A stretch of 64,000 nucleotides of DNA. Origin: Mobula hypostoma (Eukaryota). The stretch is from positions 100,938,001 to 101,002,000 of the forward strand of contig NC_086107.1 of NCBI RefSeq assembly GCF_963921235.1. The letters are read 5' to 3'. Of the stretch, positions 1 to 64,000 are shown piece by piece (within the stretch, counting starts at the first letter, position 1; each line of letters starts with the position of its first letter). The notes beneath the pieces are model-generated. The model was not told the DNA's origin. It was given only the letters and a program-made list of their open reading frames with translations, and did no database searches. The position numbers were made by a program, and so were the translations under genes.

Positions 1-74
1 GTTTGGATACAACAAAGAGATACAATAACAACTTTTGAAAGGTACTTGTGTAGGTGGATAGGAAAGGCTTGGAA

Positions 75-155
75 CAGGGGTTCCCAACCCTTTTTATGCC
101 ATGGACTCCCTACCATTAACTGAGAGGTTGGTGGACTCCAGGTTGGAAACCCTTG
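75..155. mobile_element. hAT (Charlie-like) MITE
   Basis: TIRs caggggttcccaacc / ggttggaaacccttg and 8-bp TSD gcttggaa (67-74, 156-163). Inserted in a CR1 3' tail. Confidence 0.85.
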
Positions 156-3100
156 GCTTGGAAGGATATGGGCCAAATGTGGGCAAATTGGATGAGCTTG
201 AATGGGTGTCTTTGTTGGTGTGGACCAGATGGGCTGAAGGGCCTCTTCCCATGCTCTGAGTACAATGGAATGGGATTTCAGAGGCGGGTAATGAGACCAT
301 GGGTGCCTCTGATACTTGCTGGTTACTGGTCAGACAAATTCACCATCTAAACTTGGTACCATTGTCCAGTGGGGTCACTGGGAGGGAAGAATCAGTGAAA
401 TACAGAATAAAGAAGATAACTATAAGTTAGCAGTAATTCAACCTCAAAGGAAGATTCCAGCCATGACATTTGAGCAGGCCTAAAGTTACTACTTCAAGTA
501 GCTGTAATTTTTAATTGAAAGGATTTAACAAGTACAGAGTAATTGTTCCTTTGATGTTATTTTTCTTTCTGATGGTTGTCTGGAGGTTACGGTAGAACTA
601 AAATATTAGTTAGACCTCAGCTGAATTACTGCATACAGCTCTGGTTGTCACACAGCAGGAAGGATGTAACTGAAATAGAATGGGTGTGGAGGAGACTCTC
701 TGAGATCTTGTCTGGGATGAAGGGCTTCAGTTCTGAGCAGAGATTGGATAGGCTGGCTTTCAAAGTTCAAACTAAATTTATTATCGAAGTTACATCACCC
801 TGTACTATCCTGAGATTCATTTTCTTACAGGTGATCACAGTAGAACAAAGAAGTAAAATACAATCAATGAAAAACTACATGCAAACGAAGGCTGACAAGC
901 AACTGATGTGCAACAGACAATCTGTGCAAATACCTGTAGTAATAATAGTAATAAATAACTACAGAGAGAACGTGAGCTGTTGAGTCCATAGGTTGTGAAA
1001 TGAAAGTGAGTGAAGTTATCCACGCTGGTCCAGGAGCCTGATGGTTGAAGGGTAATTATTGCTCTTGAACCTGGTGGTGTGGGACCTAAGGCTCCAGTAC
1101 CTCCTACCTGTTTTCCTTGAAGTTCAGGAGGGACATGATGGAAGGACAGGATATTATGAAGGGCACAGATAGGATAGACACCTCATAACAAGGGAACAGT
1201 TCCAATAACAGGAGGACAATAGGTCTAAGGAAGTTAGCAGGGACTTGAGGAAAGGCTTCTTCACCCAGAAAAGTGATTGAAATCTGGAACGCACTGGCGG
1301 CAGTGGTGGTGGAGGCAGGTACTTCTCACAACATTGAGGAAGTATTTAGATAAGCAATTGAAATTCCACGGCTCAAAGGCAAGTACTGGGAGATGGGATC
1401 AGGAGGGTGAGGTGCTGACATGGAAGTAATAGGCAGTTAATTGAGCACATTGATTACACATTGCTCTGCGACGACACTGGTGCCAAGCTGTATGGGTCCT
1501 AATGCCCTTCCCTTGGACAATATTGGTGTTGTGGAGAGGGGAGACTTGCAGCATGGGCAACTGCTGGTCTTCCATACAACCTTGCCCAGGCCTGCACCCT
1601 GGAGAGTGAAGACTTTCCAGGCGCAGATCCATGGTCTCGCAAGGCTAACGGATGCCTATAATAGGCAGTAGGGTCTGCTAGTGTATGACTCTATGAGCGG
1701 TTTACAAATATGCCCACAGAGAAGACCTGTGCCTCCAGCATTTATTACTTCAACGTGAACCAAAAACTTCACACTATACGGTACAGTGTTAACGTTGTGG
1801 TTAACCAACCTGGCTGCTAACCCGGAAACCGACAGTTCCGAGACCCAAATTCATGATCCCACCATGACAGCTGTGCAATTTGAGTTTCACTAAGCATCTC
1901 AAGTTTGGGTAAAGGGTTGATTGTAATGATGGTGACTGGATTTTTATAAAGCACCATCTGTCAGCCTTGCCCGGTTTGGCCGATATGAGACTCCAGACAC
2001 AACCCACGTGGTGGATCCCTTCATCTCCTCTGCAGTGGCCTCCGTTGTGTCATTGCTGCCGTGTTCAATTTGGGGGCAACCTCACCTTCTTAATGACTAG
2101 TCGGAATGGACAATAAACACCACTGACAATGACTCTGTGGAAAATGAATAAAATTTAAAAATCTTGAGTCATACTGGCCTGCAGGTCGTCCTAAATGATA
2201 CAGAGCTCCGGAGTTCTGATACCCGTACATTGAGCAGGAGGTCTAACGTAGCACCCAGTCCAAAAAGTGTCCTGTCAAGACTACCGGGAGCTGTGTAGTT
2301 GTACTTGCAAAGCCCCCTATTGAGGGTCCATCTCTCAGACTGTCACATTTACCACCTGAAATTAGAATGGTTTCCCTGCAGAGCCACTGGGAGAGCTTGA
2401 CTCCATATGGTCCAGAACAAGTAAGATACTGTAGTGACAAGTAATTCAACCACAACAAGGCTCCTGGCATGACACTGTAAAATGCTTATAGTTACTGCTG
2501 TTTGGATTTACAGTTATTATTTAACGGGTTAGTTATTGAGTACACACGTTAGTAGTTGATTGATGTTTTCCTCCTGGTGGTTGTCAGAAGTTTCTGGGAT
2601 TGATGAGAACATTTTTTCCAGAATCCATTCTTTTGCCAGGGTTGAATATACTACTAGCAAAAGTCTTCGGCACATGTACAGTATGTAGCCAGGGTGCCTA
2701 AGTGCACAGTGCTGTAGTAATTTTATGTATTGCACTGTATTGCTGCTGCAGAAAGAAACAATTTTCATGACGTATGTGAGTGATGATAAACCTGATTCTG
2801 ATATGGGAATTTATTGTGGACTGAGAGTGGGAAGGGGGCAGGGAGAGGGGTATTATAGTTGGGAACAGGGGAAGGGAGAGGGGAGGGAGTGGGAAGCACC
2901 AGAGAGACATTCAGTGATGATCAGTAAACCAATTGTTTGGAATCAAATGACCTTGCCTGGCGTCTCGGGGCTGGGTGTGTCTGTATGTGCACCAGCACCC
3001 CTGTCTCTGGCACTCCTCCTCTGCCACCTCTCCCACCCCCCTCCTGTGGCGCTCCACCCTCACCATTCCCAATATCCTTTACTCCCCCCAGATTTACAAA

Positions 3101-4307
3101 CTCACTCTCCGCTCCACTTCGACAAGTACAGTACTGTGCAAAAGTATTAGGCACCCTGTCTATACATATGTGCCTAAGACTTCACAGTACTGTATTGATG
3201 TAAACCTTTGGAATATATCTCGAGCAGGAGACTGAACAAGGACGATGCTGAGCTAGAGTTGCTGTTGGAAGAGAGGATGAGGAGGGAGAGAGGATGTTCA
3301 ATACACAAGTGTGTCTGGCTACAACGTTCAGAGAGCAACACTACCTAACCTTGAAGTAGAATACTGTCTGCTCTTGAACTGGGCCATCTTCATCAAAGTG
3401 TTTCACTTGCTACAGGGAGGTCAGAATATTGGTGCCCATGATTGTCAGGTTGTGGAGCTATGTGCTGTTTGGCTGGTTATGGACACCCACACCCACTTTT
3501 GTTTAAGGCCCTCTATTCAAAGAGGGTGTGGGGTGAAGGCAGGGGAGTGGGGATGACTGGAAGAATTGCATCAGCCCATGATTGAATGGCGGAGCAGACT
3601 TGATGGGCTGAATGGCCTACGTCAGCTCCTATATCTTGTGGTCTTATCGGACCAGTTATAACGAATCCTCTCCTGAGCGCGAGGCTGCGTGGTTTTGCAG
3701 GGTGGCATTTACTGCCAGTGCAGGAGCTGTGGTCTGCTCGGTCTCTGTATTGTATTACCGTCCAGATACAGCGGAGCCAAAGGCAGCAAGTCACCTGGTA
3801 TCCTGGCACAATGTTCTCATCCATCGGTAGTCCATTGAGTCATGGTGAAGCTGAGCCCCCACAGCAAACACTGCTGAGGCCATGGCTCCTGTGCTCCGTC
3901 CACGCACAAGTACACCACCAGCTAAGGCACTCCCACCATATCACAGGCCCCTCCACCGCTGAGCCGAGGTACCACTTCTGCGTAGACTGTTCTCAAGGAG
4001 GTTCTGCAGTAGTTGGAGGAGTGGGTATCAACACTTGTGGATGTCTACAGGAAACTCCACCAGGAGAGGGGAGCCCTCCCAACCAGCTATCCAGCAAACA
4101 ACAAAGGAACGGGAGAGTGGGGAGAGTGAGGAGAGGGGAAAATCCAGTTTGTGGGACGTCCATGATGAACTAATGAAGCTGTAACTACAAGCTCAGTTTC
4201 CCATTTATCAGCAGCCTTGCGACAGGCTTTCCCACTGCAATGATCGTGATGTTGATTGTCTGCAATACAGAGAGCCCCTCAACTGCAATGTGTAAATGAA
4301 TGATTAT

Positions 4308-5095
4308 TACTTCATACTTTATTGTTGCCAAACAATTGATACTAGAGTGTACGATCATCACAGTGATATTTGATTCTGCTCTTCGTGCTCCTTGGAGTAC
4401 AAATCGGTAGTAAATATTAAAAATTTAAATTATAAATCATAAATAGAAAATAGAAAAGGGAAAGTAAGGTAGTGGAAAAAAACCAAGAGGCAGGTCCAGA
4501 TATTTGGAGGGTACGGCCCAGATCCCAGTCAGGATCCGTTCAGCAGTCTTATCACAGTTGGAAAGAAGCTGTTCCCAAATCTGGCTGTATGAGTCTTCAA
4601 ACTCCTGAACCTTCTCCCGGAGGGAAGAGGGACAAAAAGTGTGTTGGCTGGGTGGGTCGTGTCCTTGATTATCCTGGCAGCACTGCTCCGACAGTGTAGA
4701 TAGATAAATAGATATACTTTATTAATCCTGAGGAAAATTTGGTTTTGTTGATAGCGTGCGGTGTAAAGTGAGTCCAAGGATGGAAGATTAGTTTGTGTGA
4801 TGTGCTGGGCTGTGTTCACGATCTTCTGCAGCTTCTTCCAGTCTTGGACAGGACAACTTCCATACCAGGTTGTGATGCACCTGAGAAGAATGCTTACTAT
4901 GGTGCGTCTATAAAAATTAGTGAGGGTTTTAGGGGACAGGCCAAATTTCCTTAGCTTCCTCAGGAAGTAAAGGTGCTGGTGGGCCTTCTTGGCAGTGCAC
5001 TGTGCTTGGCTGGACCAAGTCAGGTCATTTGTGATATTGACCCCAAGGAACCTAAAGGTTTTGACCTGTTCCACTTGCGCACCACCGATGTAAAT
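4308..5095 (-). mobile_element. Rex1/Babar-type LINE 3' fragment, closely related to 8403-9462
   Basis: ORF 4529-5074 shares the same C-terminal motifs. Carries a small insertion at ~4698-4749. Confidence 0.88.
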
Positions 5096-6588
5096 GTTTA
5101 AATGATTATTATTGTGCTTACAAAGTCAACTAATTAATCTTTTGAATGGTCTTGGTTTCTACCTCCTTTGTTCTTCGGATTCTAAGCTGTGCTATCCTTG
5201 GCTCTACAGCACAACATAAGAAATAGGAGGAGGCCATTCAGCCCTTCAGGTTTATCCTGTATTTATCGAGGTCAGAGCAAATTTATTCCTCAGCGCCTTT
5301 ACCTGCTCTGTTCCTGGATCCCTTGATTCTCTTAATATCCAGAAATCTATTGAGATCTGTTTTGAATAAATTCTGTGACAGACTTCATGGTTCCCTGGGT
5401 TACAGAACTGCTGTCGCACTCTGCATGAAGACATTTCTCCTCATCTCAGTGCTAAGCAGCCTGCTCCTTATCTGAGGCTGACTACTGGTCCCAGGATCCT
5501 CACCCAGGAGAAATGTTGCATCCAGTCTGTGCAGAGCCCTGTACGAATCTTCGAAGGAAAATCCCTTGCACTCTGCTATACCCCAGAGATGACAGGGGTG
5601 GTCAACACAATCTCTCGTGGTGGTAACAGCTCCCTCCGTTTGCAGTTCCCATACACTGTCCCTCCCCATTTGATTTTACCAGTGAATCTATTTAGAGTTT
5701 TAATCTATTTGCTGTAACTAATGCTTTAAAGGTCTAAATAGCGTTGTAACTAATTTATCAAGTTCATGTAATGCCCATTGTTGGATACATTGTACAGTTC
5801 AATGTAAAACAAGTTCTTTGTATAAAACCTTGGCTGATTTTTCCCATACTAAGCTTAGGAATCTCATAGACTGTCATGGAGTTGCAGCATAGAAACGGTC
5901 TATCCAGTCCGAACTATACCCATTATTTTACACCAATCCTTCATTAATTCTATTTTATTCACCCCACATTTCCACCAACTCCCCAGGTCTCTTCCCTGAG
6001 AAGTCAAAGCAGTAGTATTGCTCATAATCAGCATTTCATGTAGCTCCTGTATAGGCTGCTGCCGGGCCAACCTATTGTTCCAGGCACTGCAGGTGCCATG
6101 AGAGGGCAGTGGCCAGGTGGATCATATCTCCACTCTATTTCCAGAGTTATACAGTGCTTTGCAAAAGTCTTAGGAACATAATATATAGCTTGGGCGCCCA
6201 GGACTGTATTTGTCAATGTGGAACAGAGAACAAGTTTGTAAAATATGGCAGGAGCAAAGGTTGTTGGGCACGTGGCCAAGTGATTAAGGCGTTCGTTTAG
6301 TGATCTGAAGGTCGCTAGTTCGAGCCTTGGCTGAGGCAGCGTGTTGTGTCCCTGAGCAAGGCACTTAACCACACATTGCTCTGCGACGACACCGGTGCCA
6401 AGCTGTATGGGTTCCTTCCAAGGTGCAAGTCCATGGTCTCACGAGACTAACAGATGCCTATATGCTCATTACTGTATACACTGGAAAAATTAAAACCCAA
6501 ATAAATTTTCTGGAGCCTTGCGTTCATCTTCTGGCCCTGGGTATTGTCCTCGCACTGAAAAAGGCCGTGATGCTCACTATTTGATCCA

Positions 6589-7126
6589 TACTCTGTGGCC
6601 ACTTTATTAGGTACACCTGTACACCTGCTCATTAATGCAAATATCTAATCAGCCATTCATGTGGCAGCAACTCTATGCATAAAAGCACGTAGACATGGTC
6701 ATGAGGTTCACTTTTTGTTCTGACCAAACATCAGAGTGAGGAAGGAATGTGATCTAGGTGACTTTAACAGTGGAGCGATTGTTGTTGCCGGATGGGGTGG
6801 TTTGAGTCTCTCAGGTCTCCTGGGATTTTCACGTACAACAGTTTCTAGAATTTACAGAAAATGGTATGACAAACAAACAAAGGAAAATCCAGTGAGCAGT
6901 AGTTCTGTGGTGAAGCAGGTCAGACGAGAATGGCTGGACTGTCTCGAGCTGACGGGAAGGTGACGGTAACCACGCAGTTCAACAGTAATGTGCAGAAAAG
7001 CACCTTTGAACCCACAACACATCGAACCTTGAAATGGATGGGCTACAGCAGCAGAAGACCATGAGCATCCGTTCAATAGCCAGTTCGTCAGGTACCAGAG
7101 GTACCTTATAAACTGGCCACTGAGTG
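6589..7126 (+). mobile_element. Tc1-like non-autonomous deletion derivative
   Basis: TIRs ...gtggccactttattaggtac / gtaccttataaactggccactgagtg-TA. Internal N-terminal transposase remnant DLGDFNSGAIV...LLGFSRTTVSRIYRKW. Confidence 0.8.
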
Positions 7127-7319
7127 TATCTTCAGGAATTGGATACACCAGCAATGTCTACATTAACTGCCCAGCCCTCATTGCACTTGAGAAGGTGGTG
7201 TTGAGCTGCCTTCCTGTACTGCTATAGTCTTTGTAGTGTTTGTATTCACACAGTGCCGTTGGGTATAGAGCACCAGGATTCATCCCCAGTGACAGTGAAG
7301 GAGAAGCAGTATGTTTTCA

Positions 7320-7742
7320 CTTACTGCCTGTTACACCGCTGGTGTTTAGGGCAGCAGTGAAGGTCTTCCATCTCTGGTGGTGTTCAGGGCTTCTTTCATC
7401 ATGTCAATAGTTCCTCTCGGTTTCCACTACTGTCGGAAACGCAAGTCCCGGGTGGAGACTCAGGAATACCATCACACTCAGATTTGGAAGGATTTGTCAT
7501 TGCTGTTTCCGTAACAATTATGTTTTACCAGTCAGGGTCGTTAGCTCTGAGCTGAACCCCCAAACCTGGAGGACCGGTGGACCACTCTCAGTCTGTCCTC
7601 TACCCTTTGACCTGTTTGGCATGGGTGACCCTACCAAGGGCTGAAGCATAAAGCCCTGACTCCAGACAACATAACTCTCTGGGTTATTGAGGCAGGCAAG
7701 TCCCCAAACCACAACAGGGTTGTTGGTCCTCTTGAAGGAGTA
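7320..7742 (-). mobile_element. Bipartite non-autonomous RTE-type element (5' leader fused to 3' end)
   Basis: RTE-type leader (accttgtcgt...ggcttgc...gagagctatg...ggtagggtcacccatgcc) joined to a short 3' end. Related copies at ~52270-52595 (+) and ~57630-58070 (-). Confidence 0.6.
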
Positions 7743-8134
7743 TATTTTCAAGCAATGGTAAGCTCAGACTGCTTTCTACTTTCTACAGTGACCTGTCGTG
7801 GATCAAAAGTAGGTGGTATAAGGCCAAGGGCCAATAAATCCAGTGGGCCATCTCTGTACGAAGTGCTGTACACGTGACTCTCACTACCTCAGACAGCTGA
7901 GATGAAGATGCAGATGTTGGGTAAGAGTACAGTGGAGAGGAAAGCAAGGATAAGGGTTATCCAGGAAAAGGCAGGGACCTTGTGCAAAGCCAAAAGAACT
8001 GAAGGTAGTGAAAAACATCAACAAAGCTAGACTGCACTCAGAGTATTGTGAGCAGTTTTGGGCCTCTTATCTAAGAAGGGATGTGCTGACTTTGGACAGA
8101 GTCCAGAGGAGGTTCACAAGGATAATCTCATGAT

Positions 8135-8402
8135 TGGCGGCAAGGTAGCACAGAGGTTAGCACAACGCTTTACAGTACAGGCAACCAGGGTTTAATTCCT
8201 GTCACTGCCTGTAATTTGTCTGTTCTCCCCGTGACTGCATGGGTTTCCTCCGGGTGCTCCCGTTTTCTCCCACAGTCCAAAGACGTACCGGTTGGTAGGT
8301 TAATTGGTCATTGTAAACTGTCCCATGATTAGGCTAGGATTAAATCGAGGGATTGTTGGGCGGTGTGGTTTAAAGGGCCTATTCTGCACTGTATCTCAAT
8401 CA
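8135..8402 (+). mobile_element. tRNA-derived V-SINE (HE1-like)
   Basis: A/B-box-like head and V domain ttctccccgtgactgcatgggtttcctccgggtgctcc...tcccacagtccaaagacgtac. Other copies at ~23935-24172 (-), 30770-30925, 48721-48965, 52945-53205 (-), 60190-60408 (-), 22262-22450 (-). Confidence 0.8.
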
Positions 8403-9462
8403 ATACTTTATACTTTATTGTCGCCAAACAATTGATACTAGAACGTAAAATCATCACAGCGATATTTGATTTTGCGCTTCGCAATCCCTGGAGTACAAAT
8501 TGATAGTAAATATTAAAAATTTAAATTATAAATCATAAATAGAAAATGGAAAGTAAGGTAGTGCAAAAAAAACCGAGAGGCAGGTCCGGATATTTGGAGG
8601 TTACAGCCCAGATCCGGGTCAGGATCCATTCAGCAGTCACAGTTGGAAAGAAGTTGTTCCCAAATCTGGCCGTACGAGTCTTCAAGCTCCTGAGCCTTCT
8701 CCCAGAGGGAAGAGGGATGAAAAGTGTGTTAGCTGGGTGGGTCGTGTCCTTGATTATCCTGACAGCACTGCTCCGATAGCGTGCGGTGTAAAGTGAGTCA
8801 AAGGACGGAAGGTTGGTTTGTGTGATGTGCTGTGCTGTGTTCACGATCTTCTGAAGCTTCTTCCGGTCTTGGACAGGACAACTTCCATACCAGGTTGTGA
8901 TGCACCCTAGAAGAATGCTTTCTATGGTGCATCTATAAAAATTAGTGAGGGTTTTAGGGGACAAGCCAAATTTCTTTAGCTTTCTCAGGAAGTAAAGGCG
9001 CTGGTGGGCCTTCTTGGCAGTGAAATCTGCTTGTTTGGACCAAGTCAGGCCATTTGTGATATTGACCCTGAGGAACTTAAAGCTTTTGACCTGTTCCACT
9101 TGCGCACCACCGATGTAAATTGGGTCGTGCGGTCCGCTACTCCTTCTGAAGTCAACAACCAATTCCTTTGTTTTGCTGACGTTGAGGGATAGGTTATTGT
9201 CTTCGCACCATGCACCAGGTTCTTAATTTCCTCTCTGTACTCAAACTCATCATTACTTGAGATATGGCCTACAATTGTTGTGTCATCAGCAAACTTATAT
9301 ATTGAGTTTGATGGAAACTTGGCTACACAATCATAGGTGTACAGTGAGTACAGCAGGGGGCTGAGTACACAGCCTTGTGGGGCACTGGTGCGCAGAGTGA
9401 TTGTAGAGGAGAGCTTGTCCCCTATTTTTACAGCCTGGGTCCTGTCTGTGAGGAAGTTGAAG
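8403..9462 (-). mobile_element. Rex1/Babar-type LINE, 3' part (RT)
   Basis: APQGCVLSPLLYSLYTYDC, KFADDTTIVG, VVDFRR, KKAHQRLYFLRKLKKFGLSPKTLTNFYRC; 3' tail with a short tandem repeat. Confidence 0.9.
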
Positions 9463-10963
9463 AATAAATAAATAAATAACCCTGGCAGTGAAAGGGTTAA
9501 CATATGTGGAGGTTTTATGGTTCTGTGCCTGTTCTCACTGGAGTTTAGAAGAATGAAGGAGAACCTCATTAAAACCTACTGAATTATGAAAGGTCTAGAT
9601 AGAGTGGACATGGAGGAGATGTTTCCTATAACGGGGGAGTCTAGGACCAGAGGGCACAGCCTCCGAAAAGAAGGATGTCCCTTTAGAACAGAAATGAGGA
9701 GGAATTTCTTTAGCCAGAGTGTGGTGAAGCTGTGGAATTCATTACCACAGATAGCTATGGGGTCAAGTCATTGGGTATATTTCAAGTGGAGGTTGATAGG
9801 TTTTTGATTCGTCAGAGCATCAAAGGAGAAGGCAGAAGAATAGGTTGGAGAGGTATAATAAATCAGCCATGATGGGATGATGGAGCAGACTCAATGGTCC
9901 AAATAGCCTAATTTTGATCCTATTTCTTATGGTCTAAATAAGTATTGGAAGTACCTCAGTTTAAATGGAAGGTGTATCTATATGGAAGCTTTGCCACAAA
10001 TTGGTGAATGATTGGCCTTTAGTTGTAAGAGCCTTGTGTGCAAAGACCTTGCCTGGTGCCAGTTCATCTCCTGTTGGGTTTAGGCTTCAATACTGAACCT
10101 GCGGAAATAACCAAGTTGGTTGAACAAATACCTTAACATGAAGCCTTATCATGTTGATGCGCTTCATGTTGGATTGGTTTTGTAATGCTGGCCCTTTGGC
10201 AGCCATTAATTGTGTAAGCAATTACTCATTGAATAAAACACCAAGAGAGGTTCAGAACTGCATGTGCAATGTCAAGGTTAGGAGATGAAGACGAGAAGCA
10301 GTTACTGAAAAGGGAGGTTCACAGGAACAATTTCTCGCAGGGTGCAGTGAACCTCCAGAGTAGTCTCAGCCCCAGCAGGCTGCCGACACACACGACATTC
10401 TGCAGATGTTGGATCATCAGGGATGTTTACGGAGCAGATCAACTTCTTGAAAGGTCAGGTAATTGGAGGTTGTGTGGAACTGGCACAGGAGGAGTGATGG
10501 TCATCCCTGATCTTGGTGGAAGGTAGAGCTGGTTTGAGGGCTGGCGTGGCTACCCCTGCTCCTATTTTCTGATGTCCTGTGGCCTCCCTCAGTAACTGTA
10601 GCACCAAGGACTGAAGGATGCTCCACCAACCAATCAATACTCCTTCAATGGGGCAACTAGACCAGGTCAGTGACCAGGAGTGATGTCCAAGTTTACTGTG
10701 TCTAACGTGTGTATAGCTTGTGTTTGGGAGACTGTCGGGTTGGATCTTCCTGCTGAGGTGGGGATGCAGGCATCTTCCTGCCATGTGGGAACTCAGTTCA
10801 TAGCCACCTCTCTGTCCTCTGAACTGTTTAAGCGCCATGCTGTAAGCTGGGGGAGGAGCCGTACTGCCTCTATGATACAGTGAATATGCCAGCATGTATC
10901 ACAAGGATAATTGTGAAACAACATGTGACAACCAAGCCACAGAGGAGATTAAGTCAATTGCTG

Positions 10964-11181
10964 CAACACACACAAGATGCTGGAGGAACTCAGCTGGTCA
11001 AGCTGCATCTATGGAAAAGAGGATAGTCGATGTTTCAGGCCGAGACCCTTCAGCAGGACTGGGTCCGAAACGTTGACTGTTTACTCTTTTCCATAGATGC
11101 TACCTGGGCCTGCTGAGTTCCTCCAGCATTTAGTGTGTGTTGCTTGGATTTCCAGCATCTGTGGATTTTCTCTTGTTTGTG
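10964..11181. mobile_element. Penelope-terminus palindromic element
   Basis: Arms tgctggaggaactcagc...catctatggaaaagag and its reverse complement. Degenerate TSD attaagtcaattgctg / actaggtcaattactg. Confidence 0.75.
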
Positions 11182-11227
11182 ACTAGGTCAATTACTGGCA
11201 TAATTAAATAAGTAAGTTTTAAACGAC

Positions 11228-12032
11228 AGCTTGACAATTGAAGTCTGAACTTGGAGAAGACCAAGGAAGTGATAGTGGACTTCAGGGAGGTGCAGATGAA
11301 CCATCCCCCTCTGCGAATGCGTGTCTCCTCTGTAGAGAGAGTTAAGTGCACCAAGTTCCGGGAGTTCACATCACGGATGACCTCACCTGGTCCCTCAATG
11401 TCACCTCCCTGAACAAGAAGGCACAGCAGTGTTTCCACATCGGAAGGAGACTGAGGCAAGCGAGTCATACTGCCCCCCCTCCCCGCCCCTCCCCATCTTA
11501 ACTAAATTTTACAGGAGCACTCTTGAGAGCGCCCTGACAAGCTGCCTCTCCATCTGGTGTGGGAACAGCCGAGCATCAGCCCGGAAGTCCCTACAAAGGA
11601 TTGTGAGAACGGCCAAGAGGATCACAGGGGTCTCCCTACCATCCATCGGGAACGATTATCAGGAGCACTGCATACGCAGGGCCCTTAGTGTTTTCAAGGA
11701 TCCCTCCCATCCATCCAGCATCCTCTTTGACTTTCTACCATCAGGCAGGAGACTCTGATACATAAAGACAGGAACAGTCAGGATGGGAAACAGTTTCTTC
11801 CCTCAGGCCAATAGCTGTCTGATCTCCCTGCCGCCTCACCATTCGAAGTGTTCTGTGCCTTACAGTATTTAATTTATGCACTTTAGTTTATTTATGTATA
11901 ATCCAACTGCAGATTTCATCCTTACTTTCATAAGTTATTGTGTGTTACGTGTACTACAATGCTCCTTGGTCTGGAGAAACATCTCATTTGATGGTATACA
12001 TGGGTATAGTCCAGTGACAGTAAAGTTGACTT
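11228..12032 (+). mobile_element. Rex1/Babar-type LINE 3' fragment
   Basis: KTKEVIVDFR, FYRSTLESALTSCLSIWCGN, KDPSHPSSILFDFLPSGRRL. Confidence 0.8.
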
Positions 12033-12458
12033 AAAGGTGGAAATAAATTTCAGACAAGAGGTTTGGAGAAAGCGTTTCAGGCTTGGGTGGCTGAAGGCAC
12101 AGCCAGCAATGGTGCAGGGATTAAACCTGAGAACCGATTATATGGGAGGCGTGAAGGAGACTACAGAGCCAGACAGGGCTGAGGAATGGAAGGGTTTGGA
12201 AATGTGGTGAAATACTTTCCACTTGCTGCAAGACCAGGTGCTGATGCAGTGTAGGGAGGATGGAGTTGAGGGGTGAACCAGATAGGCTGCAAGTTGCGAG
12301 TTGCACAGTCGAATTTGGGTCAACTCTGCAGCGGAGACCACATCAAAGGCCGTTGAACAGACCAAGCAGTGGGGTAATGGGAGGGGAGGCTGGTGTGGTG
12401 GAGGCGCAGATTGGCTGTCGACAGCTCTCATGCAGATTTTTTCTGTCTGATTGTTTAG

Positions 12459-12580
12459 CTGCAGTATGGCGGTCCCGGCCCGAACCTGCACACCAGCGCA
12501 TTTAAGGAAGGGGGTCCACACTTCATTTCTCCAGACTGGAATCTCTACTGTGGAACCAGCCCCGAGGAGGTGACTGCCAG
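12459..12580 (+). CDS. Candidate upstream coding exon of the same gene (phase 0 to 2)
   Basis: Acceptor ttttttctgtctgattgtttag and donor CAG|gtaaag; 122 nt open (LQYGGPGPNLHTSAFKEGGPHFISPDWNLYCGTSPEEVTA). Joins exon 39520 in frame (AG|C = Ser, then WQAE). Non-repeat sequence. Confidence 0.5.
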
Positions 12581-14098
12581 GTAAAGGGACCCCGGGAACT
12601 TGGATGGTCACTCCTAGGGGATGGAGAATGTGACCTTACATTACCTGTGATCAGTAACTCCCGAGTGCTGATGGCTGACCTACTGGTCCTGCACAGAGGG
12701 GTAGTGGCCAGGCCAATCGTGACTTCACGGTTAATGTTCACAAGAGATTCTGTAGTTGCTGGCAATCCAGCCAACACACACAACATTCACACAGGCAGCT
12801 TGTATTGTTGTTGTTCCTTTTCGCCGTTTCTGAAGCATTTGTCTGTTTATTACGAGGCTGAGTTGCTATCTCAACGCTCAGTCCAGCACAAATGGAAAGC
12901 ATGCAAAGGGCCTGCCGGATTCGAACCTGGGACCATTGGCCTTGGAGTCCGGTGCTGATACCACCACGCCACCAGCCGGCTAGACATCATCTATGGAGGG
13001 GAATACGCAATAAACATTTCAGGCCGAGACCCTTCCCCAGGACTAAAAGGGAAGGTGGAAGGAGCCACTGTAGTAAAGGTAGGGGGAAATGGTACAAGCT
13101 GGCAGGTGATAGGTGAGGGGGAAGGTTGGGTGAGTAGGAGAGGGGAGGGGGATGAAGTGAGAAGCTGGGAGGTACGAAGTTGAAGAGGTAAAAGGCTGAA
13201 GAAGGAATCTGTCCACGGTTATGTACTCTGCAAAACTGCTACTCAAATTTTCGTGAGGTTGCCATCATCTTCCGGCTCTGAGTAATTGGCTTAGTATTGT
13301 CACACAGCTGGTGGTGCAGTGGCATCAGCAATGGACTTCAAAGCAGAAGGTCCTGAGTTCAAACCCAGCCGGGTCCCAACCTGGGCAGCAGCAGTATCTG
13401 TGCGGAAGAAAGGCCTGGCGATCTACTTCCGTATCGTGCCATGAAAACCCTGTGGACCCCGTGGTCCATGAGGTCACAAAGTGTCGGGCTCGACTTAACG
13501 ACTGACCGGCAACAACAAATTGTTTACACGTACCGAGGTACATTGAAGGCATTGTTTTGCTTGCTGTTCATGCCGTTTCAAACTAGTACAAGAGAAAAGC
13601 AATGACAGAATACAGAATAAAGTGTTAGAGTTACAGGGAAAGTTATCAACGGCTGTGACGAGGTGGATTTAGAGTGGTAGAGAATGGTTATAATGGTCAT
13701 GACTCTTTATATATTTTCAGGACTGGGAAGGCCTGTGTTTATTGTTCACCCCCTAACTGTTCTTCAGAAGGTGGAGGTGAGCTGCCTCCTTGACCCAGTG
13801 CAGTCCCTCTGGTAAATATGCTCCCATATGTTGGAGAGGGGGTTCCAGGCCCAGTAACAGTTCTCAAGTCGGGGTGGTGCACGTCTAGAGGAAAGCCTGC
13901 AGCTTCGCCCCTGTTCCTCTTGGAGGAAGGACTTGTGGCTTCAGGAGGTGCTGTCGGAGGAGCTTCTGAGATTAACTGCAGCGCAGTTTGTAGATGGTGC
14001 ACTCTGCAGCCACTCTGTACCGATAGTGAAGGAGTGGACATTTAGGGTGATAGGTTGTGTGCCATCAAGCGGGCTGTTCTGTCCTGGATGGCGTCCAC

Positions 14099-14709
14099 CA
14101 GGGCTTGTGAACCCAGGGCTCATGTCCCCAAGTCGGCACGCACAAAAACTTTGTGGGCACGCTGCCACTCCTCAATTCTTCATACCTTGCACATTATAAA
14201 AAGATACATGATGGTTATCTTCTCTGCTAAATGAAGCAGCAAATGATTTCTTTTACAGCCTGAGAGCACTGAGACGTTTTCACAGGAAATGTTTCATGCC
14301 GGCTTGGCATCAGCTGGATGATTGTGAGACCAAGTGAAAGGTTTTGAAATCCTCTCAGACCCAGTGTGCACATCAGTATTAGGATAGGAAATGGTTACAA
14401 TAACAAAACTATTTAGAAATGATGTTATTTTTCAATTGTCATGTTAAAATATTAATAATTTTTGAACTGTTTTTCTAAAATGCTTCATTTGTCTCGATCT
14501 CTGTTCTACTTTTATTAATAGTAAAACAATTAATGGCATATATAAGCAACAGGACTCATCGTTTTTCCTTAACAAAAGTCCGTAATTATTGTAACTAATT
14601 CATTAATCAATGAGAATCTCTGCTTGAAATTACCATGGCATGTGAGAGAATTTTATCGGAAGTTATGGCCAGTCTGGGCACACGCTGTCAAAAAGGTTCG
14701 CCACCCCTG
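14099..14709. mobile_element. Non-autonomous hAT element
   Basis: Imperfect TIRs cagggcttgtgaacc / ggttcgccacccctg around an AT-rich interior. Interrupts an old LINE remnant; TSD unclear. Confidence 0.6.
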
Positions 14710-15261
14710 GTTGACCTTCTTTAATATTGCAGCTGTACGCAGCTGGACCAGTGGAGAATGTTCCACCCTGGTGCTGACTTCTGCCTTGTAGGTGATGGAA
14801 AGGCTTTAGGTTGTCAGGAGGTACGTCATTATTCACAGGGTACTCAATCTTTGACCTGACTTCTCACAGGGTACCCACCCTTTGACCTGCTTTTGTAGTT
14901 GTATTATTTGTCTGACTGGTCCAATTGCTTTTCTTGTCGGTGAAGGTAGGATGTTGATGATGGAGGGACTCAGCAGTCATAACTCCACAGAGTTTCTGGG
15001 GTAGGTGGTGACATTGTCTCTTGTTGGACTTGGTCAATGCCTGGCACCTTCTTGGCGTGAACACTACCTGTCACTGATCAGCCATTGCTTGCATATCGTC
15101 GGTGTCCTATTGTGTGCAGGTATCGACTGCTTCAACTTGCTGAGGGGATGTGAATTGAATCGAATATTGTGCAAACATCAGTACAGATCCCACTTTTGAC
15201 CTTCAGATGAAGCAGCTACAGATGGCTGGGTCCAGCTCACCGTCCTCAGGAACTCTTGCAG

Positions 15262-15954
15262 AGGAGGAGAAGATGGCGGCGCGACAGCAGCGCGCGCGGC
15301 CACTTCGGTGGTGATGTCTGTTATCTGTCAAGTGGGGGACCGTGCATAATTCTGATTTGATGGAGACCGACGTGAGAGCATGGAGAAACATCTGGAAAAC
15401 TTCTGAAATGCCCGCTTCGCTGCCACTGCTACTGTGTGGTAATCGGAATCTCCGGAGCAGAAGGCCCCGAATCCTCGGCTTTGCGTGTTTCAGTGGCCGG
15501 GGAGAGGTCGAAGGCGCTCGGCAGAGGATGGCGCTCGGGAGGCTGTATCGGAGAGGCTGGTCGGAAGCTCGAAGTTTTCAGACGGATGGACTCAGTGTCG
15601 GCTGTGGTTGGCTGCTTCCAAGGCATCGGCAAATTGACAGTGCCTGGAGGTTTATGGCAGGGAGTTTCTCCCTTTTGCCACCTGCTATCGGGGACTCGGG
15701 AGTCGATCGACTCGGGGACTTTTCAGACTTTTTTTTTTACCATGCCCATGGTTTGTTCTTCATCAAATTATGGTATTGTTTTGCACTGCTGTAACTATAT
15801 GTTATAATTATGTGGTTCTGTCAGTGTTTGTCTTTGGTTTATCCTGTCTTCTGTGATATCACTCCGGAGAAACATTGTATCATTTCTTAGTGCATGTATG
15901 CATTTCTAAATGACAATAAAAGAGGACTGAGTGTTCTCATAATCTAAAAAAAAG
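15262..15954 (+). mobile_element. Non-coding, probably non-autonomous retroelement with CpG-rich head and LINE-like 3' tail
   Basis: Starts gaggagaagatggcggcgcgac and ends tgacaataaaagaggactgagtgttctcataatctaaaaaaa. A diverged, 5'-truncated second copy lies on the minus strand at ~29384-29915. Confidence 0.7.
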
Positions 15955-16818
15955 TAATGTCCCAGGGTCAGAACCAGAGCCAGGTTCGGTATTACTGCCA
16001 TATGTCGTCACATTTGTTGTTATGCACAGTAGTGTATTGCAATACATAGTGATAAAAATGTAAATTACAGTAAATATATTTTAAAACTTAAATAAGTTGC
16101 GCAAAAAGAGAAGCAAAAAAGTAGTGTGGTAGTGTTCATGGGTTCAATGTCCGTTCAGAAATCAGATGGCAGAGGGGAAGAAGCTGTTCCTGAGTCACTG
16201 AGTATGTGCCTTCAAGCCTCTGTACCTCCTCCCTGATGGCAGCAACGAGAAGAGGGCATGTCCTGGGTGACGTGGGTCCTTAATGTTAGATGCCGCCTTT
16301 TTGAGGCATCGCTCCTGGATGCTGGGGAGGCTGGTGCCCATGATGGAGCTGGCTGAGTTTACAACTCTCTGCTGCTTATTTCAGTCCTGTGTAGTGCCCC
16401 CCCCCCCCCATACCAGATGGTGATGCAGCCAGTTAGAATGTTCTCCATGGCCCACAGCCCATCACCCCGAGCACGGACAACCATAGCCATTTTGTGAGAC
16501 ATCTCCAGCCACTCGAGTGTTAATTCCTTTGACGCAGATTGACTACAGTTTTACCAGGATATCTTAATGCCTATTGCACACTCATGTACTGCCGTGATAT
16601 CAAGGCCTGATTCATCGTTCAAGGTAGTTGTCATGGGTGTACAGTACATACCCAGGGTAGAAATACCATGAAAATTAGCCTTTTGCAGCATCAGCACAGC
16701 ACATTGCAAACATGACAAACATAAATTACATCAGCCTAAATTAACATAAAATTATACATGCATGACAAAATAAACAAGATTAAACATGGTGCATTATGCA
16801 GGTTCTGGGTGAAAAACT

Positions 16819-18430
16819 CTGGGCAATCGGGGTGATATAGTCTGGGCAATCGGGGCGATACAGTCTGGGCAATCGGGTGATATAGTCTGGGCAATCGGGG
16901 CGATACAGTCTGGGCAATTGGAGCGATACAGTCTGGGCAATCGGGGCGATACAGTCTGGGCAATCGGGGCGATACAGTCTGGGCAATCGGAGCGATATAG
17001 TCTGGGCAATCGGAGCGATACAGTCTGGGCAATCGGAGCGATATAGTCTGGGCAATCGGGGCGATATAGTCTGGGCAATCGGGGCGATACAGTCTGGGCA
17101 ATCGGGGCGATACAGTCTGGGCAATCGGAGCAATACAGTCTGGGCAATCGGGGCGATACTGTCTGGGCAATCAAAGTGATATAGTCTGGGCAATCGGGGT
17201 GATATAGTCTGGGGGATCTGGGTGATATAATCTGGGCAATCGGGGTGATACAGTCTGGGCAATCGGAGCGATACAGTCTGGGGAATCTGGGTGACACAAT
17301 CTGGGCAATCGGGGCGATACAGTCTGGGCAATCAAAGTGATATAGTCTGGGCAATCGGGGTGATATAGTCTGGGGGATCTGGGTGATATAATCTGGGCAA
17401 TCGGGGTGATACAGTCTGGGCAATCGGAGCGATACAGTCTGGGGAATCTGGGTGACACAATCTGGGCAATCGGGGCAATACAGTCTGGGGAATCTGGGTG
17501 ACACAATCTGGGCAATCGGGGTGATATAGTCTGGGGGATCTGGGTGATATAGTCTGGGCAATCGGGGTGATACAGTCTGGGGAATCTGGATGTTATAATC
17601 TGGGCAATTGGGGTGATACAGTCTGGGCAATTGGGGTGATTAGTCTGGGCAATCGGGGTAATATAGTCTGGGCAATCGAGGTGATATAGTCTGGGCAATC
17701 GGGGCGATATAGTCTGGGGAATCTGGGTGACACAATCTGGGCAATCGGGGTGATACAGTCTGGGCAATCAAAGTGATACAGTCTGGGCAATCGGGGCGAT
17801 ACAGTCTGGGCAATCAAAGTGATATAGTCTGGGCAATCGGGGTGATACAGTCTGGGCAATCGGAGCGATACAGTCTGGGGAATCTGGATGATATAGTCTG
17901 GGCAATCGGGGTGATATAGTCTGGGCAATCGGGGTGATATAGTCTGGGCAATCAGGGTGATATAGTCTGGGCAATCGGGTGATATAGTCTGGGCAATCGG
18001 GGTGATATAGTCTGGGCAATCGAGGTGATATAGTCTGGGCAATCGGGGTGATACAGTCTGGGCAATCGGGGTGATATAGTCTGGGGGATCTGGGTGATAT
18101 AGTCTGGGCAATCAGGGTGATATATTCTGGGCAATCTGGATGATATAGTCTGGGCAATCAGGGTTATATAGTCTGGGCAATCGGGGTGATATAGTCTGGG
18201 CAATCGGGGTGATATAGTCTGGGCAATCTGGATGATATAGTCTGGGCAATCGGGGTGATATAGTCTGGGCAATCGGGGTGATATAGTCTGGGCAATCTGG
18301 ATGATATAGTCTGGGCAATCGGGGTGATATAGTCTGGGCAATCGGGGTGATATAGTCTGGGCAATCGGGTGATATAGTCTGGGCAATCGGGGTGATATAG
18401 TCTGGGGAATCTGGGTGACATAATCTGGGG
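16819..18430. repeat. Minisatellite, 23-bp unit CTGGGCAATCGGGGTGATATAGT, ~70 copies
   Basis: Direct inspection; unit variants include ggggcgatacagt, ggagcgata, aaagtgata and ggaatctgggtgacacaat. Confidence 0.97.
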
Positions 18431-18446
18431 AAGAATGAGGGTTTCA

Positions 18447-18666
18447 CAAACACGAGAATTCCTGAAGATGCTGGGAATGTAGAGCAATTCATACAAAGTG
18501 CTGGAGGAACTCAGCAGGTCAGGCAGCATCTATGGAAAAGAGTAAACAGTTGATGTTTCAGTCCAAGTCCTGATGAAAGATCTCTGCCCGAGATGTTGAC
18601 TGTTTACTCTTTTCTATAGATTCTGCCTGGCCTGCTGAGTTCCTCCAGCATTTTGTGTTTGTTGCT
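18447..18666. mobile_element. Penelope-terminus palindromic element
   Basis: Same family. Degenerate TSD aagaatgagggttt / aagaacgagggctt; decayed hammerhead agtcCTGATGA...GAGAtgttgact. Confidence 0.75.
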
Positions 18667-18981
18667 AAGAACGAGGGCTTTTCAGGCTGCTTCAATAACC
18701 GATGGCAGTGGGGAACAAGCTGTCGTTGGGCCCTGCGGGGTGAGTCTTTAGCCTCCTGTTCCTCCTGCCTGGTGGCAGCAAAGAGAAGAAAGCACGGTCT
18801 GGATGGGTGGGTGGAGGGGGTCCCTGATGATGGACGTTGTCTTCCTGGAACGTCGCTTCTTGAAGATACTCTTACGCCGGGATCATCATCCCACTGTTGC
18901 ATTTTGCTCTCTCCTCCATTGTTGGGCCTTGTCCACGTTGAGACCTGGGACCCCGTGGTTCTGGTGTAACTGTCACTAGAG

Positions 18982-19061
18982 TGGGGGTTCCCAACCTGGA
19001 GTCCACAGATCCTTTGGTTAATGGTAGGGGTCCATGGCATGATAAAAGATTGGGCGCCCCG
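18982..19061. mobile_element. hAT MITE, same family as 75-155 in the opposite orientation
   Basis: tgggggttcccaacc...gattgggcgccccg; TSD cactagag / cattagag. Confidence 0.75.
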
Positions 19062-20179
19062 CATTAGAGAGTAGTTCATTGCTAAGTACAGACTGTTGAC
19101 GACAGCTTCCATCCGTGCTGATGATTGAGAGTAGGTGAGTCAGGAAGTAGTTCATGAGCATTTGCCCTGCTCTTTAATCTGCTACCTAACTACCTAAATT
19201 AGTTTCAGAACCTCACTTGTATTAGTTCTTGTGTGAACCACTGGGTTTTAACTCTTTCCCCCCCTTTAGAATGCCGTGCAACTGTTTTTGAGATCTTGAC
19301 CCGAGCACCAGGGAGGTAACAAACCATGCCTGATTTACACCTCTGGCCACAGAAGTCCCTGGGTGAAGGATAATGAGATCAGGTAGTAGCATCTGCCACT
19401 GTTGTATTCATGACAGACCCTCAGAAATGAACAATACGTCATTACGTCCCGGCCTAATGTCTCCTCTCTTGCTCCCTGACAGGTTTTGTCCATTTTATCA
19501 CTTCTGTCTCCGGTGATGTTTCCGTTTCTGCCCTACTGGCGTTAAGTGTGAGACGTTCTAGTGTGGTGTAAAAGTAGAGAGACAGAATATATTTACTTTT
19601 AGCTGTGAGGGGATTTAATGTTTGTGTCCTGACACATGAATCAGTGAAGGTTAATAGGTAACCAAGCTGGCAGCCGACTGGTTTGTTTTCCTTTACTATA
19701 AGAGGACCTGAGGAGAAGGATAAAGACATCTTGGCAGGAGTTGTACAGACCCTGGCTGGACTGTAGCAGGAATATTGCTTTACAGGTCCCTTTCCCTAAG
19801 GGCGAGTTTACTTGCAACGGGCCAAATGCAGCCAAAGTTCACCAGATTGATTCCTGCAAAGGGGGAACCTTCCTAACAGGAGGGAGCAAGCAGGCTGCCT
19901 GATCCTCTCGAACTTAGAAGAGTGAGAGGTGAGTCATTGATGCAAAATAAAGTTCTTGCTGGCCTCGATGGGGTAGATGCTAGAACGATGCTTCCTCTGA
20001 CTGGAGTGCCTGTCTCATAATCAGGGCGGATAAGAAGGAATGTATATACCCAGAGGGTAGTGAGTCCTTGGAATTCTCCACTCCTGGGAACTGCAGATAT
20101 TCATTTGGTTCATTACATTGGAGAGAGTTACGGCAGCTCTGTAGCTTAGTGGTAGCGTTAGGCTGTTATAGCTCTAGTG

Positions 20180-21482
20180 ACAGGATAGGTCCGAGTCAGC
20201 ATGGATTTACGAAGGGGAAATCGTGCTTGACTAATCTTCTGAAATTTTTTGAGGATGTATCTATGAAAATGGACAAGGGAGAGCCAGTGGATGTAGTGTA
20301 CCTGGACTTTCAGAAAGCCTTTGATAAAGTCCCACATAGGAGAATAGTGGGCAAAATTAGGGCACACGGTATTGAGGGCAGAGTACTGACATGGATTGAA
20401 AATTGGCTGGCTGACAGGAAACAAAGAGTAGCGATTAACGGGTCCCTTTCAGAATGGCAGGTGGTGACCAGTGGGGTACCGCAGGGTTCAGTGCTGGGAC
20501 TGCAGCTGTTTACAATATACATTAATGATTTAGATGAAGGGATTAAAAGTAACATTAGCAAATTTGCAGATGACACAAAGCTGGGTGGCAGTGTGAAATG
20601 TGAGGAGGATGTTATGAGAATGCAGGGTGACTTGGACAGGCTGGGTGAGTGGGCGGATGCATGGCAAATACAGTTTAATGTGGATAAATGTGAGGTTATC
20701 CACTTTGGTGGCAAGAACGGGAAGGCAGATTATTATCTAAATGGAGTCAAGTTAGGAAAAGGGGAAGTACAACAAGATCTAGGTGTTCTTGTACATCAGT
20801 CACTGAAAGCAAGCATGCAGGTACAGCAGGCAGTGAAGAAAGCTAATGGCATGCTGGCCTTCATAACAAGGGGAATTGAGTATAGGAGCAAAGAGGTTCT
20901 CCTGCAGCTGTACAGGGCCCTGGTGAGACCACACCTGGAGTATTGTGTGCAGTTTTGGTCTCCAAATTTGAGGAAGGACATTCTTCCTATTGAGGGAGTG
21001 CAGTGTAGGTTCACAAGGTTAATTCCCGGGATGGCGGGACTGTCATATGTTGAAAGATTGGAGCGATTGGGCATGTATACACTGAAATTTAGACGTGATG
21101 AGAGGGGATCTGATTGAAATATATATTAAGGGATTGGACACGCTGGAGGCAGGAAGCATGTTCCCGCTGATGGGTGAGTCCTGAACCAGAGGCCACAGTT
21201 TAAGAATAAGGGGTAGGCCATTTAGAACGGAGTTGAGGAAAAACTTTTTCACCCAGAGAGTGGTGGATATATGGAATGCTCTGCCCCAGAAGGCAGTAGA
21301 GGCCAAGTCTCTGGATGCTTTCAAGAAAGAGATGGATAGAGCTCTTAAAGATAGCGGAATCAAAGGTTATGGGGATAAGGCAGGAACTGGATACTGATTG
21401 TGGATGATCAGCCATGATCACAGTGAATGGCGGTGCTGGCTCGAAGAGCCGAATGGCCTACTCCTGCACCTATTGTCTATTG
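20180..21482 (+). mobile_element. Young 5'-truncated CR1 LINE (RT domain and 3' UTR)
   Basis: ORF 20068-21117 contains SQHGFTKGKSCLTNL, YLDFQKAFDKVPH, SGVPQGSVLG, KFADDTKL and LVRPHLEYCVQFWSP. Ends ...gaatggcctactcctgcacctattgtctattgt. Confidence 0.95.
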
Positions 21483-22711
21483 TGACCGGGTTTCAATTCC
21501 ACTACTATCTGTAGAGAGGTTGTGGGTCCTCCACATTTCAAAGACATACAGGTCAATAGGTGAACTGGTCACATGGGTGTAATTGAACACGGTGGGCTTA
21601 CTGGGCTGGAAGGGCGTGTTATCGTGCTGTATTTCTAAATAATGTGCTCTCGGATATTGGGAGAAGGAAGGACGAAGAGAAAGGAATGCATATAGATAAA
21701 GTGTTGAGGTTTGCACTCAGTCATGATCCTGTTGGATGCAGAATTGGTATGAGGGGCTGAATGGCCAGCTCCTACTTCCTGTATTCCTACATTCTGCCCT
21801 TTACATCCAGAGGGTATCATGTTCTGTGCCTTCCTTCAGAGCAGAGTGGTCTCTCACTATCCCCATTGACAGCAGACTCTGCCCAGTATCCCAGCTAAAG
21901 GACCTTCATCCCTGTGTGCCTGAACTTGGGTTTGGGCTTCAAATGTGAAAGTGTGGTCTTTATTGATCCTGCCACTGACAGCCTTCCCTTAACCCCAGCG
22001 CGTGGTAAATTAGCTGTGCTCTGTTGCCAGCCTCTCATCTTCCCCTGAACTACGCAGTGATAGTATTGTATTTACTTAGAGATGCAGGACGGTGAGAGCC
22101 CACGCTGCCCAGTTCCGATTCAGGTTCTTTTATCACACGTGCGTGGAAAGATACGGAGAAACGCACCACTTGCATCAACAACCAACAGGGCTGAGGACGT
22201 GCTGGGGACAGTCCGCAAGTGTCGCCACACGTCCCGGGGGCACCAATGTAGCATGCCCGCGGTATGCCCATGTGACCGTTAGCCTACTAACCCGTATATC
22301 TTCGGAATGTGGGAGGGAACCAGAGTACCCGGAGACAACCCACACGGGCTCAGGGAGACGTACAGACTCCTTACAGACAGCGAAGGAATTGAACCAAGGT
22401 CATCAGTGTGGTAACAGCGTTACACTAATCTTCATGCAACCACACCACCCTGAAAGTAGTTTCAGTTTGCTACCATTCCTGGTAGAGTTTTACAGTGTAT
22501 TATTAGTAATACTGCAGCTTCACTCAGCCTGTTCTGGGATCAAACCAGACGTTCTGCACTGATTGACACTGAGGTTGGAAGTGATGGTGACTGGAAGGAT
22601 GTTTTCTGCAAGAATCAGCTTAATCTTGAAGTACGACAGTTGGGGTTCTTATTCTAACCCTGCTTCACATTCCATTCAATGAGCTTCCAATGAATACGTT
22701 AGTTTTTTTTC

Positions 22712-23010
22712 AAGGCATCCGCTAGTCTCGTGAGACCATGGATTTGCGCCTTGGAAGGTTTCCAGGGCGCAGGCCTGGGCAAGGTTGTATGGAAGACTGG
22801 CAGTTGCCCATGCTGCAAGTCTCTCCTCTCCACGCCACTGATGTTGTCCAAGGGAAGGGCACTAGGACCGATACAGCTTGGCACCAGTGTCGTCGCAGAG
22901 CAATGTGTGATTCAGTGCCTTGCTCAAGGACACAACGCGCTGCCTCAGCTGAGGCTCGAACTAGCGACCTTCAGATCACTAGACCAACGCCTTAACCACT
23001 TGGCCACGTT
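22712..23010 (-). mobile_element. tRNA-derived SINE with CORE-like segment
   Basis: Head cgtggccaagtggttaaggcg...ctagttcgagcc and gtgtccttgagcaaggcac. Copies at ~6266-6460, 1455-1660, 40142-40345, 49889-50145 and 54818-55105. Confidence 0.75.
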
Positions 23011-24951
23011 AGTTAGGCATCAACATTATTGTTGCTGGCGGGATCTGGCTTTGTACTGGATGGATGTCTCAACACTCACCTTTGCAGCTTCAGAGTGATT
23101 GTACCTGGGCAGCTCGGTAGTGTAGCAGTTAGCACCAGCCGTAAGAACGATTCCCGCCACCGCCTGTGAGGAGCCCTGTGACTATGTGGGCTTCCCAGGC
23201 ACTCCAGTTGCCCCCTACATTCTGAAAGGCCCACGGTTTGGGTTCGTGAGCTGTAGGTGTGCCATGTTGGCACCAGGAGCAAATGACGCATTTTGACGTC
23301 GTGTGCCGAAGAAAGCTAACCTCTCGGGAAAATTTCGAATCGTCAGCTCAATGCAGCATGCGCATCTCTTTGGGAAGACTTGAGTTGTTAGTGGTGGGGT
23401 GGGGTGACCCCCTTTTGGGTCAGAAAGCTGTAGGGTAACTCTGGAGGTCTTCATGAACTGGTGAGGGTGGAGAAGGTGTTTCACGGTCAGAGATGACAAG
23501 GTGAGATCACCTCCATTGTACTGCTTGGAGATTGTTGAGGAAATGGGTATCACTATCACAAGGGAATGGTGAACGTTGCATTTTTAAATTTTAATTTTTA
23601 TTCCTATCTATCTACCTATCCTGTCTGTCTAACTCTCCTGTCTATCTATCTGTCTATACATCTCACCTATCTATCTTGTGTATCTCTCTTCCCTCTCCCC
23701 CCATCTTTTAAATCTACTCCTCAGCTTTTTTACTGCAGTCCTGCCGAAGGGTTTCAGCCCGAAACGTCGACTGTACTGTTTTCCATAGATGCTGCCTGGC
23801 CTGCTGAGTTCCTCCAGCATTTTGTGTGTGTTGCTTGGATTTCCATCACCTGCAGACTTCTCTTGTTTCTCCTATCTATCTATCCATCTCTCCAAGCTAT
23901 TCTATTGACATACAGCGTGGAGTAGATGCCTCAGGCCCATTGAGGCACACCGCCCTGATTTCACCCCGGCCTAATCACAGGATAGTTTACAATGACCAAT
24001 TAACCTACTGACCGGTGCGTCTTTGGACTGTGGGAGGAAACCGGAGCACCCGGAGGAAACCCACGCAGTTACGGGAAGAACGTACAAACTCCTTACAGGC
24101 AGCAGCGGGAATTGAACCTGGTTCGCTGGTACTGTAAAGCGTTGTGCTAACTAGTACACTACCGTGACGCCCCAAAGGAGTACTTTAAGGGTATGCTAAG
24201 TAAATTCAAGAAGTGGAGTGAGAATGGAGATGGAAAAGGATGAAGGGGCCATGGAGGATAAACACTGGCACAAATTGAATGGCCCAATTCTGTAATGTAC
24301 TGTTCACGTAATTCTGAGATATAATAATAACTTATTTACAGAGCAGTTTTCATACAGAGGATGTAGTGCAAAGTGCTTTACAGACTTGCAAATAAAATAT
24401 AAGTATGATAGTAAAAGAGAAAAAGATGTTAGTTAAAAGCAGCAGTTAAATAAATAGGTTTTGAGTTGGTGTTTAAAAGTGTCAATGGAGTCGGCAACCC
24501 TTATAGTTTTAGATATTGAATAATGTGTCTTTCTGTTAGTAACGAGACACATGAAGATGAACCGAGGAGATACGTGGAATAGAAGGAGCAATGTGGGTAC
24601 AGCATTATGCTTTCCTAGGGGATATTGACACACATATGAAATACATAAAGGTAAATTTACTAATCATATAAACTACTCAAAGAGTAACGCGCCATTACCT
24701 CAGTTCTCCTCCATCCTCAGACTGCAATCCCCCCCTTCCTCTGCCACCAAGCCCAATACTATTGGAGGATGGAGAGAGGATCCAGCACTGACAGAGACAC
24801 ACTCAAAGAACAAATGGGCAAATAGACGCCAGCAGGAAAAAGGGGATTAATCGTAGGGAATAGAATGAAAGAGGGAGGCAAGCTGACATTATTTTCTTCC
24901 CTTGGTATGCCTTTTGACCCAGAATGTTTAAAGTAAATGTTATTATCAAGA

Positions 24952-25450
24952 TTCAAGATTCAAAAAGCTTTATTGTCATTCTGACCGCACATCAGCTCTG
25001 CAGGGCAGAATGAGACAGCGTTCCCCAGGAGCAGTGCAATCATATCATAACAAATGCAACACTAAGTAATAAACATAACAATAAATAGTAAAACACAACA
25101 GCCATATGTCAGTTAAAATCAGTTATAAGTGTCCAGTGCAAGTTAAAAGTGTCCAAAGCAGAGTCAGGTAGAGCAGCTATTTAGCAGTCTGACTGCCTGT
25201 GGAAGGAAGCTGTTTAGTAGCCTTGTGGTTTTAGTTTTGATGCTCCTGTAACGTTTGCCTGATGGCAGAAGAACAAACAGTTCATGGAGAGGGTGTGAGG
25301 GGTCTTTAATGATGTACCGTGTCTCCTGGAGGCATCGACTCTGAAAGAGGTCTTGGACAGAAGGTAGGGAGACCCCAAAAACCTTCTCTGCTCCCCTAAC
25401 CACCCTCTGCAAGGCTTTTTTGTCGACAGCACTGCAGCTGGAGTACCAGC
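24952..25450 (-). mobile_element. Rex1/Babar-type LINE 3' fragment
   Basis: QRVVRGAEKVFG...KDPSHPLHELFVLLPSGKRYRSIKTKTTRLLNSFLPQAVRLLN; (attcaag)n tail. Confidence 0.8.
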
Positions 25451-26951
25451 ATAGACAATCCTGAGATTCATTTACTCAGCAAATCTACAGAATAGTAACT
25501 GTAACAGGATCAATGAAAGATCGACCAGAGTGCAAAAGACAACAAACTGAGCAAATGCGAATATAAATAACGAGATCATGAGAAAACGAGGCAAAGAGTC
25601 TTTTTTTAAAATATAATTTTTATTGAGTTTTCTTCCCCCCCCCCCGATATATATCCCTACCAGAAAAAAAAAGAAAATAAAAGAAAGAAGAAAGAAGAAC
25701 TGCCTGGATATTGGAAGGTTTCCACATGCTCCATGGGATTCAAAATAAATTTAGTATATTTATTTATTACTTTCCCCAAGGGACCAACATCTTTATCATC
25801 AGAGCAACTAAATATGCCATCCTATCTTTTGTAAATAAGGGGGCCAAATATTCAAAAATGTATCATATTTATCTCTTAAATTATAAGTAATTTTTTCGAG
25901 TGGAATACAACTAGACATTTCATTGTTCCAACGATTCATACTTAAATATGAATCCGATTTCCAAGTAACTGCTATAGCCTTGTTGGCTACTGCCAATGCA
26001 ATTTTTATGAATTCTTTCTGATATTTATTCAGTTTAAGTTTCGGTTTTATCCCTTCAATATCACCTAATAGAAATAATACAGGGTTATGTGGAAGTTGAG
26101 TTCCAGTAACTTGTTCCAATAAGACTCTTAAATTTATCCAAAAAGGTTGAATTTTAGAACAAGACCAAGTAGAATGTAAGAAAGTACCAATTTCTTGATT
26201 ACATCGAAAGCATTGATCAGATAAGTTTAAATTTAATCTATTTATTTTTTGCAGCGTAATATATAATTGGTGTAAAAAATTATATTGTACTAATCTAAGT
26301 CGAACATTTATTGTATTTGTCATATTGTCAAAACATAGTCTTGACCAATTTGTTTCATCAATATTAATATTCAGATCCATTTCCCATTTTTGTTTTGACT
26401 TGTGGATTCCTTGTTTAATTGTCTGTTTTTGAATCAAATTATACATACAAGAAATAAATTTTTTTAATTTTTCCTTTTTGAATTAAAATTTCAATTTCAT
26501 TGGGTTTTGGCAAAAACATTGTTTGACCCAGTTTGCCTTTTAAGTAAGCCCTGAATTGGAGGTAACAAAAGAAAGTGTTATTTGATATTTGATATTTATT
26601 CTTTAGTTGCTCAAATGACATCAATATACCTTGTTCATAACAGTCTCCTATACATCTAATCCCTTTTTGGTACCAATTATATAAAAGTTGATTATCCATT
26701 GTAAAAGGAATAAGTCTGTTTTGGAACAAAGGTCTCCTTGCTCATAAAGATTTCTTTATTTCATTATCAACATTTATCTTATTCCATAGATCAATCAAAT
26801 GTTTTAATATAGGAGATTCTTTCTTTTCCCGTATCCATTTAGATTCCCATTTATATATCAAACCTTTGGGTGTATTTTCTCCTATCTTATCTAATTCTAT
26901 TCTAATCCATGCCAGTTTTCGATCATTGAAGAAATATGCAATAAATCTAAG

Positions 26952-27183
26952 CAACACACATCAAAGTTGCTGGTGAACGCAGCAGGCCAAGCAGCATCTC
27001 TAGGAAGAGGTGCAGTCGACGTTTCAGGCCGAGACCCTTCGTCAGGACTCTTCAGGAACGAAGGGTCTTGGCCTGAAACGTCGACTGCACCTCTTCCTAC
27101 AGATGCTGCCTGGCCTGCTGCGTTCACCAGCAACTTTGATGTGTGTTGCTTGAATTTCCAGCATCTGCAGAATTCCTGTTGTT
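26952..27183. mobile_element. Penelope-terminus-derived palindromic non-autonomous element with 15-bp TSD
   Basis: Near-perfect ~90-bp inverted arms plus an asymmetric tail. TSD tgcaataaatctaag at 26937-26951 and 27184-27198. Splits the L1 ORF2. Confidence 0.85.
27014..27049 (-). ncRNA. Putative minimal type I hammerhead ribozyme
   Basis: Minus strand reads agtc-CTGACGA-agggtctcggcct-GAAA-CG-TC-gact: both core boxes, a stem II hairpin, stem I agtc/gact, a GUC cleavage triplet and a minimal ACGU stem III. Confidence 0.6.
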
Positions 27184-28884
27184 TGCAATAAATCTAAGTT
27201 GATTTGCTTTCTAATAATTCTTAAAGTTTGGAAGTTGTAACCCTCCTAACTCAAATTTCCATGTCAATTTTTCCAATGATATTCTTGACATCTTACCTTT
27301 CCAAAGAAATTTTCTCACACATTTATTTAACTCTTGAAAAAATTTCTGTGGCAATTGTATTGGTAATGTTTGAAACAAATACTGTAATCTAGGAAATATA
27401 TTCATTTTTACAACATTGACTCTACCCACTAATGTTATTGGTAGTATCATCCATTTATCAAGATCTTCTTGAATTTTTTTCAATAGTGGTAAATAATTAA
27501 ATTTATATAAATTCTTTACATCATTATCAAGTCTTATACCTAAATACTTTATACCATTTACCAGCCATCTAAATTGGGTTGCTAATTGACATTGGCTATA
27601 GTCTCCTTTAGTAAGAGGTAAAATTTCACTTTTATCCCAATTTATTTTAAACCCTGATACTTTCCCATATTCATCCAATCTAGAAGGTAATTTATGTAAT
27701 GAATGCTGTGGGTTTGTTAAGTAAATCAAAACATCATCAGCAAATAGGTTAATTTTGTATTCCTCCTGATTAACTCTAAAACCCTTAATATCTGGATCAA
27801 TTCTAATTAGTTCTGCTAATGGTTCTATTGCCAATACAAATAAAGCAGGTGATAATGGACAACCTTGTCTAGTTGACCTTTTTAACTGGAATGGTGTGGA
27901 AATTTGACTATTTGTCACTACTTTAGCGTTAGGGTTAGTATTTAAAGTTTTAATCCAGTTTATAAAAGGTGTTCCTAACCCATATTTTTCTAATACTTTA
28001 AATACAAAATCCTATTCCAATCTATCAAATGCTTTTTCTGCATCCAAGGCTACTACTATACTCATCTCCTCCCTTTTTTGTGCCAAATGAATTATACTGA
28101 GTAGCCGAGTTACATTATCTGCCAATTGGCAAAGAGTCCTTAAGGTGAGATAATTGATCGTGGGAACATTTCAATGATGGGTCAAGTGAGTGTAGTCCTT
28201 TTATTCGAGAGCCTGACGGTTAAGGGGCAGCAACTGTTCTTGAACCTGGTGGTGTGAGTCCTGAGGCTCTTGCACCTTCCAAGCTGTTCCTTTATATTCC
28301 AACGCTGATGGAAAATACTGTACATGACTACATGCTGATTTATGTCCTTTACTCACCTCTGCTTGTGTGCTGCTCGCCAGCTTCATCACCCCGATTATGA
28401 TGTCACGGTGTCCTCACTGTAACCTGCAGCTCTGGCCTGAGTAGTCTCAGCAAGCTGCTTCTCAGCACCGTACCAGGTGGACACCACAATGGAGATTGCT
28501 CCGATTGTGAGACAGATACTACCAGGAGGGGATTACCAGGGCTGGTGGTGCCACTCACAGCTCGGTCAATGTTAGTGGCCAGAATCAGTCCTGGTCTCCG
28601 TACAGAATAGCTTAAGGTAAGTTCTAGATTCCTACGTTCATACTTCAAGGAAGGGGGGGATCATGTGTTTGGAGAGGGTGCTAGAGAATTCAGTGATGAG
28701 GAGAGACTTATTTTCCATAAAATAAGGATAGCTAAGGGGGAGCTTTGCCGGAGATATTTAAAGTTATGAGGTATGTTCATAGCATTGAAAGGTAGAAACT
28801 GTTTCCACTGGTAGGAGGACCAGGAACCAGGGGATTTAAGTTAAACTGGAGAAGGAATGAGGAGATCTTTTTATTACAGTGAGC

Positions 28885-30003
28885 TGTTGTTCAATGGCCT
28901 TGAATGGAAAATCCTACAAAAAGTAGTGGATATGGCCCAGACCCTCACGGGTAAAGCCCTCCCCACAATTGAGCATATCCACATGAAACGCTGTTGTAGA
29001 AAAGCAGCATCTGCTGTCGGGAGCCCCCACCATCCACCAAGGTCATTCTCTCTCCTTGCTGCTGCCATCAGGGAGAAGGTACAGGAGCCTCAAGACTCTC
29101 ACCACCGGATTCAGGAACAGTTACTACCCCTCAACCAACAGACTCTTGAACCAAAAGTGTAACTTCACTCAACTTCACTTGCCCCATCATTGAGATGTTC
29201 TCACAACCTATGGACTTTCAAGGACTCTTCATCTCATGTTCTGAATATTTATTGCTTATTTATTTATTTATTATTGTTATTTATTTCTTTTTGTATTTGC
29301 AATTTGTTGTCTTCTACACTCTGGTTGAAAGCCCAAGTTGAGCAGTCTTTCATTGATTCTGTTATGGTTATTATTCTACAGATTTAGATTATGAAGACAC
29401 GCAGTCCCCTTTTATTGTCATTTAGTAATGCTTGCGTTAAGAAATGATACATTAATTATTTCCTCTGGTGTGATATCACAAAAACAGGACAAACCAAGAC
29501 TGAAAAAACTGACAAAACCACATAATTATAACATATAGTTACAAACAGTGTAATGATGAAGAAAGTCCGTGAGCACAGTAAAGTTCAAAGTTTCTCAAAT
29601 GTCCCACATCTCACGCAGATGGGAGAAGGAAGAAAAACTCTCCCTGCCATGCCGACCACAATCCGACTCTGAGTCATCTGAAAACTTCGAGCTCTGATCA
29701 GCTCTCCAACACCGAGTACTGAGCGCCATCTCTGTCTGAGCGATTCGACCTCTCTCTTGGTCGCCAAAAGCAGGCAAGGCCAGGGATTTTGAGGCCTACC
29801 CTCCGAAGGATTCCCGACCACACAGTAACGACAGCAGCGGACGGGCGTTTCAGAAATTTCTCCAGATGTTCCTCTGTGCTTTCACATCTATTCTCCATCA
29901 AATCAGAATTGTCCAGTTATTGAGTATGCCCACAAGAAAATGAATCTCAGGGTTGTATATGGTGACATACATGTACCTTGATAATTAATTTACTCTGAAC
30001 TTT
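28885..30003 (+). mobile_element. Rex1/Babar-type 3' fragment interrupted by a second element at ~29384-29915
   Basis: LQKVVDMAQTLTGKALPTIEHI. The 3' UTR is shared with other copies (e.g. 43355-43795 +, 45640-46135 -, 15975-16450 -, 61700-61970 -). Confidence 0.7.
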
Positions 30004-32229
30004 GTTGTAAACTAGAATTAACTACCCGGAAGGTAAAAGCAGAAGAGTTTCAGATGGAGCTGCATTAATAGTTTTCAACAAGAGCTGCAGATGGGGACTA
30101 ATCTGCTTGCTGCAGAGCACAGTCAGCAAACAGCCTCCTTCCCTGCTGGTTCTACAAAAGCTGTCAGAGTCAGAATCAGGCTCATTGTCACTGATGTATG
30201 CTGTGAAATTTGTGGTGTTTTGGTAGCGGTACAGTGCAATACATAAAAAGAAAGATACGAAAAGTTAAATAATAAATATCAAAATAAGATAAATGGAGGG
30301 AAAACTGAGCAGAATAGTGAGGGAGTGTTCATAAGACAGAAGAGAATTAGGCCATTCAGCCCATCGAGTCTGGTCCTTCATTCCATCATGGCTGATTTAT
30401 TTTCCCTCTCAACCTCATTCTCCGGCCTCCCCCCTCCCCCCCCCATAATATTTGATGCCCTGGCTAATTAGGAACCTATTAACCTCCGCTTTAAATATAC
30501 CCAATGACCTGGCCTCCACAGCCATGGCGATGAATTTCACAGGGTCACCAGCCTGTTCACGGGTTCATGGACTGCTCGGAAAGCTGTCTGAAGGTGAATA
30601 AACTACACCACCTCCATTTACCGAGCTGAAGCACATTAGGCCTGCATGTAACCGACGCTGCAGTCTCATATCGGTGCAGTTTTGAATGGGTTGTGATTGT
30701 AAGCTTTCACCCAGTATTGCAGCGTGTGACGAGCCCGGCAGGATATCCAGAGGTCAAGCTGAGATCCGGGCTGGCACATCGGAGTGGAGCCACTGGCTCT
30801 CGGCACCAGAGACCCGGGTTCAGACCCGAGCTCCAGGGCCATGTGTGTGGAGTTTGCTCCTCCTCCCTGTGGCCCTGTGGGTTTCTACGTGTCATCCGGT
30901 TTCCTCCCACATCCCAGAGATGTTTGAGTTGTGGTCGTAGAGGCATAGAGCAGGGCAGCCCAGAGGCAAGCCCTTTGGCCTATCTAGTCCATGCCAGACT
31001 ATAGCCCTGCCTGCTTTTTGGTCACCATAAGTTGTCCCTAGTGTGTGGGTGAGTGGTAGAATCTGGGGGAAGTTGATGAGAAGTTGGGGAGAGTAACGGG
31101 TGTAGGATTGGTATGAGCTTGCTGGAATGCATGAACTCTGTGGGCCGAAGGGCCGATTTCTGTGCTGTCTCCCTCTACGATTTTGTGCTCCTGCCACAGA
31201 CAACAGCGGCTCTGAACTCCTTTGCTTGCGGATCACTTTGGAAGCAGGTGATGGGGCCCGCCACTGGGCTTGCATTGTCACCGAGGGCCTGGGCTCAGGA
31301 GAAGGAGGTTCATCAGCCACATGCATGCAGAGCAGTCTGCAGTACAGACCCGGCGATGGCGGGCTCTCTGGTACAAGAGGGTCCACATGTGAACCCCAAG
31401 CCATCAACAGAAAGAGCAAAGGGCAAACAGCCAAAGGACTGTAATGGTCAGCAGACTCTACCCATGATGTTTGTACAACTTTCTGCTTTACTCTAGGGTT
31501 GCCTTCAGTGCTCGTTGTCCATTGCCAGGGCTGAATGTAACTTAACTTCTCCCTTGTACAGCCAATTTGCTAATGTTGCCGGGTTTGTCGCGATTGTTTT
31601 GGCCGTTTTCATCTGGTGTGTTGCAGTGGTCCACTCTCACCATCACACCAGGCCGGCTGGTGGCGCAGTGAGATCAGCGCCGGACGCCGGAGCGAAGGTT
31701 CCCGAGTTCAAATCCAGGTCGGGCCACCCCCGAGTACGCTTTCCATCCATGCCGGGTTGAGTGTCAAGCTAGCCTCGTAAAAAATACAAGGGTCGAGTCA
31801 GGAACGTCACATAATGTGACCCGGTTAATCCTGACACCACGTGCTAGACAAGAATGGCTGAATGTCTGGTACGACACGCTTAAAAAAACCCATCACACCA
31901 GCCCAATGGTGTGTCCCCTGAATCTATGGCCTCTCAGGCCTCTGCAGGCTTCTGAAAGTTTCAGAGAACACAAATGTAAACAGGAGCCACAGAGACCAAC
32001 ACTGTGAGATCCTTGAGTAAATCTCCGTACTTGGGCCAGTGAGGGTCTGCCCTGCCCAGCATAGTGACTGAGATTGGACACAGTCTCTGCCTACACACGG
32101 CTGCAGTTGCAGGAGGGCGTGGAAGAAGATGCTCACCATGATCTGCCATTCCGACAGCACCTTCACTTGTTTCTCCCCACTGATCTCCCTCCGGAGAGAG
32201 TTAGAGACAGTTCCTTTTGGAGTTTACGT

Positions 32230-35200
32230 GCCATTTTAAACAAGTGAGCAGGGCCTGTCAGGACTTGTCTGCGGAGTGGGAGCTTGCTTGGGTTATTAGC
32301 AATTTAGCAAGAGCCAATAAAAAGAAGTTGGGTTTTAAAAGAGTGGCCATTGTTGGAGTGGGTCAGGGTCCGAGTGGGAGGTTTCGGCTCATCAGGTTTC
32401 AGTGAGAACAGGTGGAGACTAAGGGTACTAAGTCACTTGGAATAATTTATTTGATTGTTGAACCTAAGTATAACAAGTGTAGACAGGATGGTAGTTAAGG
32501 CAGTGGACTGCTCCTCCTGTAAGATGTGGGATTGCAGAGTACTTAACGGTCTCCCTGATGATTACATCTGTGGGAAGTGCACGGAACTTCAGCTTCTGAC
32601 TGACAAAGTCAAAGATCTGGAGCTGGATGCACTCGGGACCATCCAGGAGGCTGAAAACTTCATGGATGAAACTTTTACTGAGGTGGTCGCACCTCGAGTA
32701 AAGGCTTCAGATAGTAGTTGAATGAGCACCAGGAGAAGTAAGGGGGGCAAGCAGTCAGTGCAGGTTCCCCTGTGGCCGTTCCCCTCAGCAACAAGTGCAC
32801 CCTTTGGATTCTGCTGGGATAGGCACAGCAGCAGTAGCCAGGACAGTGGCACTGTGGTGGGCTCTGAAACCCAGCAGGGAAGGGTAACGTCAGGCAGAGT
32901 GGCTGTGATAGGAGACTTGATAGTTAGGGCGACGGACAGGAGATTCTGTGGCCATGAAAGAGATGCCAGGATGGTGTGTTGCCCCCCACCACCCCAGGTT
33001 CGATGGTCCAGGATGTCTCAGAGCAGCTGCAGAATATTCTCAAGGGGGAGGTGAGCAACCAGAGGTCATAGTGCACATTGGGTAGAAAAGAGGAAAGAGG
33101 CCCTGCACAGAATATAAAGAATTCGGAAAGAGACAGGACCTCCAAGGTAGTAACCTCTGAATTACTCGCAGTGCTAATTGCTAGTTGGGCAAGGAACAGG
33201 ATGATGGAATGAGTGGCCGAGGAACGGGTGCAGAGGGCAGGGTTTCAGGTTCTAGGATCATAGGAACCTCTTCTGGGGCAGAGGTGACCTGTATAAGAGG
33301 GACCGGTTGCACCTGAACTGGAGGGGAACCAATATCCCGACTGGGAGGTTCGCTGGTGCCACTCGGGAGGGTTTAAACTGGTTGGCCGGGGGGCGGCGGG
33401 GTGGGAACCAGAGTACCAGGTCAGAAAGTGGAGCGATGGCGAGGAAGGTAGATGTCAGGGCCAGTAAAAACAGACAGGAGGAAAGTAATAAATATGATGG
33501 GATGGATAGTTTGAAATGTGTGTATTTTAATGCCAGGACTTTTATAGGTAAAGTTGATGAACTTGGAGCAGAGATCAATACATAGAACTATGATGTTGAT
33601 GCCATTACTGAAACTTGGTTGAGAGAGGGACAGGATGCTTAATGTCCCAGGGTTTCAATGTTTTAGAAAAGATTGAGAGGGAGATAAAAGAGGTGGGGGA
33701 GTTGCACTACTAATCAGAGACAGTATCACAGTGGTATGCAGAGGGACATGATGAAGGGTTCATCCACTGGGTGTATATGGGCAGAACTTACATAGGACGT
33801 GTGCACTAACCCTGATGGGATAATACTACAGACCCCCCGTAGCCAGCAGGACGTTGAGGAACAATGCAGGCAGATTAAGGAAAGGTGTAAAAACAATAGG
33901 GTTGTTGTCATGGGGGACTTCAACCTCTAATATAAACTGGGACCTTCTGAGTTCAAGAGGCTTAAATGGGGCAGAATTTGTTAGGTGTATCCAGAAGGCT
34001 TTCTTAAATCTATACGTAGGTAATCCAGCAAGAGAAGGAGCAGGACTGGACCTGGTGTTGGGTAATGAGCCTGGCCAGGTGACCAACCTTTCAGTGAGCA
34101 AGTAGTTAGAGAACAGTGACCACAGCTCTTTAAATATAGATAAGGATAAGTACAGACCTTGTGGGAGAGTATTAAATTGGAACAGGGCAAATTATGAGAG
34201 CATTAGGCAGGAACTAGGGAGAGTTAATTGAGAACATCTGTTTTTGGGCAAGTTCCAAGGAACAGTATGTAAGGCTTAGGTAGCTAGAACCAAACAGAGC
34301 CTTTGAGGATTATAAAGAAGCCAGGAAAGAATTCAAGAACAGAATTAGAAAAACCAAGAGGGGCCATAAAAAATACTTGGTAAGTAGGATTAAAGAGAAT
34401 CCCAAGGCATTCTATGCATACGTCAAGAGCAAGAGGGTGGGACTACTCGGAGATAAAGGGGGGTATATTTACTCGGATGTGGAGCATGGGGGTGAGATCC
34501 TTAATGAGTACTTTACTACGGAGAATGACCTGGAGGACAGGGAAATCAGTGCCAAGCATATTGATATGCTAGGGCATTTTAATGTAAAGGAGGAGGTTGT
34601 GTTGGGTCTCTTAAAGAACACTATCCCCAAAGCCTGGTGGGATAAACCCCAGGTTATTGAGAGAGATCACAGGGGTCTTGACCGATATCTTTGTGTCATT
34701 TCTAGCTATAGGCGAGGTCCCGGAGGACTGGTGAGTAGCTAATGTTGTTTCAATAGAAAGGAACCAGGGATAATCCTGGAAACTGTAGAACGGTGAGTCT
34801 CATGTTAGTGGTAGGGAAGATACTGGCGAGAATTCTTAGGGAGTGGATTTATGAACATTTGGGAAAGTGCGGCCTGATTAGGGAGAGCCTGATTGTACGG
34901 GATAAGTTGTGTCTTACTAACTGATTACTGATTGAGTTTTTCAACGGGGTGATGAGAGTGATTGATGAAGGTAGAGCTGTCGATGTTGTCCATGTGGATT
35001 TAGTAATGTGTTTGACAACATCCCTCATGAGAGGCTCATCTAGAAGATTAAGATGCATGGGATCTATAGTGAATTGTCCATTTGGATTCAGAACTGGCTT
35101 GCCCATAGATGACAGAAGGTAGTGATTGAAGAGACTTATTCTAGCTGGAGGTCTATGATAAGTGGTGTTCCACAGGGATCTGTACTGGGACCTCTGCTGT

Positions 35201-36128
35201 TTGAGCTGTATATAAATGACCTGGATGGATAAGTAAGTTTGCAGATAATGTTAAGATTGGTGGTGTTGTGGATAATGTAGAAGACTGGCAAAGAATACAG
35301 TGGGATATAGATCAGTTGCAGATGTAGGCAGAGAAATTGCAGATGGAATTTAACCTCGCTAAATGTGAAGTGTTGCACCTTGGCAGGTCAAATGAAAAGA
35401 AACCGTATGTTGTTAAAGGCAAGATCCTTAACAGTGTTGATGAGCAGGGAGATCTTGCGGTCCAAGTTCATAGTTTCCTGAAAGAGGCTGCACAGATTGA
35501 TAGGGTGGTTAAGGAGGCACATGACTTGCTTGCCTTTTATTAGTTGAGATATGGAGTTCAAAAGTCAAACGTTTTGTTGCAGCTTTATAAAACTCTAGTT
35601 AGGCTGCATATGGTTCTGGTTGCCCCATTACAGGAAGGATGTTGAGGCTTTGGAGAGGTTTGCAGAAGAGGTTTACCAGGATGCTGCCTAGTTTAGAGGG
35701 CATGTGCTATCACGAGAGGCTGGACAATCTTGAGTTGTTTTCTCTCGAACGGCCCAGGCCGAGGAGAGATCTGATGAAGGTTTATAAGATTATGAGAGGC
35801 AAAGATAGAGAAGATAGACGGTATCTTTTCCAGGGTTAAAATTTCTAATACCAGAGAGCATGCATTTAAGGTGAGAGGGGGTAATTTCAAAGGAGATGCA
35901 AGGGCAAGTTTTTTGCACAGTGAGTGGCAGGTGCCTGAAACTTGCTGCCTAGAGTGGTGATAAAGGCAGATACATTAGGGACTTCTATGAGACATTTAGA
36001 TAGACACATGAATGTGAGGAAAATGGAAGGATATGGACATTATGTAGGTAGAAGAGGATAGTTTAGTTAGCCAATTAATTGGCACAACACTGTGGGCTGA
36101 AGGGCCTGTTCCTGTGCTGTCTGTTCTA
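32230..36128 (+). mobile_element. Near full-length, degenerate CR1 LINE (ORF1 zinc finger + SGNH esterase; ORF2 APE endonuclease + RT)
   Basis: ORF1 fragments CSSCKMW...YICGKC and VAVIGDLIVRATDRRFCG...MVCC. Endonuclease start LKCVYFNAR; IKENPKAFYAYVK; RT remnants agtggtgttccacagggatctgtactgg and QMEFNLAKCEVLHLG; CR1-type 3' tail. Many stops and frameshifts. Confidence 0.9.
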
Positions 36129-36624
36129 CGAGGGGTGATTGATAAGTTTGTGGCCTGAGGTAGAAGGAGTCAATTTTAGAAAACCTAGCACATTTATTTT
36201 TCAACATAGTCCCCTCCTACATGTACACACTTAGTCCAACGGTCGTGGAGCATACGGATCCCTTCTTTGTGGAAGTGGTCCACAGCAGGGAAGATTGATA
36301 AGTTTGTGGCCTGAGGTAGAAGGAGATGAGTTATACAGCTCTCGTTTTGTGCACTTGCAGTTCAACTCTTTGAGTGATTATGCAGGAAGTTTGAAGTTAA
36401 TAACTCATCTCCCTCCACCTCAGGCCACGAACTTATTAATCACCCCCGCTGTGGACCACTGCTGGAGGTCCAAGACACTGACTTCTACAAAGAAGGGACC
36501 CGTATGCTCCACGACCGTTGGACTAAGTGTGTACACGTAGCAGGGGACTATGTTGAAAAATAAATGTGCTAGGTTTTCTAAAATTGACTCCCTCTACCTT
36601 AGGCCACGAACTTATCACCCCTTG
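36129..36624. mobile_element. Mariner-derived palindromic MITE
   Basis: Flanked by TA (36127-36128, 36625-36626). Ends cgaggggtgattgataagtt / aacttatcaccccttg with ~150-bp inverted arms. The right arm encodes the mariner transposase C-terminus DFYKEGTRMLHDRWTKCVHVAGDYVEK*. Confidence 0.85.
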
Positions 36625-39519
36625 TATGTTCTAAAGCATCCTGTCTGGTTACATCGTGGCATGGTATGGCAACCGTTCTGTTCAAGACTGCAAAAGGTTG
36701 TGGACATAGCTTAGCACATCATGGGCTCTTCAGTAAAGGAGCCTGCGGAGTCAAAGACCCCACCCACCCTGGACTGTCTCCCATCTCCCTTCTCCCTCTC
36801 CCAGCAGGCAATACATACAAAAGCCTGAAAGCACATACCACCAGGCTCAAGGACAGCTTCTGTCTCACTGTTGAACAGTCCCCAAGTATGATAAAATGGA
36901 TTCTTGATCTCACAATGTACCTTGTTATGGCCTTATACCTTATTGCCTGCCTGCATTGCACTTTCTGTCTTACTGTGACACTTTATTTTGCAATGTTACT
37001 ATATTCCCTTGTATTTCTTCAATATACTGATGTAATCAACTGGTATATAGTATTTAGATGTTATTCAAAATAATGATTTTTAACTGTATCTCAGTACCAG
37101 TGATAATAATAAACCAACTTACCTATCTTTTGGGTGGCAGGGTGGAGATTCGTTTCTGCCAAAGGAGGTGTAAGGTGCTCCTTTCCTCCACTAGTCTGCA
37201 GGTCACCCTCGGGCAAGGTGTAGCACCTGCTTAGTCCCTGATCAGGGCCACGTGAAGTCATGGGAGCAGGTAGCTGGTGGTCGTATGAGAAGCTGGTGCG
37301 TATCGCAAGTCCTGGTTATGCGACTTATGCGACTGACGCCAGGCAGGCAATCTCTGAAGAGCATTGATAATGGCTGGGGTCACTTGCCTTGTAAAGACAT
37401 TGCCCAGAAGAAGACAATGGCAAACCACTTCTGTAGAAAATTTGCCAAGCATAATAATGGTCATGGAAAGACCACGATTGCCCATGTCATATGACACGGT
37501 TCATAATGAATGAACAAACCTATCTCTGGGATGCTGGAGGAAACTGGAGTACTCAGGGAAAACGTGTGTGGTCACAAGGACGACATACAAACTCCACACA
37601 GAGAAGTGGAAGAGGTCAGGATTGAACTCAGGCTGTGGGGTAGTCGTTGCATTCTTAGATCTGGCCAAGGGGCTCCCTCAGCCTAGGGGCAATTTTCAGT
37701 AGTAAGAGCCTACTGGCTATACAGTATATCTTTGGGATGTAGGAAGAAACTGGAGCTCTGCTGACAACCCATGTGATCGCAGAACGTGCAGGTTTCACAC
37801 AGACAGCAGTGAACCTGGGTGGCTACAGTTGTGAGCTAGCAGCTCTACCAGCTCTGTTACTCTGCTGCATTGGAACTGGATAACATTTTGCAAAGGTGCA
37901 GTGCTATGTTAACAGAAAAAGCAAGGCAGTGGGATAATTGGATCACTCTTCCTGAATGCTAACACAGGGACACTTGGGACTACTCAAATATTATTCACTG
38001 GTTGGAGCAAAATATTACAAAATGGCAGATAGACCAAGTAAGCCAAATAGAGTTCAATATAAGGAATTGTGAGATGGTTCACTTTGGTGCCAAGGAAGAT
38101 ATTTTCCAGTGTGGTATTGTGAACCATCAAAGGAAGAAAGATATTTAGGAATCCAAGGACAGATTCAATGAAAATTGTCTCACTAAGAAAAAGACTGTTA
38201 GAATATGAGCTTTTATCTTGAGAAGTTTGGAATACAAATAATGTCACGGATGTCCAGAGCTTTGGTTAAGGTAACTGGATGTTTTGTATTTACTTCTAGA
38301 CACCAGTTCACAGGTAGGAAAAGTCTTCACCAATATCAGGCCATGGATAGGTTGTATGAATTTGGCAATGAGAAGATTGGAGAATGGGCTAAAGTAACAG
38401 CAGTGGGATACAATGAATTAATATACAGGGCATCTACTTTCTGTGGTAGGACAAGTTTAAAGCAGAAGAACTACAAACACAAAAAAATTCTGCAGATGCT
38501 AGAAATCCCAAGCAAAATGCTAGAGGAACTCAGTAGGTCCATAAGACCATCAGACAAAGGAACAGAATTAGGCCATTCAGCCCATCGAATCTGCTCCGCC
38601 ATTCCATCATGGCTGATCCCGGATCCCACTCCGCCCCGTACACTTGCCTTCTTGCCATATCCTTTGATGCCCCGACTGATCAGGAAGATATCAATTTCCG
38701 CCTTAAATATACCCATGGTCTTGACCTCCACCGCAGTCTGTGGCAGAGCATTCCACAGATTTACTACTGTCTGGCTGAAAAAGTTCCTCCTTACTTCTGT
38801 TCTAAAAGGTCACCCCACAATTCTGAGGCTGTGCCCTCGAGTTCTGGATACCCCCACTACTATTGGAAAAATCCTCTCCACATCCATCCATCTCGTCCTT
38901 TCGACATTTGGTAAGTTTCAATGAGATCTCTTCCCCCCTCCCCACCTTCTTCTAAGTTCCAGTGAGTACAAACCCAAAGCTGCCAAATGCTCCTCATTTT
39001 TAACCCCTTCATTCCCAGAATCATCCTTGTGAACCTCCTCTGGACTCTCTCCAATGACCACACATCCCTTCTGAGATATGGGGCCCAAAACTGTAAAGGT
39101 CAGGCAGCATCTATGGAGAAGAGTAACCAGTCAACGTTTTGGGATTGATGAAGGGTCTCGACCTGAAACGTTGACTGTTTACTCTTTCCATAGATGCTGC
39201 CTGACCTGCTGAGTTCCTCCAGCATTTTGTGTGAGCCACAATGTAATTAGATATTGCACCTTTGCATGAAGAGTTGCATAGTCTAAAACTCCTTTTCCTC
39301 AAAAGGCCAGTTAAGTTTTCATTCTCAGTTGGATAGCGTTTTGGGAGCTCATGGTGCCAGTGTTGTGCACCAAAAGCATTGAGGGAGAGATTAACTGGTG
39401 GAACTGGGTGATGAAATGGATTCTGCCGCGTTTCTCCAGCATTTTGTGTGCGCGTTGCTGAAGAAGGGCTGAATGGTTTCCTCCTGTGGCTGTGATTGAT
39501 CTTGGCTTTTGCTTTGAAG

Positions 39520-39598
39520 CTGGCAGGCGGAATCGAGAATGCACAATCCATTGACCAGTCAGATCCGCAGGAAATGGTCAGCGGACTCATCCTCTCGG
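39520..39598 (+). CDS. TRIOBP: Coding exon of the same gene (phase 2 to 0)
   Basis: Acceptor ggcttttgctttgaag and strong donor CGG|gtaagc; 79 nt encoding WQAESRMHNPLTSQIRRKWSADSSSR. Same phases, leading Trp and similar size as the recalled MPRIP exon WLEML...PPTPQ. Confidence 0.6.
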
Positions 39599-39700
39599 GT
39601 AAGCAGCATTCCAGCCCTCCTCCCACCCCCCCACCCACCGCCTGGATCAGGGGGAGCCATCGCTGCCTTTAACAGTTGCTTATTTTTCCTAACCCCACAG

Positions 39701-39872
39701 ATCTCGGAGTTATCCAGTACGGCGGGGTCCAGGGGCTGCCTGTTAAGAGGAGAGTGGACACCGGGGTCCAATGTCTCCACACTGCAGGGAGAGAGCAGGA
39801 ACAGGGACCTGCACACCGAGAGTCCAACTTGGGCCCAGTCGTGCAGCAGAACCAATTCAGTGGGCTCGCGGG
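39701..39872 (+). CDS. TRIOBP: Coding exon of the same TRIOBP-like gene (phase 0 to 1)
   Basis: Strong acceptor ttatttttcctaaccccacag and donor G|gtaatg; 172 nt open. ISELSSTAGSRG...STLQGESRNRD...SVGSR resembles MPRIP STLWQEEMRTKD. End phase matches exon 41635. Confidence 0.7.
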
Positions 39873-41634
39873 GTAATGTCAAAGTAACATTGTCTCTTAC
39901 AGATGACAAGATTCATCCAAGCGGGATTTCATTTAGGTTGGAATAATTCCTTGAATCCCAATGCCATCCACCCTACAATTAGGATATTCTAGCCAATCAT
40001 GCTCTTTTGCTCAGTTCTGGGCAATATATATACCTTCTCTTTCTTCTGTTGCTGCTTTTGTATCTGGGCTTCCATCAGAATCTTCTCTGGTTCCTCAGAC
40101 TTCAGAACATGTTCTTCTTCATCTTGTTCATTTATTGTGTTGGGCACGTGGCCAAGTGGTTAAGGCGCTCGTCTAGTGATCTGAAGGTCGCTAGTTCAAG
40201 CCTCAGCTGTGGCGGCGTGTTTGTGCCCTTGAGCAAGGCACTTAACCACACATTGCTCTAGTGTCTGTGCGAGGAGTGGTGCCCCACACAGACTTCCAAT
40301 CTGCGCCTTATAAGGCATGAAAATGCCCGACGCAGGCCTCTTGAGTTGGCGTTCCCTCTCCTCCCCCCTTCTTCATCCCCTCCTTTCTTCGATTGAAACC
40401 AGTGCTTCCCACTGTTCCACACACTGTCATTATGCCCCCAACTCTTCAGAATAGCTTTCCTTCCATGGTCCTTCTTCACTTCACAGAATCGAAGGCAAGT
40501 TGTTGAACTGGTTGGGGATCTGGCCAACAGGGGATGATGGGCAGGGATATTGGCAGGATGTGACAATGTGTTCTCCGAGAATCTGCACTGAGACTGCGCT
40601 GTTCACTGTAATAACACATGACTCTGATGATGGGCTAGTAACTCACTAGTACAGCGATCTACATTTTAAAAAATCGGTCCCCAGTACACAGTACAGATTC
40701 CAGTTGCTTGGCTCCAAAGAGGGCGTGATTGAGAGACTGGGAAACAATGGGGCAAACGGATATCCTAGTAGACAATTATGAGGTTACTTGCATTGACCAG
40801 ACTACTTTCTAAATGGTCAAAACATGAATGCAGTGGAGGTCCAAAGAGATTTGGGGATTGCTCACTTCACCGCACACTGACTTTTCCGGTCTCCTTTTCC
40901 CTACGACACCATGGATGTGATCTGAGCCGTACCTTCTGGAGGTGTGATCACCCGCAGCAGTAAAGCCTCTCAGTTGGTACCTGCTGAATTTCCTGTAGAC
41001 ACCATGTGACCATTTGCACAGCTAGTGGTCTGTAGCGACTCTGGTGGCTGCCCACGCTCGGCAGCTCTGAGCTTGAGAGCCCACGTGAAACGTCCTGAGT
41101 CTCACAGAGTGAACCAGAAATGGCAGGCCAGAAATTGTCAAACTGTGCCGCCATTTACATTCTGGGGACGTGACAGTGGCTCATTTGGTCGAGCCGCTGC
41201 GTCACAGACCCAGAGGCCCAGATCCGATCCTGACCTGAAGTGTCGTCTGTGTGGAATTTACATATTCTCTCTGTGACTGTGTAGGTTGCTCCCAGGTGCC
41301 CCAGTTCCCTCCCACATCCCCGATGTGTGGGTTGTTGACTTACTCATCCATAGTACAGTATATTGTTAAAGGGGAGTGAGATTGGAGAACTTAGTGAGGG
41401 AACTCCACAGCCTGTAGTCAGGGGAACAAAGGCAGAGCCTTTAAAACTGAGGGGATGATGGGCAGGAGGCCAGAGCACTGACATCTTGGAGTGTAAAGGA
41501 AGAGGTTACAGAGCTGGGTGCGGACTGGTGTGGAGGGACAAAGCCAAGACTGCGGTTCCTTTAGCTGGATCTGACGATGTGTATGGTGTTTGGAGGGAGG
41601 TGGGCAGCCGGTCTGACTGTGTTCTCCTCTCCAG

Positions 41635-42052
41635 CAGGCACAGAGCTGGTGAGCGCTGAGCGAGTGACTGGCCGCAAGCCTCGGGTGGAAAGTGGGTACT
41701 TCTCCTTGGAGCGAGCAAAGTCAGACTCTGTCCACAGCCAGTCCCCCGACGGGCGCCGTGCTGCAGAGGCCCGGAGTGCGGGAGGAGGAGGAGGGCTGCT
41801 CAACCTCGGCCGGCTCACCTCGTCCCAGAGCTCCTTTGAGTCGGGGTCGAGCTGGGGCACAGCCTCCACCGTGGGCAACCCGGAGTCCAGGCTCCTCCGC
41901 AGGGACTACACAGCACTGGCGGACATCCCAAAGCCCAAGAGGATCATCGGCCGAGAGAAGCTGGAGCAGGACTGTAAACAACTGGGGCAGAGGACGCGGA
42001 CGCGGAGCCCCGGGCGCGAGGAGGTGGAACGCTTGTTTGGGCAACAACGCAG
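41635..42052 (+). CDS. TRIOBP: Internal coding exon of a TRIOBP-like (TRIO and F-actin-binding protein; TRIOBP/MPRIP family) gene
   Basis: Pyrimidine tract plus ccagCAG acceptor (phase 1) and AG|gttgga donor (phase 2). Encodes GRKPRVESGYFSLER...RDYTALADIPKPKRI...RTRSPGREEVERLFGQQRR, matching recalled family motifs (MPRIP GRKVRVESGYFSLEK and RSPGREEVARLFGNERR; TRIOBP YTVLADLP and SPGRAEVERLFGQERR). EVERLFGQ favours TRIOBP, but MPRIP is not excluded. GC-rich, CpG-retaining unique sequence. Confidence 0.85.
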
Positions 42053-44872
42053 GTTGGAACGATTGTAACATCTGTCCCCCGCGATTTATGTGCCAGGCAA
42101 CTGGTCAGCCAGGGGTCCATAGATCCCTTGCTTAAATGGTATTGGTCCATGGCACTCTTTGATTTAGACCAAAGAGTGGCCTTATTGTGGTGTCTAAATC
42201 ATTAGAAGTGGTTAAAAGAAGAGGGAGGGTTCATTTGTGGGAAGTTAAAAACCAGTTGTAAATCTGAGACAGACATTAATAGACAGCAAATATTGCTTCG
42301 CTGTTCCAAAATAGCGCAAGGATGTGCCAGGCAGAGACGGTTTAATATCAGCGGTGGGAACGTATTTAGGGATTATGGTCAGAGAAAAATTTGGCAAAGT
42401 TGTAGAGAATGAAAGCGAGGCAGCACATAATGGCTGAAGGGGAATCGTGAGTGATGAAATGTTATGGTAAGGCTGATGAAGAGAATGGAGTGGATGCTGC
42501 CTATAAATTTTCAAGGGGTGTTTGATAAAGCACCACCTCAGCAGGCTAGTTAGCAAAGCTGCAGGTCAGATTAAAGTTTCAGAAGCAATATGGATGAGGA
42601 ACCACCCCAGTGCAGAAAGCAGCGGTGGGTTAACGTTAAACAGGGTAAAGCGTGCAGACGCTGGAGATCCAAAGCAATGCACACAACATGCTGGAGGAAC
42701 TCAGCAAGCCAGGCAGCATCTATGGAAATGAATAGACAGTCAACGTTTCGGGCCAAGACCCTTGTTCAGGACCGATCAGGAAGGGGGAAGGGGCCAGAAT
42801 AAAAAGGTGGGGGGAGGGGAAGGAGGCTTGCTGGAAGGTGTTTGGGGGGAAAGGTAAAGGGCTGGAGAAGGAGGAATTGATAGGAGAGGAGAGTGGACCA
42901 TTGGAGAAAGGGAATGAGGAGGGGACTCGGGGAAGTGATGGGCAGGTGAGAGGTGGTGAAAGGCCGGAATGGGGAAAAGTAGAAGAAGTTAATGAGTTTC
43001 AGACTGGAAGTGGGGTGCTTCAAGGATACACTTAATATTAATGGCTTAGACTGCAGCTGAAGGGCGAAACTTCCAAATCTACAGCTGACAAGATTTGGAA
43101 GTACGGTAACCAGCGAGGAGAGTTGTAAAAGCATGAGAGAAGATGTAGATAGGCAGACTGAATTGGTAAACGTGGCCCATGAGAGTTAATGTAGCTGGAT
43201 AAACTGATAGAGTTTGACACTGAGAATAAGGAGAGACACTGCAGTTTAAGCGGTGCCATTGTAGAGGTTGCACCAAACAAAGGGAACTGGGTAAATGGGT
43301 AGAACACAGTGAGTGAGCAGGTGGTTCAGGAAATGGGGCCCTAGGCTCCAGAAGCAAACTGGGAGGGTATGAATGGCATTCTGACTGGATGCATCAGCAT
43401 CGTATGGGGGGGGGGGGTGCTGCTACTGCACAAGTTTGAAATAAGTTGCAGAAACTTATAAAATTGTTCAGCTCCATCATGAGTACTATCCTCCCTAGTA
43501 TCCAGGACATCTTCCAGGAGCGGTGCCTTAGGAAGGCAGCGTCCATCATTGAGGACTCCCACCATCCAGGGCATACACCGCTTCTGATTGTTACTGTCGG
43601 GAAGGAGGTACAGGAGCCTGAAGGCACACACTCAGTGATTCAGGAACAGCTTCTTCCCCTCTGCCATCAGATTTCTGAATGGACATTGAACCCACAAACA
43701 CTACCTCACTACTATTTTTTATTTCTGCTTTTTTCACTGCTTATTTTGGCAACGATTTTATATATATAAAAAATTCTGATTCTGATTCCGATTAGGCGAC
43801 AATTGGAGTATCATGTCCTAGTGGTAAGACTGTGGATTTGGGTACAGAGAAGACTTGCTTGAATGGTTCTCAGAATGAAAATTTCCTTTCCAGGTTTGGT
43901 TGGGGAAGCTGGAGGCAAAGCTTTGAGATATCAGGCAATGGGAAATCAAGGAAAATGTTAACTTGGGATGTACTTATGATTTGGAATTCAATGCTTGTTG
44001 TTAATTCAAAATGATGTTACGAGCGCTATTTGCAGGGCTGAAGAAGAGTGGGACTAACAGGGTTGTTTTATCTTGAGCTGGCATAGACTAGATGGGCCAA
44101 AAGCCCTCCTCCGAGAATCACAGAGAAATGCACGATTCAGGTCCTTCAGTTCTATGAGTCTTTGACGAATACAGTACCCAGCCAGCTCGTCCCAATTTTC
44201 TGCATTTGGCCCATATCCCCCCAAGCCTCTCACCCCTCCATGTACCCGTGCAAGTGTTTCTTAAATCATTCTATTGTACCTGCCTCAACCCCCTCCTCTG
44301 GCAACTCGTTCCATATCCTCACCCCCCCCCCAGTGTGAAGAAGTTGTTGTTCCTGCGCTTTAACACAGGGACTATTACTGATGCCCTATGCTACAACATT
44401 TGTTTGATACTCTGTGGATTCAGAGAAGTGTCTTCGCCCCAGCATGGAAGGAATGTGTGATCCCCTCCTCTCCTCCCTCCCGATGGAGTCATATCACTCG
44501 GAGATATTTGAAGGACATCTAGGTAAGGCAGCAGAGTGCGATATTTTTCAGACAGTGTTGGACACAGTAGCTTTGAGGAAGGCATGTGTGGTGCAGTGGA
44601 CCCGTTGGGCAGAAGGTATTCCTTCTGTCCCTCAGAAGTTGGAGTGCCAGGTGCTTTTCTAGATAGAGCTCCAAGGGGTCCTCCACCATCATTTGCACTG
44701 CCCCTTCCCCCAGTACCCTCCCTCCTGGTGCCTGCACAGACACCGGTTGGTAACAGGATGGGGTGGATAGGTGGGGGCTCCTTGCTTGCTAATTTTGGGG
44801 CAGTTGGGCCTTGCGAGGTATGTAGAGATGAGGGAATCATGGAGCACTGGTGTTTATAAACTGGACTGGGTC

Positions 44873-45090
44873 ACCTGGCCCATTAGTTCCTCCCTTCTGG
44901 TCCGTCAGCTCCTCCCCTGGTCCATCAGCCCCACCCCCTGGTCTGTTAGCTCCTCCCCCTGGTCTATTAGCTCATCTCCCCTGGCCTATTAGCCCCTCCC
45001 CTGGTATGTTTGTATATTAGCTCCTCCCCCAGTCTATGAGCTCCTCCCTCCTGGTCCATTAGCTCCTCCCCCAGTCCATCAGCTTCTCCC
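44873..45090. repeat. Degenerate ~21-22 bp tandem repeat (CTCCTCCCCCTGGTCCATTAG-like), ~10 copies
   Basis: Repeated agctcctcccc(c)tggtc(c/t)attag units. Confidence 0.85.
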
Positions 45091-46348
45091 TCATCTCTTC
45101 ATGGTTGGATGTTGAGACAACATGGGCTTGGTGTTAAAATTGCATTGCAGCATTAATAACCTCAGTGGGCTCACTGGGCATCTTAAATCACCCCCGTCTA
45201 TAGGGAGCCATGAATTATTGCTGTAAATGTTACGACAAGTGGCTACATTCCAAGATGGAATCTTTATTTCATCGTTTTGGTTTTAATCTCTCCCCCAGTT
45301 CTCTGCAGCCTGTTAGGGGAGGGTTTAATCTGATAGTGACAGCTATCCAGAGGAAACTGGTTTTGCCACCAGCAAGAACATGTGTTGTCAGTGCAGAGTA
45401 ACAGAAGTAAAAAGCTCGCCATTTAACAAAATACACAAATCTGTGAGGCGTGGAGAGTCCCAGTTCTCAGTTCCTGCTATGGCTGACCAGAGCTTGTAGA
45501 AAGGGACAATTCATCCCCTTGACGGAATGCTGGCTGTTCATACAAATTCCCACTGGGTGTGACTTCTGAATCCCTATCCACCACCATTTGCACACTACAT
45601 GACAATCTCTCATCTACCTTTTGTTTTGTTTGCCAACTAGAATCAGAATCAGGTTTAATATCACCGGCGTGTGTCATGAAGTTTGCTGTCTTGCAGCAGT
45701 AATACATTGCAATACGTGGCAATAAAAGCTATTAATTACAATGAAAAGCATATATAAAAATAATTAGAATTGCAACAAGAGAGAGAAGAAGAAATAGTGA
45801 GGTAGTGTTTATAGGTTCATTGTCCATTCAGAAACCTGATGGCGGAGAGGAAGAGGCTGTTCCTGAAACACTGTGAGTGGAGCCTTCGGGCTCCTGTATC
45901 TCCTCCTTGATGGTAGCAATGAGACTAGGGCATGTCTGTGGTGATGGGGGCGGGGGGCGTCTTTCATGATAGGTGCTGCCTTTTTGAGGCATTGCCATGT
46001 GAAGATGTCCTCAATGCTGGGGAGGCTGGTGCCCATGATACCAGTGGCTGAATTTACAACTTCCTGCAGCTTTCTCCTAGATCCTGTCTAGTTCTGCGCC
46101 ACCCCCACCCCCACATACCAGACGGCGATGCAGCCAGTTCTCCTTAGAGTCCTGCTGAAAGGCCTCAGCCTGAGATGTCAACCAGTCCTGCCGAAGGTCG
46201 CAGCCCAAATCGGTGACTGTACTTTTTTTCCGTGATGCTGCCTGGCCTGCTGAGTTCCTCCAGCATTTTCTGTGTGTTGTTTGGATTTCTGACACCTGCA
46301 GATTTTCTCTTGTTAGTTCTCCTTAAGTTTATTTGCTTTTCTTTAGAT

Positions 46349-48127
46349 TAGTGGTTGCCAACCTTTTTAAGCCCAAGATCCCCTACCTCGGCCTTAGTGA
46401 AAGGCAAGATCGACCTACTTAATAGTTTAGAGAAAAAACAGCTCAGATTGTACTTCCAACTTGAGGCTTTTTATTTGGGCTAATTGTAATTGAATTACAT
46501 AAAATGCTTTCGTCAAACTTTCAAATTAATTCAACCAAGAAAACACTGTAACTAGCATATCAAACAGGCCATAGCTGTCTTTCTTTAAGAATATTACAAT
46601 ACCTCATACCTTTAATTCTAAGTTTAATTATTTAATTTTATTTCAACACGAAAAATAAATGAATAAAAATTGACTGTTGCACTCAGTGTGGTGACTGGGG
46701 CTGAATACTTTCTTCTAGTTCCCTGAAATTTGGCTCAGTCAGCCAGTCTGTGAGGTGTCTGTCAGTAAGACAGCTCCTGTACTTAGATTTAATGATTTTC
46801 ATCTGTGAAAATGCAATTTCACACAGCTAAGTTGACCCGAAGTAGGCAATGACTTTTAGTGCACATGTGGTGAGATGAGGAAATTGACAAGCCCCCAGAA
46901 GTCACTGTCCCTTGATCTAGCTTTAGGCTCGATATCATTTTGCAAATCAATTATTTCCATTTCAATAGCACTTAGCACACCAAATACTTGCTGGAATTTG
47001 GCTGCTATCTGTTCTATATCGATTGGCAGAAATGGGTTTGAAATAAATGCAGCAATATCTTTCATGACGTTTAACTCCTCAAAACGCCGATCAAATTCTA
47101 TTGCCAGTTTGTCTAGGTAAGCACAGTACTGCTCGGGCCAAAAAGCATTTTTTTCCTTGATGGCCTGTAACATTTTCTCCAAGTTGGGAAAGCGTGTCAG
47201 CCTCCTGTTCTTGAAATTTGAAATCCAAACACCGAGTTTTGCCTTAAATGCATTTACTGCGCTTATCATGTGGGGCAGGTGTTGGTCTTTTCCCATGAGC
47301 TCATTGCTAAGTGCGTTTAATTTAGCCATTAGGTCTGTCAGGAACCCTAAATCCAGTAGCCACGCATCATCTGACAGTCCCTCGTGCTCCTCGTTTCTTG
47401 TCGACAGAAAAGTCTTTATCTCAGACAGCAAGTCAAGATATCGTTGCAGCACTTTCCCGCGACTCAACCACCGAACATCAGCATGAAGAATTATGTCTTC
47501 GTAAGCGGCATCGAGCTCATCCAATAACGCCTTGAATAAGCAGTGCTGAAGCACTTTTGCTCGAATCAAGTTTATCAGTTTGACCACCAGTGTCATTACA
47601 TGAGAGAAGTCCACGACCTTCCCAGCCAAGACCTGCTGATGAATCACATAGTGATAATCCAGGAAGCTGGGAAAATCAGGGTCATTACGGCACAGTGCTA
47701 TAAAACCAAGGCGCACACCGTGCATTGCTGGGGCCCCATCAGTAGTAATTACCTCCAGTTTATCGATGGGGATGTCATTTTCATGGACATTTTTTTAAAA
47801 CTCATTGTGAAATATCCTCACCTCTCGTTTTCTCCTTTAAGTGCAAAAGAGTGAGGAAGTTGTAAAATCCTCGAAAGCCATTCTAACAAATACAACAAGC
47901 TGAGCTGTTTGCAGTGGGAAAAGAGAAGCACAAAAACCAGGGAAAGCAACTAAGTGTGGGTTAAAAACGACTCACATATGCGCTCCAGGGGTAAAATTTG
48001 CTTTTGCATCAAAAGGTTTATCAGGAATAATGTATTTGTGTATTTCTTTTTCTTTTTTTTTTGGGATCTACTGGGAAAGTCTCAAAGATCGACCGGTCGA
48101 TCGCAATTGACTGGTTGGCGACCACTA
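46349..48127 (-). mobile_element. Internally deleted hAT DNA transposon (Charlie/Buster/SPIN-like; GTF2IRD2-type transposase remnant)
   Basis: TIRs tagtggttgccaacc / ggttggcgaccacta and perfect 8-bp TSD ctttagat (46341-46348, 48128-48135). Transposase motifs ITTDGAPAM, HYVIHQ, VRWLSRG, and FGST*LCEIAFS with a stop; N-terminus missing. Confidence 0.93.
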
Positions 48128-49269
48128 CTTTAGATAGTTTATCGTGATTATTCTATAAAATCCATTTATAATTTTGTTCGGTTCTATTATACATTCCTTT
48201 AGCCGTCTGTGCTCCAAGCAGAGTGCTACAAATTCCCCTAATCTCTCTATCGTTAAGCCACCGATCTGGCAAATCTCCTCTGCACTCTCCAAGAGTTGCT
48301 GAAGTGTGGGGATCAGAACTGGATCCATTGCTGATCTGAGAGATGCACACGGAAATCCGATATACCTTCCTTGTATTATACCCTGTTTATAAAGCTAAGG
48401 ATTCTGCCTTTTTCCTTTAACCAGCTTTTCCAATGTGTCATTCGGAAAATATGATTTAAAAAAAAATCTGTCTCTGACTGTCTCCCACAAACAAGTGGGA
48501 TTTATTCCACCCAGGAAAACAGCTGAGGCTGAAGAAATTAAGTAGTATAAAAATGAGCTGTGTGTTTAATTGGAAGGAGATTAGATGTCACAGAAACCAG
48601 GACAGAATGAGCTGGTTGTAATGACCCAGAATGTCTCGTGGTGTGCCTAATGAGATGGATTTTTTTTTGTATTTCAACTCAAATTCTTTTTTGTTTCCCT
48701 TACAACTTCCTGGATATGTGGGCGCCACGGCAGCGTAGCAACTAGCGTTACAGCTGGGGACGTTCCTGAGTTCAGGGTTCAATTCCAGCACTAGCTGTAA
48801 GAAGTTTGTACATTCTCCCCATGAGCTGCATGGATTTCCTCCTGGTGCTCTGGTTTCCTCCCAAAGACCAGTTAGGTTAATCGATCATTGTAAACTGTCC
48901 TGTGATTAGGCCAATTAAACAGGTGGGCTGCTGGGCAGTGCAAATCATTGAGTTGGAAGGGCCTCTCTGAATAAATACTAAATTAAAGACAAATTTTAAA
49001 ACCCTCAACGAGGGCAATGGATTCTCGATGTGATCAGAGTCGTATACAACACGGAAAAGGGCCGTTCAGTCCGCTGACCATCAACCACCCATTTACACAA
49101 ATCCTATACTATTTACATTATTTATCCTCTCACATTGTTATCAACTCTTCCCAGATTCTACCACTCACACTAGGAGTAGTTTAGAGCAGCCAGTTAACCT
49201 ACAGAGCTACACACGCAAAATGCTGGAGGAATTCAGCAGGCCAGGCCACCTCTGTGGAAAAGAGTTGAC

Positions 49270-49305
49270 AGTCGACGTTTCGGGCCGAGACCCTTCCTCA
49301 GGACC
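49270..49305 (-). ncRNA. Putative minimal type I hammerhead ribozyme
   Basis: Minus strand reads ggtc-CTGAGGA-agggtctcggccc-GAAA-CG-TC-gact. Lies in a palindromic element (~49209-49467) inserted in a V-SINE. Confidence 0.6.
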
Positions 49306-52300
49306 TGGAGAAGGACTCAGCCTGACGATGTCCTGATGGAGGATCTCAGCTCGAAACGTCGACTGTTTACTCTTTTCCATGGATGCTGCCTGGCCTGCTG
49401 AGCTCCTCCAGCATTTTGTGTGTGTTGCTCAGATTTCCAGCACCTGCAGATTTTCTCTTTGATTGTGAACCTACCAAGCTGCACATCTTTGGGATGTGGC
49501 AGGAAACGGAGAGAAACCCACAGAATTCAGAGAGTGGTGAGTGCATGGAATGGGCTGCCGGCAGCGGTGGTGGAGGCAGATATGATAGGGTCTTTTAAGA
49601 GATTTTTAGATAGGTACATGGAGCTTAGTAAAATAGAGGGCTATAGGTAAGCCTGGTAATTTCTAAGGTAGGGACATGTTCGGCACAATTCTGTGGGCCA
49701 AAGGGCCTGTATTGTGCTGTAGGTTTTCTCTGTTTCTATTAGAATCTACCTCACCGTAAGAGATAGGAGCAGATTAGGCCATTCAGCCCATCGAGTCTGC
49801 TCCACCATTTCATCATGGCCGATCCATTTCCTTCTCAGCCCCAATCTTCTGCCTTCTCCCTGTATCCCTTCCTGCCCTGACTAATCAAGTGGCCAAGTGG
49901 TTAAGGCGTCGGTCTAGTGAGCTGAAGGTCACTAGTTCAAGCCTTGTGTTGTGTCCTTGAGCAAGGCACTTAACCACACATTGCTGTGCGATGACACCAG
50001 TGCCAAGCTGTATGGGTCCTAGTGCCCTTACCTTGGGCAATATTGGTGGTGTGGAGACGGGAGACTTGCAGCATGGGCAACTGCCGGTCTTCCATACAAC
50101 CTCGTCCAGGCCTCAGTCATCATCGAAAATCGATGGACAGCTGAAGAATCAGGAATCTATCAGCCTCTGCCTTTCATCTACCAGTGAGAGTAGTGGAGTG
50201 AATGTGACAAAGCTGGGGTGGATTCAAGGAAAAGGATGGATTCTGGGAGAGGAGGATTAAATATGAAATAGTGTCTGAAATACAAATACAAAATTGCTGA
50301 AACAGGCCAGGCAGCATCTGTGGAGAATTCAAAGTTCAAAGTAAATTTATTAAAGTATATATATGTTATCGTATACTATCTTAAGATTCATCTTCTTGTA
50401 GGCATTTACAGGAAAATAAAGATGTGCAATAGTGAAAAGTTTTGAAACTTAGGAAACTTATGTGCAATAGTGAAAAGTTATGAAAAGTTATACATAAACA
50501 AAGACTAACAAACAACTAATGTGCTTCAGAAGACAAATAGTACAAAGAAAAAATACTGAGAACATGTTGTAAAAGAGACTGTGAAAGTGAGTCTGTAGGT
50601 TGTAGAATCAGTTCAGAGTTGTGTCGATTGATGTTATCCACTTTGGTTCAGGAGCCTGACGGTTGTAGGGTAATAACTGTTCCTGAATCTGATTGTGTGG
50701 CTCCTGTATCTCCTGCCCAATGGTGGTAGTGGGGAGAGGGCATGACCTGGATGATTGGGGGTCCTTGATGATAGATGCTGCTTTCTTATAGAGTGCTTGA
50801 TGTGAGAGAGAAGGAGAGCGGATGTTTCAGTTCAAAGATTTCTTTATCAGAGCAACAAGGGAAGGGAAGCAAAGGGAGAGAGGAGCAGGGATTTTCATGA
50901 GGTGGCACCAAGTCAAAAGTAATTGAAAAGCATAAGAACATTGAAAATGTTAAATGAAGTAGGAAATACTGGAAACACTCAACAGGTCAGGCAGCGTTCG
51001 TGGAGAGAGTAACAAAGCTAATATTTCAAGTCATTGACTTTCCCTGATAGGGGAAGCACTGCTTCATTGACGAAGCACTGCTGGGCACGTTATTCACTAC
51101 TGTCCCAGACATTCAGGTCACTGACTCCTGTTCTCCCTCTACAGATCCTGCCTGACCTCCTGCAGCAGTTTTGTTTGTTCTTCTGCATGTGACGGTCTCT
51201 CCCTCCCTCTCGCTCGCTGCTCTCCAGGAAGGTCCTTGCATTCGAATGATCTCTCTGGAGAATGGGGCCGGAGCAAGGTTTAATTGCCACAGTTTGTAGA
51301 CTTGGACTCTAATTCAGGTTTATAAAGTGTTCTAGTTCTGGTCACTCCGTTGCTTCTACTGGGTGGTTTTTGAATCGGGACAGACTGCAGATAATGAACA
51401 CTGAGCTGAACTGAACTAAAATATGCCTTTGATTTTGTGTTTTATACTCAGTGTTTTCACTTGTTTTTTATGTTGCTTTTTGCACGTGGCAGGAGGGGGG
51501 AGTTGATGTTTTTTACGTTAAGTGGTTGATTCGTGGTTCTTTGTTTCGTGGCTGTCTGTGGAGAAGACGAATTTCAGGGCTGCTTTGATAATAAATGCAC
51601 TTTGAATCTTGCAGATTTCCAGCATCTGCAATTTCGTTGTTTTTCAAATATAATTTTAAAAATGGTCATTGCACGCAGGAACTCCATCATTATAATCGTC
51701 CACTTTCTGAATAAGAGAAAACTACTCATTAATAGCGTTATAAACGGTCAGACTTAATGTTTGTTGTGAGTTTACTGTGCAATTAATGTACTGACGCAGC
51801 AACTTCACGACACTCATGTGGAGGTGAATTCACAATACTGCTTAGACGGTTTGTGATCGAGACAGGAAGAATTGGACTGGTTTGTTACTATTATAGGTAA
51901 AAAGCTTTTGCTTTAAACATAAGAAATAGGAGCAGGAGTCGGCCACCTGGCCCATTGAGCCTTCTCCGCCATTCAAATAGATCATGGTTGATCTGACCAT
52001 GGACTTATCTCCAGCTACCTGCCTTTTCCCCGTAACCATTAATTCCCTACCTATGCAAAAATCTATCCAACCTTGTCAAAACTCTATCCAACTTTGCCTT
52101 GAGATAGTCTCCACTGGTTCATTGGGCAGAGAAATTCCACAGATTGTCCACTCTTTGGGAAAAGCGGTTCCTCCTCATCTCCGTCCTAAATTGACTCCCC
52201 CAAATCTTGAGGCCATGTCCCCTAGACAGACAGATTGTTGCATACATAGTTACATTGAGGTAGTGAAGAGAAACCTCCAAGAGGGTTACAACCTTGTCGT

Positions 52301-54408
52301 AGGGTTTGGAGGCTTGCCTGCCTCATGGACCCAGAGAGCTGTGTTGGCTGGAGTCAGGGCCTTGTGCTTTGGCTCTTGGTAGGGTCACCTAGGTGAAAGG
52401 ATAGGGGCCAGAATAAGAGTGGTCCACTGGTCCTCCAGTCCTCCAGGTTTGGGGGTTCAGCTCCAGGCTAACAACCCTGACTGGTCAAAAAACAATTGTA
52501 TGGAAACAGCAATGAAGATCCCTTGTATACAGACAGAGATGGAGGATATTCATTGCTGCCCTAAACACCAGTGGTGTAACGGGCAGTAAGTGAGTGAAAA
52601 GAAAAGCAGAATGCAGAATATAGTGTTACAGTTACAGAGAGAGTGCTGTGCAGGTAGACGGATTAAGTGGAAGGGGCCACAACGAGGTAGACTGGGAAAT
52701 CGATAATTCATATTTTAGCGTATAACAGATGTATTCAAGAGTCAGATTGAAGCAGGACAGCTGCCTTTGAGTCTGAGCTGCACTTTCCATAGTTTCTTGC
52801 AACCTAGGAGGCTGTTCAGCCCTTCAAGTCCATGCCAGCTCTCAGAACATTCCATCATTGGTGTTGTCGAAGTTGTAACTTTTGCTCGCCCACATGCCCA
52901 TTGAGTCTCCCGATTATTATTGTCACTGAGATACCGTGCTGAATAGGCCCTTCCAGACCCGTGAGCCGCGCCGCACAGCAATCCCCCAGTTTAATCTGAG
53001 CCTCATCATGGAACAACTTACAATGACCAGTTAACCTACCAACCGGTACGTCTTTGGACTGTGGGAGGAAACAGGAGCACCCAGAGGAAACCCACGCGGT
53101 CACGGGGGGAACGTACAGAATCCTTACAGGCCAGCGGCGGGAATTGAACCCGGGTCGCTGGTACTGTAAGGCGTTGAGCTAACCGCTGTGTTACCTTGCC
53201 ACCAGTCCTCCTGCCACCCACTTACACCTGCAGATAACCTAAAGTAACCAACTGGTGTTTGAATGGTGGGAGGGAAGCAGAGCACGTGGTGGAGGGGAAG
53301 CCCAGACGGTCACAGTGACAGTGGCGCGACTGAACCAGTTTGTGAGTGCTGTGTGCCTCCAGCGCTGCCCGCTGCACTGTGGTGCTGACTAGAGGAAGAA
53401 CAAGACACAGTCCCTGGGCCATCTCCCTGTACCCTCACGTCACTGACTGATTTACCCATCGATGACAAAGAGCTTCGATCACACCCGCCTTCTCCCCAAC
53501 ACATCTTGACTGTACTCCCGCACCACAAGCATGGCTGTTGATTTGAGAAGAAGGAGTTTAAAGTTCTGGGAGGGTCACAGGAACTTTTGCGAGGTTCTCC
53601 CTAAAAACCAGGGATTGATTGTACCATAATTTCCCGGAGCGTATTAAGAGTGTGGGATGGAAAAGACTAATTTGGAAAACCCCTGAAATGAAGCATTGGC
53701 TTCATTTTGCCCACATGTCCCAAGGTGCAGTGAGAAGCTTGTCGCCCATACAGATCAAAGCATTACAGGGGTGCACTGAGATAGAACAAGGTAAACACCC
53801 TCTCCAAGTTCACTCCATCTGGGCCTTTCAATATCCGGTAGGTTTCAATGAGATCCACCCTCATTCTTCTAAACTCCAGCGAGCACAGACCCAGAGCCAT
53901 CAAATACTCATCATATATTAACCCTTTCATCCCCGGAATCATTCTTGTGAACCTCCCCTGGACCCTCTTAAATCTGTCTGCCTCTGTAGAAAGGTAAAAC
54001 AACAACAATGCAGAATAAAGTGTTTAAAAACAGACTATCGATAAGATGCAGTGTGGATGCAAGGTCATAATGAAGTAGATTTTCAGGCTGAGAGTCCATC
54101 TTATCATACAAGGGGACCGTTCGAGAGTCTGATAAAGGCAGGATAGAAGCTGATGGTCCTTCAGCCTGGTGGTAGGTGCTTTCGGGCTTCTGTATCTTCT
54201 GCCCAACAGTAGGGGGAGAAGAGACAATGTCCCGGTGGGTGGGTCTTTGATTATGCTGGCTGTTTTACTGAGACAGAGATTGGGGGTTGGAGAGTGTGAT
54301 TAGCCAGTGTTCTTTGTTGATACGTTAAGCTTCTCCTGCCCTTTAATGATTGTAGTCTGGGCTGCTCATTGGCTATGGTGTATAAACCGTGTCCCCATAC
54401 TCTGATTA

Positions 54409-54600
54409 CAAACAAGAGAAAATCTGCAGGTGCTGGAAATCCAAACAACATACACAAAATGCTGAAGGAACTCAGCAGGCCAGGCAGCATCTATGGAAAA
54501 AAGTACAATTGATTTCAGGGTCTCGGCTCGAAACATGGACTGTACTTTTTTCCAAAGATGCTGCCTGGCCTGCTGAGTTCCTCCAGCATCTTGCGTGTGT
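54409..54600. mobile_element. Penelope-terminus palindromic element
   Basis: Same family; degenerate TSD tccccatactctgattac / tccccatacgctgactgc. Confidence 0.75.
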
Positions 54601-55339
54601 TCCCCATACGCTGACTGCCTTGTCCTCTGTGGTCTGTTCTTCATGGCAGAAAGACGGATGGCAGCAAGGAGCAGAGGCATCTCTTTGCAAACTGAATCTT
54701 TGTTGTCATGCTCCAAGAAGCGGCTGAAAGTGTGAAAGAAGGCACAGTAGGCCATGGACCAAGTGCTGGTATGCAGGTTGTCCCGGGGTTACAAACGTCC
54801 AACATAGGAACAAGTGTGGCGCGTGGCCAAGTGGTTAAGGCGCTAGACTAGCGATCTGAAGGTTGTGGGTTCGAGCCCCAGCCGAGGCAGTGTGTTGTGT
54901 CCTTGAGCAAGGCACTTAACCAAATACTGCTCCAGTCCACCCAGTTGAAAATGGGGACCGGCAAAAATGCTGGGGGTTAACCTCGCGATAGACTGGCGTC
55001 CTATCCGGGGGCGGGGGAGTCTCGTACTCTCAGTAGCTTTACGCCACAGAAACCGGCATAAGCACCAGCCTGATGAGCCTATAAGGCTCGGGACAGACTT
55101 TAACATAGGAACAGCTCCCATGATCTTGTTAAACTCAAAAGTCCAATGTACAGATTTTGTGAACAGCAGAACTAATTTCTTCTTCTGCAAAACAGAAAAT
55201 GCTGGAGGAACTCTGAAGGTCAGGCAGCATCTAGAACGTAGAACGTTACAGCATAGTACAAACCCTACAGCTCACAATGCTGTGCTGACCTTTCAAGATA
55301 CTGTAAGATTGATCTTTCAACCAACTCTAAAAAGAACAA

Positions 55340-56730
55340 CTGCATTGGTGCTGCTTCATGCACCCGTGCTGAGCTCGTTAATTTAATCAATTTTGCCTCC
55401 AGCTTTCACCCTGCCCTTAAGTTCACTTGGCCATTTCTGACATATCTCCCCCTTTTTTGATCTCTCTGTCTCTGGGGACAAACTGTCTACCAATTGCTTT
55501 TATAAACCTACCAACTCTCACGGCTATCTCGACTATACTTTTTTCCATCCTGTCACCTGTAATAATAATGTCATTTCCCTTTTCTCGGTTCCTTTGTTTC
55601 CACCAAATCTATTCTCAGGATGAGGCTTTCCTTTCCAGAACACCAGAGATCTCTTCCTTCTTCAAAGAATGGGGTTTCCCTTCCTCCACCATTGATGCTG
55701 CCTGTACCCGCATCTGCCCTCACCCCATCTAGCCACCGTCCTAACAGGGGTAGAGTTCCTTTTGTCCTTACCTATCAACCCACGTGCTTCCGCATCCAAA
55801 CACATCATCCTCTACAACTTCCACCATTTTCAATGGGTTCCTACCACCAATACATCTTACTCCTCCCCACCCCCAACTCTCTGCTTTCTGCAGGGAGTGT
55901 GCCCTCTGTGATTCCCTTGTCCATTCGACTTTCCCTACTCATCTCCCTCCTGGCACTTAGCCCTGCAAATGGAAAAAGTGCTACACCAGCCCATTCACCT
56001 CCTCCCTCGCCACCATTCAGGGCTCCAAACAGTCCTTCCAGGTGAGGCAGCACTTCACCTACAGACCTGTTGGGGTCGTCTACTGTATACAGTGCTCCTG
56101 ACAAAGCCTGCTCTGCATTGGTGAGATCCGGAGAGATTGGGGGACCACTTCGCTCTATCCACGACAAGCAGGGTTTCCCGGTGGCCAAACGTTTTAATTC
56201 CAGTCCCCACTCCCATTCTGCCGTGTCAGTTCATGGCCTTCTCTACGGCCACAATGAGGCCATCCTCAGGTTGGAGGAGCAACACCTCATATTCCACCTG
56301 GGTGGCCTCCAACCTGGTGGCATGGACATCAACTTCTCTAACTTCCGGTAACTCTTTCCCTCCCCCTTCCCTCCTCTTCTATTCCCCGCTGTGGCTCCCT
56401 GCTTCCCTCTTCTTACCTGCCTAACACCTCTCTCTGATGTCCTCCCTCTCCTTTCTCCTGTGGTCTACTACCCTCTCCTACCAGATTCTCCAGCCCTTTG
56501 CCTTTTCCACCAATCACCTCCCAGCTCCTCACTTCATCCACCCAGCTGGCATCAGATACCATCTTTAGCTTGTGCTCCTTCCCCTCTTCCCACCACCTTA
56601 TTCTGGATTCTGCCCCCTTCCTTTCCTGTGCTGATGAGGGCTGTTAGCCCAAAACGTCAACAGTTTATTCCTTTCCGTGGATGTTACCTGACCTGAGTTC
56701 CTCCTGCACTTTTGTATGTGTTACTCAGAA
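55340..56730 (+). mobile_element. Penelope-like retroelement 3' remnant (RT C-terminus, GIY-YIG endonuclease, terminal region)
   Basis: Frameshifted peptides FASSFHPALKFT, FYKPTNSHGYLDY, FQVRQHFT..VGVVYCIQCS and RLEEQHLIFHLGGLQPGGMDINFSNFR*. Followed by a pyrimidine-rich tract and a degenerate hammerhead motif at 56631-56658. Confidence 0.85.
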
Positions 56731-59700
56731 TCAAACTAACCTTTCCTTCCCACATAACCCTCAATTTTTAAATCATCTATATGCCCATCTAAGTCCCCAA
56801 TGTATCTGCCTCTATCATCTCTGCTGGCAGTGTGTGTTCCACCTACCCAGCACTCTGTGTAAAAAAAAAACTTGCCTCTGACATTCCTGTGTAAAACAAC
56901 TTGGCTCTGATATCCTGACATCCCCTTACCTTTGAAATATCATTTTCCTCCATAGGTGCTGCCTGACCTGCCGAGCTTCTCCAGATTTCGTGTGTGTTGC
57001 TCAAGATTTCCAGCATCTGCAGAATCCCTCGTGTCTTAGCTTCCCCTCTCTACTTTTAGTGATTATTCTTTCTCCTCACTCTTACCTGTAGCCTTTCATT
57101 ACAATGCCCATACGATTTGCCGTATCAAGTGACTCTTCTGTATTACCTGACAAAATTAACTTGAGACAGCTGTTAAAAAAAAGGGGAACCCATTCGTTAC
57201 CTGAGGACAGACTGTAAATAGTCGGCGTAGAGCTGATGGGCCGAGTGGCCTGTTTCTGTGCTGGATGGCTCTGTGACTCTAATCCAGAACTGGACCCTGG
57301 ACCCTTCCCTAAGGAAAACAGAAAACACACAGTGGCTACTCAGCTGTATCTGTGAAGATAGGTGAAGTATTAATGGTTCAGATCGATGAATTTTCATCAA
57401 GACCAGGAAAATTTAGAAGTTGCAGAGAAGAGGGCACAAAGAAATGTCTGTGATAGGGTGGGGACCAAGAGAGACTGAATGATTGAGGGTGAGCATCATT
57501 GCTGTGGTTGGGAGGAGACGTGTGAATAAGGACAGAGAAAGAGAAGGAACAAAAACCTGGGCTGAAACTGTGAGCTACAGACCACATCTGATACAAACCC
57601 TGTATCCAATGTTCCAGCATCCAAACTGACTTACTTAATGCGCGTTATACTACTGGCATTTTGGGCACCAAAAAAGCCTTCCATCTCTGATCGTCCTTGG
57701 CCAAAACCAATTTTGGTCTTGGCGGTGTTCAGGGCTTCCTTCGTCATGCCAGTAACCTCCTCTCGGTTTTCAGTCCTGTCAGTCATGCAAATCCTGAATG
57801 GAGTCTCAGAAATACCATCACACTCAGATGTAGAATGACTCTTCATTACTGTTTCCATAACAGTTTTTAACCTGATCTGGATTGTTAGCCGTAAGCTGAA
57901 CCCCCAAAACCTGGAGGACTGGTGGACCACATTTAGTCTTGCCTCTACCCCTTGACCTTTGGCATGGGTGACCCTACCAAAGCACAAGGCCCTGACTCCA
58001 GCCATCATAGCTCCCTGGGTCGCTGAGACATGCAAGCCTCCAAACCCTATGACAAGGTTGTGGTCATCTTAGTCCAGCACCTGTAGTTCCCTGCTTATTA
58101 AATTCTTGTACCTTCTCAACCAGGGGAGGAAGGAGAAGATGACGAGACCCCAACACTTAGTCTAGCACCAACGGTTGCCATCGTAAAGATGTGTGTTTGA
58201 GGCCAGAATGGAAAGGATCCACGCTGGCAGCCATTTTGGTGGGTGGCGGTGGAGGCTGGGGTTGGGGTGGGGGTGGGGGAAGGTGATCACCTCTGCTGCA
58301 CTGGACTGTGCTAGTCTACAGAGGTGGGCAGATGGGTTTCAGCACATCCTTGAATCTTTCTCTCTTTCTGTTTGGCAGTCTCCTCCCACTAGTGTTCAGT
58401 ACAGAGTGTCTGCTGTAGAACATGATTAACCAATTAGAGCATTCTTGTGATCCCAGGACAAATCCTTTCCTTCCAGTTTAAGTATTTTCCTTTGATCATG
58501 TTTAATCAATTAGATCAAAAATTTATCTCTTTAAGCCTTAATTTGACCTTGTTGAAAACACATTGGAAATCCATGTAAACTACTCCATGGATACTCTTCT
58601 GAACACAACTCCCGATACTGCCACAAGTTTAATTAATTGCTTTTGACTTGGCCTTCACTTATCCATTAACATTGGTCTTTCTCTATCAGTTTAATTTCCC
58701 CAAGTGGGAATACAGTTAGTCTATAGCAACATCCTCCCAGTAGAAGCTAAACTAATGGGCCTAGACTTCCCCTGAGATCGGCAGTGGATGTGCCAACTGA
58801 TAATTTCGTAACTGAGCCACTCCCGTACAGCCGGCTGTGTGGCCTTCGGCACAGTGGAACTCCGTCTCTCCGGCTTCGGTGCGGCCAGGTTGGGCTCCGG
58901 GTGAAGGTAGCCTTCGGCACTGTGGAACACTGACCCTCCGGCTTCAGCGCTGCCACGCAGGGGTCCGGGTGAAGTCCCCGGGGGCAGTGTGAGTGTTCAG
59001 CAGTCTCCAGATTCCAGGCTGGAAAGCCACCGTCTGAACCCGTGCCAGGGCCTGTTGAAGTGGTGAGTAACTGAGAGAAGGGCTAGTGCAGCTTTCTACT
59101 TAGTCACTGAATCATAGCGCACAGAAACAGGCCCTTCAGCCCACCATTTCCAAGGCAACCACCACGTACCCATCTATACAAATCTCAGTTGGCACGTGGC
59201 CTCTTTGCCTTAACGATTTCAGACCTTGTCTGGACACAGGCCCACCCCGGGTCACAGCATGGTCCCATTCCCGTGAGCTGTTTGTATGCGTGGGGATGTA
59301 AGCTGGCAGGGCTCTGTACTTTTTCCAGTGTGTGGGAGCCTCAGCCTCCAACCACCGTTCCGCAGGGAAAAAATCCCTTCGAAGCTTCTTACTCACACCC
59401 TTGCAGTGAGGAAAAGTTTCCTACTGTCCTAATGAAGGGCAAGACGCCGACGATGACTATGACTCTTGGTTGTGAAAAACTTTGCATGCCATTCATACAG
59501 ATCATTTCAAACGTAAGTACATTGAGTTAGTACAAGGGAAAACAATAACAGGACATGACAGTTACAGAGAAAGTGCAGTGCAAATAGTTAAAGGCTCAGA
59601 ATTTAGATTTCAAAGAGTACAATTATTGAAGGAAATAGACCTGCAGGGAGCTGCATGCAAAGAGTCACAGCGCTCTGACATCGTCTTTGGGTGTTTCAGA

Positions 59701-60619
59701 GGGCCTAGGATAATTGACGGGAATGTACGGGGAACAAAATGATGTTTGATGGGCTGGGCAGGTTATACTTATTGATTAATTGAGATACAGCGTGGAATAG
59801 GTCTGTTGTTGCGTGAATGAAGTCACTGGAGAAAAGTACTGGTAGATATGAAGCAGCGGGCGGCATGCGGAGAGGCTTTTCGAAAGGTCTGGCTGGCCGA
59901 ACGTGGGGCTTGGTATTTTATGTGCTGAACATCAAAGGTCAATTCCATATTTACAATGCTTTCTTTGAAACTACACACAAACTTCACGCCACACGATTTG
60001 CACCCACACCACTGACATCAAGATGAATTTTAATCAGTTTTGTCCGGTCTGTGATACACAATTTTAGGAACCTATTGTTCATTTAAATTGAATCTACAAT
60101 TTACATTCAGATTTGGAGATTGGTGGCTGAGGAGTCAATTGCTAAATGCGAATGTGCTGAACCCAAAAATCGCTCTAACAAGGCCCTGCTGGTCCTTCGA
60201 GGCACGCCACCCAGCACTCGCCCGATTTAACCCTAGCTTAAACATGGGACAATTTGCAATGACCAATTAACCTACCAGCTGGTACAGTATGGACTGTATG
60301 TGGTCACGGCGAGTGACGTACAAACTCCTTACAGGCAGCAGCGGGAATTGAACCTGGGTCGCCTGCACTGTAAACCGTTGTGCTAGCCACTATGCTACCG
60401 AGCCACCCTATGGGTGAAGGGTTTGTTTCAATGCTCCCGGAGTCTGTAAAGGAAAGGAGCATGAGGGGGAGGGCTAGCAGAGGAGGTAAGGATGAGCTGA
60501 ATGGCCTCGCTTTCTGTTTGCGTTATCTAATGTAAATGGTAAGGAAACCCAATGGAGGATTTGTTTCCCCGTTAAACCCAGTGTCTCTGAGTGAGGTCAC
60601 TTCAACTGTCTTGCAACAG

Positions 60620-60755
60620 GCCGGTTACTGAGGCATATCGTGACTTCATCCCTACCAACGTGGGTAGAGCACAAAGAGAATCTACGATATCCCATCGCCT
60701 CGAGGAAGAATCGAGCATGAGTAAGGTCTATCCCAGGAGATTTCAACAGAAAGAG
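60620..60755 (+). CDS. TRIOBP: Coding exon of the same gene (phase 2 to 0)
   Basis: Acceptor ctgtcttgcaacag and donor GAG|gttagt; 136 nt. Completes the split AG|G Arg codon from exon 41635-42052. RPVTEAYRDF...PRRFQQKE parallels MPRIP RSQVIEKFEAL...KRAFPRKR in size and phase. Confidence 0.65.
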
Positions 60756-62030
60756 GTTAGTGGCTGTTCCTGTTTTTTTTAATGTTTCAACGTTTATCTC
60801 CTTGATATTTTCTGAACAGCTGAGATGACAGACAATTCCTGACGTTGGTTAAGTTAAAAATCAATCTCCAAAAGTTATGGGTTTTGACTGCAAAGAGGGT
60901 GCATGAAAACCAGCAGAGGGAAGAAAAGAACTCCCAAAGGTATTCTATAAATACTTAAATGGAAAAGGGATTAAAAAAGGAAAGAGTAGTTTCTTCTGGA
61001 GGCAAACTATCAACCTGGGTATTGATATTGATTTATTATTGTCACGTTTACTGAAATGCAGTGAAATTCGTTTGCAACACACAAAATATGACTGTAAGAT
61101 ATAGAAACAGAATTAGGCCGTTTGGCCCATTGAGTCTGCTCCGCCATTTCATCATGGCTGATCCATTTTCCTCTCAGGCCCAATCGCGTGCCTTCTCCCC
61201 ATACCCTTCCATGCTCTGACTAGTCAAGAACCCCATCAACCTTTGCTTCAAATATACCCAATGACTTGGGCCTCCACATCTGCCTGAGGCAATGAATTCC
61301 ACAGATTCACCATTCTCTGGCTAATGAAATTCCTTCTCATCTCCGTTCTAAAAGGATGCCCCACTATTCTGAGGCTGTGTATGCTGGTGGAACTCAGCAG
61401 GTCAGGCAACATCTATGGAAGGGAATAAACAGTCGACGTTTTGGGCCGAGATCCTTAAACAGGACTTCCTACTGTAAATGTTGCCTGATCTGCTGAGTTC
61501 CTCCAGCACTTTGTGTGTTGCTCTGGATTTCATGCATCTGCAGAATCTCTTGTGTTTGCAGGAGTCTTTTGTCTGGGTGCCATCCAGACATCACTCCATC
61601 CATACGTACATTTTTAAAACATCAGAATTCAGTGTTATAGTTATAGAGAAAGAGCAGTGCAGGTAGACAGATAAAGTGCTGGGGTCTCAATGAGGTAGAT
61701 TGGGAGATCAAGACTTCCATCTTTTAGTCTGTACAGTGGGATAGAAGCTGTCCTCGAGCCTGATGGTACGTGCTCTCGGGCTTTTATATCTTCTGGCCAG
61801 TGGCAGAGGGAAGAAGAGAGAATGGCCAGGGTGGGAGAATTTCTTGACTACGTTGCAGTGGAAGATGTGGACAGAGTGAATGAAAGGGAGGCCGGTTTGT
61901 GTAACGGACTGGGCTGCGTTCACAGTTCTCTGCAATTTCTTGCGGTTACGGGCAGAGCAGTTGTCCCAAGTGGAAGATAGGTCTGGCTCTCCACAAATAC
62001 TTCCCATTTGTTTGCACAAATTAAGAAAAT

Positions 62031-62247
62031 GATGAAGGCATTGCCATTGAGGAATAAACACTGGAATTGACTGACATGGAGAGAGAGAACAATGAAACAG
62101 TGAATTAGTCAGGCAACTTTAAAGTGAATAAATTACCAGTGCTGGGACGGGGAGGAAAAGATGCCCGACTAATGCACTATTTCATTATCCTCTCTCTATA
62201 CCAGTCAATTCCAGTGCTTATTCCTTAATGACAATGCCTTTGTCATC
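62031..62247. repeat. Imperfect inverted repeat (~85-bp arms, ~45-bp spacer)
   Basis: gatgaaggcattgccattgaggaataaacactggaattgactg... pairs with ...cagtcaattccagtgcttattccttaatgacaatgcctttgtcatc. Confidence 0.85.
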
Positions 62248-62873
62248 TGGCACCAATACTGCCCAACACTCCTTGGTGCCAGACGTGGTGCTGGAGGGTA
62301 TCTTTGTTAAAATGTTAAATAAAACTTTATGAAATTGCTCCCAATTCCCACCAGCAACCCGGCCACACAAAGGGTCGTATCAGTTGGCCAGAGGAAGTGG
62401 TTCAGGTCTGAGGAGTTCCTTGGACGCGTGGGGTTCATTTTAATCTAGGAGAGCAGTCTCTTGTGGGTGGAGGATGGTGGCCATGGCGACGAGGCCCAAG
62501 AATTCCCTGTGGGAGGATAATACATTTTTTGGATATGAGAGGGCACCTTCTGGCCAGCTGGCTCCTGGGTCAGAGAGTCTGGGATTCCCTGTGACCAGAT
62601 GCTATTTTATTGTTCATTAATAGTTTTTGTCCACTTTATTTGGAGATTTATTTGGGGTCTAATTGTCAGACATAAATAGTTTAATGGATTCTTGGTAAGA
62701 AGCAAGGATTAAATTCTTCAGATCCAAATAGTTAAAATCAGGGCTGGCATCTGTGGGAGTTCCAACCACAATGTGGGCAGATGATTGAGAGTATTTCCAG
62801 GGAAATTAATATTGGGATAGTTTGAGGAAAAATAATGGAAGAAAAACGCTTAATGGATAATACTCCCTCTTAG

Positions 62874-62951
62874 ACCGACCGGGAAGGCTCTCAGCGGACT
62901 TTCTCCAAAAGCAGAATGCGAGATGCTTCCACAGACACTAAGTACGACGTG
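62874..62951 (+). CDS. Candidate symmetric coding exon (78 nt, phase 0 to 0)
   Basis: Acceptor tactccctcttag and strong donor GTG|gtaagt; open as TDREGSQRTFSKSRMRDASTDTKYDV. Phase-compatible with exon 60620-60755. Confidence 0.45.
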
Positions 62952-63329
62952 GTAAGTGTGTAGATTGTTAATGTATCACAGTAAATGGATTTGGCATCCT
63001 TCAGGGCATTTACCACCGTTTGGGCAAGAAACCGATTTAATACTGGTTTCAGCGGGCAGTGTCAATGGAACAATGGCTTTGGTTTTACCACCTCAGGGGA
63101 ATTACTAAACAGAATCTGACAGTGACTCAAATGAGGAGGCGTCCAAAAAGCCTTGTCAACAACAGAAGGTTTTAAGGAGGATAGAAAGGTTTAGGAAGAG
63201 ATTTAAGGCCGATGTAGCATAAGGAGTGCCCAGGAAAAGTGAAAGCTGTTAAGCAGGTTTGGATAGCAGAGGCTGAAGGTGGTTTCAAGGGATAGGGATA
63301 TATATTTTGCTCCAAGTATATGCCTTTAA

Positions 63330-63870
63330 GACCATGAGACTAGAAGACATAGGAGCAGAATTAGGCCATTCGGCCCTTTGAGTCTGCTCTGCCATTCCAT
63401 CATGGCTGATTTATTTTCCCTCTTAACCCCATTCTCCTGCCTTCTCCCCGTAACCTTTGACGCCCTTACTAATCAAAAATCTATCAACCTCCCCTTTAAA
63501 TATTCCCATTAATTTGGTCTCCACAGCCATCTATGGCAATGAATTCCACAGATTCACCACACTCTGGCTAAAGAACTTCCTCCTCATCTCTGTTTATCCT
63601 TCATCCTTCTATTCTGAGGCTGTGTCCTCTGATTCTAGACTCCCCCACTGTAGGAAACATCTTTGCCACATCCACTCTACCTGTGTCCTCTGGTTGTAGA
63701 CTGCCCCACTATAGGAAACATTCTTTCCACGTCCACTCTATGTAGACCTTTCAATTTTCGATAGATTTCAATGAGAACCCACCCCCCCATTCTTCTAAAC
63801 TCCAGCGAGTGTAGGTCCAAAGTCATCAATTGCTGCTCGTACATTAACCTTTCCATTCCTGGGTTTATTC
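63330..63870 (-). mobile_element. CR1 LINE 3' fragment
   Basis: Reverse of the CR1 3' UTR (ataggagcagaattaggccattcggccc...). Similar fragments at ~5215-5520, 38538-39095, 51918-52225, 61090-61380 (-) and 9480-9935, 49525-49742 (+). Confidence 0.8.
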
Positions 63871-64000
63871 TTGGTTTCCTGATCTGAGATGGCAGACACT
63901 ATGTTTGAACAGAAAGATGGGTAGGATGAGGTCACACAGTCCCTCAATCCTTCTCCGCTATTTGATAAGGTCACCTCTGTGATTTGATTGCTAGGCAGTT

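Follow-up and report, generated by a model that had tools for sequence, protein, structure and literature searches.

The 64-kb window analysed here, that is, the whole stretch of 64,000 nucleotides, contains an L1-type ORF2 that is split by a 232-bp insertion at positions 26952-27183 (Table 1). The insertion has no protein-coding capacity and is flanked by an exact 15-bp direct repeat. A sequence-only reading of this DNA had taken the repeat for a target duplication (TSD), and its score of 15 was indeed above all null sites, with maxima of 10.5 in 583 random sites and 8 in 108 mismatched flank pairs. When the insertion and one TSD copy were excised in silico, the ORF2 frame became continuous again, bar one nearby stop, with Pfam RVT_1 on one side of the insertion and zf-RVT on the other. 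These results support the earlier proposal that the element was inserted after the L1.

The two inverted arms of the element are 93% complementary over 107 nt and differ at 3 positions in their 91-nt overlap. The palindrome is asymmetric, as a tail of about 35 nt is present on the right arm only. The 8-nt filler found at the junction between the arms is rare among contigs of two related organisms. We conclude with near certainty that the insertion consists of two truncated ends of a Penelope-like retrotransposon (PLE), placed head to head between 15-bp target duplications.

Table 1. Features of the insertion, its host, the PLE relic and the other copies in the 64-kb window. Arm starts (tail-less; tailed) are positions in the family unit.
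Feature	Position	Strand	Remarks
Inverted pair (141; 161)	10963..11178	.	TSD 14/17
Inverted pair (142; 161)	18448..18666	.	TSD 12/14; possibly the same centre as at 10963
Single sense 5'-truncated PLE end with 3'UTR and tail	23635..23868	+	No palindrome; TSD-like repeat 14/15
Host L1-type ORF2 (RT and zinc-finger regions)	25808..28011	-	Split by the insertion
TSD, left copy, 15 bp	26937..26951	.	Last 3 nt also match element sequence just past the tail-less end; 10/15 positions match overall
Tail-less arm, Penelope pLTR end	26952..27049	-	From hammerhead stem I first base (unit 142) to internal end (unit ~241)
Predicted minimal type I hammerhead motif	27014..27049	-	4-bp stem I, CUGACGA, one extra A, 4-bp stem II, GAAA-CG-UC; cleavage predicted between 27018 and 27017
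8-nt filler at head-to-head junction	27050..27057	.	From sequence, resembles a second short hammerhead-start copy, minus strand
Tailed arm, same pLTR end	27058..27183	+	Begins inside the hammerhead (unit ~149-151, without CUGA box), extends through the tail
One-sided tail, ~35 nt	27149..27183	+	Family sequence continues to 27184-27186, overlapping first 3 nt of right TSD
TSD, right copy, 15 bp	27184..27198	.	Exact
Inverted pair (147; 163)	38485..39235	.	Split by later insertion ~38540-39096; TSD not found
Single sense 5'-truncated PLE end with 3'UTR	42638..42896	-	
Direct tandem (unit 142-176, then 141-275)	46147..46314	+	No palindrome; exact 11-bp TSD
Inverted pair (143; 143 preceded by 28-nt direct repeat of hammerhead core, ending at GUC cut site)	49205..49459	.	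TSD 16/20; minus-arm core intact
Inverted pair (153; 163-181)	54410..54601	.	TSD 13/14
Decayed Penelope-like ORF relic	55335..56351	+	RT C-terminal region and GIY-YIG endonuclease with CCHH-type motif
Relic 3'UTR and hammerhead-bearing pLTR end	56489..56725	+	Ends at tail-less site (unit 242)
Inverted pair (142; about 186-193)	61074..61557	.	Split by later insertion ~61095-61380; TSD doubtful

The same hammerhead-bearing unit is found at 56627-56725, 3' of the relic of a PLE open reading frame. A 67-aa piece of this relic (56148-56348) retrieved 80 proteins by full phmmer (best E 2.7e-17), and a word-indexed protein search with the PLE C-terminal piece gave no match. Two of the homologues, P0002 and P0007, tiled 55335-56348 in tblastn searches (E 3e-50 and 2e-69), and GIY-YIG matches, below the Pfam cut-off, were obtained in two of the seven homologues scanned (E 0.002 and 0.001). 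The relic belongs to an older subfamily, to whose arms the 26952 copy is about 76-78% identical. The family therefore combines the hallmarks of PLE insertions: a unit linked to an ORF with RT and C-terminal GIY-YIG, a head-to-head truncated inverted copy, a 30-40 bp tail at one end and a TSD. With 27 profile matches at E<1e-3 in 64 kb, the earlier view of a Penelope-derived, high-copy, non-coding element was borne out; an affiliation with Poseidon is at present a lead only. A 24-nt family motif had no match in viral, metagenome or prokaryote genome contigs.

Six further copies had been described as having the same architecture. All six carry TSD-like repeats that beat a random null (10963, 18447, 23640, 46147, 49205 and 54410; p<=0.005), the one at 23640 being less secure as a TSD since it sits in a TCTA-type repeat, and four of the six are inverted pairs; the 23640 copy, however, is a single end and the 46147 copy a direct tandem. 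Two more regions, at about 38480-39235 and 61075-61555, proved to be inverted pairs as claimed, but both are split by later insertions and neither has a convincing TSD against random sites (p 0.30 and 0.027, respectively). Our junction and TSD census thus covers seven inverted copies within the 64-kb window, five of them with a TSD above null, and TSD length varies between 11 and 20 aligned bases. Rfam miRNA models also score these stubs, below threshold.

We then considered the hammerhead motif on the minus strand of the tail-less arm. The core boxes and stems that had been read there are present (27049-27014), but the pair at 10.1-11.1 is G-U, whereas the window consensus and the copy at 49305 have G10.1-C11.1. 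Like the metazoan PLE minimal type I hammerheads described in the available text of PMC4209133, the motif has the core boxes, a short helix I, an extra nucleotide before 10.1 and a palindromic 15.2-16.2 without helix III; it differs in the G-U pair of the 26952 copy, in a helix II of 4 bp rather than the 7-8 bp of Schistosoma, and in an A6C change present in four arms. In Schistosoma, according to the same text, dual hammerhead motifs occur on opposite strands at distances of 100-700 bp. In the element studied here the CUGA box is missing from the plus arm, and only the minus arm has a complete core, which contradicts the suggestion of two opposed ribozyme-containing termini. Moreover, the Rfam hammerhead models that had been suggested as a check gave no match to the element at gathering score or E<=10. 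Among 19 aligned arms, the core is intact in two (27049 and 49305, both on the minus strand), mutated in nine and left incomplete by truncation or gap in eight, so that it is mutated in 9 of the 11 arms that span it without a gap.

The folding energy of the 36-nt motif was no better than that of shuffles (z -0.37) and is therefore not evidence for a ribozyme. In folding predictions, the whole-element transcript forms a hairpin, and the pairing probability of the four hammerhead stem pairs tested is 0.0 in it, as compared with 0.57-0.69 in the arm alone. The hammerhead is likely a passenger, which the full hairpin would bury. We also looked for junctions at the predicted cut site and found no arm starting at unit 174 among the seven inverted copies. 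Two internal direct duplications were available: the one in the 49205 copy ends at the hammerhead cut site, with a 3-nt microhomology, and the other ends at 176. Cores are damaged in the short direct duplications at 46147 and 49310, and a TRF listing contained no direct tandem array of hammerhead units.

The seven inverted copies have six or seven different centres, depending on whether the 10963 and 18447 copies, which may share one junction, are counted as one; a subfamily amplified as a unit would also give a shared junction, and private variants common to the arms of these two copies were absent from the top matches listed. Outer ends are far more regular, with tail-less arms ending at unit 234-242 and tailed arms at 272-276. 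The ORF-bearing relic also terminates at unit 242, and therefore 242 is an end in its own right. On the inner side, the tail-less arm usually begins at the first base of hammerhead stem I, and the tailed arm stops short of it at variable places (Table 1). The tail-less arm reaches further 5' in six of seven copies, with one tie (sign test p 0.03 with the tie excluded and 0.125 with the tie counted against), and base 141, just upstream of the proposed start, is included in one copy. The junctions between the arms show a microhomology of 0-4 nt or a short filler. The start at unit 142 was read against the initiator and TATA consensus, and in four long copies it is preceded, at a distance of about 33-24 nt, by an A/T run within C/T-rich sequence. 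At the tail-less end, primer-template similarity was seen in two of five copies, with 7-8 of 10 primer positions matching. Extra variants common to both arms of a copy were seen in only two of six pairs (26952 and 61381), so a one-RNA origin is not evident for the older copies.

Contigs of the two related organisms contained 456 distinct joints, some of them common to both organisms. In all 15 joints listed of the 456, the left side falls at 27037-27049 (27045-27049 in 11 of 15) and the right side is scattered over 27101-27162, the positions near 27101 and 27140 being due in part to the point at which alignment of the older subfamily begins; the sequence between the two sides is not known for 12 of these 15. 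The reference used for the joints ends at unit 142, so that loose ends there are not evidence. None of the 15 joins sequence in a way that skips the element, and in some the second arm is reduced to the tail (to 27151-27162). Depth in these contigs, which is not copy number, was about 400-4,500 at the centre of the 26952 copy vs about 1e7 on the arms.

As an element, the insertion is ordinary: its minimal hammerhead, inverted pLTR, tail and TSD have all been described for Penelope elements before. The accessible parts of PMC8557442 describe PLE insertions in which a 5'-truncated copy is inverted and one end bears a tail of 30-40 bp, and those of PMC3846280 describe head-to-head pLTRs with a 31-bp tail and 8-10 bp TSDs in Adineta PLEs, somewhat shorter than the TSDs of 11-17 bp here; both sources state that the formation of inverted PLE ends is unresolved. 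The insertions studied here share with EN+ PLE insertions (PMC3846280, PMC8557442, PMC8969392) the 5' truncation, the inverted head-to-head copy, the 30-40 bp one-end tail, the TSD, a variable junction and the link to RT and GIY-YIG, but differ in consisting of two pLTR ends only, without an ORF, and in an apparently very high copy number. The Anolis Poseidon PAc, as far as the available text of PMC11167929 describes it, likewise has two ends about 35 nt apart downstream of the hammerhead, the PLE tail being the interval between two RT start sites; both strands were nicked and extended in vitro, and the PAc hammerhead was dispensable for insertion. PAc initiated without homology in vitro, in contrast to the primer matches in two of five copies here, and its ORF starts within its hammerhead, whereas no such frame was established in our family; inverted products are not a subject of that text. 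The asymmetry of the arms, with the tail-less arm at an initiator-like site and the tailed arm short and variable, is possibly the one new point. We found no literature description of this family or of cartilaginous-fish Poseidon/Penelope hammerheads in our search, outside which lie Repbase/Dfam and subscription journals, where the family may be catalogued; judged by titles and abstract starts, there was also no treatment of PLE inversion by twin priming.

We propose that the element was probably assembled at the insertion site by two target-primed reverse transcriptions of a parent RNA. That the palindrome is made anew at each insertion is very probable, and it is likely that both primings took place on sense RNA. 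Each arm is a copy of the hammerhead-bearing pLTR end found also 3' of the RT/GIY-YIG relic. By analogy with the Anolis Poseidon biochemistry, the PLE protein would nick both strands about 11-17 bp apart and prime cDNA from each nick, and one priming at the tail end with the other about 35 nt further in would leave the one-sided tail and the TSD. A single RNA would serve as template for both reverse transcriptions, over the same 5' segment, with the leading one running off the RNA 5' end at the initiator-like A and the trailing one stalling behind it, and the two cDNA ends would be joined through microhomology or filler, giving a product that is likely dead on arrival. A tail-less arm at the first base of stem I together with a short tailed arm fits such twin priming on one RNA, and we put forward the detail of a single RNA with run-off at its start site tentatively. 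The full proposal is a shade more doubtful still: mini-palindromes might be a record of twin priming on a single PLE RNA with the hammerhead first base as its 5' end, the inner-site RT running off, the tail-site RT stalling, and primer-RNA pairing sometimes helping. In L1 twin priming, too, primings from the two nicks produce a 5' inversion with a microhomology joint; L1 arms, however, have no overlap and the second priming site varies, whereas in our copies the overlap of the arms is almost complete and neither start site varies. A simple fold-back of tail-primed cDNA was rejected, as it predicts a tailed arm longer at the 5' side and six of seven copies show the reverse; a splice acceptor at unit 143 (pyrimidine tract and CAG) was likewise rejected, as no common upstream exon precedes the arms.

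In the accessible text of PMC3846280, head-to-head pLTRs are interpreted as products of antisense self-priming: an antisense transcript with its end near the outer edge of the hammerhead would fold back and prime its own reverse transcription, and the hairpin would be inserted. This predicts the variable centres, the short junction microhomologies and the observed polarity, the arm reaching 142 being the template and the other starting further in. However, the 3' end of the antisense RNA would always have to lie at unit 142, and we see no reason for this in the present data. Nor does self-priming account for the agreement of both outer ends with the two start sites on sense RNA that delimit the tail, or for a plain sense copy ending at 242; joints with the second arm as tail only also speak against it. 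We consider it rather unlikely as the origin of these copies.

Less probable again is the idea, favoured in the sequence-only reading, of a retrozyme-like, non-autonomous palindromic family transcribed and re-inserted as a unit of about 230 nt by means of its hammerheads. The density of profile matches, the similar overall size, the TSDs, the possible common centre of two copies and the joints found in both related organisms are compatible with it, and PLE-derived non-autonomous elements exist. Amplification as a unit does not agree, however, with the number of centres and of distinct joints, with two non-palindromes among the six listed copies and units that also occur singly, in tandem or behind a PLE ORF, or with at most one complete core per element, buried in the predicted full transcript. 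Non-LTR retrozymes (PMC7229834; bioRxiv 10.64898/2026.07.22.740005) are also short, non-coding, PLE-related and equipped with a type I hammerhead, but the available text of these sources defines them by direct tandem units, each with a hammerhead, and by circular monomers, whereas the element here is inverted and no direct tandem of intact cores was found. A short, non-coding, near-perfect palindrome with a TSD could also be a MITE-like or foldback DNA transposon with a chance hammerhead-like motif; yet its termini are not mutual inverted repeats, owing to the one-sided tail, TSD length varies, and the unit is also found singly and 3' of a PLE ORF. The ORF link largely refutes this last reading, which we regard as extremely improbable.

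Stubs of this kind are easily mis-annotated as MITEs, microRNA hairpins or retrozymes, and yet many tiny copies with four exactly readable end positions are material with which to test how PLEs copy themselves. A census of copies would separate twin priming from antisense self-priming and would reveal any trace of the hammerhead cut site in insertions. If true, twin priming on a single RNA would explain the inverted pLTR, the one-sided tail and the TSD in one step, replacing the published antisense self-priming, and the mini-palindromes of rays would be a natural read-out for it.

The element at 26952-27183 is flanked by exact 15-bp direct repeats. In a scan allowing a slack of 8 nt per end, this pair scored 15, against maxima of 10.5 at 583 random sites and 8 among 108 mismatched flank pairs, confirming the target-site duplication (TSD) proposed by the sequence-only reading. 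Removing the element and one repeat left a single unbroken L1-type ORF2 frame over the site, bar one nearby stop, with an RVT_1 match on one side of the insertion site and a zf-RVT match on the other. The restored frame makes the insertion younger than the L1 copy, as had been claimed. The description as a near-perfect palindrome holds for the arms, which differ at 3 of 91 positions, but not for the whole element, which is asymmetric, with about 35 additional bases on the right arm. We conclude that this is a real, young and well-preserved insertion of a known kind. At 10 of its 15 positions the target site (26937-26951) matches the element sequence past the tail-less end, a level equalled by 6 of the 4,370 15-mers in the host L1.

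Searching the window with a profile of 19 of its arms, whose seed copies match by construction, gave 29 matches (27 at E<1e-3), and four of these continue upstream into a C/T-rich 3'UTR. This 3'UTR is preceded by a decayed ORF. The final 67 residues of that ORF matched 80 proteins (best E 2.7e-17), and two homologous proteins tiled the relic in tblastn. A weak GIY-YIG match, below cut-off, was seen in two of seven homologues scanned, and the six looked up are annotated as host or uncharacterised genes of stingrays and a skate, which makes a ray the likely host. These matches identify the unit as the pLTR end, with its hammerhead motif, of a Penelope-like element (PLE) that carries an endonuclease, bearing out the proposed Penelope derivation. 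By its roughly 76-78% identity to the other arms, the 26952 copy is assigned to a younger subfamily than the ORF-bearing relic. Ray and skate gene models P0001-P0004, P0007 and P0034 (an ATP synthase subunit, mucin-2, a neuromedin-U receptor and a RecQ5 isoform among them) contain a PLE endonuclease C-terminus; these are likely exonised or mis-annotated PLE fragments absorbed into the models.

Copies of the unit and the ORF-bearing relic. In unit coordinates, the first base of stem I is 142, the predicted cut follows 173 and the tail end is at about 276; for 26952, 49205 and 61074 the arm starts were adjusted by eye because the automatic split had entered filler or divergent sequence.
Feature	Position	Arm starts (tail-less/tailed)	Remark
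Inverted copy	10963	141/161	
Inverted copy	18447	142/161	
Inverted copy	26952	142/149-151	8-nt filler
Inverted copy	38485-39235	147/163	
Inverted copy	49205	143/143	28-nt core duplication before tailed-arm start
Inverted copy	54410	153/163-181	
Inverted copy	61074-61557	142/about 186-193	
Single sense end	23640		no palindrome
Direct tandem	46147		no palindrome
Decayed ORF	55335-56351		precedes C/T-rich 3'UTR

TSD-like repeats exceeded the null at five of the seven inverted copies, and at 23640 and 46147. All six extra copies listed earlier have such repeats, less securely at 23640, but only four share the inverted architecture. The two further copies, split by later insertions, are inverted pairs, but their TSD-like repeats failed the null. 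The inserts (38540-39096, 61095-61380) belong to another dispersed repeat family, also present at 9482-9935 and 63332-63859. Outer ends lie at unit 234-242 in tail-less arms and 272-276 in tailed arms; 242 is likewise where the relic ends. Directly next to the left TSD of the 18447 copy lies a 23-bp minisatellite (16807-18429, about 70 copies). Elsewhere, a tRNA-derived SINE-like family (54822-54884, 49890-49947, 6262-6412, 22867-23009, 40138-40259) shows several 83-92% copies and two Rfam tRNA matches barely over the gathering score, and a 312-aa open frame (46856-47794, minus), without a Pfam match at E 0.1, resembles by eye a hAT-type transposase fragment.

The minus strand at 27049-27014 carries a 4-bp stem I, CUGACGA, an unpaired A, a 4-bp stem II and GAAA-CG-UC, without helix III. 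This predicted motif fits the minimal hammerhead of metazoan PLEs described in PMC4209133, with an extra base before 10.1 and a palindromic 15.2-16.2 pair. The claim that it is intact stands for core boxes and stems; however, a G-U replaces the G10.1-C11.1 that PLE hammerheads conserve, and no Rfam hammerhead model matched. The plus arm, which begins within the motif, has no CUGA box, leaving a single core rather than two opposed ribozyme-bearing termini. Across the 19 aligned arms, cores are intact in 2, mutated in 9 and partly missing in 8. In four arms (11061, 23737, 46147, 46183) C replaces A6 of the CUGANGA box, which suggests a subfamily that spread with a changed core. Short direct duplications of the core occur at 46147-46314 and 49310-49345, one stopping at the GUC cut site with 3-nt microhomology and the other 3 nt past the cut; either jumping of reverse transcriptase (RT) to the end of a cleaved RNA or ordinary slippage at microhomology could account for them.

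Contigs of two related organisms, A and B (67,255 and 102,084 records), were aligned to 26760-27400 and yielded 456 distinct joints; two raw-read runs gave no alignment there. The 15 listed have left sides at 27037-27049 (11 at 27045-27049) and right sides at 27101-27162, although 12 were flagged as possibly having letters between the sides and some right-hand positions are where the older subfamily starts aligning. Joints with 1-6 intervening letters, at 27091, 27104, 27109, 27137, 27140 and 27162, are real, distinct centres. Contig depth, which does not equal copy number, was about 400-4,500 at 27052-27057, whereas the arms reached about 1e7. The tail ends at 27184-27186, as marked by loose ends whose flanks are AT-rich and unrelated, and so extends over the TSD's first 3 bases.

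Non-LTR retrozymes consist of units repeated in direct tandem, each with its own hammerhead, and yield circular monomers (PMC7229834; PMC11722881; bioRxiv 10.64898/2026.07.22.740005). In contrast, the 26952 element is inverted, and its one core is buried: the whole transcript is predicted to form one hairpin (-191.6 kcal/mol), in which four tested hammerhead stem pairs have pairing probability 0.0 versus 0.57-0.69 in the arm alone. With no fixed centre among copies either, the proposed retrozyme-like parasite is not upheld. Judged on the window copies, a subfamily amplified as a unit may still exist, since 10963 and 18447 may have one common junction; those of the other five inverted copies all differ. 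PLE insertions are described as including an inverted copy truncated at its 5' end, together with a one-sided tail of 30-40 bp (PMC8557442; PMC8969392), and pLTRs arranged head to head with a 31-bp tail and TSDs of 8-10 bp (PMC3846280). For the Anolis Poseidon protein, PMC11167929 reports that both strands are nicked and extended, that RT begins at two internal sites bounding the tail, and that hammerhead cleavage is not required. The simplest reading of the palindrome is two primings, each nick priming at one of the two RT start sites, after which the two cDNA ends are joined. Antisense RNA self-priming, the published alternative, may also produce inverted arms and predicts the same arm polarity. 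Neither a description of this ray family nor a twin-priming account of PLE inversion was found in the literature searched, which lay outside Repbase, Dfam and most subscription journals.

The tail-less arm extends further 5' in six of the seven inverted copies and ties in the seventh (p 0.03 with the tie omitted, 0.125 with it counted against). Its start falls at unit 141-143 in five of seven, and both units of the 46147 tandem also begin there. The base at unit 142 is an A within a TCAGTC-like sequence; in four long copies it is preceded, about 33-24 nt upstream, by an A/T run. These positions resemble those of an initiator and a TATA box. Because of these features, and because PMC2377424 describes an internal Inr/DPE promoter in D. 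virilis Penelope, we tentatively raise the possibility that one RNA serves as template for both RTs over its 5' segment, with the leading RT reaching the RNA start and the trailing RT stalling. At the tail-less end, two copies have primer-template matches at 7 (p 0.005) and 8 (p 0.0006) of 10 bases and three have them at 3-4 of 10, so primer pairing would be occasional at most. The 26952 element offers one testable mechanistic lead.
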